A stretch of 64,000 nt of DNA from an uncultured cyanobacterium (GCA_963718615.1 OY970368.1:5984001-6048000), one strand, 5' to 3'. Shown: positions 1 through 64,000, numbered from the stretch's first letter. A program made the numbers and translations. The notes: generated by a model from the letters alone, not told the origin.

Positions 1-173
1 CAATCTCACATCAGTCTCACGCCAGCCTCGCATCTATCTCATGTCAGTCGCGCCTTGATTTTGCCTGAATCCCGCTCCATCCTGCTCAGTCCAAGCCCAG
101 TCAGCTCAAACGGACTGCCAATTTGGACGTTAAATTTGGGCATTACTGAGAAAGGAATTGCAGGTTAACCGGC

Positions 174-986
174 GTGAAACTGATCGACTATGCCCCAACG
201 ATTTTTATCATCGCCCATCGCGAAGATACAACGTTGCTCGTAGAAACGCTGGCGCGACAGGGCTTTAATTGCCAGGTTCTCCGACAAACACTTCAGCCCG
301 GTCAGGAAAATTTTTCTCGGAGCTATCGCTGCTTGCTCAACCACTGCAATGCTTGGCGGTGGGTCCAAGGGCAGCAGCAACCGGCCCTGGTGATCGAAGC
401 GGACTTCGTGCCTGTCCGGCAGTTTGGGCAACGGCCCGTTCCCTTCAATCCGGCAGACCCCGACGTGGGCTTGGCTTGGCTCTATACCTGCGCTGCGCAA
501 ATTTATCATGTCACCCCGGAAGGCCATGCCCAGGGATTTTCGACCTCGATGGTGGCCTACCTGCTCCATCCCCGCTGCGTGGACCATTTGCTCAGATTTG
601 CTGAACAAATCGCCCAGGATCCAGGCCCAACGGCCTATACCAGCTGGGACTCGGAGCTCGATTCGCTGTTGCTCGCCCAAGGACTCTGCAACTACGTGCC
701 TTTCCGCAACTATGGCGAACATGGCAGCCATGACCCCAATCCCGAACACAAAGCCCATGGCCTCAGCCGCACCCATCGAGCAGATGTGCTTTACGGTAGC
801 CTAGCGTTTCCACCGCTCTATGCCATGGAGCCCCTGGCCTGGAAAATCCGTCTCCATGCTCGGGCCAAAGGCATCGGGCGATTGCTTGCTGGTCGGTATG
901 TGCGGCCTGCGGTGCTGCGTAAAGCGAGTGTCCCGTGGCAAATGGTGAGTTTTGCCCTGCGACGGCAGTTGTCTTGGCCGCTTTAG
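174..986 (+). CDS. Glycosyltransferase, GT25-like (LPS biosynthesis type)
   Basis: 270 aa; CLLNHCNAW...ALVIEADF and STSMVAYLL segments resemble GT25 motifs. Confidence 0.6.
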   Translation: MKLIDYAPTIFIIAHREDTTLLVETLARQGFNCQVLRQTLQPGQENFSRSYRCLLNHCNAWRWVQGQQQPALVIEADFVPVRQFGQRPVPFNPADPDVGLAWLYTCAAQIYHVTPEGHAQGFSTSMVAYLLHPRCVDHLLRFAEQIAQDPGPTAYTSWDSELDSLLLAQGLCNYVPFRNYGEHGSHDPNPEHKAHGLSRTHRADVLYGSLAFPPLYAMEPLAWKIRLHARAKGIGRLLAGRYVRPAVLRKASVPWQMVSFALRRQLSWPL

Positions 987-1071
987 CAGCAATTGAATCA
1001 ACTCACGGCAAAATAGGGGAGCAAGGCCAACGGGCCTGTTGTTTTTGCTGTGGATCTTGATTCCAAATCCC

Positions 1072-2157
1072 GTGAACCCAATTTTTTCTTTCCCCCAACG
1101 CCTCTTCCGACCCTGGATCACCCTGCTGCTCCTGAGCAGTGTTTTGGGGGGATGCGGTTCATTCAATTGGGACCAAGCCTTTTCCCCTGACCCCGCATTG
1201 GGCGATCGCCCCACGCCCCAACCCTCCGCCACCGCCCCAACCCCACCCATGGGCGTTGCCTCGCCATCCTCCCCCAAGCCCTCATCCAGCCCCGACAATT
1301 CCCCTGCCTCAACGTCCAGCTCAAATGCCAATACAAGCGCCAATACAAGCGCCAATTCAACCGCCAACACCTCTCAAGACTTCTCAGACCTAGACCAAGC
1401 CCCCGCCCCCCTGCAAGACGCCCTGCGGGCCGTGGCCCAACTGGGCATCCTCACGCCCCTCCCCGATCCCATTGCCCCAACCCCATCTTCCGCTACCCCA
1501 TCACTCACCACTCCATCCCCCACCTCAACAGTTGCCTTTGCACCCAACCAGCCTGTGACCCGACGGCAATATGCCCGCTGGCTGTTGGCGGCTAATAATG
1601 AGATTTATCGCGATCGCCCCCCCGCTCAAATTCGCCCTGCCACGGCTGGCACGCCGTCAACCTTTAAGGATGTGACTGCAACAGATCCTGATTTTGCGGC
1701 GATTCAGGGCCTAGCGGAAGCGGGCATTATTCCGAGTGCCCTTTCCGGTGCCCAGGAGCAGATTAATTTCAATCCCAATGAGCCTCTCTTGCGGGAGGAT
1801 CTGTTGCTGTGGAAAGTGCCTTTGGATGTGCGCGGGGCTTTGCCTGCTAGCAATTTAGAGGCGGTGAAAGAAGCTTGGGGGTTTCAGGATACGAGCAAGA
1901 TCAGTGCTCCGGCACTTCGGGCGGTTTTGGCTGACTATCAAAATGGTGACCAAGCGGTGATTCGTCGAGTATTTGGCTATACAACACTGTTTCAGCCTAA
2001 AAAGTCTGTGACCCGTGCGGAGGCGGCTGCGTCGTTGGCCTATTTTGGCAGTCAGGGGCAGGGACAATTGGCTGCGGATGTGGGAACGGCCCAGCTTGGT
2101 GTGTCGGCAACGGAAACCAAATCGCCTACACCAGGACCGGGGAGGGCTGGAGGATAA
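1072..2157 (+). CDS. S-layer homology (SLH) domain lipoprotein
   Basis: Hydrophobic leader with lipobox LGGC, Ser/Pro-rich linker, SLH-like motifs (FAPNQPVTRRQYA, FKDV...IQGLAEAGII, FQPKKSVTRAEAAA); GTG start at 1072 inferred. Confidence 0.8.
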   Translation: MNPIFSFPQRLFRPWITLLLLSSVLGGCGSFNWDQAFSPDPALGDRPTPQPSATAPTPPMGVASPSSPKPSSSPDNSPASTSSSNANTSANTSANSTANTSQDFSDLDQAPAPLQDALRAVAQLGILTPLPDPIAPTPSSATPSLTTPSPTSTVAFAPNQPVTRRQYARWLLAANNEIYRDRPPAQIRPATAGTPSTFKDVTATDPDFAAIQGLAEAGIIPSALSGAQEQINFNPNEPLLREDLLLWKVPLDVRGALPASNLEAVKEAWGFQDTSKISAPALRAVLADYQNGDQAVIRRVFGYTTLFQPKKSVTRAEAAASLAYFGSQGQGQLAADVGTAQLGVSATETKSPTPGPGRAGG

Positions 2158-2206
2158 AAGATGAAAGTAGATGCTTTAAACTAAAATCAGCGACTGTCTT
2201 CCCACT

Positions 2207-2530
2207 ATGCCAGAAACCACTGTTCAACCGACGGATCACAAATACATCACGCTTAGGGAAAATGGTGTTCCCTATATCACCGGAACAACCATGAAGGTGG
2301 TTGAGTTGGTGACTTCCCATCTGACCTATGGTTGGAGTCCCGCAGAATTGCATTTTCAGTATCCTCATGTCACCATGAGCCAGATTCATTCCGCTTTATC
2401 CTACTATTGGGATCACAAAGCTGAAATTGATGCGGATATCGATCGGCGGCTTGCATTAGCCCAGCAACAAAAAGCTGCTGCTCCTGATTCTCCTATCCTG
2501 GCAAAACTTCAGGCTAAAGGATTGCGTTGA
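2207..2530 (+). CDS. DUF433 family antitoxin
   Basis: GVPYITGTTMKVVELV...GWSPAELHFQYPHVTMSQIHSALSYY is typical of DUF433; overlaps the downstream PIN gene. Confidence 0.85.
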   Translation: MPETTVQPTDHKYITLRENGVPYITGTTMKVVELVTSHLTYGWSPAELHFQYPHVTMSQIHSALSYYWDHKAEIDADIDRRLALAQQQKAAAPDSPILAKLQAKGLR

Positions 2531-2877
2531 TGACGATTCGGTATTACATGGATGAGCAGGTACCGCGTCAAATTACGATCGGTTTACTGCTAAGAAATGT
2601 GGATGTGTTGACGGTACAGGAAGATGGTCGAGCTGGTTTAGATGATCCTGATGTGTTGGTTAGGGCGATTGAATTGCAGCGAGTTCTATTTACAAGGGAT
2701 GATGATTTTCTTGCGATCGCCAATGATTATTTTCAGGCAGGAAAGGACTTTACAGGAATCATTTATGCTCATCAGCAACTTGCCAGTATCGGTGACTGTG
2801 TTCGTGATTTGGGGGTAATTGCAGAGGCTTGTGAAATGTCGGATTTTGTCAATCATATTGAGTATTTACCATTATAG
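2527..2877 (+). CDS. DUF5615 family PIN-like toxin
   Basis: YYMDEQVP...DDPDVL...RVLFTRDDDFL motifs; coupled to DUF433. Confidence 0.85.
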   Translation: MMTIRYYMDEQVPRQITIGLLLRNVDVLTVQEDGRAGLDDPDVLVRAIELQRVLFTRDDDFLAIANDYFQAGKDFTGIIYAHQQLASIGDCVRDLGVIAEACEMSDFVNHIEYLPL

Positions 2878-3197
2878 TTGCAGTTGCCGTCTATCCCTCC
2901 CTAGGGCGATGAGCGTGGCAGAGCGGTCAGTTACATGTACGGATTGGGATCAAAACCTTAAACTCTTCTTTAAGTGTTTTTGCCCAGATGTGTTGTCTCT
3001 GGGGATATTAGCGGTATGACGTTGGATTGTTTGGCTGATATTCAAGGGATATTGACTGGTCTCTATGAGCAACTGAAGTGTCGGAATGTGCCGGAACGTG
3101 AGGCAGAGACTGTCGTGGCGGATCTGGTGGAGGAGCTGGAGATTTTCCAGCCTAGAGTGGAGCCTGAAGAGGAGAAGGCACTGCTTGATCTTCCCCC

Positions 3198-3260
3198 GAA
3201 GTAGCGAGATTTTGCAATGCCGATGGTGGGTTTATCGAGCAGCAGCCCGATTGGAGATGA
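3198..3260 (-). pseudogene. Short endonuclease V (nfi)-like fragment
   Basis: Minus-strand peptide SSPIGLLLDKPTIGIAKSRYF resembles the EndoV 'HLGLLxxxPTIGVAKS' motif; the rest of the gene is absent. Confidence 0.5.
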
Positions 3261-3448
3261 TGTTTGTGCGGTGAGCTGAACAACCTTCCAAAGCAAGCCT
3301 CTCCTGTTTTCGTTGAATTGCTGGTACGAGTGAGGTTAATGAATCTCAAGCTGTGGGAAGTATAATAAGAGACCTGCTAAATTTCTCTATTTGGTGTCGT
3401 TCTCAATGGTTACATTAAGTTGCCTTACATTGCTGCGAGGGAACAAGA

Positions 3449-3841
3449 TTGAAACAAATGAAGCTTTTAGGGTGGCTTATCTTAAGCCTAGGTTTGGGTA
3501 AGGGGCTTGACGTTCTGTTCACCCCTTCCGAACTTTCTGTTGCGATGGTCATCTATATAATACCACTGATATTGCTGGGCATTCAGCGGGAAAAGGTGAT
3601 GACGAGAAAGACGTTAGAACTGTGTGGCCATCGAATTAAAGTTGAATGGATGACCCATGAATGGATGACTTTTTGGGGGATTCGCTTAGGAGAGAGCCGA
3701 GAAGTTGAACGGAAGGTGGAGTGGCTCCCTGACACAGAGCTACAGAAGTTGACAACCGAAACAGTATGGCTTCTTGTTCAGACATTGCCAGTGATTTGGC
3801 CTAATGTACTTCCACGGGCCTTGAGAAGGCTGATCTCATGA
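3449..3841 (+). CDS. Hypothetical membrane protein
   Basis: 130 aa with two N-terminal hydrophobic segments; overlaps next ORF (ATGA). Confidence 0.55.
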   Translation: MKQMKLLGWLILSLGLGKGLDVLFTPSELSVAMVIYIIPLILLGIQREKVMTRKTLELCGHRIKVEWMTHEWMTFWGIRLGESREVERKVEWLPDTELQKLTTETVWLLVQTLPVIWPNVLPRALRRLIS

Positions 3842-4383
3842 AGAACAGTAATTTTTCTCTTAAGAAAATTGAACTCAGTAATATTTCGTTTTCTAAGATT
3901 TTTGCTTTAAGTAAGATTCAGTACAAAAACATAAATATTCGGCGAGAACGCCTATTCCCTTTCATTCTTAGTTTTTTGCTGGTGTCAGGGATTGTTGTGA
4001 GTGGCTGGACTCTGAAAATTTACACTGACCGCTCAGGCCCAATCATAGACCCCCCTGATAGATCGATAATAGATAAAAATAAACCTGGGGATGTAGATCG
4101 GGATGGATCAGAGAAGGGTAACACTGGAACGCGGGGAGATTATGGTGACTATCATCGTCCATGTCAAAAGCCTTCAAAAATTCAATTTGATCATGATCCA
4201 ACGATTAAGGAGCGTGCTCGGAGAGGTCTCAATCAATTGGAACAGTATCCAGATATTGTAGGTGTGGCCGGAGGTGCGATCGCGGGTTCGCTCTTAGCTC
4301 TCACAGCTGCACCTGGCATCGCACTGGCAGCACTTGGCGTTGTAACTTGGCTCTTTATAAGAGGCGCTTTAGGCGCTTGCTAA
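3838..4383 (+). CDS. Hypothetical membrane protein with C-terminal Gly/Ala-rich hairpin
   Basis: One TM segment, an acidic/Gly loop and C-terminal GVAGGAIAGSLLALTAAPGIALAALG. Confidence 0.6.
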   Translation: MKNSNFSLKKIELSNISFSKIFALSKIQYKNINIRRERLFPFILSFLLVSGIVVSGWTLKIYTDRSGPIIDPPDRSIIDKNKPGDVDRDGSEKGNTGTRGDYGDYHRPCQKPSKIQFDHDPTIKERARRGLNQLEQYPDIVGVAGGAIAGSLLALTAAPGIALAALGVVTWLFIRGALGAC

Positions 4384-4445
4384 CAGCATGTCTCAACAAA
4401 ATTATCTTGGTTTATCAACTCAATCTAATTGCGAGTAACCACATA

Positions 4446-4874
4446 ATGAAATTGTTTAAACCTAAGACCAGTAAAGACCCCGAAGAATCGCTAATAAAAA
4501 CAGAATCTTCGGCCATGGGAAATGTAGTCACTGACATAAACCCCCGTGAACTTTTAAGGTCAGAGGAGCCTGAAAACCCAGCTTCATTCAGCTTGGTTGC
4601 AGGCGGTAGGAACTTGATTATTTTAGTTGTCGGTGGATGTGTTGCTATTGCTGTCATGATGGCGCTTTCTGGTGATACCTGTTTATTCAGTATCGGATGT
4701 GGTCATGGGACCGGCGGACTTCCAAGTTCCCATGGGATTGCAGCTGATTTCTGGGGAGTCATTCTTGCACTAGGATTTTTTGCCATTAGCGGAACCCTCG
4801 GCTTACCGGCGATACCTGCATTAGCAATTAGTATGGGGCTGTGGGCTCTCATAAAAGCAACTTTTGCACTCTAG
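4446..4874 (+). CDS. Hypothetical membrane protein
   Basis: ATG at 4446 (MKLFKPK); three hydrophobic Gly-rich segments. Confidence 0.6.
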   Translation: MKLFKPKTSKDPEESLIKTESSAMGNVVTDINPRELLRSEEPENPASFSLVAGGRNLIILVVGGCVAIAVMMALSGDTCLFSIGCGHGTGGLPSSHGIAADFWGVILALGFFAISGTLGLPAIPALAISMGLWALIKATFAL

Positions 4875-4889
4875 TTTTACCTTTATTTT

Positions 4890-6416
4890 ATGCAAGCTCT
4901 AGCCATGCCTATCATTGAAATTCAACAAGTTTCCAAGTCTTTGGGGGCTTTTTTGAACCCGCAAGAAATTCTTCGTGATATCAGTCTCACGCTTAACGCT
5001 GGCGAATTCGTCGTTCTCTCGGGTGAGAATGGCGCTGGTAAAAGTACGCTGATCAATCTTATTCTCGGCCTTTCAATCCCTCAAGAAGGAACTATTAAGT
5101 TGATGGGTCACTCTCCACAGAACCCTCAGGCTAAAACTGAATTAGGTGTTTTCTTTCAAGATTCTACATTCCCAAGAAACTTGAAGGTTCGAGAAGTCAT
5201 TGAACTGATTTCTAGTTATCACGCGACCCCTATGACAATGCCTCAGGTGGTCAAGAAATTCTCGATTCAAGATCTACTAGATCGCCCCGCCACTGAGCTT
5301 TCTGGAGGGCAGAAGAAATGGCTCCGCCTAGTCTTAGCTTTCGTGGGACAGCCTCAGCTTTTGATTCTGGATGAGCCTACCAGTGATATTGATGCGACTC
5401 GATACCAAGAATTCTGGCAGCATCTAACTGAATTTCATCAGCAAGGTGGCACTATTTTGATCGTGACCCATCGTCCAGAAGATTGGGTACAGCTTGAAAA
5501 GATCGCGACCCGCTCGATTCAACTCCAACGATTGACACCTGCTCTAATTGGGTCGCAGCTTAATGACGATGGGCGAATCCAGCGAGAATCCAGCATCGTC
5601 GAGCAAATCGATTCTGCTTCGCTTTTTACTAAACGCTCAGATTCTACTGTACAGAAACAGGCATTACTGAAAGAGCAGCCTCGCAGAGTTGACACTTTTG
5701 ATTCGATCGTAACTCAGTGCCGTATGGAGGTACTTCAGCTTCTGCGTACTCCAGTTTCTCTGGTCAGCACGCTGATTCTAATTGGCAGCGCTAGTAAACT
5801 GCCCCATACGGATAGCCAAGCCTATAGTCAATTTTTCATCGCTATCAGCACAATGCTTCTATTGATGCTTTGCTTAGATATTCTAGGGAAAAATGTCTCA
5901 CTTGAGCGACTAGAGCAGTGGTTCAAATTTGTTCGTACCACGCCACTCCCTTTAATGTCTTATCTTGCGGCTAAAGTCATCACTGCTTTTGGGATTGCGT
6001 CATTGAGTCTTGCAAGCATGTTTGCAGTTGCTAGATTCTTTGGGTACTTGCCAAAGGACTTCTCGGTATTACCGGTAGTGCTGAATCAGTTGATTTTTCT
6101 CTTTCCTTTCGCTGTATTGACATTGTGCCTGAGTTATTTGATCAATCCGAAAGGATATGACTCAGTCTCCAAGCTTCTGTTCCTGGGGGTGGCTGTTCCC
6201 TCAGCCTTGCCAGCAATGGGAATATCGCTGCCCAGTAAGCTGGAAACGGCTATTCATTTTTCGCCGTTTTATCACTATTTTCAATTAATCCGGGAATCAG
6301 CAAGCTTGTCTTTTGATCATCATCATTTTCTTCATGCTGCTTGGATGGTTTGGTGTGCGATCGCGTTCAGCTTGCTCGCTGTCTGGTCTTGTCAGCGCGA
6401 ACAGAAGACTGCGTAA
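4890..6416 (+). CDS. Fused ABC exporter: ATP-binding domain + ABC-2-type permease
   Basis: Walker A GENGAGKST, signature LSGGQ, Walker B LILDEPT, then ~6 TM segments. Confidence 0.85.
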   Translation: MQALAMPIIEIQQVSKSLGAFLNPQEILRDISLTLNAGEFVVLSGENGAGKSTLINLILGLSIPQEGTIKLMGHSPQNPQAKTELGVFFQDSTFPRNLKVREVIELISSYHATPMTMPQVVKKFSIQDLLDRPATELSGGQKKWLRLVLAFVGQPQLLILDEPTSDIDATRYQEFWQHLTEFHQQGGTILIVTHRPEDWVQLEKIATRSIQLQRLTPALIGSQLNDDGRIQRESSIVEQIDSASLFTKRSDSTVQKQALLKEQPRRVDTFDSIVTQCRMEVLQLLRTPVSLVSTLILIGSASKLPHTDSQAYSQFFIAISTMLLLMLCLDILGKNVSLERLEQWFKFVRTTPLPLMSYLAAKVITAFGIASLSLASMFAVARFFGYLPKDFSVLPVVLNQLIFLFPFAVLTLCLSYLINPKGYDSVSKLLFLGVAVPSALPAMGISLPSKLETAIHFSPFYHYFQLIRESASLSFDHHHFLHAAWMVWCAIAFSLLAVWSCQREQKTA

Positions 6417-6639
6417 TGAATTTCTAGCCTGGGGTTTGAACCTTAGGCGGTTGTCGCAATCGCTCAAGCGTGCCGATGGCACCACCGCCGCTCAGCGATT
6501 GTTCGGACAGCCTTTCCCTGACCTCTTTGAATGGATACTTGAACAATCCTCTGAGCTTCCACTCCCTCGACAGTCTCATAAATCACAACAGCCTCAACCT
6601 TCGCTGGCTCTAACTTTCCCGGCTTAAGTTACTACCCAA

Positions 6640-7030
6640 TAGATCTAGCGAATCTGGATAAGGCTGACTTTTCTCAACTATTTAGATGCTGTCCGAAATA
6701 TTCAGGATGATGACTCTAAAGCCGAAGTATTAATGGAGCTAGCGAAGCTGGATAAGGCTGATTTTTCAGACATCCTGCAATTTATGGCCAAAAGCTCCCA
6801 ACAATCCGCAGTCGCATCCGCCCTCAGCCAAGCCCTTTCTGATTTCCCCTTTCAACCCCTCCCCCCTCCAAGACTGGCAAACCAGCCTCCACATCCTCGC
6901 CCACAACCAACGCGCCGATCTCATGCAAACCCTCCTCGTCCTCCTTCCCACCCTCACCCAACTCGGTGGCCCCACCGCAGGCCGAGCCATGACCCAAGCC
7001 CTCCAAACCATCTGCCAGCAGTGGCCCTAG
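6640..7030 (+). pseudogene. Frameshifted C-terminal fragment of a cyanobacterial helical-repeat protein
   Basis: Duplicated LANLDKADFS/LAKLDKADFS repeat; a shifted frame gives DWQTSLHILAHNQRADLMQTL...QLGG...ICQQWP*. Confidence 0.5.
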
Positions 7031-7221
7031 GGGAAAATCGGACGTGTGAACGCGGAACACTGAAAAGAAGAACCATCGTCCCTCAACTAGAGAAGAAAGA
7101 AAAATATAGTACAAAAAGACTGCTGCATGGGATGGCGATCGAGTAGAAAAGGATATATTAAACTGGAGCTACCCAGACGAGGCACCGGATCATAAGCATT
7201 CAAGAACTCGAAGCCCAACTG

Positions 7222-7383
7222 CTCAATGAATTGATCGCCAAACAACCCAAACCAGCAGTACTCGATTGGCTCAATACTCAACCCAATCAGGATTTGTATC
7301 TATAGGGGGCTTTTACGCGGGTTACCCGGAATGAGAAAGATTTTGCTGGAACAGGTTTGACCATCCTCAATCCATGGACTTAA
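7222..7383 (+). pseudogene. Internally deleted VapC/PIN toxin remnant
   Basis: LNELIAKQPKPAVLDWLNTQPNQDLYL* followed closely by VTRNEKDFAGTGLTILNPWT*, i.e. N- and C-terminal VapC motifs with the middle missing. Confidence 0.6.
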
Positions 7384-7610
7384 ATCCAGCAGTCTCTCGC
7401 CAACCTTTCCTACACCAACTGGCAATCTCCCTGCACCTACTCGCCCACTGCAAACGCGCCGACCTCATGCAAGAGGTTTCATGGATAAATCGTCACCCGC
7501 AACCCAACCCCCAACGCCGCCATCCGCCCCAACAACGCCGCCGCCAGCTCCCGCAAATCCACCGCCGACACCAGATCCAAATAGATAGACGTGTCTGCCT
7601 GGATGTCTGG

Positions 7611-7770
7611 TCAATGGTGGGGGAGGATCAGTATTGCTGCCTTGAGGGAGTACTCAGCCCGCTTGGCCTTAATGGTCACGACCCAAATTCGATCCTCAAA
7701 TACCAAGAGGTCAATCAACTCCCTCACCAGAAATCCTTCATCTTCGGTGATGAGTTCTACCAAAACTCTC
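7611..7770 (-). pseudogene. Fragment of a cyanobacterial type I restriction R N-terminal-like (PD-(D/E)XK) protein
   Basis: EDEGFLVRELIDLLVFEDRIWVVTIKAKR resembles the 'GRIDVLV...IESK' nuclease core; truncated. Confidence 0.4.
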
Positions 7771-7999
7771 CGCAGTGCTCCGCCTATACCCGAAGAGTTA
7801 GGGGGTGGTGAAGGGTCACTTTGAACGATTTTGAACTGATAAAATAGAGTCATGCTAAAAGGAAGTGTCCTATCAATGCATGCTCAATTCGGGGAGAGTA
7901 CATCATGGCGGCAGATGCTCCCTATCCACTTTTTGTTCACAATTTAGATCAAATACTATATCTACAATCGTGTTTAGCAGATAGCCTGGGAGGCCGTAA

Positions 8000-9337
8000 A
8001 TGAGAAGCTTGTTAATGCGTAGTCCAATTGCGATCGCTCTCTTTTGGATCGGCACCTACTTACTGGTTACCCTTCTCCCTCTCTTTATTTTGTTGATCTA
8101 TCCACCGCCAAACGCGCGAGGATTTTGGATAGAGTTTTCAGTTGCGCTGGGGTTTATCGGGTTGGCTATGATGGCCTTACAGTTTGTCTTAACGGCCCGC
8201 ATCAATCGAATCGAAGCGTCGTATGGCATCGACATTCTGCTGCAATTCCACCGTTTTACATCCCTAGTGGCGTTTTTTATGGTGTTGCTGCATCCGGTCA
8301 TGCTGTTTATCGTTCAGCCAGAAACCAGGCAGCTTTTGAATTTTCCCGCAGCCCCCTGGCGAGCAAGGCTGGCCATTTTAGGAACATTGGCCTTCATCAC
8401 CTTAGTGGTCACCACCATTTGGCGCAAGCCCTTGCGCATTCCCTACGAGCCTTGGCGTACATCTCATACGATCTTGTCAGTCTTGGCCGTGGGGCTAGGA
8501 CTGGGACATGCCCTGGGGGTTAGCTACTATCTAGCATTGTTTTGGAAAAAAATGATATGGGCAGGCATAGCCCTCATCGCCCTGTGGCTGGTGGTTTACG
8601 TGCGGATTATCAAACCCTGGATGATGACCCGCAAGCCCTATCTGGTAGAAGCCGTCACGCCACAGCGAGGCAACGTTTGGACGCTGGCCTTGCGCCCCTG
8701 GGGCCACAATGGGTTTTGCTTCCAGCCCGGTCAATTCTCTTGGCTCACGTTGGATATCACGCCCTTGAGTATGCGAGAGCATCCCTTTTCGATGTCCTCT
8801 AATGCGGATCATGCGGGTCGCGTTGAGTTTGGCATTAAGGCATTAGGAGACTTTACCGGCACTATCAAAGACATCAAACCCGGAACGAAAGCCTATTTAG
8901 ATGGCCCCTATGGTGTATTTACGATCGATCGCTATGAAGATTCAGCTGGATTTGTGCTAATTGCAGGTGGCGTTGGCATCACACCGATGATGAGTATGAT
9001 AGCAACCGCAGCCGAGCGAAAAGACGACCGTCCTTACTTGTTGATTTACGCTAGCAAAACCTGGGATGAAATTACCTTTCGTGAAGAGCTAGATGTCCTT
9101 AAGGCACAGCTAGATTTGGAGATTGTGTATGTTTTGAGAGAGCCGCCAGAGCATTGGTCGGGTGAAGAGGGATACGTTGATCAGCAGCTTTTGGCTCGCC
9201 ACATTCCAAAGCATCAGGCAACCCGGCATTATTTTATTTGTGCCGCCCCGGCGATGATGACGCAAGCGGAACGCGCTCTGCACGACTTAGGTGTACCCGT
9301 CACGCAAGTTCATATGGAACACTTTAATCTAGCCTAA
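8000..9337 (+). CDS. Ferric-reductase-like transmembrane oxidoreductase (FAD/NAD(P)H-binding)
   Basis: N-terminal TM domain with His residues, HPFS FAD motif, DGPYG, LIAGGVGITP, C-terminal EHF. Confidence 0.85.
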   Translation: MRSLLMRSPIAIALFWIGTYLLVTLLPLFILLIYPPPNARGFWIEFSVALGFIGLAMMALQFVLTARINRIEASYGIDILLQFHRFTSLVAFFMVLLHPVMLFIVQPETRQLLNFPAAPWRARLAILGTLAFITLVVTTIWRKPLRIPYEPWRTSHTILSVLAVGLGLGHALGVSYYLALFWKKMIWAGIALIALWLVVYVRIIKPWMMTRKPYLVEAVTPQRGNVWTLALRPWGHNGFCFQPGQFSWLTLDITPLSMREHPFSMSSNADHAGRVEFGIKALGDFTGTIKDIKPGTKAYLDGPYGVFTIDRYEDSAGFVLIAGGVGITPMMSMIATAAERKDDRPYLLIYASKTWDEITFREELDVLKAQLDLEIVYVLREPPEHWSGEEGYVDQQLLARHIPKHQATRHYFICAAPAMMTQAERALHDLGVPVTQVHMEHFNLA

Positions 9338-9466
9338 ATCAACCGTTAGCTTCTGACTCACTTGTTCTTGTTGTCTGGTTGTCAAAGTCTTGCTGTTAGA
9401 ATTCAATCTTAAAATCCCAATCTTAAAATCTCGACCTTAAAATCTCAATCATAAAGGTTTCTGATT

Positions 9467-9646
9467 ATGCGATACAGCATCATGCTCCAACTCGTCGGGC
9501 TGATGACGCTAGTGCTACTGACTACTGCGGCACTTTTTGCCTGGTTACAAAATCGCTCTGTACCAAGTCCAAATGTGGATTCACACAGACGTAGCTCATT
9601 ACGAAGTGACGCTTTTCGGGCGATCGATCTCCTTAAAGACGTCTAG
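9467..9646 (+). CDS. Small membrane protein (59 aa)
   Basis: ATG 9467 to TAG 9646, MRYSIMLQLVGLMTLVLLTTAALFAWLQN...; below the ORF-track cutoff. Confidence 0.45.
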   Translation: MRYSIMLQLVGLMTLVLLTTAALFAWLQNRSVPSPNVDSHRRSSLRSDAFRAIDLLKDV

Positions 9647-9700
9647 GATTGTTGCGCCTGTCACTAGCGACAGACGTTGAGCGGCTAGCGCTCCTCTACT

Positions 9701-10078
9701 CTAGGCAACGCCATAATTGGTGTAGGGACGTTTGGCGGGGGGCTGGAGGCCCAAGATAATATCTTCTTTGGGGACACCCATATTCACCAACACTGCTGCT
9801 GGGTCCTGTTCGGTTTTGTTTTCTTGGAGCCAGATTTTGCTGTCTTTCACTTGCAGATGAATGATACAGCGGTAAATACGATCGAATCCGCGCCAGCCGA
9901 TGTGCCACCATTGGTAGTGGCCTTGAATGGGATCGATGACTAGGTGGGTTTCTACGTCTGCTTGAGGGCGATCGTTGGCTGCGTAGTTCCGGATGACTTG
10001 CTCGGCTAGTTTTCGGTATTGGTTGCTTTTGTGGATGCTAGTCTCTTGGGCTAGTTTGTTCTGGGTTAGGCTATCCAT
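9701..10078 (-). CDS. XisI family protein
   Basis: HIGWRGFDRIYRCIIHLQVKDSKIWLQENKTE...GVPKEDIILG is the XisI pattern. Confidence 0.9.
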   Translation of the reverse strand: MDSLTQNKLAQETSIHKSNQYRKLAEQVIRNYAANDRPQADVETHLVIDPIQGHYQWWHIGWRGFDRIYRCIIHLQVKDSKIWLQENKTEQDPAAVLVNMGVPKEDIILGLQPPAKRPYTNYGVA

Positions 10079-10082
10079 TTCT

Positions 10083-12224
10083 TTAACACCTCTCTTGTTC
10101 GATTTTTTCGAGGTCTTTGGCGGCTCCGAGTTGGGTGTAGAGTTGGTGGGCGGTTTGGTAGTGATGTTGGGCGAGGGTGGGGTTGTTTTTGGCGCGGTGG
10201 AGTTGGGCGAAATGCCAGTGAATTTCGGCGAGAAGTTGAGTCATTCCGAGCTGTTGGGTTTGAGTGAATGCGTCTTGAAGGAGTGTTTCAGCTAGCTCAA
10301 GATTGCCACGACCTAATTCGTTGGCTCCTCGATCGCTCGTAACCCAAGCAATACCCTGCCGATCGTCCAATTCTTCACTCAGTTGCAGGGATTGCCAATA
10401 GAGCCGTTCCGCCTCGTCCCAGTTGCCGCGATTGCGCTCGATGTCGCCGAGGACGCCCCAAACTGCTGCTATGCCGGAGCGATCGCCCAATTCTTCACTC
10501 AGTTGCAGGGATTGCCGAAAGAGCCGTTCGGCCTCGTCCCAGTTGCCGCGTTTGCGCTCGATGTCGCCCAGCACGCCCCAGGAAGATGCCATGCCGGAGC
10601 GATCGCCCAATTCTTCCTCAATTTGTAGGCATTGCCGATAGAGCCGTTCCGCCTCGTCCCAGTTGCCGCGCTTGCGTTCGATGTCGCCGAGGACACCCCA
10701 GGAGGTTGCCATGCCGGAGCGATCGCCCAATTCTTCCATCATTTGTAGAGCTTGCCGAAAGAGCCGTTCGGCCTCGTCCCAGTTGCCGCGTTTGCGCTCG
10801 ATGTCGCCCAGCACGCCCCAGGAAGATGCCATGCCGGAGCGATCGCCCAATTCTTCCTCAATTTGTAGGCATTGCCGATAGAGCCGTTCCGCCGCGTCCC
10901 AGTTGCCGCGATTGCGCTCGATGTCGCCGAGGGAGCCCCAGGAGGTTGCCATACCGGAGCGATCGCCCAATTCTTCCCTCAGTTGCAGGGATTGCCGATA
11001 GAGCCGTTCCGCCTCGTCCCAGTTGCCGCGATTGCGCTCGATGTCGCCGAGGGAGCCCCAGGAGGTTGCCATACCGGAGCGATCGCCCAATTCTTCGCTC
11101 AGTTGCAGGGATTGCCGATAGAGCCGTTCCGCCTCGTCCCAGTTGCCGCGATTGCGCTCGATGTCGCCGAGGACGCCCCAGGAGGTTGCCATGCCGGAGC
11201 GATCGCCCAATTCTTCCATCAGTTGCAGGGATTGCCGAAAGAGCCGTTCCGCCGCGTCCCAGTTGCCGCGCTTGCGCTCGATGTCGCCGAGGACACCCCA
11301 GGAAGATGCCATGCCGGAGCGATCGCCCAATTCTTCCCTCAGTTGCAGGGATTGCCGAAAGAGCCGTTCCGCCGCGTCCCAGTTGCCGCGTTTGCGTTCC
11401 ACATCACCCAGGCAGCCGAGACAACGGCTTTCCCCGGCGCGATCGCCTGCTTGCCGATGAAGCTGAATCGCTTTCTTCAAGACACTTTTAGCACTCTCCC
11501 AATGGCCTCGGTCCCGCTCGGTAAACCCCAGGTTTTGGTATAGGCTTGCCAGTAACGGCGAATCCGGTTCCGTTGCCAACAGATCATCCAAAGCCTGCCA
11601 TTCTTCCCGAGCGGTTTTTCCCAATTCCGATTGCTCATCGTCCAGAGGCGGGCGGATAATCACCACCTCCGGTTCAATTTCATAAACCTCCGTCGATCCC
11701 TGCCAATTCACCACTACCGGCGGCGTTTGAAACTCAAATAACGCATTCCCCCGCCAACTCCAAAAATCCGGAGAAGCAGTTGCCAAGGCATCGGCCACAG
11801 CATTCGACACCCACAGCACAATCGGACAAGCAAACGCCCGCAACGCCTCCCTCGTCCACTGCAACGAAAACAGCAACCGCTCTCGATCAGACTTCTCCTC
11901 CCCCAAGCGCAAATCCAGCAAATCCGCAGCCCCCAAGGCCGTCACCATCGAGCCACGTCCAAGAACCACGCCCTGGGTTTGTAGATCCACTAATCCCTGG
12001 CGCAAACTGGGATTTTTTCCACTGAACCGAACCCGATAACAATGAATTCCTTTCGCCGTTAGTTCTGCTTCGTATTGTTGCGTCCAGCGCTCTTGATCGA
12101 CTGGGCGATCGCACACCGCCACCAGCAAATTCAACTTACCATCACTCGCCGTAATCGATAAGATCAACCGCCGTAAGGCCCGTAAATTCGCCTGTTCTTC
12201 CTCAATGGATAGGGCTGAAAGCAT
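10083..12224 (-). CDS. Tetratricopeptide-repeat protein with N-terminal inactive-STAND-like domain
   Basis: N-terminal LQWTREALRAFACPIVLW...PDFWSWR; about nine near-identical 40-aa TPR repeats. Confidence 0.85.
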   Translation of the reverse strand: MLSALSIEEEQANLRALRRLILSITASDGKLNLLVAVCDRPVDQERWTQQYEAELTAKGIHCYRVRFSGKNPSLRQGLVDLQTQGVVLGRGSMVTALGAADLLDLRLGEEKSDRERLLFSLQWTREALRAFACPIVLWVSNAVADALATASPDFWSWRGNALFEFQTPPVVVNWQGSTEVYEIEPEVVIIRPPLDDEQSELGKTAREEWQALDDLLATEPDSPLLASLYQNLGFTERDRGHWESAKSVLKKAIQLHRQAGDRAGESRCLGCLGDVERKRGNWDAAERLFRQSLQLREELGDRSGMASSWGVLGDIERKRGNWDAAERLFRQSLQLMEELGDRSGMATSWGVLGDIERNRGNWDEAERLYRQSLQLSEELGDRSGMATSWGSLGDIERNRGNWDEAERLYRQSLQLREELGDRSGMATSWGSLGDIERNRGNWDAAERLYRQCLQIEEELGDRSGMASSWGVLGDIERKRGNWDEAERLFRQALQMMEELGDRSGMATSWGVLGDIERKRGNWDEAERLYRQCLQIEEELGDRSGMASSWGVLGDIERKRGNWDEAERLFRQSLQLSEELGDRSGIAAVWGVLGDIERNRGNWDEAERLYWQSLQLSEELDDRQGIAWVTSDRGANELGRGNLELAETLLQDAFTQTQQLGMTQLLAEIHWHFAQLHRAKNNPTLAQHHYQTAHQLYTQLGAAKDLEKIEQERC
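10362..11400. repeat. 120-bp intragenic tandem repeat (~9 copies) encoding TPR units
   Basis: ccagttgccgcg recurs at exactly 120-nt spacing (10419, 10539, ... 11379). Confidence 0.95.
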
Positions 12225-12236
12225 TGCAGGCTCCCC

Positions 12237-13529
12237 CTAAATTAACTTGCGTCGTCTGAGCAAATCCTTCACAATCGGATGCAAGTCGTACCATAGATCG
12301 CCATTTTCATACTCCAAAACCATCAACCCATGGAGCATCTCCACAAAAGCATCTCCCTCGGCCCGTTCTAGGGTTTGATAAACCTGGGCTAGCAAGTCAT
12401 AATGGGTGCGAATTTGTCGGGCAAAATCATTGCGGAGATTGGCCACCGCTGCGGTCAAAATGCCATCATCCACTTGAATAGCAGTCCGCTCCGGCTCAAT
12501 CTCCAACTGCACCATACATTCCGTACAGCACTCCCGCCCAATCCGCACCAACTCCCGCATCACCCCACCACTTAGCAGGGCAATCTTACGCGATATTTCC
12601 GGTGCCAAAAGTCCCTCGGGAAACCGTTTTTCCAAAATTGTTTCAAACAGTTTCAGACTTTTTTCAATGGGCTCAGCCTCAGGATTGTGACAGTCCTCCT
12701 GACCAAAAAACTTCGCGACAGGAAAGAGTTGAGGACGTACGACCCCCTCAGAAGTTAAAGCCCCCATGATCCGAGGTTCCTGGAGCGCCGAAACCGGAAT
12801 CGTAAACACGATTTTGAATCCCGGTGAAAACAACGATTTGAGATTATTGCGATAGATCGGCTCAACTACACTCGGATCCAACTTGTCCAAGTCATCAATA
12901 ATGACCAATACGGGTTTTTGCGTCTTCCCCTGAATTGAAGCGGCGAGGCGATCGAGATTCCCCACCAGCTCTGAAATTCTGCGCTCATAGGTGCGCTCTA
13001 GCTCTTGCCGAAAGGCTTGCTCCCGTTGCAATTTCAGCGTGACAAATTTGAAGAGATCATCACCCCCCAAACCCATTTCAGACTTGGTTTCCGCTTCTTG
13101 GGTTTCTTTCCGCTGGGTAAACATCCACCCCAACAGCGATTTGCGAATGTCCTCAGCCACTGGGATATTCACCTTTGTGGCTTGGCTGAGGAGCATGATG
13201 GCGATCGCATACAAGATATTCACATGACTAACATCCGACATTTCGATCAAATCTGAGATCGAAAAGCGCACCACGAAATATTTTTTTTGCATTTCCGTGG
13301 CAAACTGCTTTAGCAACGTAGACTTCCCACAGCCCCGATGCCCCGCAAACACCAGTTTCCCGTCCTTTTCAGACGCCTCCACCTCTCGCCGTAGCCGCAC
13401 CAAAACTTCGCGGCCATATTCCACTCGGAACCGTTCAATATCTCTGGGTTCTAACAGCGGGAATAAATCTAAGTCACGGTAAGTCGCTTGCAAGCGCTCC
13501 AATAGCTCTTGGTTCATAGCGATGGGCAA
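12237..13529 (-). CDS. P-loop ATPase (STAND/KAP-like AAA)
   Basis: Walker A GHRGCGKST, Walker B VIIDDLDK, SGGVMRELVRI, C-terminal WYDLHP. Confidence 0.85.
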   Translation of the reverse strand: MPIAMNQELLERLQATYRDLDLFPLLEPRDIERFRVEYGREVLVRLRREVEASEKDGKLVFAGHRGCGKSTLLKQFATEMQKKYFVVRFSISDLIEMSDVSHVNILYAIAIMLLSQATKVNIPVAEDIRKSLLGWMFTQRKETQEAETKSEMGLGGDDLFKFVTLKLQREQAFRQELERTYERRISELVGNLDRLAASIQGKTQKPVLVIIDDLDKLDPSVVEPIYRNNLKSLFSPGFKIVFTIPVSALQEPRIMGALTSEGVVRPQLFPVAKFFGQEDCHNPEAEPIEKSLKLFETILEKRFPEGLLAPEISRKIALLSGGVMRELVRIGRECCTECMVQLEIEPERTAIQVDDGILTAAVANLRNDFARQIRTHYDLLAQVYQTLERAEGDAFVEMLHGLMVLEYENGDLWYDLHPIVKDLLRRRKLI

Positions 13530-13643
13530 GGGGGAGATTGAAAAATCTGTTTCATCTTACTCTAGTCTGTTGGCTCCGCCGTAGTGTTGGTAATACCCTC
13601 TGGATCCCGAGTCTTCACCCCTTGAGCCCTAGCATTCCCTTGC

Positions 13644-15164
13644 TCAAGCCCCCCGGATCCCAAACGTCTCCGCCACAAAACTGCCGTGTAATCCATAGGG
13701 CAAATGATGCGTGAGCCGAATCCGCGCCTGCTCGCTCAGATCCTGGGCCTGAAGAATCACCAAGTCCGAAGCATGGCGAGCAGCGTTGTAAATCAGCACC
13801 AACACCCAGCCATCATCCTCTGCGATACCACCGGGCCGGGGAACAAAGAGAGGTTCATTGATAAACCCACGGGGGGCAAAACTGTGGACTGGGCGATCGC
13901 GATATTGGCCCTCGCTGTGGCCCTCGCTTTGCGTATCCACCTTCATAATCGCCTGAAGCGGAGCATTCCCCGTCGAAGCATCGGTAACCCCCATGTAGTA
14001 ATAGCGGGCCGATTCTCCCACCGTATCGGGGTGTTGACTCGGGAACTCACAGGTGCGAGGTTCCAGGCAGTGGCGAGTCACTTGGCCCGTGGCAAGGTTT
14101 GCAGTGAAGCGGAAGAGCTGACCGGGGGTGACCTGGTCAAAATCAACGTTGAGGAAATCGATCGCCGAGTCCAGACTGGGGTAGGTTTCGTAGCAGATGG
14201 AATCGATCATGAGCTGATTAACCCCATCTACGGTCTGTTCGCAGGCATTGGCGTGGTGGAAGACGAAGCAGGGATCGGTGGTGAGCGATCGCACCGGCTC
14301 CTCCGGATCGCGAGGAATCAAAAGAATTTGCGTCGATTTCTGGGCATCCAAGCTAATACACTGACCCGCTCCCTTCAAGCCCAAAACAAAGGGAATCGGA
14401 TTGAGGCTAACGGGGTTTTGGAAAAAGACGTAGTAGTTCTCGGTGATCACAAAGTCGTGGAGAAAGGCAAAGCCAGGGACCGTGCGGCTTTGCTGTTGGG
14501 CGAGGCTACCGTCTTCTTCAAATTCATAGACTGAAATCGTACTGGAGAGTCCGGCCTTAACGCCAAAATTCACCAGCCGTCGCTTGCCGCCGGTCCGCTT
14601 GGACCCCGGATCAACGCGGGGATGGGCAGCAAAGGATTGACCCGGCTGGAGCAGTCCGTTCAGGTATTCTGGCCCTAGGGTATCGAGCGTGACCGGATCA
14701 AGGCGGAAAGGCTCGGCAGCTTCCCACAGGGCTAGCAACTGGTCGCCCCAGTAGCGCACGTTGGTATTGGCAATATTTTTGATTTTGACATCGAACAAAT
14801 TGGCCAACCACCCCCCCGGTTTTTGGGTGCCGAAAACGCCCCGGTAGAGGATCTTGCCCGCCTCCTGCTCGGCGATGAAGCCGGGGGTTCGCACGTAGCG
14901 ATTGCGAAAATACACCCGCCCTTCGGTGAAGGTAAACGCGCTGATCATGCCATCGCCATCGAAGGGATGGTGAAACCGTTGGCCGTTGATTTCCAGGCAA
15001 CCGGGACCATTGCGAAATAGCGTGCCGGTGAGTTCAGGGGGCAGTTCTCCGTCGATGTCCTCCACCCAGTAGGCCTGCTCTTCGGCCTGGGACTGATAGC
15101 CCCGTTGCCAATCGTCACGGCTAAAGGGGGCAGGAATGGCAGGGGGGTGGAGGATGCTGGTCAT
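13644..15164 (-). CDS. Carotenoid cleavage dioxygenase family protein
   Basis: GTLFRNGPG, HPFDGDG, AHP, HDF, FHHANA, EFP, EPLFVPR, GLHG motifs. Confidence 0.92.
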   Translation of the reverse strand: MTSILHPPAIPAPFSRDDWQRGYQSQAEEQAYWVEDIDGELPPELTGTLFRNGPGCLEINGQRFHHPFDGDGMISAFTFTEGRVYFRNRYVRTPGFIAEQEAGKILYRGVFGTQKPGGWLANLFDVKIKNIANTNVRYWGDQLLALWEAAEPFRLDPVTLDTLGPEYLNGLLQPGQSFAAHPRVDPGSKRTGGKRRLVNFGVKAGLSSTISVYEFEEDGSLAQQQSRTVPGFAFLHDFVITENYYVFFQNPVSLNPIPFVLGLKGAGQCISLDAQKSTQILLIPRDPEEPVRSLTTDPCFVFHHANACEQTVDGVNQLMIDSICYETYPSLDSAIDFLNVDFDQVTPGQLFRFTANLATGQVTRHCLEPRTCEFPSQHPDTVGESARYYYMGVTDASTGNAPLQAIMKVDTQSEGHSEGQYRDRPVHSFAPRGFINEPLFVPRPGGIAEDDGWVLVLIYNAARHASDLVILQAQDLSEQARIRLTHHLPYGLHGSFVAETFGIRGA

Positions 15165-15609
15165 GGAGGGGGAGTCATCGACAAAGGGTATTCATCTTCC
15201 ATGAAAGCGAAAATATTACGAAATGTAAAATAAACAAACCCCGAGCAGTCCTCTAAGCTGCTCAAGACTTGCAGGGAACCCCAGCTACGCGAGAAAAGCG
15301 AGAAGGATTGAGGAAGTCGATCTATCGGCATCCCGGAACTTTATGGAGCGACTTGACACCGGCTGAATGTATAGAAAAGTGGATGTATGAGCAACGAGAC
15401 CCAGGAGAATGATAGAAGATTTAAGACGACTCTCTCTTTAGCCTGATAGAACTGCCCCAACTTCTCCCCGCAGCGGGTAGACCCTGGATCCAAAATCACC
15501 GAAGATAGACCAAAGGTTCAAGCTGAACAATCGTTGCGGTCCCTACTGCAGGCGTGAGCGGCGTCCATTGAACCACCAGACGACATCTATCTAGGAGATA
15601 TCAAACGGT

Positions 15610-17523
15610 ATGGGTATTGACCTCGGCAAATTCCCGATTGATTTGAACCAATACAAATCTGTCTCGCTCGATCCTTCCGTCACCACGCTGACCGATGAGC
15701 AGCGGGAGGCGCTGAAGGCCAATATTCAGTTGTGTCGGGATGCGATCGTTTTCTTCACTGCTACCGGCGCAGCACGAGGCGTGGGCGGTCATACCGGCGG
15801 TCCCTACGACACCGTTCCCGAGGTGATGATCCTCGATGCCCTGTTCAAAAGCCAGCCGGACAAATTTGTGCCGACGTTCTTTGACGAAGCCGGACACCGG
15901 GTTGGAACCCAGTACTTAATGGCTACCCTGGCGGGGGATCTGCCCGCTGAGCAGTTGATGCAGTACCGTGCCGCCAATTCCAAGCTGCCCGGTCACCCCG
16001 AATTGGGTTTAACCCCCGGTGTCAAGTTCAGCTCCGGTCGTCTTGGCCATATGTGGCCCTATGTCAACGGTGTGGCCCTGGCGAATCCTGGTAAAACCTT
16101 GTTCTGTCTGGGTTCCGATGGGTCTCAGCAGGAGGGTAACGACGCAGAGGCCGCCCGTTTGGCTGTGGCGCAGCATATCAATGTCAAGCTGATTATTGAC
16201 GACAATGATGTGACGATCGCCGGTAACCCCTCCCAATACCTGGGTGGCTACAGCGTCAAGAAAACCCTGGAAGGTCATGGCCTTAAGGTTGTGGAATGTG
16301 ACGGTGAAGACATTGACGCCCTCTATGCCTGTATTTGCGAAGCGGTGAATACCCCTGGGCCGATCGCCGTCATTGCCAAGCGCCCCATGTGTCCCGGTAT
16401 CGAAGGACTGGAAGGCTCGAACCATGGCCACGACGTGATTTCCGTCAAAGCTGCCATCACCTATTTAGAATCCAAGGGCTACCAGTCCGCCGCCGACATC
16501 CTCAAAAACACCGTCGCTCCCAAAAACGAGTACCAGTTCCTTGGGGCCTCCAGCAAAATGGGTTCGAACCGCAACGTCTTTGGCGAAGCCATGGTGGAAG
16601 TCCTGGGCGGCATGAGCGAAGAAGAGCGTAAGAACAGCGTTCTCGTCGTCGATAGCGACCTAGAAGGCTCCTGCGGTCTTTCCCAAATCCGCAACGCTCA
16701 CCCAGAAATCTTCATCAGCGGCGGTATTCAGGAGCGGGGTAACCTCTCCGCTGCCGCTGGTTTTGGCATGGCCGAGGGTAAGCAAGGTGTATTTGCAACC
16801 TTTAGCGCCTTCTTGGAAATGTGTATTTCCGAGATTACCATGGCGCGCCTGAACAAGTCGAATTTGCTCTGCCATTTCTCTCACGCAGGCATCGACGACA
16901 TGGCAGACAACACCTGCCACTTCGGCATCAATAATATGTTTGCCGATAACGGGTTGGATGACGGTTACCCCACCCACCTGTTCTTCCCCGCCGACGCCAA
17001 CCAAATGACTGCCTGCGTCAAGGCTGTATTCAGCAACCCCGGTCTGCGCTTTATCTTCTCCACCCGCTCGAAGGTGCCGATGTTGCTAGATAGCGACGGC
17101 AATGAGCTGTTTGGTGGCGATTACGTTTTCACCCCTGGTAAGGACGACGTGGTACGCGAAGGTACTGCCGGTTACATCGTCGCCTTTGGGGATGCGGTTT
17201 ACCGGGCACTGGATGCGGTGGAACGGCTGAAGCAGGAGGGCATTAATGTGGGTTTGATCAACAAGGGCACATTGAATGTGGTGGATGAAGAGGTCATGGC
17301 TAAGATTGGCGCTTCGCCGTTTGTGATCACCGTCGAGCCCTTTAACAAGCGCACGGGTCTGGGCAGCCGCTTTGGTACTTGGTTACTGGAGCGTGGCCTG
17401 ACTCCGAAGTTTGCTTCCTTGGCGACCCATGAGGAAGGTTGCGGTGGCCTCTGGGAACAGTATGCCCACCAGGGCATTGATCCAGTGGGCATCATGAAGA
17501 AGGTCAAGGAATTGGTTGGCTAA
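15610..17523 (+). CDS. Transketolase-like ThDP-dependent enzyme
   Basis: GGHTGG, LPGHPE, SSGRLGH, GSDGSQQEG...DDN ThDP motif, GIQE, FATFSAF. Confidence 0.85.
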   Translation: MGIDLGKFPIDLNQYKSVSLDPSVTTLTDEQREALKANIQLCRDAIVFFTATGAARGVGGHTGGPYDTVPEVMILDALFKSQPDKFVPTFFDEAGHRVGTQYLMATLAGDLPAEQLMQYRAANSKLPGHPELGLTPGVKFSSGRLGHMWPYVNGVALANPGKTLFCLGSDGSQQEGNDAEAARLAVAQHINVKLIIDDNDVTIAGNPSQYLGGYSVKKTLEGHGLKVVECDGEDIDALYACICEAVNTPGPIAVIAKRPMCPGIEGLEGSNHGHDVISVKAAITYLESKGYQSAADILKNTVAPKNEYQFLGASSKMGSNRNVFGEAMVEVLGGMSEEERKNSVLVVDSDLEGSCGLSQIRNAHPEIFISGGIQERGNLSAAAGFGMAEGKQGVFATFSAFLEMCISEITMARLNKSNLLCHFSHAGIDDMADNTCHFGINNMFADNGLDDGYPTHLFFPADANQMTACVKAVFSNPGLRFIFSTRSKVPMLLDSDGNELFGGDYVFTPGKDDVVREGTAGYIVAFGDAVYRALDAVERLKQEGINVGLINKGTLNVVDEEVMAKIGASPFVITVEPFNKRTGLGSRFGTWLLERGLTPKFASLATHEEGCGGLWEQYAHQGIDPVGIMKKVKELVG

Positions 17524-17554
17524 TCAACTGCTGAATTCTGATTGTTCTTGACTA

Positions 17555-17592
17555 AAGAGGGCGTGTTGTCTTTGGGGCAATGCGTCCTTTTT
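17555..17592 (+). terminator. Probable intrinsic terminator after the transketolase gene
   Basis: gagggcgtgttgtc...ggcaatgcgtcc stem followed by a T run. Confidence 0.55.
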
Positions 17593-17894
17593 ATCGAAGC
17601 TCTCAAAATGCGTTACCTATTTGCTTTCTTAGGACAATCTTGGGCCTATCGCTCGTAGCTCACTGAAATCACAAAATACAGTTTCTTTAAGTTTAGTAAG
17701 TCCATCTATATAGATGCTTAAATGCAGAATAAATTCGGTATATGTGACACGCTCTTGAACTGGGTAACTGAATTCAGTATCTACAGACTAGTGTTCTAGC
17801 AGCAACGCCGGGCTATGGTTGCAACCATCCGAGAGATTCGAAACTTTGGCCACTCAGGCTATGATGAAGATTACGACTCTGTGAGGGCAATGCG

Positions 17895-18479
17895 ATGGCG
17901 GTTGCGGTTCAGCGCTTGACGTTAGCGGAATACCTCCAATACGACGACGGTGAGGATGGTCGCTATGAGCTACTTAATGGAGAACTGATACCAATGAGCT
18001 TGGGGACAGGTAAGCATGGTGAGATCATTCATAGCTTGGAGCGACAGTTCGAGCGAGAGATTGAAAATGCCGGACTGCCCTGGATTGCACGGAAAGGACT
18101 AATCGGAGTACAGTCTCCCAGGGCTGGACGTTGGGAAACCTCACGAATTCCGGACGTAACGGTTATGGTTGCGGAGCAATGGTACGGAATGGCCAATCGA
18201 GAAGCGGTCATATTGGCCCATGAAACTCCTCCGATTTTGGTGGTTGAAGTTGTGAGTGAATCGACAAAAACCGTAGATTACCGGGGAAAGGTATCTGAGT
18301 ATGCGGTGTTGAATATTAGTGAATATTGGATTGTTGATCCTTTAGATAATCGAGTAACTGTTTGTACGCTGGCAGATGGATTGTATGACCAACTTTTCTT
18401 CCAGGGAGATGAAGTGATTACTTCAAGTATCTTCCCAAACCTAACCTGCACCGCAGCACAGATTTTGGTAGGGTCTTGA
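17895..18479 (+). CDS. Uma2 family endonuclease
   Basis: RYELLNGELI, RIPDV, LVVEVVSES, EYWIVDP. Confidence 0.9.
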   Translation: MAVAVQRLTLAEYLQYDDGEDGRYELLNGELIPMSLGTGKHGEIIHSLERQFEREIENAGLPWIARKGLIGVQSPRAGRWETSRIPDVTVMVAEQWYGMANREAVILAHETPPILVVEVVSESTKTVDYRGKVSEYAVLNISEYWIVDPLDNRVTVCTLADGLYDQLFFQGDEVITSSIFPNLTCTAAQILVGS

Positions 18480-18511
18480 ACAGATCGAACTTCCATTAAT
18501 AGAACATCTTG

Positions 18512-18970
18512 CTACACAGGCTCCCCCGACGACGATGCCCTATCGGACAGATCTGTATTGTGCCGATCCTGCTGTAGCTTTTCTTCGAGTTCTTGGATTT
18601 GCCCCATGCGTGCTTCTAGTTCTAGGGTGCGGCGACCGAGTTCCTGGCTTTGCAACGTTAGCGCCTGTCGCCACTGCTCAGCTCGCTCTGCCTCTTGCTG
18701 GAGAAAATCAGCCGTCACCCCGCTACAGAGAAAATTTCGTACCACATCCAAGAGCCAAGTGGTTGCATCCTTGACCTCAGCGGTTTGGCGGTCTTCTGAC
18801 AACTCCACCAGCGTCAGCCCGACGCGCATCGGGGCGATGGGCGTGTTCAGTTCCACCGGCTCAGGTTCTGGAAAAACACGCCAGGCAAATTCAGAACGCT
18901 GCTGAGCCAAAAGCTTGAGCGTCAAAACCTGAACATCGGGATCGTGGCTAACATCAGCCAGGTAAAGCAT
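18512..18970 (-). CDS. Conserved cyanobacterial hypothetical coiled-coil protein
   Basis: MLYLADV...LKLLAQQ...EQWRQALTLQSQELGRR. Confidence 0.7.
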   Translation of the reverse strand: MLYLADVSHDPDVQVLTLKLLAQQRSEFAWRVFPEPEPVELNTPIAPMRVGLTLVELSEDRQTAEVKDATTWLLDVVRNFLCSGVTADFLQQEAERAEQWRQALTLQSQELGRRTLELEARMGQIQELEEKLQQDRHNTDLSDRASSSGEPV

Positions 18971-19188
18971 GGGTAGCAGGTATAGGTGAGCAACGAATGC
19001 TTTGGGTCGTTAGTGGGGCTACGGAACCGAGATAGGTTTAAGATGCCCGGATTCCGCAAAAATGACTACCGGATTAGCGCGGAACCTTATTGTTAAATAA
19101 CGTAGGCGAGAGCACAATCACGGAGATTGGCTCCCGCCTTTGGATCGTATTTATTCGGACATTCCCAGCGAAACGGCAAAAGTCAAGG

Positions 19189-21954
19189 TTAGAGACGGGC
19201 GAGGCGATCGCGCAAAATCCCCCCCTGGGCCTCCGCTTCCGCTAGGGCGGCCTTAGCTCCATCAATCACCTCCGCCGGAGCCTTGTTGACAAACCCCGGA
19301 TTGTTAAGCCGCCCGGACAGAGACTTGATCTCTTTTTCGACTTTCTCCAAGTTTTTGTTGAGCTTAGCTTTGAGTTCCTCGACATCGATTAGCCCAGCCA
19401 GGGGAATTGAAACCTGGACGGTGCCGGTCACCCCGGCGATGCTCTGTTGAGGAGAGTCAGCCTTGGCGTCGGCAATGGTGACGTCTTCTGCTTTGGCTAG
19501 ATTTTGGATATAGATTTTGCCCTCGGTGAGGATCTTGGCTTCGCGATCGCTCTCCGTCTGCAACAACACCGGCACCTTGGCCCCTGGTTTGATCCCCGCC
19601 TCAGCCCGCAGATTGCGCACGGTCCGAATCGTGTCGATTAGCAACTGAAAATCCACTTCCAAATCGCTATCAATCCAGTCTGCCTGAAGCTCTGGGTAGG
19701 GCTGAACCGCCAAGTAGCTCTCGGTTTCGCCGGTCTGTGTCAGCGTATGCCACAGCTCCTCGGTAATGTGGGGAATAAACGGATGTAGGAGTTTGTGGAT
19801 GCCTTCCAAAACATAGGCTAGAACCTGCTGGGCCTGGGTTTTCTCCGGGCTGTCGTCGCCAAACATCCGCACCTTGCTCAGCTCGATGTACCAATCGCAG
19901 AAGTCGTTCCAGGTAAATTCGTAGAGCGACTTGGCCGCTTCACCTAAACCGTATTTTTCAATTTGCTCGCTGGTCTCCTTCACCGTTTTGTGGAACCGCG
20001 ACAAAATCCACCGATCTGCCAATTCCAAATCCTGCACGCTTTGTACGGACGAACCGCTGTTTGTCCCTACGGGGGTCCCCAACTGGACCGGGGTTTGGCC
20101 GCCCAGATTCATCATCACGAATCGCGAGGCGTTCCAGAGTTTATTGGTAAAGTTGCGGCTGGCTTCGACAGTTTGGGATTCGTCGGTGGTGCGATCGTAG
20201 GCCAAGCGAATATCCTGCCCCGCCCCGGCCACCTCGCGGATCATGGCGTAGCGCGTCGCATCAGTACCGTATTTATCCACCAACACCAGGGGGTCAATGC
20301 CGTTGCCCTTGGACTTGGACATTTTCTTGCCGTTTTCGTCCAGAACCAGACCATGGATAAACACATCCTGGAAGGGCATTTGACCCGTGAAATGCTCCGC
20401 CATCATCGTCATTCGGGCCACCCAGAAAAAGATAATGTCAAAGCCGGTGACCAGGGTGCTGGTGGGATAGTACCGCGCCAAGTCCTCGGTTTCAGCGGGC
20501 CAGCCCAGGGTGGAGAAGGGCCACAGACCCGAGGAAAACCAGGTATCGAGCACGTCTGGATCCCGCTCTAGCTGAACATCCGCGCCAAATTTTGCCTGGG
20601 CTTTGGCGATCGCCTCCGCCTCATCCCGCGCCACCACAAAGGGGGTCCCGTCGGTAATTTCGCCACCGGTTTCGCTGACGGCGTACCAGGCCGGAATCTG
20701 ATGGCCCCACCAGAGCTGGCGAGAAATACACCAGTCCCGCAGGTTGGCCAGCCAGTTGCGATAGACCTTTTTCCAGCGCTCCGGCACAAAATAGGGATCG
20801 TCGTTTTCGTCCAGCTTTTTCAGGGCTTTTTCGGCCAAGGGCGTCATTTTGACAAACCACTGGGTGGAGAGTAGTGGTTCGACCGGGACTTTGCCGCGAT
20901 CGCTAAACGGCACGCTGTGGGTATACTCCTCAATCTTGACCAAGTTCCCCGCTTCCTCCAGCGCCTTAACCACTGCCTTGCGCGCCTCAAACCGATCCAG
21001 CCCCTCAAAGGCACCGGCATTTTCATTCATCGTGCCGTCCTTATTCATCACATTGATGAATTCCAAGCCGTGGCGCTTGCCCATATCAAAGTCATTGGGA
21101 TCGTGAGCCGGGGTTACCTTGACGCAGCCCGTGCCAAACGCCGGATCCACATGGTCATCGGCCACAATCGGGATCTCCCGACCGACCAAGGGCAAGGTCA
21201 GCGTCTTACCGACTAGAGCTTTGTAGCGATCGTCGCTGGGGTTCACCGCCACGCCGGAGTCGCCCAGCATGGTTTCAGGCCGCGTCGTCGCCACCTCTAA
21301 AGAGCCCGAGCCATCGCTCAGGGGATAGCGGAAATGCCACAGGTGCCCGTTCACCTCCTGATTTTCCACTTCCACATCAGACACCGCCGACTGGGACGCC
21401 GGACACCAGTTGACCAAATAATTGCCGCGATAAATTAAGCCCTCATCGTAGAGCCGCGTAAACGCCTCCAGCACCGCCGCGCTCAGCCCCTCGTCCAGGG
21501 TGAAGCGCTCGCGGGTCCAATCTACCGAAACCCCTAGCCGCCGCTGCTGATGAACGATCTGCCCCCCCGACTCCTCCTTCCACTGCCAAGCCCGCTCTAG
21601 AAACTTTTCCCGACCAACGTCGTAGCGAGTTTTACCTTCGGCTTTCAGTTCCCGTTCTAAAATCGTTTGCACTGCGATACTGGCATGGTCCGTTCCCGGC
21701 AACCAGAGCGTGTTGTAACCCTTCATGCGGTGGTAGCGAATCAACACATCGATCAGCGACGCCTCGAAGGCATGGCCCATGTGCAAACTGCCCGTCACAT
21801 TCGGCGGGGGAATGACCACGCAGTAGGCCGGAGCCTCGGCCTTGGCATCTGCCTTAAACACCTGATGCTCCTCCCAGAGCCGTTGCCATTTCGACTCGGT
21901 ATCACAGGGGTCGTATTGGGGGGGAAGCGCAACGGAGGTACCAGTCATAGCCAA
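19189..21954 (-). CDS. valS: Valine--tRNA ligase
   Basis: [13 protein letters not shown] (HIGH), [18 protein letters not shown]-terminal coiled coil. Confidence 0.98.
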
Positions 21955-22296
21955 GGATGGGGGGAAGAAACGCTAAACATAACAAAACAACAGCCTTGCC
22001 TGCTGCAAGACCGTCTATCGATTGTGCCATAGGTTTTTCCAGAACCGGGCGGACCGGACCGAAACTCCGGTGAACCTTAACCTCAGCCTTCGACTGTTGC
22101 TCAGATTGGCTCAGATCTTGCTCAGATTCAGAGAAAAATAAAAATTTTCAAGCCGCGACGTATAGCGAACTCTACGGGGAGGGAATAGTAGCTAGTAGCA
22201 CTCGCTCTCAATAAATATTCTGAGAGTCCGTCCTGATTTTCGAGCCGATTTCATGAATCTAGGAGAAACCCCCTATGGAATTTCTCTTGGAATATC

Positions 22297-22437
22297 ATGA
22301 ACAGCCGCGTATTTTTGCAGGACGCTTGCTTTGCGATCGCCCCTGCACTGGCCCCTCTGGCCTATCCGCTTTTGGCCCACCCGCTTCTGGCTCACCCGTT
22401 ACAGACCGCTTTGCATCGGGGCAGCGGACGGAAGTAA
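22297..22437 (+). CDS. patX: PatX/PatS-like RGSGR peptide (46 aa)
   Basis: MNSRVFLQDACFAIAPALAPLAYPLLAHPLLAHPLQTALHRGSGRK*; RGSGR at the C-terminus, directly upstream of hetR. Confidence 0.8.
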   Translation: MNSRVFLQDACFAIAPALAPLAYPLLAHPLLAHPLQTALHRGSGRK

Positions 22438-22638
22438 ACCTCCGAACCAAACTCTCCGGTTGGCGGTTGGCGTTAATTCGTAATCTTTCCTGAACATTCA
22501 AGGAGTAGAGAAAGCGTTTAGACTAAAAACGTCGATATCCTAGTCAACTCAGGGTTTCGTTGACTGTAAAGTAGACTTTAAAAATGAACGCCCCTAGCCT
22601 CTTACTTGTTTCTAGCTTCTCTAATCCCTATTTTTTAG

Positions 22639-23598
<960 letters not shown>

Positions 23599-23636
23599 GG
23601 CGAGTCTTTTCGTCTGTTTTGCCGCTCTGACCTGCC

Positions 23637-24098
23637 ATGATTCTCAACCAGCATCTGAGGTTCACCACGGAACCGGGCATCAGCATCCGCAATATTACGC
23701 CGGAGGTCAAACAAGCTTTGGCTGCGAGCGGATTGCGCAATGGTCAGGTATTGCTGTTTTCGCGGCATACGACGACGGCGTTGGCGATTAACGAAGACGA
23801 ACCGTTGCTGTTTGAGGATATTCAGGTTTATCTTCAGACCCTGGCTCCGCCAGAGGGCATTGGCTTTCCCAATAAACCTAGAGATTACCGCCATAATCGC
23901 TTGGACCTACGGCCCCATGTGCCTGCGGATGAGCCCATTAATGCCCACTCCCATCTGATGGCGATGACGCTGAGTACGAGCGAGGTAATTCCGGTGATTG
24001 AGGGAGAGTTGGGTTTGGGGCAGTATCAGTCGATTTTGTTGTTTGATTTGGATGGACCGCGCGATCGCACCCTTCTTCTTCAACTCGCAGGCCAATAG
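23637..24098 (+). CDS. YjbQ/UPF0047 secondary thiamine-phosphate synthase family protein
   Basis: HTTTALAINE, NAHSHL, LGQYQSILLFDLDGPR. Confidence 0.9.
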   Translation: MILNQHLRFTTEPGISIRNITPEVKQALAASGLRNGQVLLFSRHTTTALAINEDEPLLFEDIQVYLQTLAPPEGIGFPNKPRDYRHNRLDLRPHVPADEPINAHSHLMAMTLSTSEVIPVIEGELGLGQYQSILLFDLDGPRDRTLLLQLAGQ

Positions 24099-24172
24099 AC
24101 CTTGCAGGCCAATAGACCTTGCAGGCCAATCGACTGTGCAGACCAGCAGACTCTTTCCCTTCCCTTCCAGCC

Positions 24173-24745
24173 ATGACCGACGATCGCGCCGCTGCTAATT
24201 CCGTAAATCCTGATGATGCTGCGAATCCCGATGATGCTGTGACCCGAGCCTTTCAGATCGGTCAGCAAGCCTTTGAGCGGGGTCAGTATCGAACGGCGAT
24301 TTATGCTTTGGAGGGGGCGATCGCCCAAACTTCACCCCAAACGATTTTGGGCGGCGATATTCAAATGCTGCTGGTCAGTGCCTATGAGGGAGCGGGCGAT
24401 CGCACCTCAGCCCTCAATCTCTGCCGCACGCTCACAAAACACGTAGACCTCAGCACGCGTCAGCAGGCCAAACAACTGCTCTATATTCTCGAAGCACCTA
24501 AGCTCAATACTCGCCCTGATTGGTTTGTAGAAATTCCAGATTTGTCGAAAACGGACGAAAGCAAGGCCGCGTTTCACCGAGGCAGTGGCATTGCCCCCCG
24601 CAAGCCCTCGGAACCGCAACCTTGGATCCCAGAGCCTGTGGATCCCCAAACGGTTAACCTACGAGATGAACGGTTTATTTGGGTGGCCTTGGGGGCGATC
24701 GCGCTCGTTTTCATGGCGCTGGCTATTTGGGCTGGATGGGCCTAG
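24173..24745 (+). CDS. TPR-like membrane-anchored protein
   Basis: GQQAFERGQYRTAI helical repeat, ILEAPKL, C-terminal TM; ATG 24173 inferred. Confidence 0.7.
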   Translation: MTDDRAAANSVNPDDAANPDDAVTRAFQIGQQAFERGQYRTAIYALEGAIAQTSPQTILGGDIQMLLVSAYEGAGDRTSALNLCRTLTKHVDLSTRQQAKQLLYILEAPKLNTRPDWFVEIPDLSKTDESKAAFHRGSGIAPRKPSEPQPWIPEPVDPQTVNLRDERFIWVALGAIALVFMALAIWAGWA

Positions 24746-24984
24746 GCCCTGGGTCTGGAAATTTAGTCTGGAAATTTAGTCTGGAAATTTAGCCTAGAAC
24801 TAGAAATAGGGAGATTGAGCCTAACTGGGGGCGCATACTCCATTTCAGCGATTTTTGAAGCACAACCGGAAAATTTATCAACATCATAAAATTCTGGGAA
24901 AACTCTTAAAGGAAACTTCCATATCTTTGCCGACATAAAAATATAAATTGATACATGGCGCTATCCTGTTTTGAGTAGGATGAG

Positions 24985-27900
24985 TTGCCGCGTGTAATCA
25001 GAGCTGCCAGCGTAACTAAAACTTCTAGGAAAACTTTCATGTCTCATAAGCTTTATTCAATGGGTATTTCTTCTTCGATGATGGTTCCTCAGGCTCCAGC
25101 CTCAGAGAGATCTCTGGTCGTTTTTGATGCTCAGGTACAAGGCTACGAATACCTGGTGGCTGGCGTAGTCTCTGACACTGAGGTTGTTGTGCTGGACCCC
25201 CAGCGGGAGGGGGCCGCGCAGATTGCGGAGATTCTGGCGCAGCATCGGGATGTGACTCAGGTTCACTTGGTTTCCCATGGTGCTCCTGGGTGCCTCTATC
25301 TGGGGGCTGGGGAGCTGAGCCTGGGGAATTTGGCAACGCAGGCCGCAACAATCCAGACTTGGTTCGCAGGGTTTGCCCAGGTGCCCTCGCTGCTGATCTA
25401 TGGCTGTAATGTGGCGGCAGGCGATGCTGGAAGCGAATTTTTAGAAAAACTTCATGCACTGACCCAGGCCCCGATCGCTGCTTCCAAGACCCGAACCGGT
25501 AATGGGGATCTGGGGGGTGACTGGAATCTGGAAGTAACCCTGGGCAATCCTGTTGTGACGGCAGCCCTGCGGCCTGAGGTGCAAGCGGCCTATGCAGGGG
25601 TCCTGGCTCCTCTCAACGCGGATGACTATACGGCGCTCAAGGCATTGTATTTGTCTACGGGGGGAGCAGAGTGGACCAATAACGATGGTTGGAAAGATTG
25701 GGACTTTAACAACACAACGCCGCCGGATACGAGTGTTGTTGCGACTTGGTTTGGGGTGGGGTTAACGGGCGATCGCGTCACCAGCCTAGAATTAGGAACC
25801 TCGACTAACGAGAATAATCCTCGAGATACGTTTGAAGGGAATAATCTGGTTGGGGTACTACCTACTGAGCTAGGTTTACTCACAGCTGTCAGTAACTTAA
25901 AGTTGGCGAGAAACGGTCCGAGCGATGAAAATGATCAAACTTATCTCACTGGCCCAATTCCTGATTTGGGGAACCTCAATGGTTTGGTTACGCTTTGGCT
26001 ATTTGATAACCAGCTTACAGGCTCTATTCCGAGTTCTTTAGAAAACAGCGAGTTTTTGTTCTGGCTTGATCTCGCTAACAACGATTTAACAGGAACTATC
26101 CCGAGTTCTCTCGGCAATCTCGGCAATCTAGAGAACCTAAATTTATTTGGGAACGAGCTTGAAGGACCTATTCCGAGTTCTTTTGCAAATCTGTCAAAGC
26201 TAAAGGTACTAGATCTTAGCAACAATAATTTGACGGGAACAATCCCAACTGGCTTGGGAAGCATCTTGACTCTCGATACAATTATTCTGAATGATAATGC
26301 CCTCAGAGGACCAGTTCCAGCTGATTTAGCGACCAAAATTGCCTTTGGTACCTTTTTTGATATTGTCAGCAGTAATCTAGATAACCCTCTCTCCCTTGGA
26401 GAAGAAATTTCAGACAAAACAACGGCTATTGATCAAGTCATCAACTTTACGATAACGACCAGTGACCTCGATAAACTAGCCGCGTCTAATCCTGCAGCTC
26501 TTTCTGTAACCGCAACGTCGAGCGATCAATCCCTCATTCCTGACGGTTCTATTGTGCTTGGTAGCCCAGACTCATCTGGGAACCGGAGTGTTTCAATTAC
26601 TCCAGCATCGGGAGCGAGCGGCATTGCAACAATCACGTTGACGGTGGACGATGGAGAAGGAGGAGAATTTGCCCAGTCTCAAACCTTTGAGGTTGTGGTC
26701 GGTAATGTAAATACAGCGCCAAGCATTACAACGAATGCCCTGACCGTCACTGAAGGGCAAAAAGTCACACTTACTGCAAGTGACTTGCAAGCAACTGACC
26801 CTACCGATCTAGACCCTCAAGACCTAAAATTTACGGTTTCTAACGTAACAGGGGGTAAGTTCGTTCTCAAGCAGCAATTTATTTCTGATGAAAATAATCC
26901 TGCAATTACAGAATTTACTCAGAAGGATGTCAATGACGGGAAAGTTGAATTTGTCACTGATGGTGGCGAAAATGCTCCCACCTACAATGTTATCGTCACG
27001 GATTCGGAACAGCAATCGACGGCTCCTGCTGCTGCGACCGTTACCTTCAACAGCGTTAATGATGCACCCACATTGACCCTTGCAAATCTCATTGGAGATA
27101 TTCCCCTCAATGCCGATCGCTCTGATGGCCTGAGAGTAGCCGACATTGTGATTACCGATCCAGATGCGGCGACCAGTATCAATACCCTGAAACTCAGTGG
27201 CACCGATGCGGATCTTTTTGAAATTGGAGAAGGCGACGAAGGTCGGAAGGAACTACGGCTGAAAGCAACAGCAAATATTGAGGCTTTACAAAGCTATGAT
27301 GTTACGGTTGAAGTAGATGACACAACGATTGGCAACGACTCTGAAGATAGCCAAGCCTTTACCCTCAATGTTGACGAGGCTCTAAATCTTCCAACCGTTG
27401 AGCTCACAAACGTTCGTAAGGCAATAAGGGAAACTATAGATACAAACAATCCCGTCAAGGTTGCCGACATTGTCATTACAGATACAGATGGTGGAACCAA
27501 TACCCTAAGCCTGACAGGAGCTGATGCCGATTTATTCGAAATCTTTGATACATCGGCTGGCGAGACCGGTGGGGAGATTGTGCGGTTGAAGGCAGGGGTA
27601 TCTCTCGATCGCCTCCAAAACCCGATTCTAGATGTTACTGTTCAAATTGATGATCCGTCCATTGGTCTTACGCCAGATAGCAGTGATAGTCTATCTGTCA
27701 AAGTTGTGGCTACTGACAATGACTTCAACGGCAATGGTTTCAGCGATATCGTTTGGCGTGACAAAGTGACTGGCCAAAATGCAATTAGCTTGATCAATCT
27801 TGATGTCAGCGGAATAGCTCCTAGCGTTGATGTTGTGACTAGCTTTGTCAATCCCTTTATCAACGATCCCAACTGGGAAATTCAAGCCGTTGGCAACTTT

Positions 27901-28539
27901 AACGGTGATGGCAGTGGCGATTTGGTCTGGCGCAATAAGGCGACTGGCCAAAACCTACTGTGGTTGATGAAAGATGCTGTACCCGGACAAGCACCGCAGG
28001 TTGCTCAGGCTGTCACACTGCAATCTGTGACGGACCGCAATTGGAGCATTGCTGGAGCGGGTGACTTTAACGGCGATGGTCAGTCGGATCTGCTCTGGTA
28101 CAATCCTAGCGAAACATCAGGGGAACAATTGGTTGCTTGGTATATGGATGGGACAACCAAGACCGGTACAGGCAGTATTACAGAGGCAACCACTGACCTC
28201 GCATTGGAAGCCGTGGGAGACCTCAATAATGATGGCAATGCTGATCTGCTCTGGAGTAAGACTGACGGCAGCTTAGAAGTCTGGTTTATGGATAGCATCA
28301 ATCGAGCTTCCGTGAGCGCAATTCAAGGATCGGAAGCGACAAAACCCAGTGGCTCATCTGTTGCAGGGATTGTGAGTGTTAACGATGCCGTCAAATTGGC
28401 TAGCATTACAGCAGGAATTACGTTCCGTTTGGCCGACGGCACGAACGAAATCTGGGCACTCAATGGCACCACCAAAACCGCTGAAATCCCGTTAGCGGTT
28501 GCTCAATTTGCAGCAACCACTTGGCAGGCTACGATTTAG
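24985..28539 (+). CDS. Large surface protein: DUF4347 + LRR + cadherin/Ig-like + FG-GAP/VCBS repeats
   Basis: HLVSHGAPG/LLIYGCNVAAG/GGDWNLE (DUF4347); LxxNxLxGxIP LRRs; VNTAP/VNDAP; DFNGDGxxDLxW repeats; the true start may be 25039 or 25060. Confidence 0.85.
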   Translation: MPRVIRAASVTKTSRKTFMSHKLYSMGISSSMMVPQAPASERSLVVFDAQVQGYEYLVAGVVSDTEVVVLDPQREGAAQIAEILAQHRDVTQVHLVSHGAPGCLYLGAGELSLGNLATQAATIQTWFAGFAQVPSLLIYGCNVAAGDAGSEFLEKLHALTQAPIAASKTRTGNGDLGGDWNLEVTLGNPVVTAALRPEVQAAYAGVLAPLNADDYTALKALYLSTGGAEWTNNDGWKDWDFNNTTPPDTSVVATWFGVGLTGDRVTSLELGTSTNENNPRDTFEGNNLVGVLPTELGLLTAVSNLKLARNGPSDENDQTYLTGPIPDLGNLNGLVTLWLFDNQLTGSIPSSLENSEFLFWLDLANNDLTGTIPSSLGNLGNLENLNLFGNELEGPIPSSFANLSKLKVLDLSNNNLTGTIPTGLGSILTLDTIILNDNALRGPVPADLATKIAFGTFFDIVSSNLDNPLSLGEEISDKTTAIDQVINFTITTSDLDKLAASNPAALSVTATSSDQSLIPDGSIVLGSPDSSGNRSVSITPASGASGIATITLTVDDGEGGEFAQSQTFEVVVGNVNTAPSITTNALTVTEGQKVTLTASDLQATDPTDLDPQDLKFTVSNVTGGKFVLKQQFISDENNPAITEFTQKDVNDGKVEFVTDGGENAPTYNVIVTDSEQQSTAPAAATVTFNSVNDAPTLTLANLIGDIPLNADRSDGLRVADIVITDPDAATSINTLKLSGTDADLFEIGEGDEGRKELRLKATANIEALQSYDVTVEVDDTTIGNDSEDSQAFTLNVDEALNLPTVELTNVRKAIRETIDTNNPVKVADIVITDTDGGTNTLSLTGADADLFEIFDTSAGETGGEIVRLKAGVSLDRLQNPILDVTVQIDDPSIGLTPDSSDSLSVKVVATDNDFNGNGFSDIVWRDKVTGQNAISLINLDVSGIAPSVDVVTSFVNPFINDPNWEIQAVGNFNGDGSGDLVWRNKATGQNLLWLMKDAVPGQAPQVAQAVTLQSVTDRNWSIAGAGDFNGDGQSDLLWYNPSETSGEQLVAWYMDGTTKTGTGSITEATTDLALEAVGDLNNDGNADLLWSKTDGSLEVWFMDSINRASVSAIQGSEATKPSGSSVAGIVSVNDAVKLASITAGITFRLADGTNEIWALNGTTKTAEIPLAVAQFAATTWQATI

Positions 28540-28579
28540 GTGGGTCTAGGTTATGGCGGGGACGAACGGCAGTTTGTCC

Positions 28580-30013
28580 CTACAAGTTGTTTTGATGGAA
28601 TTGGTCGATCGCCTGGAAAAGGTTCTGAAGGTGCAACTCCGTGGTGAAGGGGTTGAGCAAGACAGCTTTTAACCAGCGATCGCCCCCATACTGGGGCAGC
28701 GATAAAAACGTCTGCCCCTTTTCCAATAAATAGGCCTGGAGCTTTTCGTTCCAATCATTCCAGCGGTTCGGTGCCATCTGCTCGAGTTCAGCTCGGAAGC
28801 AAATAATATTCAAATCCGGTTGGGTTGCAAGGCGCAGGAAAGGGCGATCGCCCACCGCCTGCACAAACTGCTCCGTCAGCTTCAAATTATGCGCAATAAT
28901 TTCTGCACAGCCTGCTTCGCCCAAATGCTGTAGCGACAACCAAAGTTTCAAAATATCCACATGGCGTGTGCCTTGAATGCTGCTTTCGCCGAGATTGTGC
29001 CACGGCCCCCAGTTACCCATGTAGGGTGCGGCGATCTGGAAATTCTGTCGCCAAGCTTCCGCATTGCGGAACAGCACCATGGCACAGACCTTTGTCACAT
29101 ACAACCATTTTTGTGGATTAAACGTGATCGAATCGGCCTGTTCAATGCCCTCAAGGCGATGGCGATGTTCGGGGGAGAAGGCGATCGCCCCGCCATAGGA
29201 GGCATCCACATGGAACCAAAGGCCAAATTCCTGAGCAATGTCCCCCAGCTTGAGGAGCGGATCCATACTGCCGGTTACCGTCGTTCCCGCTGTTGCCACA
29301 ATACAAAAGGGAGCCTGCCCCGCTTCGATCGCCAACTGAATGAGCTGCCGTAAACTCGCGGGGTCCATGCGGGACTGGGCATCGGTGGGGACGCTAATGA
29401 CACTGTGACTGCCTAGGCCGAGAACCATGGCTGCTTTCTGGATTGATGTGTGAGCAACTTCTGAGGCGAGTAGAACCGGTTGTTGTTCGAGACCGACTAA
29501 TCCTTTTTCGAGGACGGGGAAATGGGTGTTACGGGCGACGGCGATCGCCTGCAAATTCCCCAGGCTTCCGCCGCTAACCAAGCTGCCCCCTGCCGATTCG
29601 CCGAAGCCAAACTTCGCTGCAATTTGCTGAAGAACTAGGGGCTCTAAACGCGAAAAGATCGGTGACATTTCGACGCTGAGCATGTTGTTGTTTAACGCCC
29701 CAGCGACCCAATCCCCGATGATGGACATGACGCTAGGAATCGAGTCCATATGACCGATGTAACCGGGATGGGCAGCGTTCATCGATTGCTGAAGGATGGC
29801 ACGAAGCTGTGTGAGCAACTCAGTCTCTGAATAGCCGGTTTTGGGAATTTCGGGGTTGGGGAGTTGATGGAGAGCCGGGAGGGGCGATCGCCCAGACGCT
29901 TGACCCATTGCATCCAGGAGAAGCGCCAGCACTTGGCCCATGAGTTGCTCGACGGCCTCGCGGTTCTCACCCGCCGGGTGAATGAAAGCGGTAGGGGGAA
30001 GATGGCTAGGCAT
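28580..30013 (-). CDS. Group II PLP-dependent decarboxylase
   Basis: HPGYIGHM, SGGSLGNL, HTSIQKA, TAGTT, HVDASYGG, DSITFNPQKW; start MPSHLP inferred. Confidence 0.9.
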   Translation of the reverse strand: MPSHLPPTAFIHPAGENREAVEQLMGQVLALLLDAMGQASGRSPLPALHQLPNPEIPKTGYSETELLTQLRAILQQSMNAAHPGYIGHMDSIPSVMSIIGDWVAGALNNNMLSVEMSPIFSRLEPLVLQQIAAKFGFGESAGGSLVSGGSLGNLQAIAVARNTHFPVLEKGLVGLEQQPVLLASEVAHTSIQKAAMVLGLGSHSVISVPTDAQSRMDPASLRQLIQLAIEAGQAPFCIVATAGTTVTGSMDPLLKLGDIAQEFGLWFHVDASYGGAIAFSPEHRHRLEGIEQADSITFNPQKWLYVTKVCAMVLFRNAEAWRQNFQIAAPYMGNWGPWHNLGESSIQGTRHVDILKLWLSLQHLGEAGCAEIIAHNLKLTEQFVQAVGDRPFLRLATQPDLNIICFRAELEQMAPNRWNDWNEKLQAYLLEKGQTFLSLPQYGGDRWLKAVLLNPFTTELHLQNLFQAIDQFHQNNL

Positions 30014-30110
30014 GGGAGACCTCACGGGCAGAATCATGGTTGATCCTAGTGGATTGCGGGCCTTCTGTGTGAGTGGGGGGATGGGGTGGGGGTCAGGGAA
30101 ACGGGAGGGG

Positions 30111-31592
30111 TTAGGTGTCGTGATTGACGTAGTCGAGGTGGGGGCCGCAGTAGCCAATTTGAATTTTGTTGTCGGCGATCGCAAAATAAATTTGTAGGGC
30201 TCCAGCACGGCCCGTTATCGTCATATGCTGGGTCATGATTTTGGCTTGGCCTTGGTGGGAAAACCGTCGCTGCTCGCCGTAGCGGTCCAGGGTGGCCTGG
30301 GATTCGTGGGGACGATATTTGCTGCCGATGTCGGGTTTTTCGGCCATGGCTTCTTCCCAGCTTTTGCCCATGGGGATGCCGTGGGCACGGCATTCTAGGT
30401 CGATGCGGCCAATTTCGGCGATCGCCCGCAGACTCCAATAAACCTTCTTAAATTTGCCTTTTTTCTGGTCACAGACCGCCGCCGCTGCCCGTTTTGCGCT
30501 ATCCCAAATTTCTAAGACATCGCCAAATTCGGTTTCGATTTGCGTTAAGACCTCACTCAGGTTGTTAAAGGAATAGGATTGCTCTATAGCGACTTGTGAA
30601 GCTTTGAGCTGGCGTAATTCTTCTTCGGTTTTTAAGCGCTCGGCGATCGCTTCCTGAATCCGCCATTCGAGAAAATGAATTCGGGAGTTTTGTTGTTGAG
30701 TCTGAAGTTCTTGACGCAGTGTTTCGATTTCGTGCTCTAATTCTGCATTCAGAGTTACGCTTAGTTCAACGTCTTCTTCCAAAGCTTTGATTTTCCGTTG
30801 CAGATCAGCTTCAAGCCGGTTAAGCTGGTAAATATGCTGCTGAAGATCATGTTTTTCTTGGGCAAGGTACTGACGCTGTTGGCGCAGACTCTCGGTTTCA
30901 TCTTGGGCAACTTTGAGCTCAGCTTCGATGGCAGCGCGTTTTTGGGAGAATTGCGATCGCTCAATGTCTAACTGCTCATAAGCCTCTTGCTTTGCTTCTT
31001 GCTTCTCCTGGAGCTGAGCTTCAAGAATCGCAATTTGGGGAGAAACTTGATCAAGGGATTGAGATTCTAATCGCGCTTCTAGTTGTTCAACCTGCTGCTG
31101 ATGTTGGGTAATCTGCTGCTGAAGTTGCTGGATTTCTTGATTGAGTTCGGCTTGTTTTTTACCAACTTGACGTTGTAGCTGCTTGGCGTCTTGGTAGAGT
31201 TTGTCTTTTTCTTGATCAATTTGTCGTTGAAACTGTTTGACTTGGAGATAAAGATCACTCTTATCATGCTCGACCAGCTTGAGCATGGCTTGTTTCTTAG
31301 CAAGTTCGGCTTTGAGGGCGATCGCATATTCCAAAACCACCCAACCACTGGAGCTCAGGAGCACCAGCAAAAACAGCGTTCGCAAATAATGGGAGGTTGT
31401 AAAAAATGCCTGGGGGGTTTGTACCCCTTCGACCAAGGGCGAGGCGTCGCGTGGGGAAAGTGTGGCTAATCCTTCTGACTGTCGTTCCTGTTCCGTTAGC
31501 CAGCTATGGCCCGAGGCTAACCCTACCGTCACCATCATCAGCAGCAACCAGCGACTTAAAGCCATGGGTCTCCAATGGATACTGGTGTTCAT
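30111..31592 (-). CDS. Membrane-anchored coiled-coil protein with C-terminal putative RelE-like domain
   Basis: Two N-terminal hydrophobic segments, long Q/E-rich coiled coil, C-terminal ...LQIYF...KIQIGYCGPHL. Confidence 0.6.
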   Translation of the reverse strand: MNTSIHWRPMALSRWLLLMMVTVGLASGHSWLTEQERQSEGLATLSPRDASPLVEGVQTPQAFFTTSHYLRTLFLLVLLSSSGWVVLEYAIALKAELAKKQAMLKLVEHDKSDLYLQVKQFQRQIDQEKDKLYQDAKQLQRQVGKKQAELNQEIQQLQQQITQHQQQVEQLEARLESQSLDQVSPQIAILEAQLQEKQEAKQEAYEQLDIERSQFSQKRAAIEAELKVAQDETESLRQQRQYLAQEKHDLQQHIYQLNRLEADLQRKIKALEEDVELSVTLNAELEHEIETLRQELQTQQQNSRIHFLEWRIQEAIAERLKTEEELRQLKASQVAIEQSYSFNNLSEVLTQIETEFGDVLEIWDSAKRAAAAVCDQKKGKFKKVYWSLRAIAEIGRIDLECRAHGIPMGKSWEEAMAEKPDIGSKYRPHESQATLDRYGEQRRFSHQGQAKIMTQHMTITGRAGALQIYFAIADNKIQIGYCGPHLDYVNHDT

Positions 31593-31831
31593 GCTCGAAC
31601 GCTCTGACCTAGCTCGATGCTGTCCTTTGAGTGTGCCGTGACATGGCATGGGTTGCGTCATGCGTGGCTCTCCTGACTAACGAGTGGGAATTAGAACATC
31701 ACTACAGCGGTAGTTTCTGTAATTCCGCCAAAAATGGACAAATTGTTAGACTCGTTTACAGTTGGGCGATCGCGCACCCCATTCAACCCCATTCAACTGT
31801 TAGGATCGGGGCGACAACGCTTCTCGTAACC

Positions 31832-33250
31832 ATGGCCGATCGCATCCTTTTTTGGCACCGCAAAGACCTGCGCCTCTCTGACAATGCCGGACTGGCTGCG
31901 GCGCGACAGCAGAGTCCCCAGGTCACGGGGGTGTTTTGTTTAGATCCAGGCATTCTCGACGGGGACGATGTGGCTCCGGCACGGGTGAAATACATGCTGG
32001 GCTCCCTGGCGGCGTTGCAGGAGGATTATCAGAAGGCGGGGGGCGAACTGCTGATTGTCCAGGGGGCACCGGAGCGGCAGATTTTGGACCTGGCGCGATC
32101 GCTCTCGGCCCAAGCGGTCTACTGGAATTGGGATGTGGAACCCTACGCCCAGGAGCGGGATGAGCGGGTGCGTCAAGGGCTCAAGGCCCATGGGATTGCG
32201 GTGTATGGCGGTTGGGATCAGCTCCTCCATGCACCGGGGGAAGTGCGAACGGGCAAGGGCGATCCCTACACGGTGTATAGTCCCTTTTGGAAAAACTGGA
32301 TTACGCAGGAAAAGGCCGCCCCAGTGGCAACATTGGTGGGGCTTGAAGGCTTGTCTAAGGCGGAGGAGGAGCGGGCCGCTGGCACGATTGCCTTGCCAAC
32401 GCTCAAGGATCTGGGCTTCTCCTGGGAGGCTGAGTTGCTTTTGGCACCGGGCTCTGAGGCCGCCGCTGAGCAGTTAGATTATTTTTGTAATGAGGATCGG
32501 GCGATCGCCACCTACGACGAACAGCGCAACTTCCCCGCAGTTGAGGGTACATCAATGCTGAGTGCGGCGCTCAAGTTTGGCACGATCGGCATTCGCCAGG
32601 TTTGGCAAACGGCATCCGATGCCTACAACCGCTGTCGCAGCGACGAAACCCGCCAAGGCATTCGGACTTGGCAGCAAGAGCTGGCTTGGCGGGAGTTTTA
32701 TCAGCACGCCCTGTATTTTTTCCCAGACTTGGCGGCGGGTCCCTATCGGCAGCAGTGGCAGGCATTCCCCTGGGAAAATAACGAAGACTATTTCCAGGCT
32801 TGGTGTGAGGGCAACACGGGCTATCCGATTGTGGATGCGGCGATGCGTCAGCTCAATGAAACGGGTTGGATGCACAACCGCTGCCGAATGATTGTTGCTA
32901 GTTTTCTGACGAAAGATTTGATCGTCGATTGGCGTTGGGGTGAGAAATATTTTATGCAGAAGCTGGTGGATGGGGATTTGTCTGCGAATAATGGCGGCTG
33001 GCAGTGGAGTGCGTCGAGTGGCATGGACCCAAAGCCGTTGCGCATTTTTAATCCCTATACCCAGGCGCAAAAGTTTGACCCGGAGGGGGAGTATATTCGC
33101 CAGTGGGTGCCGGAGTTGCGATCGGCGGATACGGGGTCGATTTTGACGGGGAAGTTGGGGGCTTTGGAACGGGGGGATTATCCGGGGGCGATCGTGGACC
33201 ACAAGGAGCGGCAGCAGCGGTTTAAGGCGCTGTATGCTTCGGTAAAGTAA
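31832..33250 (+). CDS. phrB: Deoxyribodipyrimidine (CPD) photolyase
   Basis: [49 protein letters not shown]; ATG at 31832. Confidence 0.93.
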
Positions 33251-33569
33251 CGCTTTTTCAAGACAGCCTAGGCCACTGCTATAACGCAAATTTCTCTGGA
33301 CTCATATCGATGATGGCTTGTCATGAAAGAACGTTTGTGCTGTCCATGCTGGTCCTAGATTCAAGGGATTAGACGGAAATCTGTGCAAAGATTTTTGAAG
33401 CAACAACCTTCTGGCATCGTCATATCCAGGGAATTTGGGATATTATACACGATGGTTTTCTATCTAATAATTGCTCAAAACGTGGTACGAGAATACAGTC
33501 GAGTGTCAGGTTGTGGTTAAATCTTAATGAGGGCTGTTAGTTATATTCCGAGCTGTTGAAAGTGTCATC

Positions 33570-34613
33570 ATGAACCATACAAAAGCAAAGTCTGACGATA
33601 CTTGGATTCAGCAAGTGAACGAATCCCTTCGTATGCCACAAAATACAAGGAAGGAAAGGGTTATTGACCTTTTTGCTGGCTGTGGTGGGTTGGCCCTTGG
33701 CTTTGAAGCAATGGGATTCATGACTCACGGCTTTGAAGCAAATCCAGACTGTGTAGAAACATACAATCTCAACCTTGCTGGTGAATGTGTACGCGAATAT
33801 TTGACACCAAAGACTCGATATCCTGAGGCAGAAATTGTGATTGGTGGACCTCCATGTCAACCATTTAGTGTGGGAGGTAATCAAAAAGGGCTAGAAGATT
33901 CTAGAGACGGATTTCCTGCTTGTATTGCCGCTGTCGAGCAGCTAAGTCCATGCGTTTTCTTATTCGAGAACGTTCGGGGGCTTCTCTATCGCAATAAGTG
34001 TTATTTTCAGCAGATCAGGAATAAGTTAGAGAACCTCGGCTACATCGTCGAAGCACAACTGCTCAATGCAAAACATCATAGTGTTCCTCAGAACAGAGAG
34101 CGTGTGATTGTAGTTGGTCATCGTGGAGGCTTCAAGTTTCCAGCTCCTCACACCCAAATTATCTCAGCCGGGACTGCCCTAGGCTCTATGTTTGAGCAAG
34201 TACCTGATAATGCTAAGTGGTTAACCCCAAGTATGGATGCATACATTGCCAAATATGAAAAGGCAAGTTGTTGTAAAACCCCCCGTGATCTGCACTATGA
34301 CCGACCAGCCAGGACAGTGACTTGTCGAAACCTTGCTGGTGCGACAGGAGACATGCACCGTATACGCTTACCTGATGGGCGTCGCAGACGTATTACTATC
34401 AGAGAAGCGGCTCGGCTTCAGTCTTTCCCAGACTGGTTTGAGTTTACTGGTAGCGAAACTGACCAGTATTATCAGGTGGGAAATGCTGTCGCCCCTTTAT
34501 TTGCGAAAGCCCTTGCTCGGTCTGTCATAGACTACCTGGATAGAGGTGCAAAATATACTCACCAGGAAGTGATGGAAGGCAAGGGAGCAATCAAGCAATT
34601 GGCTCTTTTTTAG
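33570..34613 (+). CDS. DNA (cytosine-5)-methyltransferase
   Basis: DLFAGCGG (I), GPPCQPFS (IV), ENV (VI), QNRER (VIII), REAARLQSFPD, GNAV (X). Confidence 0.95.
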   Translation: MNHTKAKSDDTWIQQVNESLRMPQNTRKERVIDLFAGCGGLALGFEAMGFMTHGFEANPDCVETYNLNLAGECVREYLTPKTRYPEAEIVIGGPPCQPFSVGGNQKGLEDSRDGFPACIAAVEQLSPCVFLFENVRGLLYRNKCYFQQIRNKLENLGYIVEAQLLNAKHHSVPQNRERVIVVGHRGGFKFPAPHTQIISAGTALGSMFEQVPDNAKWLTPSMDAYIAKYEKASCCKTPRDLHYDRPARTVTCRNLAGATGDMHRIRLPDGRRRRITIREAARLQSFPDWFEFTGSETDQYYQVGNAVAPLFAKALARSVIDYLDRGAKYTHQEVMEGKGAIKQLALF

Positions 34614-34620
34614 CAACGAC

Positions 34621-35643
34621 ATGGCTTCTTACAGTTTGATTCGTTTCACTGGCTCCAAAACAGAGCCGCAACAAAGAAAAATATTAGAGGCAGTTGAAAT
34701 TCTTAGTCGATTAGGTATCCCCCTTGAGAAATTGTTTACATCCAAGCAATGGCGGAGAGTGGAGAGGCTAGCACTTGTCCTGCTTAGTCTTGGTGATGTA
34801 CGCCCTGATACACCTTGGTTATCGGTCAAAAGTAGGGACGATGGTATTTCTATAACTACAAGAAACATAATTGATTTCATCAATGAGCATTACTCAGAAT
34901 CCATAAGTAAAGGCTCTTATGATGATTTCAAGCGGAAGGAGATAGATCTACTCCTTCCCGACTCAATCGTTATTCCTGGATTTGTTGAGCGATCTGCCGT
35001 TAATGATAGCAGAAGCGGGTATGCCGTTTGTCCTACTCACGTTGAAGCTATTCGTAAATTTGGTACCCCTGACTGGGATGCTGCTGTTGAAAGCCTTCTT
35101 GCAGGAAAAGTGTCATTGCGACAGCGGCTAGATGCTAGGCGAGATCTTTCCATGATCTCGATTACTCTACCAGGAGGATTAGATCTATCTTTCACTCCTG
35201 GCAAGCATAATGAATTACAAAAAGCAATCATTGAGCAATTTCTCCCCAGGTATGGTTATGGTTGTGAAGTTCTCTACATAGGGGACAGTTCTGATAAATA
35301 CCTACACCTTGATCGTGAGAAGCTATTAGAACTCAGCTTTTCTGAGCTTAGTCATGAGGAATTGCCTGATATAATTGCCTTCTCTAAGCAAAAGGCTTGG
35401 ATTTACTTGATTGAGTCGGTTACCAGTTTTGGAGAAATTTCTCAGATTAGGAAACTCGAGCTTGAAAGAATTACGGAGAATTGTGTCAATCCTGTAGTTT
35501 TTGTGACTGCTTTTCCTGATCGTGCTACTTACAGAAAACACTGTGCTAACTTAGCATGGGAAACTGAAGTTTGGATTGCGAGTGATCCTGATCATCTTAT
35601 TCACCTAAATGGTCCTAAATTTCTTGGTCCCTATGTAGGGTGA
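34621..35643 (+). CDS. BsuBI/PstI-family type II restriction endonuclease
   Basis: PGKHNELQKAIIEQF, PDII...LIESVTSFG, FVTAFPDR, AWETEVW...HLIHLNG. Confidence 0.88.
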   Translation: MASYSLIRFTGSKTEPQQRKILEAVEILSRLGIPLEKLFTSKQWRRVERLALVLLSLGDVRPDTPWLSVKSRDDGISITTRNIIDFINEHYSESISKGSYDDFKRKEIDLLLPDSIVIPGFVERSAVNDSRSGYAVCPTHVEAIRKFGTPDWDAAVESLLAGKVSLRQRLDARRDLSMISITLPGGLDLSFTPGKHNELQKAIIEQFLPRYGYGCEVLYIGDSSDKYLHLDREKLLELSFSELSHEELPDIIAFSKQKAWIYLIESVTSFGEISQIRKLELERITENCVNPVVFVTAFPDRATYRKHCANLAWETEVWIASDPDHLIHLNGPKFLGPYVG

Positions 35644-36061
35644 GAGATTATTGTTTTTCGATGAGCAAAATTTAAGAAAACACCTTCGTTTACAAAGCCA
35701 CCCAATACTGTGCTGCAATGGACGGAAAAAAGACGTGGATTTATATCTGTTTTTTATTCTGATCTTGGCGATAAAGGTTATTAATACTAGCCCAATCGAG
35801 ATGCTCGGATTGTGGGCCAAGGGCATGATTGCCTTTGATCCAGCGCTGGTGCTCCATTGCCGATGCGGTTTGATGGACGCTATCTGATTCGGGGCGATCG
35901 CAACGAAAGTGCGCCCCCAGCGACCATTTCTAAATAGCCAAGCGCCATCTATAGTTTACGCAAATTGTTGGCCAGGGCTTGACTGGAGTCCTGGTGCCCT
36001 TATAGGATAGGGACGGAATGTAAACTGAAATTGGCAAAACTTGCAAACGTGGAGCCCGGTT

Positions 36062-37051
36062 ATGAGCCAAGCCTCGAAGGACAGTAAAGCCAGGATTATG
36101 CAGGCATTTGGGCAAATCCTGGCGGAGCGTCAACCGCTGGATGCCAAAATTGCGACCAAGGAAGAAGAGGCTGAACAGGCCCAAAATACCGAAATCCTTG
36201 CCCGTGCCTTGCAATACACCGCCGACAACATCGTCCGAGGACTCGCGGACTTACAGCTTGAGTTTGGCGAGACGGTTGGGGGAATGGTGACTTGTCTAGA
36301 GGGCGAAACCGAGAAGCTGGATGAGTTGCAGCGGGCGATCGCCACAGAAACGGATCGCCTCGACACCCTACGTAAAGTTCGCACCGTTGCTGATGCACTC
36401 CATTTGCTGACTCAGGAGCACCAGGAACATCTACGACAACTGGAGTCTGCTTTTTCGCAGGATGGCCAAGCCCTCGAAAAAGCCCGAGCAGAGGTCCATC
36501 AGCAGTGGGAGCGGGAGCAGGTAGAGCACAGGGTTCAACAGGAAGAACGTCAATCCTTGCAACAACAACTCCGAGCCACCCAGGAGGCGGACTATGGGTA
36601 TGAAACGGCGCGATCGCGTCAGATTGCCCTCGACAACTACGAAACCATGCAGCGGCAGCGATTGCGGCAGCTAGAAGAGCACCGCCAATCCCTAGAGCGC
36701 GACTGGACGGAACGAGAACAGGAATGGACTCGTCAGGAGGCGCTGAGGTTGGATTATCAACAACGGGCAGAGGCCTTTCCTGAGGAACTCGAAGCCGCGA
36801 TTCGGGAAGCGCGGGAAGAGGCAATTCGCGAGGTCTCTCAAGAGGCTCGGATCAAGGTGGAACTGGCGACCAAAGACTACGAATCGGCCCAACAACGCCA
36901 CGGATTCCAGATCGAATCCCTGGAGGCCAAAATTGCTCAGCAGTCTGCTCAGATTGAGGATTTATCCCAGCAGTTGCAACAGGCCATGCAGCAGTCCCAA
37001 GCCTTGGCTTTGCGGGCTTTTGAATCCTCCGCTGAACGGCTCAATCGTTAA
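36062..37051 (+). CDS. Coiled-coil protein (paralog of the downstream gene)
   Basis: All-helical E/Q/R-rich; ends QQSQALALRAF. Confidence 0.8.
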   Translation: MSQASKDSKARIMQAFGQILAERQPLDAKIATKEEEAEQAQNTEILARALQYTADNIVRGLADLQLEFGETVGGMVTCLEGETEKLDELQRAIATETDRLDTLRKVRTVADALHLLTQEHQEHLRQLESAFSQDGQALEKARAEVHQQWEREQVEHRVQQEERQSLQQQLRATQEADYGYETARSRQIALDNYETMQRQRLRQLEEHRQSLERDWTEREQEWTRQEALRLDYQQRAEAFPEELEAAIREAREEAIREVSQEARIKVELATKDYESAQQRHGFQIESLEAKIAQQSAQIEDLSQQLQQAMQQSQALALRAFESSAERLNR

Positions 37052-37103
37052 TTAAAATCAATCGTTGAAATCAATCGTTAATTCAAACTAGGGACGATCG
37101 ATC

Positions 37104-38243
37104 ATGACAACCAAACGGGTTTCTCCGAAAAATACAAAAACCGAAATTCTGGAGGCCTACGAGCAGGTTCTTAAGGAAAAACGTGACCTTGAAAAGCAAT
37201 TGAAAACGGGAGCTAGTGTAGATACGATCGCCAACGATCGCACCTCTCTCGAAACCCAACCCCATCTCGAAACCCAACCCCATCTTGAAACAAAGGTCGA
37301 GGCGGTCGAAGCGATCGCCCCCATCATTCCCTTCGGTATTATGCCCCATAATCCTAGCCTTGACCTGATTATTCATACCCTCAACCAGCTTCAAGGGCAT
37401 GTGGGCGGTGCCATCAGTGGTCTTTCTGAACAACTGGTTTCTAGAGCCTTGGCCCTGCAATCGCTGCAAACCGACTTGACGGAGGAGACTGAACAATTAC
37501 AGCGGTTGCACGACCTAGCGGTTGATGACGTTGACTTGGATGAGCTGATTCAGCGCTATGATGAAACCTCAAAGGCGCTTCATGAGACCTTTGAAGGCCG
37601 TCAAAAGACGCTAGAACAAGAATTTAACGATAGTCGAATCGCCTGGGAAAAAGAGCAGGAAGACTATCGACGGCAGCTCAAAATCCGCAATGAAACCTTA
37701 GCTAAATTAGGGCAGCGGGACGAACAAGAATATCGCTATGGCTTAACGTTACACCGTCAGGTCTCTGATGAAGAATTTGACCAAATCCAGCAGCAGCGCT
37801 ATCAGGAACTGGCCGATCTTGAGGCGCAGCAGGAAAAGGCATGGGATGTGCGGGAGCAGGCGATCGCCCAGCGCGAGCAGGAACTGGCAGAGCTCAAAGC
37901 CAAGGTGGACAGCTTCGAGCAAACGAGGGAAACCTCGCTCAAAAAAGCCAAGGAAGAAGGTCGCGGCATTGCACACCATCAAGCGAAGGTTCGTGCCGAT
38001 TTAGCAGCGAAGGATTTTGAAGCTGAGGAACGTAGTGCCCAACTCCGGATCACGGCGTTGCAAGAAACCATCGCTAGCCAAACCACCCGCATTGAAATCC
38101 TCACGACCCAGCTATCAAAGGCATTACAGCAGGTTCAAGACCTAGCGGTTAAGGCCATCGACGGTGCCGCCAATGCCAACTCGCTCCAAGCCATGAAGGA
38201 AATCGCTTTGGAACAGGCCAAGGGGCAAAATAAGCCGAAATAA
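37104..38243 (+). CDS. Coiled-coil protein
   Basis: KNTKTEILEAY start, WEKEQEDY, ends QQVQDLAVKAI; parallels the upstream gene. Confidence 0.8.
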   Translation: MTTKRVSPKNTKTEILEAYEQVLKEKRDLEKQLKTGASVDTIANDRTSLETQPHLETQPHLETKVEAVEAIAPIIPFGIMPHNPSLDLIIHTLNQLQGHVGGAISGLSEQLVSRALALQSLQTDLTEETEQLQRLHDLAVDDVDLDELIQRYDETSKALHETFEGRQKTLEQEFNDSRIAWEKEQEDYRRQLKIRNETLAKLGQRDEQEYRYGLTLHRQVSDEEFDQIQQQRYQELADLEAQQEKAWDVREQAIAQREQELAELKAKVDSFEQTRETSLKKAKEEGRGIAHHQAKVRADLAAKDFEAEERSAQLRITALQETIASQTTRIEILTTQLSKALQQVQDLAVKAIDGAANANSLQAMKEIALEQAKGQNKPK

Positions 38244-38245
38244 CG

Positions 38246-38857
38246 TCACCAAACAGGTTGCAAAACCAACGTTCGACGATCAGTGGGAACAGTCGGGCGT
38301 CGGGGGGCTGGGACTTCCACCGCTGTTCTAGAAGCTGCGGGTCTCCAGACGGTCTGGCCTCGATGACGAGGACGGGTAAACCGCGATCGCTGTCGGGTTC
38401 GTGCAGTCGGGGCTTGGTACTCCGGCCAACGGGGAGTTTCCGCCCAGCGGGATTGCATCAGCCATAGGCGTTGCAACAGCAAGGGGAGAGAGGCACCAAA
38501 CCAAACCGTCAGAAATAGGAGCACATAGAACTGCGCGTTGGCTTGGGGGTGGGGGGCCGATGGTTGTCGGCGATTGCCACTCCATTCTGGTGCAAAATCA
38601 GTCGCCAGAGGCGGGATGACCGTGGCCCACTGGGCAGTGGCCGCCAAATTGACTCCACCCCTAACTCCACCCCTGACTCCACCAAGGCCAAGGGCCGCAA
38701 CCTGGGTAGGGGCGGGTTGCACAGCCATCGCAGCGGTCCGATGCGGCTGCGCTGCCGTTGTTCCTATCAAAGTGCCTGCTGCGGAGCCAACGGTGGCCCC
38801 TACCATCGCAGCCGTTACAGTTAGAGTTCGCAAGGCTATCTCGATCCCTTCATTCAA
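38246..38857 (-). CDS. Hypothetical membrane protein
   Basis: Signal-like N-terminus, one TM segment, Arg/Pro-rich tail. Confidence 0.45.
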   Translation of the reverse strand: MNEGIEIALRTLTVTAAMVGATVGSAAGTLIGTTAAQPHRTAAMAVQPAPTQVAALGLGGVRGGVRGGVNLAATAQWATVIPPLATDFAPEWSGNRRQPSAPHPQANAQFYVLLFLTVWFGASLPLLLQRLWLMQSRWAETPRWPEYQAPTARTRQRSRFTRPRHRGQTVWRPAASRTAVEVPAPRRPTVPTDRRTLVLQPVW

Positions 38858-39074
38858 CAGAGTTCAACAGAGTATGGACGCTGCACCGAGACCCGATCTC
38901 CAACGGCTCTGAATAAAAAGCTACCGTCGAATTAAAATATATCACTGAGTTTTCCCGCCGAGGTGCTCTTTTTGGCATCCTTGCAAAAAATTTATTTAGT
39001 CTGGGAAATTGGGCAATCTGATATAGAGACGGGTTATCTTTGCATTTCCTGCGCCACCTAGCGTAACAGCAGCC

Positions 39075-42000
39075 ATGCCCACGCGGATTTGGAAGTTTTT
39101 GACCACCGACATTAAGGGCCTCGTTGCAGGAGAGACAGGCTCCGTTGGCCTTGAAGCGGCGAATGGGGTATTACGGTTAGCAGCGAAGCTTCAAAGCGAA
39201 GGCCCCCAGTCCCAGGAGTTGGGACCCATGGTAGGGCAGATCACGTCACTATTAGATATTTTTAACTTACCCCTGGGGAAATTTATTTCCGTTCATTTGC
39301 CCTATGAGGCGATCGCCGGGGATTTGCTCCAGTTCTACCGCGACAAAACCCAAAAAGAGCCCAGCCTCGGCCATTGTGTCTGTCTGATCAGCCAAGCTGC
39401 CTACCTCGAAAGCATCACCACGCTACTGGGCAGTCCCAAACTTCGCCCTTGGATTCAGCAAGTTGGTCAAGAGCCCGTTTCGCCTCGGGTGGCGGAGGGG
39501 CTGCACCAGTTGGGCAAGCTGATTCTGTCTGAAGAAGATGTACGGATTGCCATTATTGATTTTGGCAACTGTCGGTTGGCGCGGGCTTTTACCCAATTAT
39601 TTTTGACAAGATTGACGCAATTGGGGCTGAAGGCAGATTCGGCTCGGGCGATCGCCCAGCGGGCCACCCAGCTCACCGAGCAGCGCATGCGGGCTCCCCT
39701 CAAAAACTCCGGGGAGCGGGTGCAGCGGTTGATCGAGTGGTATCGCATTGGGGGACGGGCGGCGCTGCGCACCTACCTCAGCATCGATGCCTATTTGCAT
39801 GAGATGATCCGTCCGATGGGTGACGAAAATCCCGAGAGCTTTTCGATTCAGGAACTGTATGTGCCCCCCCAGGCCCAGCTTCTGGCTCGGGATGGCAAGC
39901 CGCGATCGGAGCAGATGACGCTGTCCTTGCAGCAATGGGTTCAAGATTGGCTCGACAATCCCCGGCGGCTGGAGCAAGTTCTCTTTATTGAAGGCGAGGC
40001 GGGACGAGGCAAAACCACGTTTTGCCAAATGTTTGCCGATTGGGCCAGAATTCACCTGCATCCTAACTGGACGCCGATCTTGGTCCAGGTTCGTGATGTG
40101 CCGCCCCCTGGAAAACCATTGGAAAGCTGGCGATTTGACGATTGGCTCAGTCAGGCGATCGGTCGTGATTTTACCCAAGATGATCCCAACTGGTTAGCTG
40201 CTGCCAATGTTCGATTTTTGTTCATTATAGATGGTGTGGATACCCTGGGGCTCAGCCAGCAGCCGGGGGCGACGCTGGAGCAATTTTTGGAGCAGGTCGG
40301 CCAATTTCAGAAAAACTGTGCCAGTTATTTGGAGCGAGAGCATCGGGTTTTGTTGACGGGGCGATCGCTCTCCCTGCTCGATCGTCAGCTCAGTGTTCCG
40401 GACAATATTGAGCGGCTGGAAATCCTGCCCATGGACGATGCCTTACAACGGGGGTGGCTGCAGCAACTGGCCAAGCGGGCGGGGTTTCGTCCGGAGCAAC
40501 TGAAGGAGTTTTTGACTGATCCACTCCTGCCCCAAAGCATCCGCGACCTTAGCCAAGAGCCACTGTTTTTGGGATTTTTGGCGGCGATGTTTTATGGGGG
40601 CGTCTTGGACGCCAGCAGTTTTGAAGCGGTGAGTGAGGCGGGGGCCAAGGTTAAGTTTTTTACACAACTGATGGATTGGGTGATTGCCCAATCGGAAATT
40701 TCGCCTCTGGGTCTGACACCGGAGCAGCTACGGCTGATGTTGCGGGAGGCGGGGTTGTGTAGCGTTCAGCTCGGGACCGAGACGGTGCCGCTGCGGGTCA
40801 TTGAAAAGCGATTGGCCGGGGGCGATGATGGCGCGATGCCGGAAATTTCAACCCTAGAGACTGAACCTGAGGAACTCTCTGCACCGTTGCCGGGGACACT
40901 GGTGATTCGACCGGCGATGATGCCCCTGCCCATCGCCACGATTCAGGCCGATCTCAAGACGCAGCATGTGGCGGCACTGACCCTCAGCCATCGCAGCTTT
41001 AGCCAGTTTCTCTTCGCTGAACAACTCTGCATTGGCCTGGAACAATGGTCGAGGTTGCGAAATCCCGGCACTGAAACGGCGGATGTGGATTGGGAAATTT
41101 ATGATCTCTTGGGCTACGGCGGTTTGACCCAGGAGATTGTCCAGGGTTTATTGGTGTTGCTCGATCGCAGCCCCACGTTTGAACCGGAAGCGCTGTTCCA
41201 TCGACTTCAGGATTTTTATTTGCGGTGGGCGAATGGCAGCATTATTGATGAACATCCACCGACCTTGCCCCAGCGTAAGATGCAGCAATTGCGCCGTCAA
41301 CAGCAGTACCGAGAGCAACCCTTAGGACAGCGGCAGGTGGATGCCTATACGGGGTTTAATGTGATGGTGTTGCTGCTAGAACTCAATCGCTATGGGCGGG
41401 TGCGAGACGAACTCAAACAAAAGATCATTTTTTATCCCACAGGACGAGCCACCAAGGCTCCGGAACGATTACTGAATATTATTCAGTATGGCCAATGTGT
41501 TGGGCCTCAATCCTTTGGGCGTATTGTGGGTCCATTTCTGAGTGGTGTTCACCTCAGCGGAGCCAATCTCAGCGGGACGGATTTGCGAGGCGTTAATCTG
41601 AGTGGTGCGGACCTGAGCGGTACCAATCTCAGCGGGACGGATTTACGGCAAGCGGATTTGCGCGGTGCGGATTTGAGTGGGGCCAATCTGAGTGGGGCCA
41701 ATCTCGATGGGGCCAATCTGCGGCGGGTATCCCTCAGTCGGGCCATGCTTGCCGGTGCAACCTTAATTCGGGCATTGCTGAGCAATGCGGATATGATTGG
41801 TGCCCTGTTCCATGGTGCGGATTTGAGCGGTGCGGATTTGAGTTTGGCAGATTTGAGTTTGGCAGATTTGCGAGGTGCGGTTTTGAATCAGGCGGATTTG
41901 AGCTTAGCGGATTTGCGCAGTGCCAGTCTCAACTGTGCGTCGCTCCAAAAGGCATTACTCAACCGAGCCTCGTTTAACAGTGCGGATCTTCGCTGTGCAG

Positions 42001-42284
42001 AACTTTGTGGGGCAAATTTGAGCTTGGCGGATCTGAGCCAAGCCAACTTGAGCTTGGCGGATCTGAGCCAAGCCAACTTGAGCTTGGCGGATCTGAGTCA
42101 AGCCAACCTTACGAGTGCAGTTGTGCGAGGAACTGATTTAAGCGGGGCGGACTTAACGCGGGCGCAATTGCAATCAATTGTCTCCGATGAACATACCCAG
42201 TGGGAAGGGGTGCGGGGGGTGGAGCGATCGCTCCTGATCGCCGACGATTGGTTAGCGGATTCCAATCTTCCCCTGCTGAGCTAG
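39075..42284 (+). CDS. NACHT-domain NTPase with C-terminal pentapeptide repeats
   Basis: Walker A GEAGRGKTTF, Walker B FIIDGVD, LLTGR; long A(D/N)LSxA pentapeptide array. Confidence 0.9.
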   Translation: MPTRIWKFLTTDIKGLVAGETGSVGLEAANGVLRLAAKLQSEGPQSQELGPMVGQITSLLDIFNLPLGKFISVHLPYEAIAGDLLQFYRDKTQKEPSLGHCVCLISQAAYLESITTLLGSPKLRPWIQQVGQEPVSPRVAEGLHQLGKLILSEEDVRIAIIDFGNCRLARAFTQLFLTRLTQLGLKADSARAIAQRATQLTEQRMRAPLKNSGERVQRLIEWYRIGGRAALRTYLSIDAYLHEMIRPMGDENPESFSIQELYVPPQAQLLARDGKPRSEQMTLSLQQWVQDWLDNPRRLEQVLFIEGEAGRGKTTFCQMFADWARIHLHPNWTPILVQVRDVPPPGKPLESWRFDDWLSQAIGRDFTQDDPNWLAAANVRFLFIIDGVDTLGLSQQPGATLEQFLEQVGQFQKNCASYLEREHRVLLTGRSLSLLDRQLSVPDNIERLEILPMDDALQRGWLQQLAKRAGFRPEQLKEFLTDPLLPQSIRDLSQEPLFLGFLAAMFYGGVLDASSFEAVSEAGAKVKFFTQLMDWVIAQSEISPLGLTPEQLRLMLREAGLCSVQLGTETVPLRVIEKRLAGGDDGAMPEISTLETEPEELSAPLPGTLVIRPAMMPLPIATIQADLKTQHVAALTLSHRSFSQFLFAEQLCIGLEQWSRLRNPGTETADVDWEIYDLLGYGGLTQEIVQGLLVLLDRSPTFEPEALFHRLQDFYLRWANGSIIDEHPPTLPQRKMQQLRRQQQYREQPLGQRQVDAYTGFNVMVLLLELNRYGRVRDELKQKIIFYPTGRATKAPERLLNIIQYGQCVGPQSFGRIVGPFLSGVHLSGANLSGTDLRGVNLSGADLSGTNLSGTDLRQADLRGADLSGANLSGANLDGANLRRVSLSRAMLAGATLIRALLSNADMIGALFHGADLSGADLSLADLSLADLRGAVLNQADLSLADLRSASLNCASLQKALLNRASFNSADLRCAELCGANLSLADLSQANLSLADLSQANLSLADLSQANLTSAVVRGTDLSGADLTRAQLQSIVSDEHTQWEGVRGVERSLLIADDWLADSNLPLLS

Positions 42285-42502
42285 GGCATGAGGATAAACA
42301 GTTTCATCATGACCTCGCATTGTCCCTAGAAAATTTTCTAACTTTACCCAAGATGGGCAAACGCCTAAAGATTGCGTGAAGTCCAAGAAGAGTCCCAGAA
42401 AATTTATGTATAAAAAGGCATTATCAGTCGAATAAAGTTTCGGTAATCACCACTAGGCTAAATCCGGCTCTTCCTCCGCTCTCCCTTTATCTCCATTTCT
42501 CT

Positions 42503-43423
42503 ATGTTGCGACTCTTCAAGGAGTCTGGCGATCGCGCGTTAACTGACGCGCCAGCCCCACATGGGCACATCAGCTCGCCTGCTCTAGTACCGCCACCCAA
42601 GCCAACGGAGTTTTCTCGCCTTTCCTGGGGCGATCGCGATTTTCTCAGGATCATCCAGCACCAAGGCGTGGCGGAAACTCACCTAGACCAGCTCCAGATT
42701 CCTGGCACCGCTGCCATGGTCGCTGCGGCCCAAACCCTGGCGGCGGGTTTGCCCAGTACCCAGGGGCTACGGGCGGAAACGGAAGATGATTTTGGGGGGC
42801 ATTGTGTCCATGCGGATTCGGCGGAGATTGCGACAAACTATCCGGAAATTATTGCTTGGGCGTTGAATGAGCGGCTTCTGGATTTGGCTGAGCAACAGAT
42901 TGGCTGTGCGCCTGCATTTATTGGGGTGGCGCTGCGGAAAGACAGTCCCAATGGTCAGCAGGTGGGGACTCGGCTTTGGCATGTAGATGGTGAGGATAAA
43001 CAGGTTTTTAAGATCCTGGTTTATCTCAATGATGTGGATGCGAATAATGGTCCGTTTGAGTATGTGCCGAAGAATTGCTTTAATGCGCGCTATCGGCGGT
43101 TGAGTCTCAAATATCATCGCCATTGGCAGTATTACTGCAAAAACGAGGATCTGGCGAAGATGGTGCCTGTTTCCCAGTGGCGAGCGGCAACGGGGCCTGC
43201 GGGGACGGTGTTGTTGGCGGATACGACGAGTGTGTTTCACCATGGGGCGATCGCGCAGTCTGGTGAACGGTTGGCGTTGATTTTTGCTTATACCTCTCAG
43301 CGTCCTCGGGATCGATCGCTGTGTGAGAGGTTTTTCCCTCGGGCGGATTTGTTGGCGGCGATCGCGCCTCGGTTTTCCCCCCGTCAGCAGGATTGTTTGT
43401 TGAATTGGCGGCGATCGCGGTAA
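42503..43423 (+). CDS. 2OG-Fe(II) oxygenase (PhyH-like)
   Basis: WHVDGED (HxD), VYLNDVD...GPFEYVP, FHHG, ERLAL. Confidence 0.8.
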   Translation: MLRLFKESGDRALTDAPAPHGHISSPALVPPPKPTEFSRLSWGDRDFLRIIQHQGVAETHLDQLQIPGTAAMVAAAQTLAAGLPSTQGLRAETEDDFGGHCVHADSAEIATNYPEIIAWALNERLLDLAEQQIGCAPAFIGVALRKDSPNGQQVGTRLWHVDGEDKQVFKILVYLNDVDANNGPFEYVPKNCFNARYRRLSLKYHRHWQYYCKNEDLAKMVPVSQWRAATGPAGTVLLADTTSVFHHGAIAQSGERLALIFAYTSQRPRDRSLCERFFPRADLLAAIAPRFSPRQQDCLLNWRRSR

Positions 43424-43448
43424 TCTCTTGACGGTATTCATTGATTCC

Positions 43449-44153
43449 TCACTCGTAAATTGCCAATACTGTGGCGATCGCTTCCTGTCGTCGTTTCTGG
43501 TCGGCCCAAATCAGCTCCTCCCGATTACCCAACCCCGGAGCATCCCAGCGATTCAGATCTGGATCCCAATAAGCCCAGGTGCGAGCCCAGATAATGGCTT
43601 CCTGCTGATCCATAAAACGAGTACGTGTTTCTGATAACCGGTCCAAATAGCCTCCCGGTAAGAGGGCTGCGCCTGGAGATTGATTGGCTAGGTCCAAAGC
43701 ATTTAGCCATTCTTCTTTGGAGAGGATTAAGCCCCGCTGCTTGGCTTGCTCCTGCAACTGTTCTTGCTGCTGTCGTAGGCGGGCAAGCTGTTTGTTATCG
43801 GCATCTTCTGGAGAAGCAGCAGGATGTTGATACGAGAAAAGGCCTATATTCCAGCGCTTATTGCCGGGATCCAAATGACGTTTATAGGCCCAGGTCGGTT
43901 GCCCGTTGCGATCTAAGGTTCCTTCTGCATAGCCAATGGTTCGTTTGATCAAATCATCAGACAAAATATCGCTATTGCGGTTGCTTGTGCTACAGGAATT
44001 CTGGCATAGAGGGTAACCTGTGGGCAGGATGAAAGGGGGGTCTGGTTGCTGGGCAGGCGGATAGGCTATAAGAGAGGTGCTGACCAATAGCCCCAAAGTA
44101 ACCGGAGCGAAGAGGCGCTGAAGGGGGCGGCGATTCTGCTGGTTCTTTTTCAT
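43449..44153 (-). CDS. Secreted/anchored putative lysozyme-like protein
   Basis: Signal/TM, Pro linker, IGYAEGT...HLDPGN...GLFSYQH; the fold is inferred. Confidence 0.5.
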   Translation of the reverse strand: MKKNQQNRRPLQRLFAPVTLGLLVSTSLIAYPPAQQPDPPFILPTGYPLCQNSCSTSNRNSDILSDDLIKRTIGYAEGTLDRNGQPTWAYKRHLDPGNKRWNIGLFSYQHPAASPEDADNKQLARLRQQQEQLQEQAKQRGLILSKEEWLNALDLANQSPGAALLPGGYLDRLSETRTRFMDQQEAIIWARTWAYWDPDLNRWDAPGLGNREELIWADQKRRQEAIATVLAIYE

Positions 44154-44305
44154 GGCTGATACAACTAAATGGAAGATTGTGGTGCAGATTTACGTTTTTT
44201 TGCCAAGGGAAAGCTGAGCCTCTGGCTGTAACCAAGGCGGAAGGGGGAGAGGAGGGCTGGTGCTAGCTGCCCTCGCTCAAGGACTGCAATGGGGAAAAGT
44301 GGGTC

Positions 44306-45049
44306 TTAGGGGTGCAGTTGCTGTTCGACCACGTTGGGGCTAACGCCGATGATTTGACCGTCTACGACGATCCACGTGAAGAAATCGACGTGTTCTCCAT
44401 AGTCGCCACCTGTCTTGCCCATGATGCCGATGGGCTCACCTTGGGCAATGTGCTGACCGGGTTCGACGGAGAAGCTTTCGGCATGGGCATAGGCTCCGTA
44501 GAGGGGATAGTCCTGGCCTTGAAATCGAACAGTGATGTCGAAGTCGATATGGCAGCGGTTGCCGTAGCCTGGTTCCTGCTGAACTGCATAGACTGTTCCA
44601 GGCCAGGAGGTGCGGATAGCCTTGGGATGGGCGAATGGATCGCCGTTTTGAGCATTTTTGACCACATAATCAATGCCCTTGTTGTAATGCCCTGCATGCA
44701 AGACCTTGGGCTGGTCTGAATCGGCTAGCAGTGCGAGAGTTTTGTGGTTTTTCCAGCCATGGCCTTCTGGCTCAAACGCGCCTCCGGTTTGGATGATTTC
44801 ACCCAAGATTTTAGACTTGAAGGTCGGATAACCTTTATATCGCCAGAGCTGTTCTTCGGAGAACTTTTCTCCTTTGGGGAGAATGGGCTGCAGTTTGGAT
44901 TCGGCGGGTGGGGTGGGAGGCACCTGGATGGTGGATGGGGGTGGAGGGTCGTTGGGCTTGAGGAGCAATGCGCCGCAGAGGAGGGGAGAGACCAAAAGCA
45001 GAAGGACTTTGACCCAGCGTTGAGAATTTTTGGTGATTTGTTTGTTCAC
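44306..45049 (-). CDS. M23 family peptidase
   Basis: Signal/TM, Pro linker, HYNKGIDY, GYGN, YAH...VEPGQHIAQGEPIGIMGKTG...EHVDF. Confidence 0.75.
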   Translation of the reverse strand: MNKQITKNSQRWVKVLLLLVSPLLCGALLLKPNDPPPPSTIQVPPTPPAESKLQPILPKGEKFSEEQLWRYKGYPTFKSKILGEIIQTGGAFEPEGHGWKNHKTLALLADSDQPKVLHAGHYNKGIDYVVKNAQNGDPFAHPKAIRTSWPGTVYAVQQEPGYGNRCHIDFDITVRFQGQDYPLYGAYAHAESFSVEPGQHIAQGEPIGIMGKTGGDYGEHVDFFTWIVVDGQIIGVSPNVVEQQLHP

Positions 45050-45204
45050 GGGGGAACTCTCCAGACAGATATTTCTAACTGTTTTATTTCCTGGAGCCGA
45101 AAGTCTGTGTGAATCATTGGCATTGGCAGCAAAAGTTTTTTCTTCAGTGCCGGAAAGCCAGTCCTAGAGACAATTGAGAGCGAAGAAACTAAAATGGGCC
45201 GGGT

Positions 45205-45243
45205 CTGTCAATAATTTGCAGGGCCGACTGTCAATAATTGACA
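45205..45243. promoter_or_regulatory. Candidate operator: CTGTCAATAAT direct repeat plus TGTCAAT-A-ATTGACA palindrome
   Basis: Copies at 45205-45215 and 45228-45238; inverted repeat at 45229-45243, in the divergent intergenic region. Confidence 0.4.
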
Positions 45244-46383
45244 AAATTTGCGGAGCAGTGGGAACGGGTGAACGAAAAGCAATGCCGACTAACGTCGAGG
45301 GGGATGCAGGATCTTAAATCGCTGATCTCAGGTGTTTTTCTCAAAAAGCCCACGCACATAGAGATGGGAGTTTTGTGTGGTGTGAATCGAAACACTATAA
45401 GTCTGATTCGGCGGGAATGCCCTCAGGCTCACCATGCTCAGATTTTTGAGAGGATTTTTAACGCACTCAACGCGAACCTTAGAGAGGATTATTCGGGCAA
45501 GCCTTGTCCCTTTGATATTGAAAAGCACTGTGAGGAATTCCAGGATGTTTCAGGGCGATCGCCCCAAACCCCCCCTGCAAGCACTTCTGTAACCCTGAAT
45601 CCAGAGCAGCAAATTGCGGATCTGTTGTGGGAGTTGGATTGTGTTGCCCAAAAGGCTTGTTTTGACGAACGTTGGGTGGGGTGCGATCGCGCCGCCATCA
45701 TCTCCATCCGCGCCAAGGGCATCGATACCCAAAAATGGCTGGTAAAACGCTTTGCCAGAAAGGTCCCTAGGTTTTCAACAGCACGACCCTTCCCTATCGA
45801 AGTGCGTTCCCATGATATGCGGTGGAATTTTGAGGCATTCTGGGAGGAACTGGCGAGACCGCTGGAAATCGCAGCGGAGCCGGAGGATGTTATCCAAAGG
45901 CTCTGTGATTGTTACCAAACCCAGTCAGTGGTGATTGCGCTGTATGGCTTGGACGGTGGGAAACGTTTTGCCAAGGAGCGACAGCAGGTGATGGAGGAGT
46001 TTTGGCAGCCGCTTTATGAAAAAGTTTGTGCATTGCCGCGATCGCCCAGCTCCCGCCTCGTCCTCTTTTTAACAGGAGAGGTAGCCCAATCTGACGATGT
46101 AGCGGAGAATTTGACTGATGAGCCCCTGAGTTCGGTATACTCCCTACGCCTGCCAGATTTGGCAACTATCAGCCAGCGGGACGTTGAGCTGTGGTTAACC
46201 CAAGATGATGTTTACAACGCGCTTTGTGGCCTTCGCCAAAACTTGGATTTTGATACCCTTCTCAGGGATGATCTACCCAACTGGACAGATTACCCTGGGG
46301 AGGTTTTTCAAGAGATTCGATCGCTGTTTGACAATTTGGATTTCAATTTGGATTTACGGAGTCACTGGGAGCTAGCCGGGTAA
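45238..46383 (+). CDS. Inactive STAND (iSTAND)-like protein with putative N-terminal HTH
   Basis: LCGVNRNTISLIR HTH-like segment; LDCVAQ...QKWLVKR...EFWQPL...LVLFL degenerate P-loop pattern; abuts moxR; start uncertain. Confidence 0.65.
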   Translation: MTKFAEQWERVNEKQCRLTSRGMQDLKSLISGVFLKKPTHIEMGVLCGVNRNTISLIRRECPQAHHAQIFERIFNALNANLREDYSGKPCPFDIEKHCEEFQDVSGRSPQTPPASTSVTLNPEQQIADLLWELDCVAQKACFDERWVGCDRAAIISIRAKGIDTQKWLVKRFARKVPRFSTARPFPIEVRSHDMRWNFEAFWEELARPLEIAAEPEDVIQRLCDCYQTQSVVIALYGLDGGKRFAKERQQVMEEFWQPLYEKVCALPRSPSSRLVLFLTGEVAQSDDVAENLTDEPLSSVYSLRLPDLATISQRDVELWLTQDDVYNALCGLRQNLDFDTLLRDDLPNWTDYPGEVFQEIRSLFDNLDFNLDLRSHWELAG

Positions 46384-47436
46384 ATGAGTACAGAATCTGA
46401 GCGTACAAAATTTGACTACAGCTACAGCGGCACAATCCAGCCTCCCCAGAACGGTACGAAAGACTCGGTAGGCCGGACTTACCATCCCTACATCCCCAGC
46501 GATGACCTGCGGGAGGTGGTGAACCTGGCGCTCAAGCTTCAGCGTCCGCTGTTGCTGGAGGGGGATCCGGGGTGTGGGAAGACGAAATTGGCGGGGGCGA
46601 TCGCCTACGAACTCACCCAAAGATACCTCGCTGGCAAAACAGACAAAGACAGCAACCCCCTCTGGTGGCCCTACTACATCTGGAACGTCAAATCCGTTAG
46701 CCAAGCCCAAGACGGTCTGTATCGCTATGATGCGGTGGCTCGGTTGCGGGATGCTCAGCTCGTGGGTTCCGATCCGCAGCGGTTGGCGGGGTATTTGGGG
46801 GAAGAGGAAAGCAAAAAGCTGATCGATCGCCTCAAGGACCGCAGGCGCTACCGAGAGTTTGGCCCCCTGGGCAAAGCCCTACGGCATCGGGATCAGCGAC
46901 CAATTTTGCTGATCGACGAAATCGACAAAGCCGACAGCGACTTTCCCAACGATCTCTTGCTGGAACTGGACGAACTGCGGTTTGAGATTCCCCAAACGGG
47001 CGAGGAAATCCCCACGCCGGATCAGAAGCCGATTATTTTAATTACCAGCAACCGCGAGAAACCGCTGCCGGAGCCGTTTTTGCGGCGATGCCTCTATTTT
47101 TATGTGGATTTCCCCGACGAGGAGCGACTGCTCACCATCATTCAGCAGCGGTTTGGTGCGCCCAAGCGGGGACAGACGGCGGTAATCAAAGCAGCAGTGA
47201 AGCGGTTTTACGAGATTCGGGAGCTGCTGGCCGATGAGCCAGGAAGCCGGGAGCCGGGGACGAGTGAGTTTTTGGAGTTTTTGTCGGTGTTGTTGCAGAA
47301 GTCGAGCAAAGAGGCCCAGGAAGATCTAGAAAACCTAGCGGAGCGGTTGCCGTTGTTGGGGACGTTGCTCAAGAATCGGGCCGATCAACAAAGGTTCCAA
47401 GCGAGTGAGGGAAGGAAAAATAAGGAACAAAAATGA
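46384..47436 (+). CDS. MoxR family AAA+ ATPase
   Basis: PLLLEGDPGCGKT, YDAVARLRD, LLIDEIDKAD, ITSNREKPLPEPFLRRC. Confidence 0.93.
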   Translation: MSTESERTKFDYSYSGTIQPPQNGTKDSVGRTYHPYIPSDDLREVVNLALKLQRPLLLEGDPGCGKTKLAGAIAYELTQRYLAGKTDKDSNPLWWPYYIWNVKSVSQAQDGLYRYDAVARLRDAQLVGSDPQRLAGYLGEEESKKLIDRLKDRRRYREFGPLGKALRHRDQRPILLIDEIDKADSDFPNDLLLELDELRFEIPQTGEEIPTPDQKPIILITSNREKPLPEPFLRRCLYFYVDFPDEERLLTIIQQRFGAPKRGQTAVIKAAVKRFYEIRELLADEPGSREPGTSEFLEFLSVLLQKSSKEAQEDLENLAERLPLLGTLLKNRADQQRFQASEGRKNKEQK

Positions 47437-47469
47437 TGATTAATCTCCGGCAAAACCACAGGTTGATAC

Positions 47470-47643
47470 GTAGGTTGGCGTTGAGCGAAGCGAAACCCAA
47501 CAGCCATAGCCAAGATTGGGCTGGGGTTTCGGCTGGGGTTTCGACTGGGGTTTCGGCTGGGGTTTCGGCTGGGGTTTCGGCTGGGGTTTCGGCTGGGGTT
47601 TCGGCTGGGGTGATGTTGGGTTTCGTGCCTCAACCCAACCTAC
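47470..47643. repeat. REP doublet (REPIN) 1 with internal 12-bp tandem array (CTGGGGTTTCGG x7+)
   Basis: GTAGGTTGGCGTTGAGCGAAGCGAAACCCAAC 47470-47501; inverted arm 47615-47643 ending CCTAC; array 47521-47611. Confidence 0.9.
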
Positions 47644-47656
47644 GGTTGCATGACTT

Positions 47657-48736
47657 ATGGCAATAGACTCCGCCCCCTTTCTGGATTTGTTTTTGCGGCT
47701 GCGGGCTGCGGGGATGCCGCTGTCGCCGGAGCAGTATGACCTGTTGCGGCAGTCCTTGGACCAGGGCATTGGCCTCGGGGGCTGGGACGATTTGCAGCGA
47801 ATCTGCCGCTGCCTGTGGCTAAAGCAGCCGCCCCACAGCCCAGAAGCCAAAACCTTTGATCGGGTTTTCAACGAATACCGCCAACAATCCCTCCCAACCC
47901 CATCCCGTAGGGACGAACAGCCGTTCGTCCCACCCCCGCCACAGCCACAGCCTCCACCAATCCCACAGCCCACCCCCTGGCCACCCCCCATCCCCCCGCG
48001 CAAAAAAACGCCGGATTCCCAAGCCCAGCCAGACCCAAAAGCCCATGAAAAAGCTCCGGTCGCGGTACGGGCCGAGGCAAAACCTGAGGCAATGTCCAAT
48101 CTGCATCCATTTCGGCTGGAGCCAAGGGATCTACCCGTTTCCCTGGAGCAGGTGCAAATGAGCTGGCGCATGTTGCGGCGTCCGGTGGCGGAGGGGCCAG
48201 CGCGGGAGTTGGATTTGGAGGCGACCCTTCGACGAATTGGCAGCGAGGGCCTGTTTGGCGATGTGGTCTTGCGTCCGGTGCGGCGACGGCGGGCGGAGCT
48301 GTTGCTGCTGGTGGATGAGGCCGGGGCGATGGTGCCATTTCGGCCTGCCTTGGGGCCGCTGCGGCGGGCCATGCAGGAAAGGCGGGTTTCCCCTGGGGTG
48401 GAATATCGCTTTACGGCCTATCCCGAGGAGTATGTTTATGACCCGCAAAACCGAGGACAGGCGCTGCCGCTGCGGCAGGTGGTGTCTCGGTTGCACGAAA
48501 AGCGGACAGTGGTGATGATCTGGAGTGATGGGGGCGCGGCGACAAGGCGCTATAGCGAGGAACGGGTGCGGCAAACCATCGCGTTTTTGGGTCGGCTGTT
48601 GCCCTGTGTGCGCCAGGTGATTTGGCTGAATCCGTTGCCGAGGGAGCGCTGGGCAGAAAGTTCTGCCGCTGCCATTGACCAATATTTAGCCGCCACCCCA
48701 ACCGGCCAAATGATTCCGTTTTCCGAGTTCAAATGA
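47657..48736 (+). CDS. vWA-domain (CoxE-like) partner of MoxR
   Basis: LFLRLRAAGMPLSPEQY, Pro linker, ELDLEATL, LLLVDEAGAMVPF, IWSDGGAA, IWLNPLPRERW. Confidence 0.85.
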   Translation: MAIDSAPFLDLFLRLRAAGMPLSPEQYDLLRQSLDQGIGLGGWDDLQRICRCLWLKQPPHSPEAKTFDRVFNEYRQQSLPTPSRRDEQPFVPPPPQPQPPPIPQPTPWPPPIPPRKKTPDSQAQPDPKAHEKAPVAVRAEAKPEAMSNLHPFRLEPRDLPVSLEQVQMSWRMLRRPVAEGPARELDLEATLRRIGSEGLFGDVVLRPVRRRRAELLLLVDEAGAMVPFRPALGPLRRAMQERRVSPGVEYRFTAYPEEYVYDPQNRGQALPLRQVVSRLHEKRTVVMIWSDGGAATRRYSEERVRQTIAFLGRLLPCVRQVIWLNPLPRERWAESSAAAIDQYLAATPTGQMIPFSEFK

Positions 48737-48760
48737 CCCATCGAACATAACCCGCCAAAT

Positions 48761-50341
48761 ATGACCAGCCGGACCAGCCAACAAATCCAAGCCTTTGAAC
48801 GGCGCTATGGGACAGCGACGCTGGATTTGGCCTGCCATGGAGCGTTTCCGCTGACGCTGACGACGGAGTTGCTCTATTGTTTGCGGGAGCAGTTTAATTT
48901 GGATTGCGACTGGTATGGGGCGGCGGATGTGTTGCTGTCGGGGTTGTGTCGGTCGGTGGGGCACGACCTGTATGAGATGGATGGCCCTTTGCGCAATGCG
49001 CTGTTGTGGCGGCTGGCGCAGCGGCTGGAGCAGCGGTTTCCGGAGCGTTTGGAAGAGTTAGAAGCATTCATGGTGGCCTATATTCGCCATCGTTTGCAGG
49101 TGGAGGAAAATCGGCGGGCGCTGGTGCTGGGGGATCCGGAGCGGATGCACTGGACGGCGTTGGCCTGTTTGCGGTCTGAGGAAGCGATCGAAGCGATTCG
49201 TCAGGATTTGCAGCGGCTGACGGCGGCGGATGTGAACCCGGAGGAGCGGTTTCGGTTGGCGGCGTTGGTGGAGAGTTATGGGGATTTTTTGGCGGAGCAG
49301 GATTATCGACCTGTGCTGCTGGACTGGGCAGAGAAGCTGGCGGAGGGGGAGCCGATTGATGGGCGGGCGGCGGCAGTAGCGACGGCGGCAGCAGCGGCAG
49401 CGCGGGCGGGGTTTCCGGCGTTGAAGACGTTGGAGTTTGAGCTGGCGGAGATGGTGTTGGGCGAGGATGGGCCGGATTTGCCGATTGAGCAGTTGGGAAA
49501 ATTTCGGTTTGAGACAGTGACAGTGGATCGGCGGGGACGGATCAAGAAGCGGGAGGAGAAGGAGGCGTTTTATTTTGTGGAGCCTTTGGGGGAGGCGGGG
49601 CCGTTTTTGGAGATGGTGGCGGTGCAGGGCGGCAGGTTCATGATGGGATCGCCAAAAGATGAGCCGGGACGGTGGGATTCTGAGGGGCCGCAGCATGAGG
49701 TGGTGGTACCGAGTTTTTTTATGGGGCGGTATCCGGTGACCCAGGCACAGTGGCAGGCGATTGCCCAAACCTCGAAGGTGAAGCACGATCTGGAACTAAA
49801 CCCATCTCACTTCAAAGGGAAAGACCGTCCCGTGGAGCGGGCGTATTGGCAGGATGCGGTGGAATTTTGTGCGCGGCTGAGCCGGGAAACGGGGCGGGAA
49901 TATCGCTTGCCGAGCGAGGCGGAGTGGGAATATGCCTGCCGAGCGGGGACGACGACGCCGTTTCATTTTGGGGAGATGATTACCCCTGGGCTGGCGAACT
50001 ACAACGTTAGCTCTGCCTATAACAAGGGGCCAAAGGGTCAATATCGAAAAGAAACGACCCCGGTGGGAAGTTTTCCGGCCAATGGGTTTGGGCTCTGTGA
50101 CATGCATGGGAATGTCTGGGAATGGTGTGCAGATCACTGGCATGAGAACTATGAGGGAGCACCGACAGATGGAAGTGCTTGGCTAGAAAAAGACTCTAAG
50201 TTGCATGTACAACGCGGCGGCTTCTGGAAACGTCGTCCCAAGAGTTGCCGCTCCGCGTCCCGCTACTTCAGCCACTTTCTCGCGCCCCGCCACTTCAGTT
50301 TCGGTTTTCGAGTGATGTGTGTTTTGCCGAGGACTCCCTAG
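48761..50341 (+). CDS. FGE-sulfatase (CLec-fold) domain protein; putative DGR target 1
   Basis: [45 protein letters not shown]...CRSASR...GFRV. Confidence 0.92.
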   Translation: MTSRTSQQIQAFERRYGTATLDLACHGAFPLTLTTELLYCLREQFNLDCDWYGAADVLLSGLCRSVGHDLYEMDGPLRNALLWRLAQRLEQRFPERLEELEAFMVAYIRHRLQVEENRRALVLGDPERMHWTALACLRSEEAIEAIRQDLQRLTAADVNPEERFRLAALVESYGDFLAEQDYRPVLLDWAEKLAEGEPIDGRAAAVATAAAAAARAGFPALKTLEFELAEMVLGEDGPDLPIEQLGKFRFETVTVDRRGRIKKREEKEAFYFVEPLGEAGPFLEMVAVQGGRFMMGSPKDEPGRWDSEGPQHEVVVPSFFMGRYPVTQAQWQAIAQTSKVKHDLELNPSHFKGKDRPVERAYWQDAVEFCARLSRETGREYRLPSEAEWEYACRAGTTTPFHFGEMITPGLANYNVSSAYNKGPKGQYRKETTPVGSFPANGFGLCDMHGNVWEWCADHWHENYEGAPTDGSAWLEKDSKLHVQRGGFWKRRPKSCRSASRYFSHFLAPRHFSFGFRVMCVLPRTP

Positions 50342-50401
50342 CCCTCTGCTCTTTTGCCCTCTTGCCCTTTGGGCTGTTGGGTTGCTTCGCGCGGAGCGCG
50401 A
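50207..50401 (+). other. Putative DGR variable region + IMH-like tract + hairpin (target 1)
   Basis: Differs from the target 2 copy mainly at codon positions 1-2; 70-nt tract 50301-50370 identical to 52899-52968; TCGCGC-GGA-GCGCGA hairpin at 50387-50401. Confidence 0.75.
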
Positions 50402-50488
50402 TCAAAATTTTTGGGGGTTTGGGGTGTTCGGTGGGGGTGATTCCTCTCGGTGGAACGGCAGGTGATCGAAAATGTCGCGGCGGAGACG

Positions 50489-51067
50489 GTAGGTTGGCGT
50501 TGAACGAACGTGAAACCCAACATGCTCCAACCATGGCTTTGCCCGTTATCCACCAACCATGGCTTTGCCCGTTATCCACCAACCATGGCTTTGCCCGTTA
50601 TCCACCAACCATGGCTTTGCCCGTTATCCACCAACCATGGCTTTGCCCGTTATCCACCAACCATGGCTTTGCCCGTTATCCACCAACCATGGCTTTGCCC
50701 GTTATCCACCAACCATGGCTTTGCCCGTTATCCACCAACCATGGCTTTGCCCGTTATCCACCAACCATAGCTTTGCCCGTTATCCACCAACCATGGCTTT
50801 GCCCGTTATCCACCAACCATGGCTTTGCCCGTTATCCACCAACCATGGCTTTGCCCGTTATCCACCAACCATGGCTTTGCCCGTTATCCACCAACCATGG
50901 CTTTGCCCGTTATCCACCAACCACGGCTTTGCCCGTTATCCACCAACCATGGCTTTGCCCGTTATCCACCAACCATGGCTTTGCCCGTTATCCACCAACC
51001 ACGGCTTTGCCCGTTATCCACCAACCATGGCTTTGCCCGTTGGGTTTCGTGCCTCAACCCAACCTAC
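50489..51067. repeat. REPIN 2 with internal 26-bp tandem array (CCAACCATGGCTTTGCCCGTTATCCA x19 + partial)
   Basis: Left REP 50489-50521, array 50527-51041, right REP 51039-51067; three single-base variant units. Confidence 0.95.
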
Positions 51068-51089
51068 GGGTAATTGTTTTGGCCCAATT

Positions 51090-51234
51090 GTAGGTTGGTG
51101 TTGGACGAACGTGAAACCCAACAGCCTGAGGGAGGGCGATCGCAAAGGATCATGGATGACTCAATCATGATTTTCGTACGGGCGATTTCCCCCTTGCTTA
51201 AGCTTGTTGGGTTTCGTGCCTCAACCCAACCTAC
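51090..51234. repeat. REPIN 3 (unique, non-amplified spacer)
   Basis: GTAG arm 51090-51122; inverted arm 51206-51234. Confidence 0.9.
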
Positions 51235-51270
51235 GAGGGTTGATGTGTGGGTTAATTCATTATGATTTTC

Positions 51271-51813
51271 CTAGGGACGATCGCCTATGGGTGGCTCGAA
51301 ATGATGCGCAGGGGCAGCCCAACTGTGAGGATAATACCCTTGGTTGACATAGCGATGAAAACTAGAATAAGGCCAATCTTTAGGAGCCTTGACCCATCCA
51401 TGTTTGACCGGATTGTAATGAATGTAGTCTAGGTGATTTGCCAGATCCAATTCATCGCGAATACAATGCTCCCAAAAGCGCCGTTGCCATACATTTCGTT
51501 CTTGTTTACTCTGCCGAGACAGGGAAATCACTTCTGTAGACTCACGGGGATAATGGCGGCTGAAATGGCCTTTAATTAATCTCCAGCGAGTTGAAAAATT
51601 AGCATCACCCTCCGGTAACGTCCAAATGCAATGAAGATGATCAGGCAAAATGACAGCCGCATCAATGATGAAGGGATGCTTGGTGCGCACAGACCTAAAG
51701 GACTGACGGAGAATAGCAATATGCTCTGGATCTTGGAAAAGGGGGCGGCGATCGCTCGTTACCACCGTAAAAAAATAGGTTCCTCCAGAGACTTTGGCGC
51801 GACGGTATTGCAT
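51271..51813 (-). mobile_element. REP-associated tyrosine transposase (RAYT, IS200-like HUH)
   Basis: GGTYFFTVVT, VILPDHLHCIW (HUH), WQRRFWEH, YIHYNPVKHG, WPYSSF; flanked by GTAG REP doublets. Confidence 0.93.
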
Positions 51814-51867
51814 AAAGGCGATCGCAAAGGACTGCTCCTAAAATTCCCATTCAAAACCCCATAACCC

Positions 51868-52097
51868 GTAGGTTGGCGTTGAGCGTAGCGAAACCCAACG
51901 GTTTTGGGGGCGATCGCCGGGGTTGTTGGGTTTCATTATGGGGGTTTTTGGGGAGGGGCGATCGCAAGGGCTGTTGGGTTTCATTATGGGGGTTTTTGGG
52001 GAGGGGCGATCGCAAGGGCTGTTGGGTTTCATTATGGGGGTTTTTGGGGAGGGGCGATCGCAAGGGCTGTTGGGTTTCATTCTTCAACCCAACCTAC
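51868..52097. repeat. REPIN 4 with internal 48-bp tandem array (x3)
   Basis: Left REP 51868-51899; units start at 51925, 51973 and 52021; right REP 52069-52097 shares its first 13 nt with each unit. Confidence 0.92.
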
Positions 52098-52135
52098 AAT
52101 TGAGCTGTTGGTTTTTGTTTTTGGGGATCATCATC

Positions 52136-52939
52136 ATGGCGGAACTGACGATCAAACGCAGCATCAGAACGGCCCAATATTTCACCGAAGACTTAGGAAA
52201 CGGGGTTGGACTGGATATGGTGCTAATTCCCGGTGGAACCTTCCTGATGGGCTCCCCAGAAGACGAGCCAGAACGGTGGGACGATGAAGGTCCGCAGCAT
52301 GAGGTGACGGTGCCGAGCTTTTTCATGGGACGCTACCCGGTGACCCAAGCCCAATGGACAGCAATTGCCCAGAAGCGGAAGAGCAACCGCAAACTGGAAC
52401 TGGATCCATCAGGTTTCAAAGGGGCAGATCGCCCGGTCGAAAACATTGAGTGGGACGACGCCATGGAGTTTTGCGCTCGATTAAGCCGAGAGACGGGACG
52501 GGAATATCGTTTGCCGAGCGAAGCGGAATGGGAGTACGCCTGCCGAGCGGGGACGACAACACCGTTTCATTTTGGCGAAATGATCACGACCGAGCTAGCT
52601 AATTACAACGGTAGTGGCTACAACGGTGGCCCCGAAGGAGAATCTCGACAGGAGACAACCCCAGTGGGTAGCTTCCCAGCCAATGGATTTGGGCTCTGTG
52701 ACATGCATGGGAATGTCTGGGAATGGTGTGCAGATAACTGGCATAAAAACTATGAGAGAGCACCGGCGGATGGAAATGCTTGGTTAGACAAAGACTCTGG
52801 AATGTATGTACAACGCGGCGGCTCTTGGTTCTTCGCTCCCAGGATTTGCCGCTCCGCGTCCCGCGACGACTTCAGTCTCGCGCTCCGCAACAACGGTCTC
52901 GGTTTTCGAGTGATGTGTGTTTTGCCGAGGACTCCCTAG
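52136..52939 (+). CDS. Stand-alone FGE-sulfatase domain protein; putative DGR target 2
   Basis: ATG 52136 (MAELTIK); same FGE motifs as target 1 and identical C-terminus [12 protein letters not shown]. Confidence 0.9.
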
Positions 52940-52998
52940 CCCTCTGCTCTTTTGCCCTCTTGCCCTTTTGGCTGCTGGCTGTTTCGCGCGCAGCGCGA
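52808..52998 (+). other. Putative DGR variable region + IMH-like tract + hairpin (target 2)
   Basis: Retains AAC AAC codons; shared 70-nt tract; TCGCGC-GCA-GCGCGA hairpin at 52984-52998. Confidence 0.75.
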
Positions 52999-53850
52999 TC
53001 AAATTTTCTGCCCCCCCAACACCCCATACACAATCGTCTTTTCCCGAAACCCCTGCTGCATCAACCGCACCGCAAACGCCCCCCGAACCGTCATCCAACC
53101 ACTCGTCAACACCCCCAAAATCGCCTGGGGACTCAGCGCCGACTCCAACACCACATCCCAAAACGGGGCCACCGCCTCCGACCAATCCGCCGTTTGCAAA
53201 TTTTCCAGGGGTAAGGTCTTGGCCATACTGGCATAATCCCCCAAGGAAACCACAAAAGGCAGATGATACAACTCATAGATTTCCTGCAACAGCCTCGTCT
53301 CCGCCGTTGTCAGCGCCGGTGGGAGCTCCCGATGACACCAGGTCGCCACGATCAGTTTCCCCCCCGGCCTCAGCACCCGACAACATTCCGCCAAAAACTG
53401 CTGCTTATCCGGCATGTGCTCCCCACTTTCCAGCGACCACACCAGATCAAAACTGGCATCGGCAAACGGCATTTCCAAGGCATTCTCCACCTGAAAATTG
53501 ACCCGGTGGGCAATCCCCGCCTCCGCCGCCCTGGCGCGCGCCCGCTGAGCTTGGGTCGGGCTCAGCGTAATGCCTGTGCCATCGGCCCCAAAGCGGCGAG
53601 CCAAATAGAGCGTGCTGCCCCCAATGCCACAGCCCACATCCAAAATCTCTTGCGCCTCCGTCACCCCCGCCCAACGGAGCAACGCTTCAATTAGGTCAAT
53701 TTGGGCCTGCCGCCGCTCCTTCGGCTCCTGGCCATCCGGGCCATAGTAGCCATGGTGCATGTGCTCACCCCAAACCTGCTCCCAGAGCCCCGAAGAGGCA
53801 TCATAAAACGCTTGGATGCGGCGGTAGAGTGCAGTCGTCGTTGCGGTCAT
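52999..53850 (-). CDS. Gamma-tocopherol methyltransferase-like SAM-dependent methyltransferase
   Basis: FYDASSGLWEQVWGEHMHHGYY, LDVGCGIGGS, WSLESGEHMPDK. Confidence 0.88.
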   Translation of the reverse strand: MTATTTALYRRIQAFYDASSGLWEQVWGEHMHHGYYGPDGQEPKERRQAQIDLIEALLRWAGVTEAQEILDVGCGIGGSTLYLARRFGADGTGITLSPTQAQRARARAAEAGIAHRVNFQVENALEMPFADASFDLVWSLESGEHMPDKQQFLAECCRVLRPGGKLIVATWCHRELPPALTTAETRLLQEIYELYHLPFVVSLGDYASMAKTLPLENLQTADWSEAVAPFWDVVLESALSPQAILGVLTSGWMTVRGAFAVRLMQQGFREKTIVYGVLGGQKI

Positions 53851-53947
53851 TGAGAGCCCCTTTAGATTGCCATGTTGTCCAGTATGCGCTACATCTCATC
53901 ATGGAAGATCTATCCGATGACGCTTGAAAGCGGGAATTGTGAGCGTT

Positions 53948-54433
53948 ATGGAGTTTCATGGCAAAGTGATTTTGGGGATTGATCCGGCGATCGCCTCCAT
54001 CGGTTACGCCGCCATTTGCGATGCCACCGTGATCGACTACGGCGTGATCAAAACCCCCGCCTCAGCCAATCTGTACGATCGCCTCAAACAAATTCATCTG
54101 GATATCTGCGAACTCTGTACGATCGTCAAACCCGAAATCGTCGCCCTAGAAATGCCCTTCTTTAGCCGCGAAAACACCAACGCCAACAAGGTTTTGCGAG
54201 CGCTAGGGGTGATTCAAATGGCCCTAGGGGATTCTGGATTGCCGGATCCGATTTTTCTGCACCAATCCCAGGTGAAATCCGCCGTGGCTCAGTATGGAGC
54301 CGATAAGGGGGAAATTCAACTGGCGGTGGCATTTTTGTTTAATTTGTCGTCTCCGCCCAGACCGGACGATGCGGCGGATGCTTTGGCGATCGCCTACGCC
54401 GCCCAGATCGGAATGCGGGCGAATGTGCGATAG
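53948..54433 (+). CDS. ruvC: Holliday junction resolvase RuvC
   Basis: ILGIDP...GY, ALEMPFF, VK...K, PDDAADALAIA. Confidence 0.88.
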   Translation: MEFHGKVILGIDPAIASIGYAAICDATVIDYGVIKTPASANLYDRLKQIHLDICELCTIVKPEIVALEMPFFSRENTNANKVLRALGVIQMALGDSGLPDPIFLHQSQVKSAVAQYGADKGEIQLAVAFLFNLSSPPRPDDAADALAIAYAAQIGMRANVR

Positions 54434-54464
54434 GGAAATCCGGTCATGGGACCCGAGGAGAAGC

Positions 54465-55391
54465 ATGAATCAAGGCTGGACCTACGAAGAACGCATTGAC
54501 CGAACCGCAGCAGGGCAAACGGTGCTGGCCTACTATGTTCAGCGCTATCGACATTCTGGGGAGGGGGAATGGCGATCGCGCATCGAGTCCCAGCAGGTTT
54601 TTCTAGACGGATTGCCCACGACCCCAGACCACCCCCTCCAGCGGGGTCAGGTGTTGACCTATCATCGTCCCCCCTGGCAAGAACCCGAGGTGCCGCTGGA
54701 CTTTGATCAGGTCTATGCAGATGAGGACCTATGGGTGATCAACAAACCCTCTGGACTTCCCGTTATGCCGGGAGGCGGGTTCTTGGAGAATACCTTGCTA
54801 GGACAACTGCAACGACAGTATCCCACGGATACACCCGTGCCGATTCATCGCTTGGGTCGAGGGACCTCGGGGTTGGTGTTGTTGGGGCGATCGCCCTTGG
54901 CAAAATCTGAATTGACGCGGCAAATGCGCGATCGCCAAATCCGCAAATTTTATCGAGCCCTCATACCAAGCTACAACGCAGCGGGTGAATTGTTTCCTCC
55001 ACAGCTGACGATTCAAACTCCCATCGGTAAAGTGCCCCATCCGACCTTAGGCGAGATCTTTGCCGCCACCCCAGCGGGTCGCTTTGCCCAGAGCGATTGC
55101 CAGGTGCTTCGGCAAGATGCGCAAACAACTCTGCTTGAAGTTGAAATTTTCACAGGACGCCCCCACCAAATTCGGATTCATCTCGCTGCTGTGGGCTATC
55201 CTCTCCTCGGGGATCCGCTCTACCAACCGGGCGGACAACCTCGACTCGTGGCGAATGCTCAAGGAAAACTCCCGACACCGGGTGATTGTGGCTATAAACT
55301 CCATGCCTTCCGACTCGTATTTCGCCATCCGCGCTCCCAACAGCCCTTGACCCTCGAATGCTTACCCCCCAGCTTGGAGTTGTTGTCGTAG
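54465..55391 (+). CDS. RluA family pseudouridine synthase
   Basis: INKPSGLPV, IHRLGRGTSG (Asp of HRLD replaced by Gly), TGRPHQIRIH, GDPLY; ATG 54465 inferred. Confidence 0.85.
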   Translation: MNQGWTYEERIDRTAAGQTVLAYYVQRYRHSGEGEWRSRIESQQVFLDGLPTTPDHPLQRGQVLTYHRPPWQEPEVPLDFDQVYADEDLWVINKPSGLPVMPGGGFLENTLLGQLQRQYPTDTPVPIHRLGRGTSGLVLLGRSPLAKSELTRQMRDRQIRKFYRALIPSYNAAGELFPPQLTIQTPIGKVPHPTLGEIFAATPAGRFAQSDCQVLRQDAQTTLLEVEIFTGRPHQIRIHLAAVGYPLLGDPLYQPGGQPRLVANAQGKLPTPGDCGYKLHAFRLVFRHPRSQQPLTLECLPPSLELLS

Positions 55392-56000
55392 GGCTCGCAG
55401 GGCACTGCTGGTATTTTGTTCACTGGCCCGTTGCATGGTTTCATGGATTAGAGTTTCTAGGAGAATTCCTGGGAAAAAACGACTATATTCCACGACCTGA
55501 TAGCCATCATTTTGAAATTGATAAATCTTAAGCTGTTTCCGTTCATAAAGCCAAACCTCAGGCACACCGTAGGGCACATAATCTTCGATGTCGGTGTAGC
55601 TAGTAACATCAATTTCAATGACTAAGTCTGGTGGTGGTTCAGTCTCCCAATCAATGCGTTCTTTCCCCGCAACCGCAACCCAATGGTCAATATAAAAACA
55701 ATAGTCCGGTTCCACACCTCGCACTTCCGGCAAATCCATCGTGATGGGCGTAAAAGCTTCGTAGTCTTGACCTTGGTTGTCTAGCAGGGCGATCGCAACC
55801 ATCGCAATTACATGAGCATCCCGGCCATGAACGGGTAACGGCGACATAAACAGAATTTCTCCGGGACGATATTTGATGCGGGGAAGTTGGCGATCGCCTA
55901 ACCGGTGAACCAGCTCCTGATAGTCCTGCCAAGTTCCAGGGGTACGCAGGACCGTGCCTGGGGGTAAGTGAATCTGCTCGGGTGTGACAACTGCATACAT
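55362..56000 (-). CDS. Uma2 family endonuclease
   Basis: EPDYCFYI, PPPDLVIEIDVTS, GVPEVW. Confidence 0.9.
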   Translation of the reverse strand: MYAVVTPEQIHLPPGTVLRTPGTWQDYQELVHRLGDRQLPRIKYRPGEILFMSPLPVHGRDAHVIAMVAIALLDNQGQDYEAFTPITMDLPEVRGVEPDYCFYIDHWVAVAGKERIDWETEPPPDLVIEIDVTSYTDIEDYVPYGVPEVWLYERKQLKIYQFQNDGYQVVEYSRFFPGILLETLIHETMQRASEQNTSSALRALRQQLQAGG

Positions 56001-56062
56001 GGGCCGGATCCTCTTCGCACAAATAGCCTTGTGGGTTGTTCTGTTGTCTGTATTTTACAGTC

Positions 56063-57709
56063 CTATTTTAACGTTGCAGCGGCAAGGCGACAGGCGCGGG
56101 TCGTGATTGCCATCATGGTCAGTGTGGGACTTTGCCAACCGGAAGAAACCCAGCAAGCGCCATCGGTCACGAGCAAATTGGGTGCAGCCCAGCATTGATT
56201 TTGAGCATTCAGCACTGAGTTGCTAGGGGAACTCCCCATGGGGGCACCCCCCACCTCATGGATATAAAATCCTGGGGGGGCTGCAAAGGCCATGGTCTCT
56301 TCCATCCGATGAATATAACTGCCTAAAACAGGCACATGATAGAGGTCTGTGAGGGCCATGGATTCTCCGCCTGCGCGCTTGATAATTTCCTCAATTTGTT
56401 GATTCATATGCTTGAGCATGCGCTGTTCATTGTCGGACCAAGCACAGCTAATATGAGGGGTTGGAATGCCCCAAGCATCGGTGAGATGGGGATTGAGGTG
56501 CATGTAGTTTTCATAACGCGGCAAAACTTCTCCATGGGCGATCAAAAAGCCGATTGCTCCTTTGCCAACCTTGCGCAAAAAACCAGGCAAATCCGATCGC
56601 TGAATCCCGCCCCAGATGCCATAGCCCCGCAGAAACTCCTGATCTTGCTGTTTCAAATTACAAAAATTGGGAATAAAGAAACTTTCACTACCTGACAAAT
56701 TAAAGGCTTGCTCTGGGGGTTCGACGCCGGGGATAAAAAAGAATCGGCAGGTGGAAACATGGTCCATCAAATTGTGCCCCAGTAATCCTGATTCATCGAC
56801 CCACCCTTCTGCTTGAAACGGCTGGGTGGAATGCAGAAGAATCCTGACGGATTCCAAGGTCGAGGCACAAAGAATCACTAGTTTTCCGAGGACTTCGTGA
56901 CGCTGTTTCGTCTGGCGATCGACAAAACAGACCCCCTGCGCTTTTTTATGATTGGGGTCATACAGGACATGACTCACGACGGCATTCGATTGCAGCGTAA
57001 CCTGACCAGTGGCCAATGCAACTTTGAGCGCAGCCCCCTGGCTGGAGGAAGCGGGCCAAGGTTTCTCCGCCGTGGCTTGATGGAGCGGAAAGCCTCGGGA
57101 AGGAATGAGTTTGCGATCGGGCCACCGTTGCTCAACCCTCTGTTTGAGCTGCTGTTCCGCCGGAGTTAAGGGAGCCGCCGTACGGTAGTGGCCATCGGGA
57201 AGTTGGGGAAGGCCGTTGCGATCGCCCTGCACCCCCAAAAACTGCTCCAATTCGCTGTAGTAAGGCGCTAGATCGGCATAGCCAATCGGCCAGTCCTGAC
57301 CCTGGCGATCGCGACTCGCCGCCTTAAATTCATAGTCTGATAAACGCAGCGTAATTCCTCCCCAGGTCAGACTTTTCCCCCCCACTTGTCGACCCCGCAT
57401 CCAGCAGTAGGGTTTGTCCGCAGGGGTGGTATAGGGATTCTCAATTTCGTCAGTAAACAGGTTAGGATTGGCCTTCCAGTAGCCGGGGTGGGCCGCCTGA
57501 ATCGATTGCCGCTGGGTGACAAAAAGGTTAGACAGTCGCTGGGCCATGGCAACTGGACCGTTACGCAAATCGTTAGGCGTTACATCCCGTCCGGCTTCGA
57601 GTACCAAGACCATTAATCCCTCTTCGGCTAGGGTCTTAGCGGCAATCCCGCCCGTTGCGCCGGAGCCCACAATAATAGCGTCGTAAACTTGATTGATGGT
57701 CGAGTTCAT
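56063..57709 (-). CDS. GMC family oxidoreductase
   Basis: IIVGSGATGG FAD motif, GRQVGGKS, HEVGGAPMG, NLLVTDGA, PTLTMMA. Confidence 0.92.
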   Translation of the reverse strand: MNSTINQVYDAIIVGSGATGGIAAKTLAEEGLMVLVLEAGRDVTPNDLRNGPVAMAQRLSNLFVTQRQSIQAAHPGYWKANPNLFTDEIENPYTTPADKPYCWMRGRQVGGKSLTWGGITLRLSDYEFKAASRDRQGQDWPIGYADLAPYYSELEQFLGVQGDRNGLPQLPDGHYRTAAPLTPAEQQLKQRVEQRWPDRKLIPSRGFPLHQATAEKPWPASSSQGAALKVALATGQVTLQSNAVVSHVLYDPNHKKAQGVCFVDRQTKQRHEVLGKLVILCASTLESVRILLHSTQPFQAEGWVDESGLLGHNLMDHVSTCRFFFIPGVEPPEQAFNLSGSESFFIPNFCNLKQQDQEFLRGYGIWGGIQRSDLPGFLRKVGKGAIGFLIAHGEVLPRYENYMHLNPHLTDAWGIPTPHISCAWSDNEQRMLKHMNQQIEEIIKRAGGESMALTDLYHVPVLGSYIHRMEETMAFAAPPGFYIHEVGGAPMGSSPSNSVLNAQNQCWAAPNLLVTDGACWVSSGWQSPTLTMMAITTRACRLAAATLK

Positions 57710-58317
57710 GGTTTGACTAGTCTAGTGTGGGTGTCATTGGGGGTGTGAATTGGGTGTGAATTGTGCAGTCGAATCAGGAAGCTATCCCGTCGATGAAAAT
57801 CTGCTTCCGGACCTCGATGGTTTAAGGCCCAATAACTTAGATTCTCCTGGGAATCTTGAATAATAGTTGTAATTCCGACTGTAATTACATCACTGGGCTG
57901 AATGATGGGGTCGAGGTCAAGATCAATCGAGAGTGTGAATGAGGTAGAGTCTACCCGTTGCACAGCAAAGGGTAAGCGAATCCAAGCCTTTTCTTCCTCC
58001 ATACCCTGTCGATAGTCTTCAAATCGGTAGATGTTCCAATGGCCAGCTGGTGAAAAGTTAAATTCCCAATAGCAAGGCCGATCTTCTAAACCGATAAAGA
58101 GCTCAAAACAAGTGCTTTGCCAAAGTTCATGGCGACGTTCGGGTGTTTTTGCCAGTGGTGGGATGGCGATCGCCCCTTGGAGATCATCTAAGTGATAGAT
58201 AAGCGATACTCCCTGTTGCGTTCGTTCGATCCTGCCCTCTAGGGAAATTGCAGGAGCTGTCGCCGGGGCAAACGGCTTGAGGTCAAACGACTTGAGGTCA
58301 AACGTGTACGCATTCAT
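57706..58317 (-). CDS. DOMON-like domain protein
   Basis: LWQSTCFELF, YWEFNFSPAGHW, YWAL...DFH. Confidence 0.8.
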   Translation of the reverse strand: MNAYTFDLKSFDLKPFAPATAPAISLEGRIERTQQGVSLIYHLDDLQGAIAIPPLAKTPERRHELWQSTCFELFIGLEDRPCYWEFNFSPAGHWNIYRFEDYRQGMEEEKAWIRLPFAVQRVDSTSFTLSIDLDLDPIIQPSDVITVGITTIIQDSQENLSYWALNHRGPEADFHRRDSFLIRLHNSHPIHTPNDTHTRLVKP

Positions 58318-58325
58318 AGAATGGT

Positions 58326-59483
58326 TTAGACTAGCACCGGTTGGAGACTTTGAATTAATCGCTGAAGGGTTTGAGCCTGAGCTTCAATACTCTGCACGAG
58401 CTGAAACTGAACCATCGCCCTTGCTAAGTTATGCTCAGGATACTTAACCTTAAAATAACGATTTCCTGCTAAATAGTCAGTCAAAAATCGTAATCCTAAC
58501 TCAAAGGTAATGAGCCGAATTGAATCAAACAAATAATCGTAATCTCCAGGGGTCAAAAAGTTTTGTGCAACGGACAAGTATCCTCGCAAAATAGCCTCGG
58601 CTAAATCCAGTTCAAATCGAACCGCATCCAATGCGTCGGTTTCTTCCCCCAGGGGATTGCAGCCCGATCGCAAACAATCGCCAATGTCATAATGCACTAA
58701 TCCTGGCTTCACCGTATCCAAATCAATCATGCTAACGGCTTGACCTGTGGTTTTATCCAGCATGACGTTATTAATTTTGGGGTCACCATGCATCAATCGG
58801 AGCGGTAATGCGCCCGCTTCTTTGGCGATTTCTAAGAGAGGGGCGATCGCCCGCCGCTTTTCCACAAATTTCAAACAACTTTTCACTTCTGCCGTTTGTT
58901 TAACCTGACTTTGTTCAACCTGACTTTGGGCCAATACCCGATCAAATTGGGCGAGATAGATCGGCGTAATATGAAATCCTGGCAGCGTATCGACTAAACG
59001 ACTAGCCGGTAAATCGCTAATCAAATTGTGAAACATGCCCAAACCGTAGCCGATTTCCTGGGCATGGTGAGTATCTTGAATTGTGTCTAAGGTGTGGGAC
59101 TGATCAATAAAGCTAAGGGCTCGCCAAAAGGACTGGTGAGTATCTTGATAATGATCCTGGTGCTGGCGGGTGAGCAACACTTGGGGGACTTCCCAGCGGC
59201 GGTTGTCGCTGAGCGGAGTGTAGGCGAGGCGATCGCGGACATGTTCAGTAAACACCCGCATATTTTGCATCACGCCTTGGGGATACTGAAAAATTTGAGT
59301 ATTGATGCGCTGTAAAATGAAATAGGGGTCTGGCGCACCATTGAGCAAGACCAAAAAAGTATCATTAATATTGCCGCTACCAAAGGGCTTAACCTGGGCA
59401 ACAGAGCCTTGGGTTGCGAATTGGTTGGCGATCGCCTCTAGGGATTCTGGACATGATTCTGACCTTAATGCTGACTCGCTCAT
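58326..59483 (-). CDS. Aminoglycoside-phosphotransferase-family kinase (N-acetylhexosamine 1-kinase-like)
   Basis: GSGNINDTF, LQRIN, HGDPKINN, IDLDTV, LRFLTDYL. Confidence 0.85.
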   Translation of the reverse strand: MSESALRSESCPESLEAIANQFATQGSVAQVKPFGSGNINDTFLVLLNGAPDPYFILQRINTQIFQYPQGVMQNMRVFTEHVRDRLAYTPLSDNRRWEVPQVLLTRQHQDHYQDTHQSFWRALSFIDQSHTLDTIQDTHHAQEIGYGLGMFHNLISDLPASRLVDTLPGFHITPIYLAQFDRVLAQSQVEQSQVKQTAEVKSCLKFVEKRRAIAPLLEIAKEAGALPLRLMHGDPKINNVMLDKTTGQAVSMIDLDTVKPGLVHYDIGDCLRSGCNPLGEETDALDAVRFELDLAEAILRGYLSVAQNFLTPGDYDYLFDSIRLITFELGLRFLTDYLAGNRYFKVKYPEHNLARAMVQFQLVQSIEAQAQTLQRLIQSLQPVLV

Positions 59484-59487
59484 AAAA

Positions 59488-59796
59488 CTATTGAAGGGCT
59501 CCCGACTGCCCGTACAGTTCATCCATTTTTTCCGCTAGGGCAACATCTAAATTACTGATGACATGCCCTAGGTCATAGGTGAGTAGCTCGACAGAAACCG
59601 TATCGTAGATATTTTGCCAAATGGGATGATGGCCCAGTTTCTCGGCTTCAATCCCGACTCGTACCATCCAGCCCATGGCTTCCACAAAATTGGCAAACTT
59701 AAATTGCTTGTGTAGTTTCCCTGCTTCAACAGTCCAGCCTGAAAGGCGAGCTAGGGCTGTTTGAATTTCTACAGAACTGAGTTGATATCCAGACAT
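59488..59796 (-). CDS. Pterin-4-alpha-carbinolamine dehydratase
   Basis: FKFANFVEAMGW...AEKLGHHP...SNLDVALA. Confidence 0.85.
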   Translation of the reverse strand: MSGYQLSSVEIQTALARLSGWTVEAGKLHKQFKFANFVEAMGWMVRVGIEAEKLGHHPIWQNIYDTVSVELLTYDLGHVISNLDVALAEKMDELYGQSGALQ

Positions 59797-59855
59797 TTCT
59801 GTTTCTCCAAGCGTAAGTCAACCGATGAGTTAGAGCCTTTTTGAGTTAGAGCCTT

Positions 59856-60617
59856 TTAGTTAGAGCCTTGATTAGGGCGATCGCCTTCTTGCCAAGTCAA
59901 GCAAAAAACATATCGCTCGGTGGCAATTTCGGGAAAGGCCTCCTCGGCAATTCTTTCGATCTTAAAGGTGTCTGGAATCTGGTCTAACAACTTCATGTCC
60001 CCCAAGGTGGAATAGGCTAAATAGGCTTCTCCATGGGTAGGCAAAAACCGAGATAAGTCTTGGATAAATCGCTGGAAAAGTTGCCCCCCTGGATCATTGG
60101 TTGTCTGCTCAACCCGATCGCCAATGGGTTGTTGCAAAAGGGGGATATTAAATGTGATTAAGTCAAACTGCTGCTGAGGCACATGTTCAAACAAATCCGA
60201 TTGAAAACAGTTTGGAAAAAAGCCATTGAGTAAAGCATTCACTCGGGCACACCAGACCGCTCCTCCATCAATATCGGAAAGCAACAGCCGTTTTGCATAA
60301 CGGCCTAGCCCAATGCCAACAACGCCTGAGCCACAGCCAAGATCCAAAATGACCGGCTTGGTCGAGCCATTGGATAAGGGATTGAGTAACCGACTGTGCT
60401 TGAGCACAGCATCGAGCAAGAATAAACTGCTTGACCCTGGATCCGGGTGAAAAACCCCCGGCAACGCCAGCAAATTAAGGCCATGGGTTCGATAAAACGC
60501 AAAGGTTTTTTGCTTAGCCAGAAAGGCTTCGTGCATCTGCGCAAAATTCCCTGGCACCTGAGCAGGGGGCGTAGAGAGGTCTGCGGAGGAGGTCTCCTGG
60601 GGTTGAGAGCTATGCAC
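59856..60617 (-). CDS. HemK/MTS-like SAM-dependent methyltransferase
   Basis: PGVFHP, LDLGCGSG, SDLF, FDLITFNIP. Confidence 0.8.
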   Translation of the reverse strand: MHSSQPQETSSADLSTPPAQVPGNFAQMHEAFLAKQKTFAFYRTHGLNLLALPGVFHPDPGSSSLFLLDAVLKHSRLLNPLSNGSTKPVILDLGCGSGVVGIGLGRYAKRLLLSDIDGGAVWCARVNALLNGFFPNCFQSDLFEHVPQQQFDLITFNIPLLQQPIGDRVEQTTNDPGGQLFQRFIQDLSRFLPTHGEAYLAYSTLGDMKLLDQIPDTFKIERIAEEAFPEIATERYVFCLTWQEGDRPNQGSN

Positions 60618-61007
60618 CTGAGTAAGGCCCTAAAACGGTCGCTCCCTACGATACCACGCGATCGCCCCCTGATTCTAGTTGTACTTAGGGCTGCACGGAT
60701 AGTACTGCCCAAAGACTCAATCAAGAGGCTTGAAGTTTCTGTTGAAATTCCTGTTGAATTTAATCGAAGTTTAAATAGGTATTGCGGGACTAATGATTCT
60801 GAACTTGTTCTGAACTTGCTTCTAGGTTGTTTTAATTTCGAAACATATAGTCTCAGAATTATTTGAAATTTGCAAGGAGTCCATCAAATTTAATTTTTCC
60901 TTTGTCTGTAAACCATTACTTAAGGCATAAAAAGTAAGCTATGAACAGTTTCCTCAGGCTTGGCTCAACATCATATCTAATAGGTTAGAAACGCTATTAA
61001 GGTGTGA

Positions 61008-62561
61008 GTGAGTACTGTGAATTATCTGAGATGGAAATTGCTGAGCGCACTTCCCTCGCTGCTTGGCCTGCTTGTTTTTCCTGTGGTGACCCAGGCCCAG
61101 GAACTAGATTCTTTGTCCCAAATCAACCGCTATGCCCAAGAGGGGGCGGTTCAGGGACAGGTGACCTCGGTGTCTCAGCTTCGGGATGTTCAGCCAACTG
61201 ATTGGGCCTTTCAGGCACTCCAGTCTTTGGTGGAGCGCTATGGCTGTATTGCGGGATATCCCGATGGTACCTATCGGGGCAACCGGGCCATGACTCGCTA
61301 CGAGTTTGCAGCGGGGCTGAATGCCTGTCTCGATCGGGTCAATGAACTGATCGCCTCTGCAACTGCCGATTTGGTCACAGCGGAAGACTTAGCCGTCCTA
61401 CAACGCTTACAAGAGGAGTTTCAAGCAGAACTGGCAACCTTGCGGGGGCGTGTGGATGCCCTGGAAGCCCGCACCGCTGAATTAGAAGCCAACCAGTTTT
61501 CAACGACAACAAAACTAAGAGGAACGGTATTCTTTGATCTGGGTTCGGTCTTTGATGGCAAAGTTAATGGCGTTGATTCAGACGATGAAGTGACTCTGGG
61601 TGGGCGGGTCAATCTTGACCTTAATACCAGCTTTACGGGTGAAGACCTGTTGACCATGCGACTCAAAGCTGCCAATATTCAGGGCTATAACAGTCGGTTT
61701 GGTGGCGTAGATGTTCCGGAAGCCGCCGTCGATTATCAAGCGGATACATCTAATACGTTTGTCTTGGATAACCTCTACTACAAGTTTCCCTTGGGCAAGG
61801 CTCAGATCTATGTTGGAGTCATTGACTTAGAAGCGGATGAGATCGCCCCCACGACGGGCAATTTGATGGGGGATGCAATTGGGGACTATTTCGGGACAAG
61901 CAATCCCATGTCCTATAACTTGGTAGCAGGCGCTGGAGCCGGGTTTAACTATCAGTTAACCGACGCGTTTAATGTGGCAGCCGCTTACTTGGCGAGCGAG
62001 GCCAATACGGCGGGTAAGGATGCCGGTTTGACCAGTGGCGACAATACGGTTTTTGGTCAGTTGACCTTTACCCCAGGCGATAAGCTGATTGTTGCTGCAA
62101 CCTATAACCACGCTTACTACTCTGATACGGTCTCATTCGCCGCCACAAGTATCACGGGTGGCGAAGCTGGGGTGATTGATGTAGTGGGTCTGAATGCGGC
62201 CTATGCCCTCAGCTCCAAGCTGACGCTTTCGGGCTGGGTGAGCTGGGGTTGGGCGGAATCCAAAAACAGCGACGCCGACGGCGAATTATTTAACTGGGCA
62301 GTCCTAGCAGGTTTCCCAGACCTATTTCGCCAGGGCAACTATGGCGGTTTATCGGTTGGCAGCTATAGCCATGTTTCCGACGGGACTGGCATTTTTGTCG
62401 AGGCGGACGATGCCCCGCTGTTGGCCCAAGCTTTCTATCGCTTCAAAATGAGCGATAACATTTCCGTCCAGCCGGGTCTATTTTATATCGCTAACCCTTT
62501 GGGGTCTGACCAAAACGACAACATCTGGATTGGTTCTTTACGGGGCCAATTCAGCTTCTAG
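61008..62561 (+). CDS. Cyanobacterial SLH-domain outer-membrane porin (iron-uptake/OprB-like)
   Basis: QVTSVSQLRDVQPTDWAFQALQSLVERYGC, FSTTTKL, terminal F. Confidence 0.93.
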   Translation: MSTVNYLRWKLLSALPSLLGLLVFPVVTQAQELDSLSQINRYAQEGAVQGQVTSVSQLRDVQPTDWAFQALQSLVERYGCIAGYPDGTYRGNRAMTRYEFAAGLNACLDRVNELIASATADLVTAEDLAVLQRLQEEFQAELATLRGRVDALEARTAELEANQFSTTTKLRGTVFFDLGSVFDGKVNGVDSDDEVTLGGRVNLDLNTSFTGEDLLTMRLKAANIQGYNSRFGGVDVPEAAVDYQADTSNTFVLDNLYYKFPLGKAQIYVGVIDLEADEIAPTTGNLMGDAIGDYFGTSNPMSYNLVAGAGAGFNYQLTDAFNVAAAYLASEANTAGKDAGLTSGDNTVFGQLTFTPGDKLIVAATYNHAYYSDTVSFAATSITGGEAGVIDVVGLNAAYALSSKLTLSGWVSWGWAESKNSDADGELFNWAVLAGFPDLFRQGNYGGLSVGSYSHVSDGTGIFVEADDAPLLAQAFYRFKMSDNISVQPGLFYIANPLGSDQNDNIWIGSLRGQFSF

Positions 62562-62606
62562 GCGATCGCTTTCCAAAACACCTTGAAAAAGGAACACACA
62601 CCTCTA

Positions 62607-62634
62607 GGGAGCATCTCAATGCTCCCATTTTTTA
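62607..62634 (+). terminator. Probable intrinsic terminator after the porin gene
   Basis: GGGAGCAT-ctca-ATGCTCCC followed by ATTTTT. Confidence 0.7.
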
Positions 62635-62888
62635 TGAAAAACTTTATGAAAAACACTTTATGAAAAACTGAGCTGCATCCAAAAACTCAGGTCTACGGGC
62701 GCTGGGACCATGGGTCCCCGAGAATCGAGAAATTGGACTAAAAGGAGATAGGCGATCGCCAACCCCAGGGAAATCGCACCGGTCACAATCGCGACAATTT
62801 TAGATCGATCCACTGATTTTCTTCCCGTCCTGCTAAAGTGCCTATCGTGATCTAAATCTATCGTTCTTACTTTAGTGGTTTTCGGCGA

Positions 62889-63875
62889 ATGGACGTGACC
62901 CCATCAGCTCCATCTCCCATCCCTCAGCCCGCGTCTGATTCCCCGATCGTGGTCCAGGTGAATGGGCTAGGTAAAGTCTACCGCACCGGTTTTTGGATGA
63001 ACCGCCGGATCGAATCGCTCAAGGGGGTGAACCTGACGATCCACCAAGGCGAAACCTTCGGGCTCTTGGGACCCAATGGGGCGGGCAAGACGACGTTGCT
63101 CAAGCTGCTGCTGGGGATCTTGCGGCCCACCGCCGGTCAAGGACAGCTGCTAGGGGCTCGGCTGGGCGATCGCGCCACCCGAGAGCGCATCGGCTATCTG
63201 CCGGAAAATGCCTATTTCTACGATTACCTGACGGGCTGGGAGTTTTTGCAATTCACGGCGGGGCTCTTCCGGATTCCAGCCAAGGTTCAACGCCAGCGGA
63301 TTGTTCAGCTCTTAGACTTGGTAGGACTGGCCCAGTCTGCCGCCCGCAAAAAGCAAATGCGCCAGTATTCCAAGGGCATGCTCCAGCGGGTGGGGATGGC
63401 CCAGGCGTTGATTAATGATCCGGACTTGGTCTTCCTGGATGAACCGATGTCTGGCTTGGATCCCTTGGGTCGAGTGCAGATTCGCGAAATCATTCAGGCA
63501 CTCAAGGCCCAGGGGAAAACGATTTTTTTCAATAGCCATGTGTTGGCGGATGTGGAGCAGATTTGCGATCGCGTCGCCATCCTCGCCCAGGGCGAACTGC
63601 TCTGCTTGGGCTCCCTCGACAGCCTACTAGGAACAACCAACACCTACCAGGTGCGCGGACGCGGCGGCAATCTAGAGCTCCTAAGCCAATGGGTCGTCAA
63701 CCTGGAAGTCGAAGAAGACTACTGGCAAGGCCATCTGGAGAAAAAGCCCCAGGATTTTCTGGCTAGTCTGCAACTCATGGGCGGACAGTTGATTGCCATG
63801 CAGTTAGCTCGTCCCTCCCTCGAAGAATTTTTTGTCGAGCAGCTGCGTCAGCGCAATATTCATCACAGTACCTAG
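62889..63875 (+). CDS. ABC transporter ATP-binding protein
   Basis: GPNGAGKTT, YSKGMLQR, FLDEP, NSH. Confidence 0.92.
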   Translation: MDVTPSAPSPIPQPASDSPIVVQVNGLGKVYRTGFWMNRRIESLKGVNLTIHQGETFGLLGPNGAGKTTLLKLLLGILRPTAGQGQLLGARLGDRATRERIGYLPENAYFYDYLTGWEFLQFTAGLFRIPAKVQRQRIVQLLDLVGLAQSAARKKQMRQYSKGMLQRVGMAQALINDPDLVFLDEPMSGLDPLGRVQIREIIQALKAQGKTIFFNSHVLADVEQICDRVAILAQGELLCLGSLDSLLGTTNTYQVRGRGGNLELLSQWVVNLEVEEDYWQGHLEKKPQDFLASLQLMGGQLIAMQLARPSLEEFFVEQLRQRNIHHST

Positions 63876-64000
63876 GGTGCCCAGGGCTAATTCCCTACCG
63901 TGTCAAGGCTCCCCTATGATTGCCATAGACAAACACCAAGGTTTAGCATTACATTTTACTGTGTCAGCCTATAGGTTTAGCCGATCCCCCTGCGCCCATT

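Follow-up and report, generated by a model that had tools for sequence, protein, structure and literature searches.

Ternary conflict systems of the iSTAND MoxR-vWA type, with FGS/FGE effectors and linked DGRs, have been described before (Kaur, Burroughs, Iyer, Aravind 2020, PMC7159879); in the sections of that paper drawn on here, FGE/FGS is the commonest effector, it is fused C-terminally to the vWA protein, and a DGR accompanies many of the systems. In Thiohalocapsa PB-PSB1, MITE-like arrays replaced the reverse transcriptase (RT) or the template repeat (TR) at DGR loci (Dore et al. 2024, PMC10907252); as the cited part of that account has it, the repeat sequences correspond to IS-element ends, and the organism retains further DGRs that are still active. 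REPIN-RAYT systems are likewise known (Bertels and Rainey 2011, PMC3116915), and so is the REPtron, a RAYT flanked by its own REPs (Di Nocera et al. 2013, PMC3733652). Finally, TnpA-REP has been associated with the diversification of prochlorosins in picocyanobacteria (Laurenceau et al., bioRxiv 10.1101/2020.03.09.984088).

The locus studied here belongs to an uncultured cyanobacterium and lies within a 64-kb window (the whole stretch of DNA that was analysed, 64,000 nucleotides). Its genes were called with Pfam and NCBIfam profile searches against the family cut-offs, and its features are as follows.

45238..46383, plus strand: iSTAND component, 381 aa (PF19995, 40.9 bits, cut-off 24)
46384..47436, plus strand: MoxR-like AAA+ ATPase, 350 aa (AAA_5, 41.6 bits; also AAA)
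47470..47643, no strand: REPIN1, inserted between moxR and vWA; spacer made of about 9 tandem copies of a 12-nt unit
47657..48736, plus strand: CoxE-type vWA protein, 359 aa (PF05762 VWA_CoxE, 39.3 bits, cut-off 26.4)
48761..50341, plus strand: FGE-1, 526 aa, an N-terminal half and a C-terminal FGE/C-type-lectin-fold domain (PF03781, E 3.9e-56)
50213..50341, plus strand: relic variable region VR1 (alignment to the template repeat of genome G007)
50342..50413, plus strand: conserved 3' flank of VR1, an IMH-like GCCCTCT... stretch and a TCGCGC/GCGCGA hairpin
50489..51067, no strand: REPIN2; spacer made of about 20 tandem copies of a 26-nt unit
51090..51234, no strand: REPIN3; 83-nt unique spacer, flanks the RAYT stop codon
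51271..51813, minus strand: RAYT (TnpA-REP), 180 aa, intact (NF047646, 219 bits, cut-off 80)
51868..52097, no strand: REPIN4; spacer made of 3 tandem copies of a 48-nt unit, on the start-codon side of the RAYT
52136..52939, plus strand: FGE-2, stand-alone FGE-domain protein, 267 aa (PF03781, E 4.3e-63)
52814..53010, plus strand: relic variable region VR2 with conserved 3' flank and hairpin (alignment, folding)

The order iSTAND, MoxR-like ATPase, REPIN1, CoxE-type vWA, FGE-1, REPIN2, REPIN3, RAYT (minus strand), REPIN4, FGE-2 agrees with the original prediction, as judged from Pfam, NCBIfam and REP mapping, and the REPIN coordinates likewise place the REP doublets at the gene and module boundaries, as had been proposed. 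The iSTAND family PF19995 has a single match in the whole genome, and orthologues of this gene occupy the equivalent position in other loci. Both the AAA_5 and the AAA match of the ATPase exceed their cut-offs, and the protein shares 53-67% identity with the ATPases of orthologous operons in alignment. A MoxR-specific model gave no match for it, and its assignment to the MoxR clade rests on context, including the position beside the vWA gene that is conserved in the orthologous loci, and on the cited sections of PMC7159879. Orthologues of the vWA protein show 35-56% identity and full-length orthologues of FGE-1, whose FGE-sulfatase domain comprises residues 284-518, show 45-57%. The ORF of FGE-2 spans 51923-52939 on the plus strand; as read from the sequence, translation likely starts at the in-frame ATG at 52136.

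The iSTAND component, the AAA+ ATPase, presumably of the MoxR clade, the CoxE-type vWA protein, the FGE domain and the cyanobacterial setting are all shared with the systems described in the cited sections of PMC7159879. The locus differs from them in that two distinct ORFs encode vWA (359 aa) and FGE-1 (526 aa), as is also the case in the orthologues, so that the FGE domain is present but unfused, and in that a DGR is absent from this genome. We consider it probable that the locus is a ternary conflict operon of the iSTAND MoxR-vWA type, of a cyanobacterial kind, and that its two FGE sensor genes were DGR targets.

Both FGE genes carry a DGR-type variable region (VR) at the 3' end. VR1 and VR2 mismatch at 20 of the 31 columns that hold an adenine in the G007 template repeat and at 5 of the remaining 85 columns, which is a relic adenine-specific signature. 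In G007 itself, which belongs to another genus, the template repeat differs from its own VRs at 12-13 of the 31 adenine columns and at none of the 85 others, in line with an active DGR in this relative. The 3' flanks of the two VRs are identical at 59 of 66 positions between FGE-1 and FGE-2, and at 53-56 of 68 positions compared with the VR flanks of G007; folding yields a hairpin with a 6-bp GC stem (-7.1 kcal/mol). In DGRs, the conserved sequence that follows the VR, with its GC-rich hairpin, serves target recognition, and the flank seen here is presumably such a site.

The corresponding machinery was searched for in the whole assembly, a single contig of 6.1 Mb (6,095,823 bases) that scored 100% complete; since it is a single contig, an unassembled plasmid, which would lie outside these searches, could carry an RT. 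Profile searches returned no RVT_1 and no bAvd (PF22296) match anywhere in the genome. When two orthologous DGR RTs and their Avds were compared with the genome by tblastn, nothing real was found even at E up to 10: the best E for the RTs was 0.46, and the Avds matched solely the antisense of VR/TR sequence. No third VR-like copy that could serve as a template repeat occurs within the 64-kb window, and among the 10 VR/TR-like elements of the genome the sole TR-like one (second locus L001, 10895-10983) is decayed. The two receptors had been described as hypervariable; the DGR-type VRs of both FGE genes are indeed there, but RVT_1, bAvd and a local template repeat are not, and the receptors are not hypervariable at present.

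Orthologous operons show where a DGR would be expected. Twelve loci were found with the vWA protein (L045-L056), and ten more are those among 80 MoxR-centred loci that contain vWA and FGE-1-like genes; the gene order is kept in all 22. In seven of these (L045, L046, L047, L055, L056, L187 and L189; tblastn) avd and the RT directly follow FGE-1, mostly between FGE-1 and FGE-2, and for L045 and L047 the bAvd and RVT_1 assignments were confirmed with Pfam. In orthologous loci, the stretch from RT/avd to FGE-2 contains TR-like segments. An Avd match alone, with no RT, was obtained for L053, and neither match was obtained for L051 (the contig of which stops about 0.9 kb past FGE-2), L052, L054 and eight of the ten MoxR-found loci; the contigs of L048-L050 end too early to show presence or absence. 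The slot of avd and RT in the orthologues is the slot of the RAYT and REPIN2-4 here. Together with the nearest orthologues, the VR signature suggests that an ancestor of this locus possessed a DGR.

The REP unit consists of GTAG and an 8-bp stem (GTTGGGTT/AACCCAAC) with a loop of 9-13 nt, and its predicted hairpin has -7.0 kcal/mol (z -3.8). In the operon the units form four inverted doublets with GTAG facing outward. Counted with a relaxed pattern over the 6,095,823 bases, the genome contains 55 units and 16 doublets, the common doublet form being 83-85 nt long with a spacer of 22-26 nt; several REPIN spacers have been expanded to tandem arrays that re-use half a REP. REPIN3 as a whole folds into a long hairpin (-31.6 kcal/mol, z -5.05). 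With REPIN1 inserted, the moxR-vWA gap measures 220 nt, compared with 7-58 nt in 11 of 12 orthologues and 138 nt in the other (distances between tblastn match ends). The claim that REPs occur nowhere else in the 64 kb holds, and neither are they spread evenly over the genome: eight of the 55 units and four of the 16 doublets fall within 4,628 bases of the operon, with 0.04 units expected (Poisson P 2e-16; 3e-13 after correction for windows), and none elsewhere in the window. REPs ordinarily cluster near their RAYT, and the concentration as such is a case of this.

The RAYT is the only protein of the genome above the NF047646 cut-off, a second, weak homologue scoring 66.7 bits. It aligns with E. 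coli TnpA-REP (PDB 4ER8) over residues 2-172 (E 3.5e-46), where its HUH stretch DHLHCIW matches EHMHCIW and DYIHYNPVKHGW matches DYIYINPVKHGW; the catalytic tyrosine is presumably among these aligned residues. REPIN3 ends 36 nt from its stop codon and REPIN4 begins 54 nt from its start codon. In three other genera, RAYT orthologues at 60-64% identity are accompanied by this REP family, those of G006 and G007 (50% identity) are flanked by a different REP, and for three others (L022-L024, 50-52%) a scan found no flanking REP of either kind. The RAYT and the GTAG REPs are thus a cognate pair. The RAYT may also mobilise the REPINs, with support that is indirect: from one genus to another the REP type changes with the RAYT, and right arms are identical in three of the four window doublets and in five other places of the genome. 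One RAYT above threshold, inverted GTAG hairpin doublets on its flanks, a REP family dispersed in the genome and cognate REPs beside orthologous RAYTs of other genera all resemble REPtrons and REPIN-RAYT systems as covered in the cited parts of PMC3116915 and PMC3733652. Against these, the present case differs in its small population, its spacers expanded to tandem arrays and the location of the REPtron inside a conflict operon.

A paralogous locus of the same genome, L001, contains three tandem stand-alone FGE genes, with a REP doublet and a singlet between the second and the third, in the order FGE-b, REPs, decayed TR, FGE-c. Here too the REPs occupy the expected place of avd and RT, adjoining the TR remnant, which mismatches the VRs at 11-13 of 20 adenine columns and 2-4 of 52 others. 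REP clusters of more than two units occur only twice in the 6.1 Mb, both times between tandem FGE genes at the expected avd-RT place. A REP cluster lies within 350 nt of three of the six VR/TR loci, compared with about 0.05 expected (three loci in 2 of 100,000 random placements, at least two in about 1 in 1,000), in a post hoc comparison with a crude null that counts the discovery locus among the three matches.

The genome lacks RT and bAvd and the avd-RT slot is filled by the RAYT and REPs; the locus therefore looks like a case of decay. We think it probable that the DGR core (avd, RT and template repeat) was lost and that its slot now holds the one bona fide REPtron of the genome, which would make it a decayed system and not a new diversifier. 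The ancestral core would have been located between FGE-1 and FGE-2, as in the orthologues. REPINs may first have landed in the non-coding VR flanks, as in G068, the one locus among the 22 with GTAG hairpins after the VRs, where REPINs stand alongside an intact DGR. The avd-RT-TR segment could then have been deleted or exchanged as REP copies recombined with one another or were processed in a RAYT-dependent way. At present the slot holds the RAYT flanked by its cognate GTAG REPINs, a neighbouring REPIN lies beside it, and a further one is inserted between moxR and vWA. The one large structural difference from the orthologous operons is the absence of avd-RT-TR between FGE-1 and FGE-2, and REP-associated deletion or replacement is plausible because this gap is bounded by REPINs and L001 is alike. 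As the nearest genome with the operon has only 56% identity in vWA, there is no close strain and hence no breakpoint was seen.

Two unrelated events, an ordinary deletion of the DGR core and later colonisation of, or drift into, a neutral spacer by the REPtron and REPINs, have some chance of explaining the same arrangement. REPs in general are found downstream of coding regions (PMC3733652, cited part), and adjacency of REPs and VRs is therefore to be expected more often. DGR-less states do exist without REPs, since among L051, L052 and L054, which lack Avd and RT matches, the gap between FGE-1 and FGE-2 measures 90-220 nt in L051 and L054 and contains no REPs. In other genomes only 2 of 130 loci of the REP family have an FGE gene, about background, and other mobile elements damage such loci as well: the MoxR-like gene of L001 is apparently split around an IS1 transposase. 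What speaks against independent events is that both large REP clusters coincide with the expected avd-RT place, that the L001 REP starts within the 3' half of the VR hairpin and adjoins the surviving TR remnant, and that in half of the VR/TR loci REPs are no more than 350 nt away.

According to the original prediction, the RAYT and REPINs could act as a recombination layer by which FGE cassettes are gained, exchanged or lost on top of DGR mutagenesis. REPINs do bracket FGE-2 and the RAYT and part the operon modules, REPs separate FGE genes in L001, and the prochlorosin case, as far as the cited part of the preprint goes, is analogous: there, too, a cyanobacterial gene family that diversifies adjoins a RAYT-family transposase, and a role in diversification by recombination was proposed. 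However, the prochlorosin association recurs across the phylogeny, whereas ours is limited to one genome among those searched, and the authors of that study, in a later note, report no strong evidence of causality and withdraw the causal claim (bioRxiv 10.1101/2020.03.09.984088). Among the 22 orthologous operons, and likewise among the 80 MoxR-centred loci, none has a RAYT, and conversely FGE, MoxR, vWA and iSTAND are absent from all eight RAYT-orthologue loci (about 9 kb on each side, shorter at contig ends); across these loci the RAYT has no conserved link with such operons. FGE-2 is not a REP-delivered cassette, because in six orthologues, all without RAYT, FGE-1 is likewise followed by a second, short gene with an FGE domain. 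Moreover, no DGR is left to act on top of, and no rearrangement variant was seen among metagenome contigs that are too short to show one. We see no support for a layer of cassette shuffling driven by the RAYT and regard it as unlikely. That the receptors are still diversified in trans, by a DGR RT and template on a replicon or prophage missing from the assembly, is very improbable: the VR flanks and hairpins are well conserved relative to another genus and a TR may lie elsewhere in a genome (Kaur et al., PMC7159879, cited sections), but the 6.1-Mb contig scored as complete has no RVT_1, bAvd or intact TR, and VR1 and VR2 differ at 5 of 85 non-adenine columns compared with none in the active G007 system.

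Decay of the DGR, then, is the reading we prefer, and replacement of DGR parts by MITE-like arrays has already been described for Thiohalocapsa PB-PSB1. The likeness extends, in the cited part of PMC10907252, to small palindromic mobile repeats in the place of RT or TR and to CLec sensors of MoxR-vWA systems. Here, by comparison, the host is a cyanobacterium with no RT left, and the replacing element is a REPtron, a RAYT with GTAG REPINs. The outcome would be two frozen receptors, the reading frames of which are intact.

The genome that holds the operon consists of a single contig of 6,095,823 bases. Five proteins are encoded on the plus strand within positions 45238-52939 of the window, and four REPINs (inverted doublets of REP hairpins) and a RAYT (TnpA-REP) gene on the minus strand lie among them:

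Features of the operon (window coordinates)
Within 45238-52939, plus strand: iSTAND protein (PF19995, 40.9 bits)
Within 45238-52939, plus strand: MoxR-like AAA+ ATPase (AAA_5, AAA)
47470-47643: REPIN1, inverted doublet, GTAG outermost
Within 45238-52939, plus strand: CoxE-type vWA protein (PF05762)
Within 45238-52939, plus strand: FGE-1, 526 aa, C-terminal FGE-sulfatase domain
50489-51067: REPIN2, inverted doublet, GTAG outermost
51090-51234: REPIN3, inverted doublet, GTAG outermost
51271-51813, minus strand: RAYT, intact, 180 aa (NCBIfam NF047646, 219 bits, cut-off 80)
51868-52097: REPIN4, inverted doublet, GTAG outermost
52136-52939, plus strand: FGE-2, short stand-alone FGE-domain protein, the ATG at 52136 being its probable start

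Scans for promoters and terminators over 45000-53200 gave sites no more numerous than in shuffled sequence. A further conflict-type STAND NTPase, an NNH3-NACHT-pentapeptide-repeat protein of 1069 aa, is encoded 3 kb upstream of the operon (39075-42284, plus strand). The cyanobacterial HIP1 octamer (GCGATCGC) is abundant in the window (89 copies in 64 kb, or 1.4 per kb, against 1.5 copies expected). It is absent across 46605-51135, a stretch of 4.5 kb that covers the 3' part of moxR, vWA and FGE-1 and in which GC rises to 0.58-0.61, and also inside FGE-2 (52136-52939); the RAYT gene and the spacers of the REPINs do have HIP1 sites. The core of the operon may have arrived comparatively recently. 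Elsewhere, at 10479-11446, nine HIP1 sites are spaced exactly 120 nt apart, which indicates a 120-nt tandem repeat of at least nine copies.

The 3' ends of FGE-1 and FGE-2 carry the trace of a diversity-generating retroelement (DGR), whose core comprises avd, a reverse transcriptase (RT) and a template repeat (TR). Compared along the template of the orthologous locus in genome G007, the two ends differ at 20 of 31 template-adenine columns, against only 5 of the 85 others. Past the stop codon the likeness continues for 66-68 nt, including a GC hairpin (59/66 identical between FGE-1 and FGE-2, and 53-56/68 identical to G007, a different genus). The active signature in G007 is of the same kind: its TR and its two variable regions (VRs) disagree at 12-13 of the 31 adenine columns and nowhere in the 85 others. 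The adenine-column differences, together with the conserved flank, indicate that FGE-1 and FGE-2 were once targets of one template repeat. In the whole genome neither RVT_1 nor bAvd gave a match, and tblastn with two orthologous RTs and Avds returned nothing beyond chance matches and hits to VR-like DNA in antisense. Judged from the sequence, the shared template repeat, avd and RT are gone from this genome and the two receptors are relics. The hypervariability ascribed to them in the original prediction is thus historical only, and an active DGR, the premise of a second diversification layer, is wrong for this genome. At 944474-944666 (minus strand) the genome also has an orphan VR/TR-like fragment; no FGE-domain match is anywhere near it, and the nearest REP is 42 kb away.

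Kaur et al. 2020 (PMC7159879) describe this type of operon and how it is linked to DGRs. We compared 22 orthologous operons, 12 from other cyanobacteria found through the vWA protein and 10 found by MoxR alignment, a search that reached mostly distant non-cyanobacterial MoxR loci. Their order is iSTAND, MoxR, vWA, a long FGE-1 and often a short FGE-2. In seven of the 22, bAvd and RT follow directly after FGE-1 (Pfam, tblastn), and in the closest orthologues (G007, G068, G136 and G193) both lie between FGE-1 and FGE-2, with the TR beside them in the alignment. One further locus has Avd without RT. Neither was matched in L051, L052 and L054 or in eight of the ten MoxR-found loci, and the contigs of L048-L050 stop too early to show presence or absence. 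In the G007 locus (L045, 2448-4230) avd and RT run opposite to the FGE genes, and the TR keeps the FGE orientation; in another orthologous locus, L047, all of these are co-oriented. The slot that holds avd, RT and TR in the four closest orthologues measures about 2.0-2.4 kb. Here it measures 1,794 nt and is almost entirely taken up by REPIN2, REPIN3, the RAYT and REPIN4. REPIN1 is a clean insertion in the moxR-vWA spacer, which measures 220 nt here; in 11 of 12 orthologues the match ends stand 7-58 nt from each other. It is well supported that the locus is an iSTAND ternary system of a known type linked to DGRs, that its own DGR has been lost, and that a REPtron, a RAYT flanked by its own REPs, stands in the DGR's place.

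In the REP unit, a hairpin, GTAG overlaps a stem of 8 bp (GTTGGGTT/AACCCAAC), and the loop is 9-13 nt long (-7.0 kcal/mol, z -3.8). With a relaxed pattern, the whole genome holds 55 units and 16 doublets. Eight of the units and four of the doublets fall within 4.6 kb at the locus, where 0.04 units are expected (P about 1e-13 after correction), and the rest of the 64-kb window has none. These counts and positions bear out the gene order and REP placement of the original prediction, with its four doublets and no REPs elsewhere in the 64 kb. Of the 16 doublets, 13 are located from 4.08 Mb onwards on the 6.10-Mb chromosome, in the third that also has the RAYT; the singlets are spread more evenly.

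The usual REPIN of this genome measures 83-85 nt, with a spacer of 22-26 nt. Three of the four local doublets have tandem arrays as spacers (12 nt about 9 times, 26 nt about 20 times and 48 nt 3 times), and two further genomic REPINs also have expanded spacers:

Expanded REPIN spacers
Window 47516-47623: 12-nt unit
Window 50527-51048: 26-nt unit
Window 51907-52081: 48-nt unit
Genome 4087157-4087326: 39-nt unit
Genome 4385192-4385439: 24-nt unit

The 5' half of the right-hand REP is reused in several array units: it is part of the 48-nt unit, and the 12-nt unit has a variant of it. Such reuse points to slippage at the hairpin or to rounds of partial processing there. Di Nocera et al. 2013 (PMC3733652) describe REPtrons, cyanobacterial GTAG REP families and REP dimers reiterated in tandem together with flanking DNA.

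The RAYT aligns with the E. coli TnpA-REP (PDB 4ER8; E 3.5e-46) over both the HUH stretch and the tyrosine-bearing stretch, and orthologues were found in 17 of 40 other genomes searched (E 0.001 or better). The REP family of the window also flanks RAYT orthologues of 60-64% identity; a different GTAG hairpin flanks the 50% identical orthologues of G006 and G007, and at three other RAYT loci (50-52% identity) the scan found no flanking REP. This pattern partly supports the view that RAYT and REP are cognate. The REP pattern of the window also occurs in genomes from several phyla (cyanobacteria, Thermodesulfobacteriota, Pseudoalteromonas, Poribacteria, Bradyrhizobium and Desulfatibacillum alkenivorans; loci L057-L136), so the REP-RAYT family is either widespread or transferred. 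The genome of the window has a second, divergent RAYT-like gene (L003, G000:C1:3268001-3281000, 9104-9673, minus strand), which reaches 66.7 bits with NF047646 where the cut-off is 80. Pepco and GTPase genes separate this gene from a caspase-FGE gene 2.1 kb away; inverted repeats were looked for at its flanks and none were found.

Only two REP clusters of more than two units exist in the genome, that of the window and that of L001, a paralogous VMAP-type system with caspase-EAD1, EAD1-VMAP-C and three tandem stand-alone FGE genes. The interval from FGE-b to FGE-c of L001 contains, in this order, a doublet and a singlet of REPs and a decayed template repeat, and the start of the REP falls in FGE-b's VR hairpin, inside the hairpin's 3' half. 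Over its first ~75 nt the TR remnant keeps the AAC-rich pattern; compared with the three VRs of L001, this part has mismatches in 11-13 of 20 adenine columns and in 2-4 of 52 others. A MoxR-like ATPase of L001 (G000:C1:5123001-5137000, 4262-6261) is apparently split into two ORFs around an IS1-family transposase ORF. At a third locus, L002 (caspase-FGE), a REPIN lies 313 nt from the VR. A REP cluster is thus found within 350 nt at three of the six VR/TR loci of the genome; random placement of the 36 clusters reached three in 2 of 100,000 trials and at least two in about 1 of 1,000, in a post hoc test that includes the discovery locus and uses a crude null. Other genomes, from many phyla, gave 130 loci with this REP family (80 of them with full flanks); an FGE gene is nearby in two, one a Trichodesmium DGR locus. 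This is about background, and a general association of REPs with FGE genes is therefore rejected as a rule.

From the position of the REPINs, from L001 and from an apparent intermediate in G068, we infer how the slot may have been refilled: REPINs would insert at the VR flanks, and REP-REP recombination or RAYT processing would then remove or exchange avd, RT and TR. The main rival is that the DGR was lost independently and the REPs later colonised neutral DNA. GTAG hairpins follow the VRs in one of the 22 orthologous loci, that of G068, where REPs of another GTAG family (GTAGGGTGCGTC...GACGCACC) stand in tandem 26-127 nt after both VR flanks beside an intact DGR:

REP copies in the G068 locus (L046, G068:C149)
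396-503: two tandem copies directly after a VR flank
3415-3538: three tandem copies directly after a VR flank

REPs can accordingly settle at VR flanks before any loss. Insertion followed by removal or exchange could be extended to a general proposal: that REPINs of this RAYT family prefer the hairpin-bearing 3' flanks of VRs and TRs, that REP-REP recombination or RAYT processing excises or exchanges avd-RT-TR, and that REPIN-RAYT systems are recurrent DGR erasers or cassette exchangers in conflict operons, twice in this genome and at an earlier stage in G068 (REPs after both VRs, DGR intact). We regard this general proposal as improbable.

A working layer of cassette shuffling by RAYT and REPs, as originally proposed, finds no comparative support: the RAYT is absent from all 12 vWA-found orthologous operons and from all 80 MoxR-centred loci. 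Nor is the RAYT tied to MoxR-vWA-FGE operons in the genomes searched, since FGE, MoxR, vWA and iSTAND homologues are missing from all eight RAYT-orthologue loci (~9 kb on each side, less at contig ends), which share no synteny with the window beyond generic pentapeptide repeats. For strain-level data, two metagenome runs (shares 0.10 and 0.08) were compared with 51069-54000 and gave short contigs. Run X1 contained a few near-identical contigs (0-2 differences over 80-201 nt), none of them spanning a junction. An X2 contig with a VR flank and then a REP 17 nt on was set aside, because its likeness of 85% with a 35-nt side makes it probably foreign.

The locus is a case of mobile repeats eroding a DGR, a kind of event already known. 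The closest precedent is Thiohalocapsa, where, as Dore et al. 2024 (PMC10907252) describe, MITE-like repeat arrays took the place of the RT or the TR within DGR loci and the variants coexist in populations. A diversifying role of TnpA-REP was proposed for prochlorosin genes and later qualified by its authors (bioRxiv 10.1101/2020.03.09.984088). Among the papers listed by literature searches that paired DGRs with RAYTs or with extragenic palindromes, none deals, to judge from title and abstract, with REPs or RAYTs at the loci of DGRs.

MoxR-vWA sensors that are diversified by DGRs have been proposed to be antigen receptors in multicellular bacteria, and REPIN-RAYT systems are usually regarded as harmless long-term residents. 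The locus illustrates a route from a diversifying to a frozen system, in which all protein genes are intact and the mutagenic core is lost, and it marks REPIN-RAYT systems as possible agents of such loss. For annotation it implies that a VR-like end on an FGE gene counts as evidence of hypervariability today only where an RT and a template repeat can also be found. The recurring picture of REPs beside VRs turns into a testable question, namely whether RAYT-mobilised REPINs target the flanks of DGRs.
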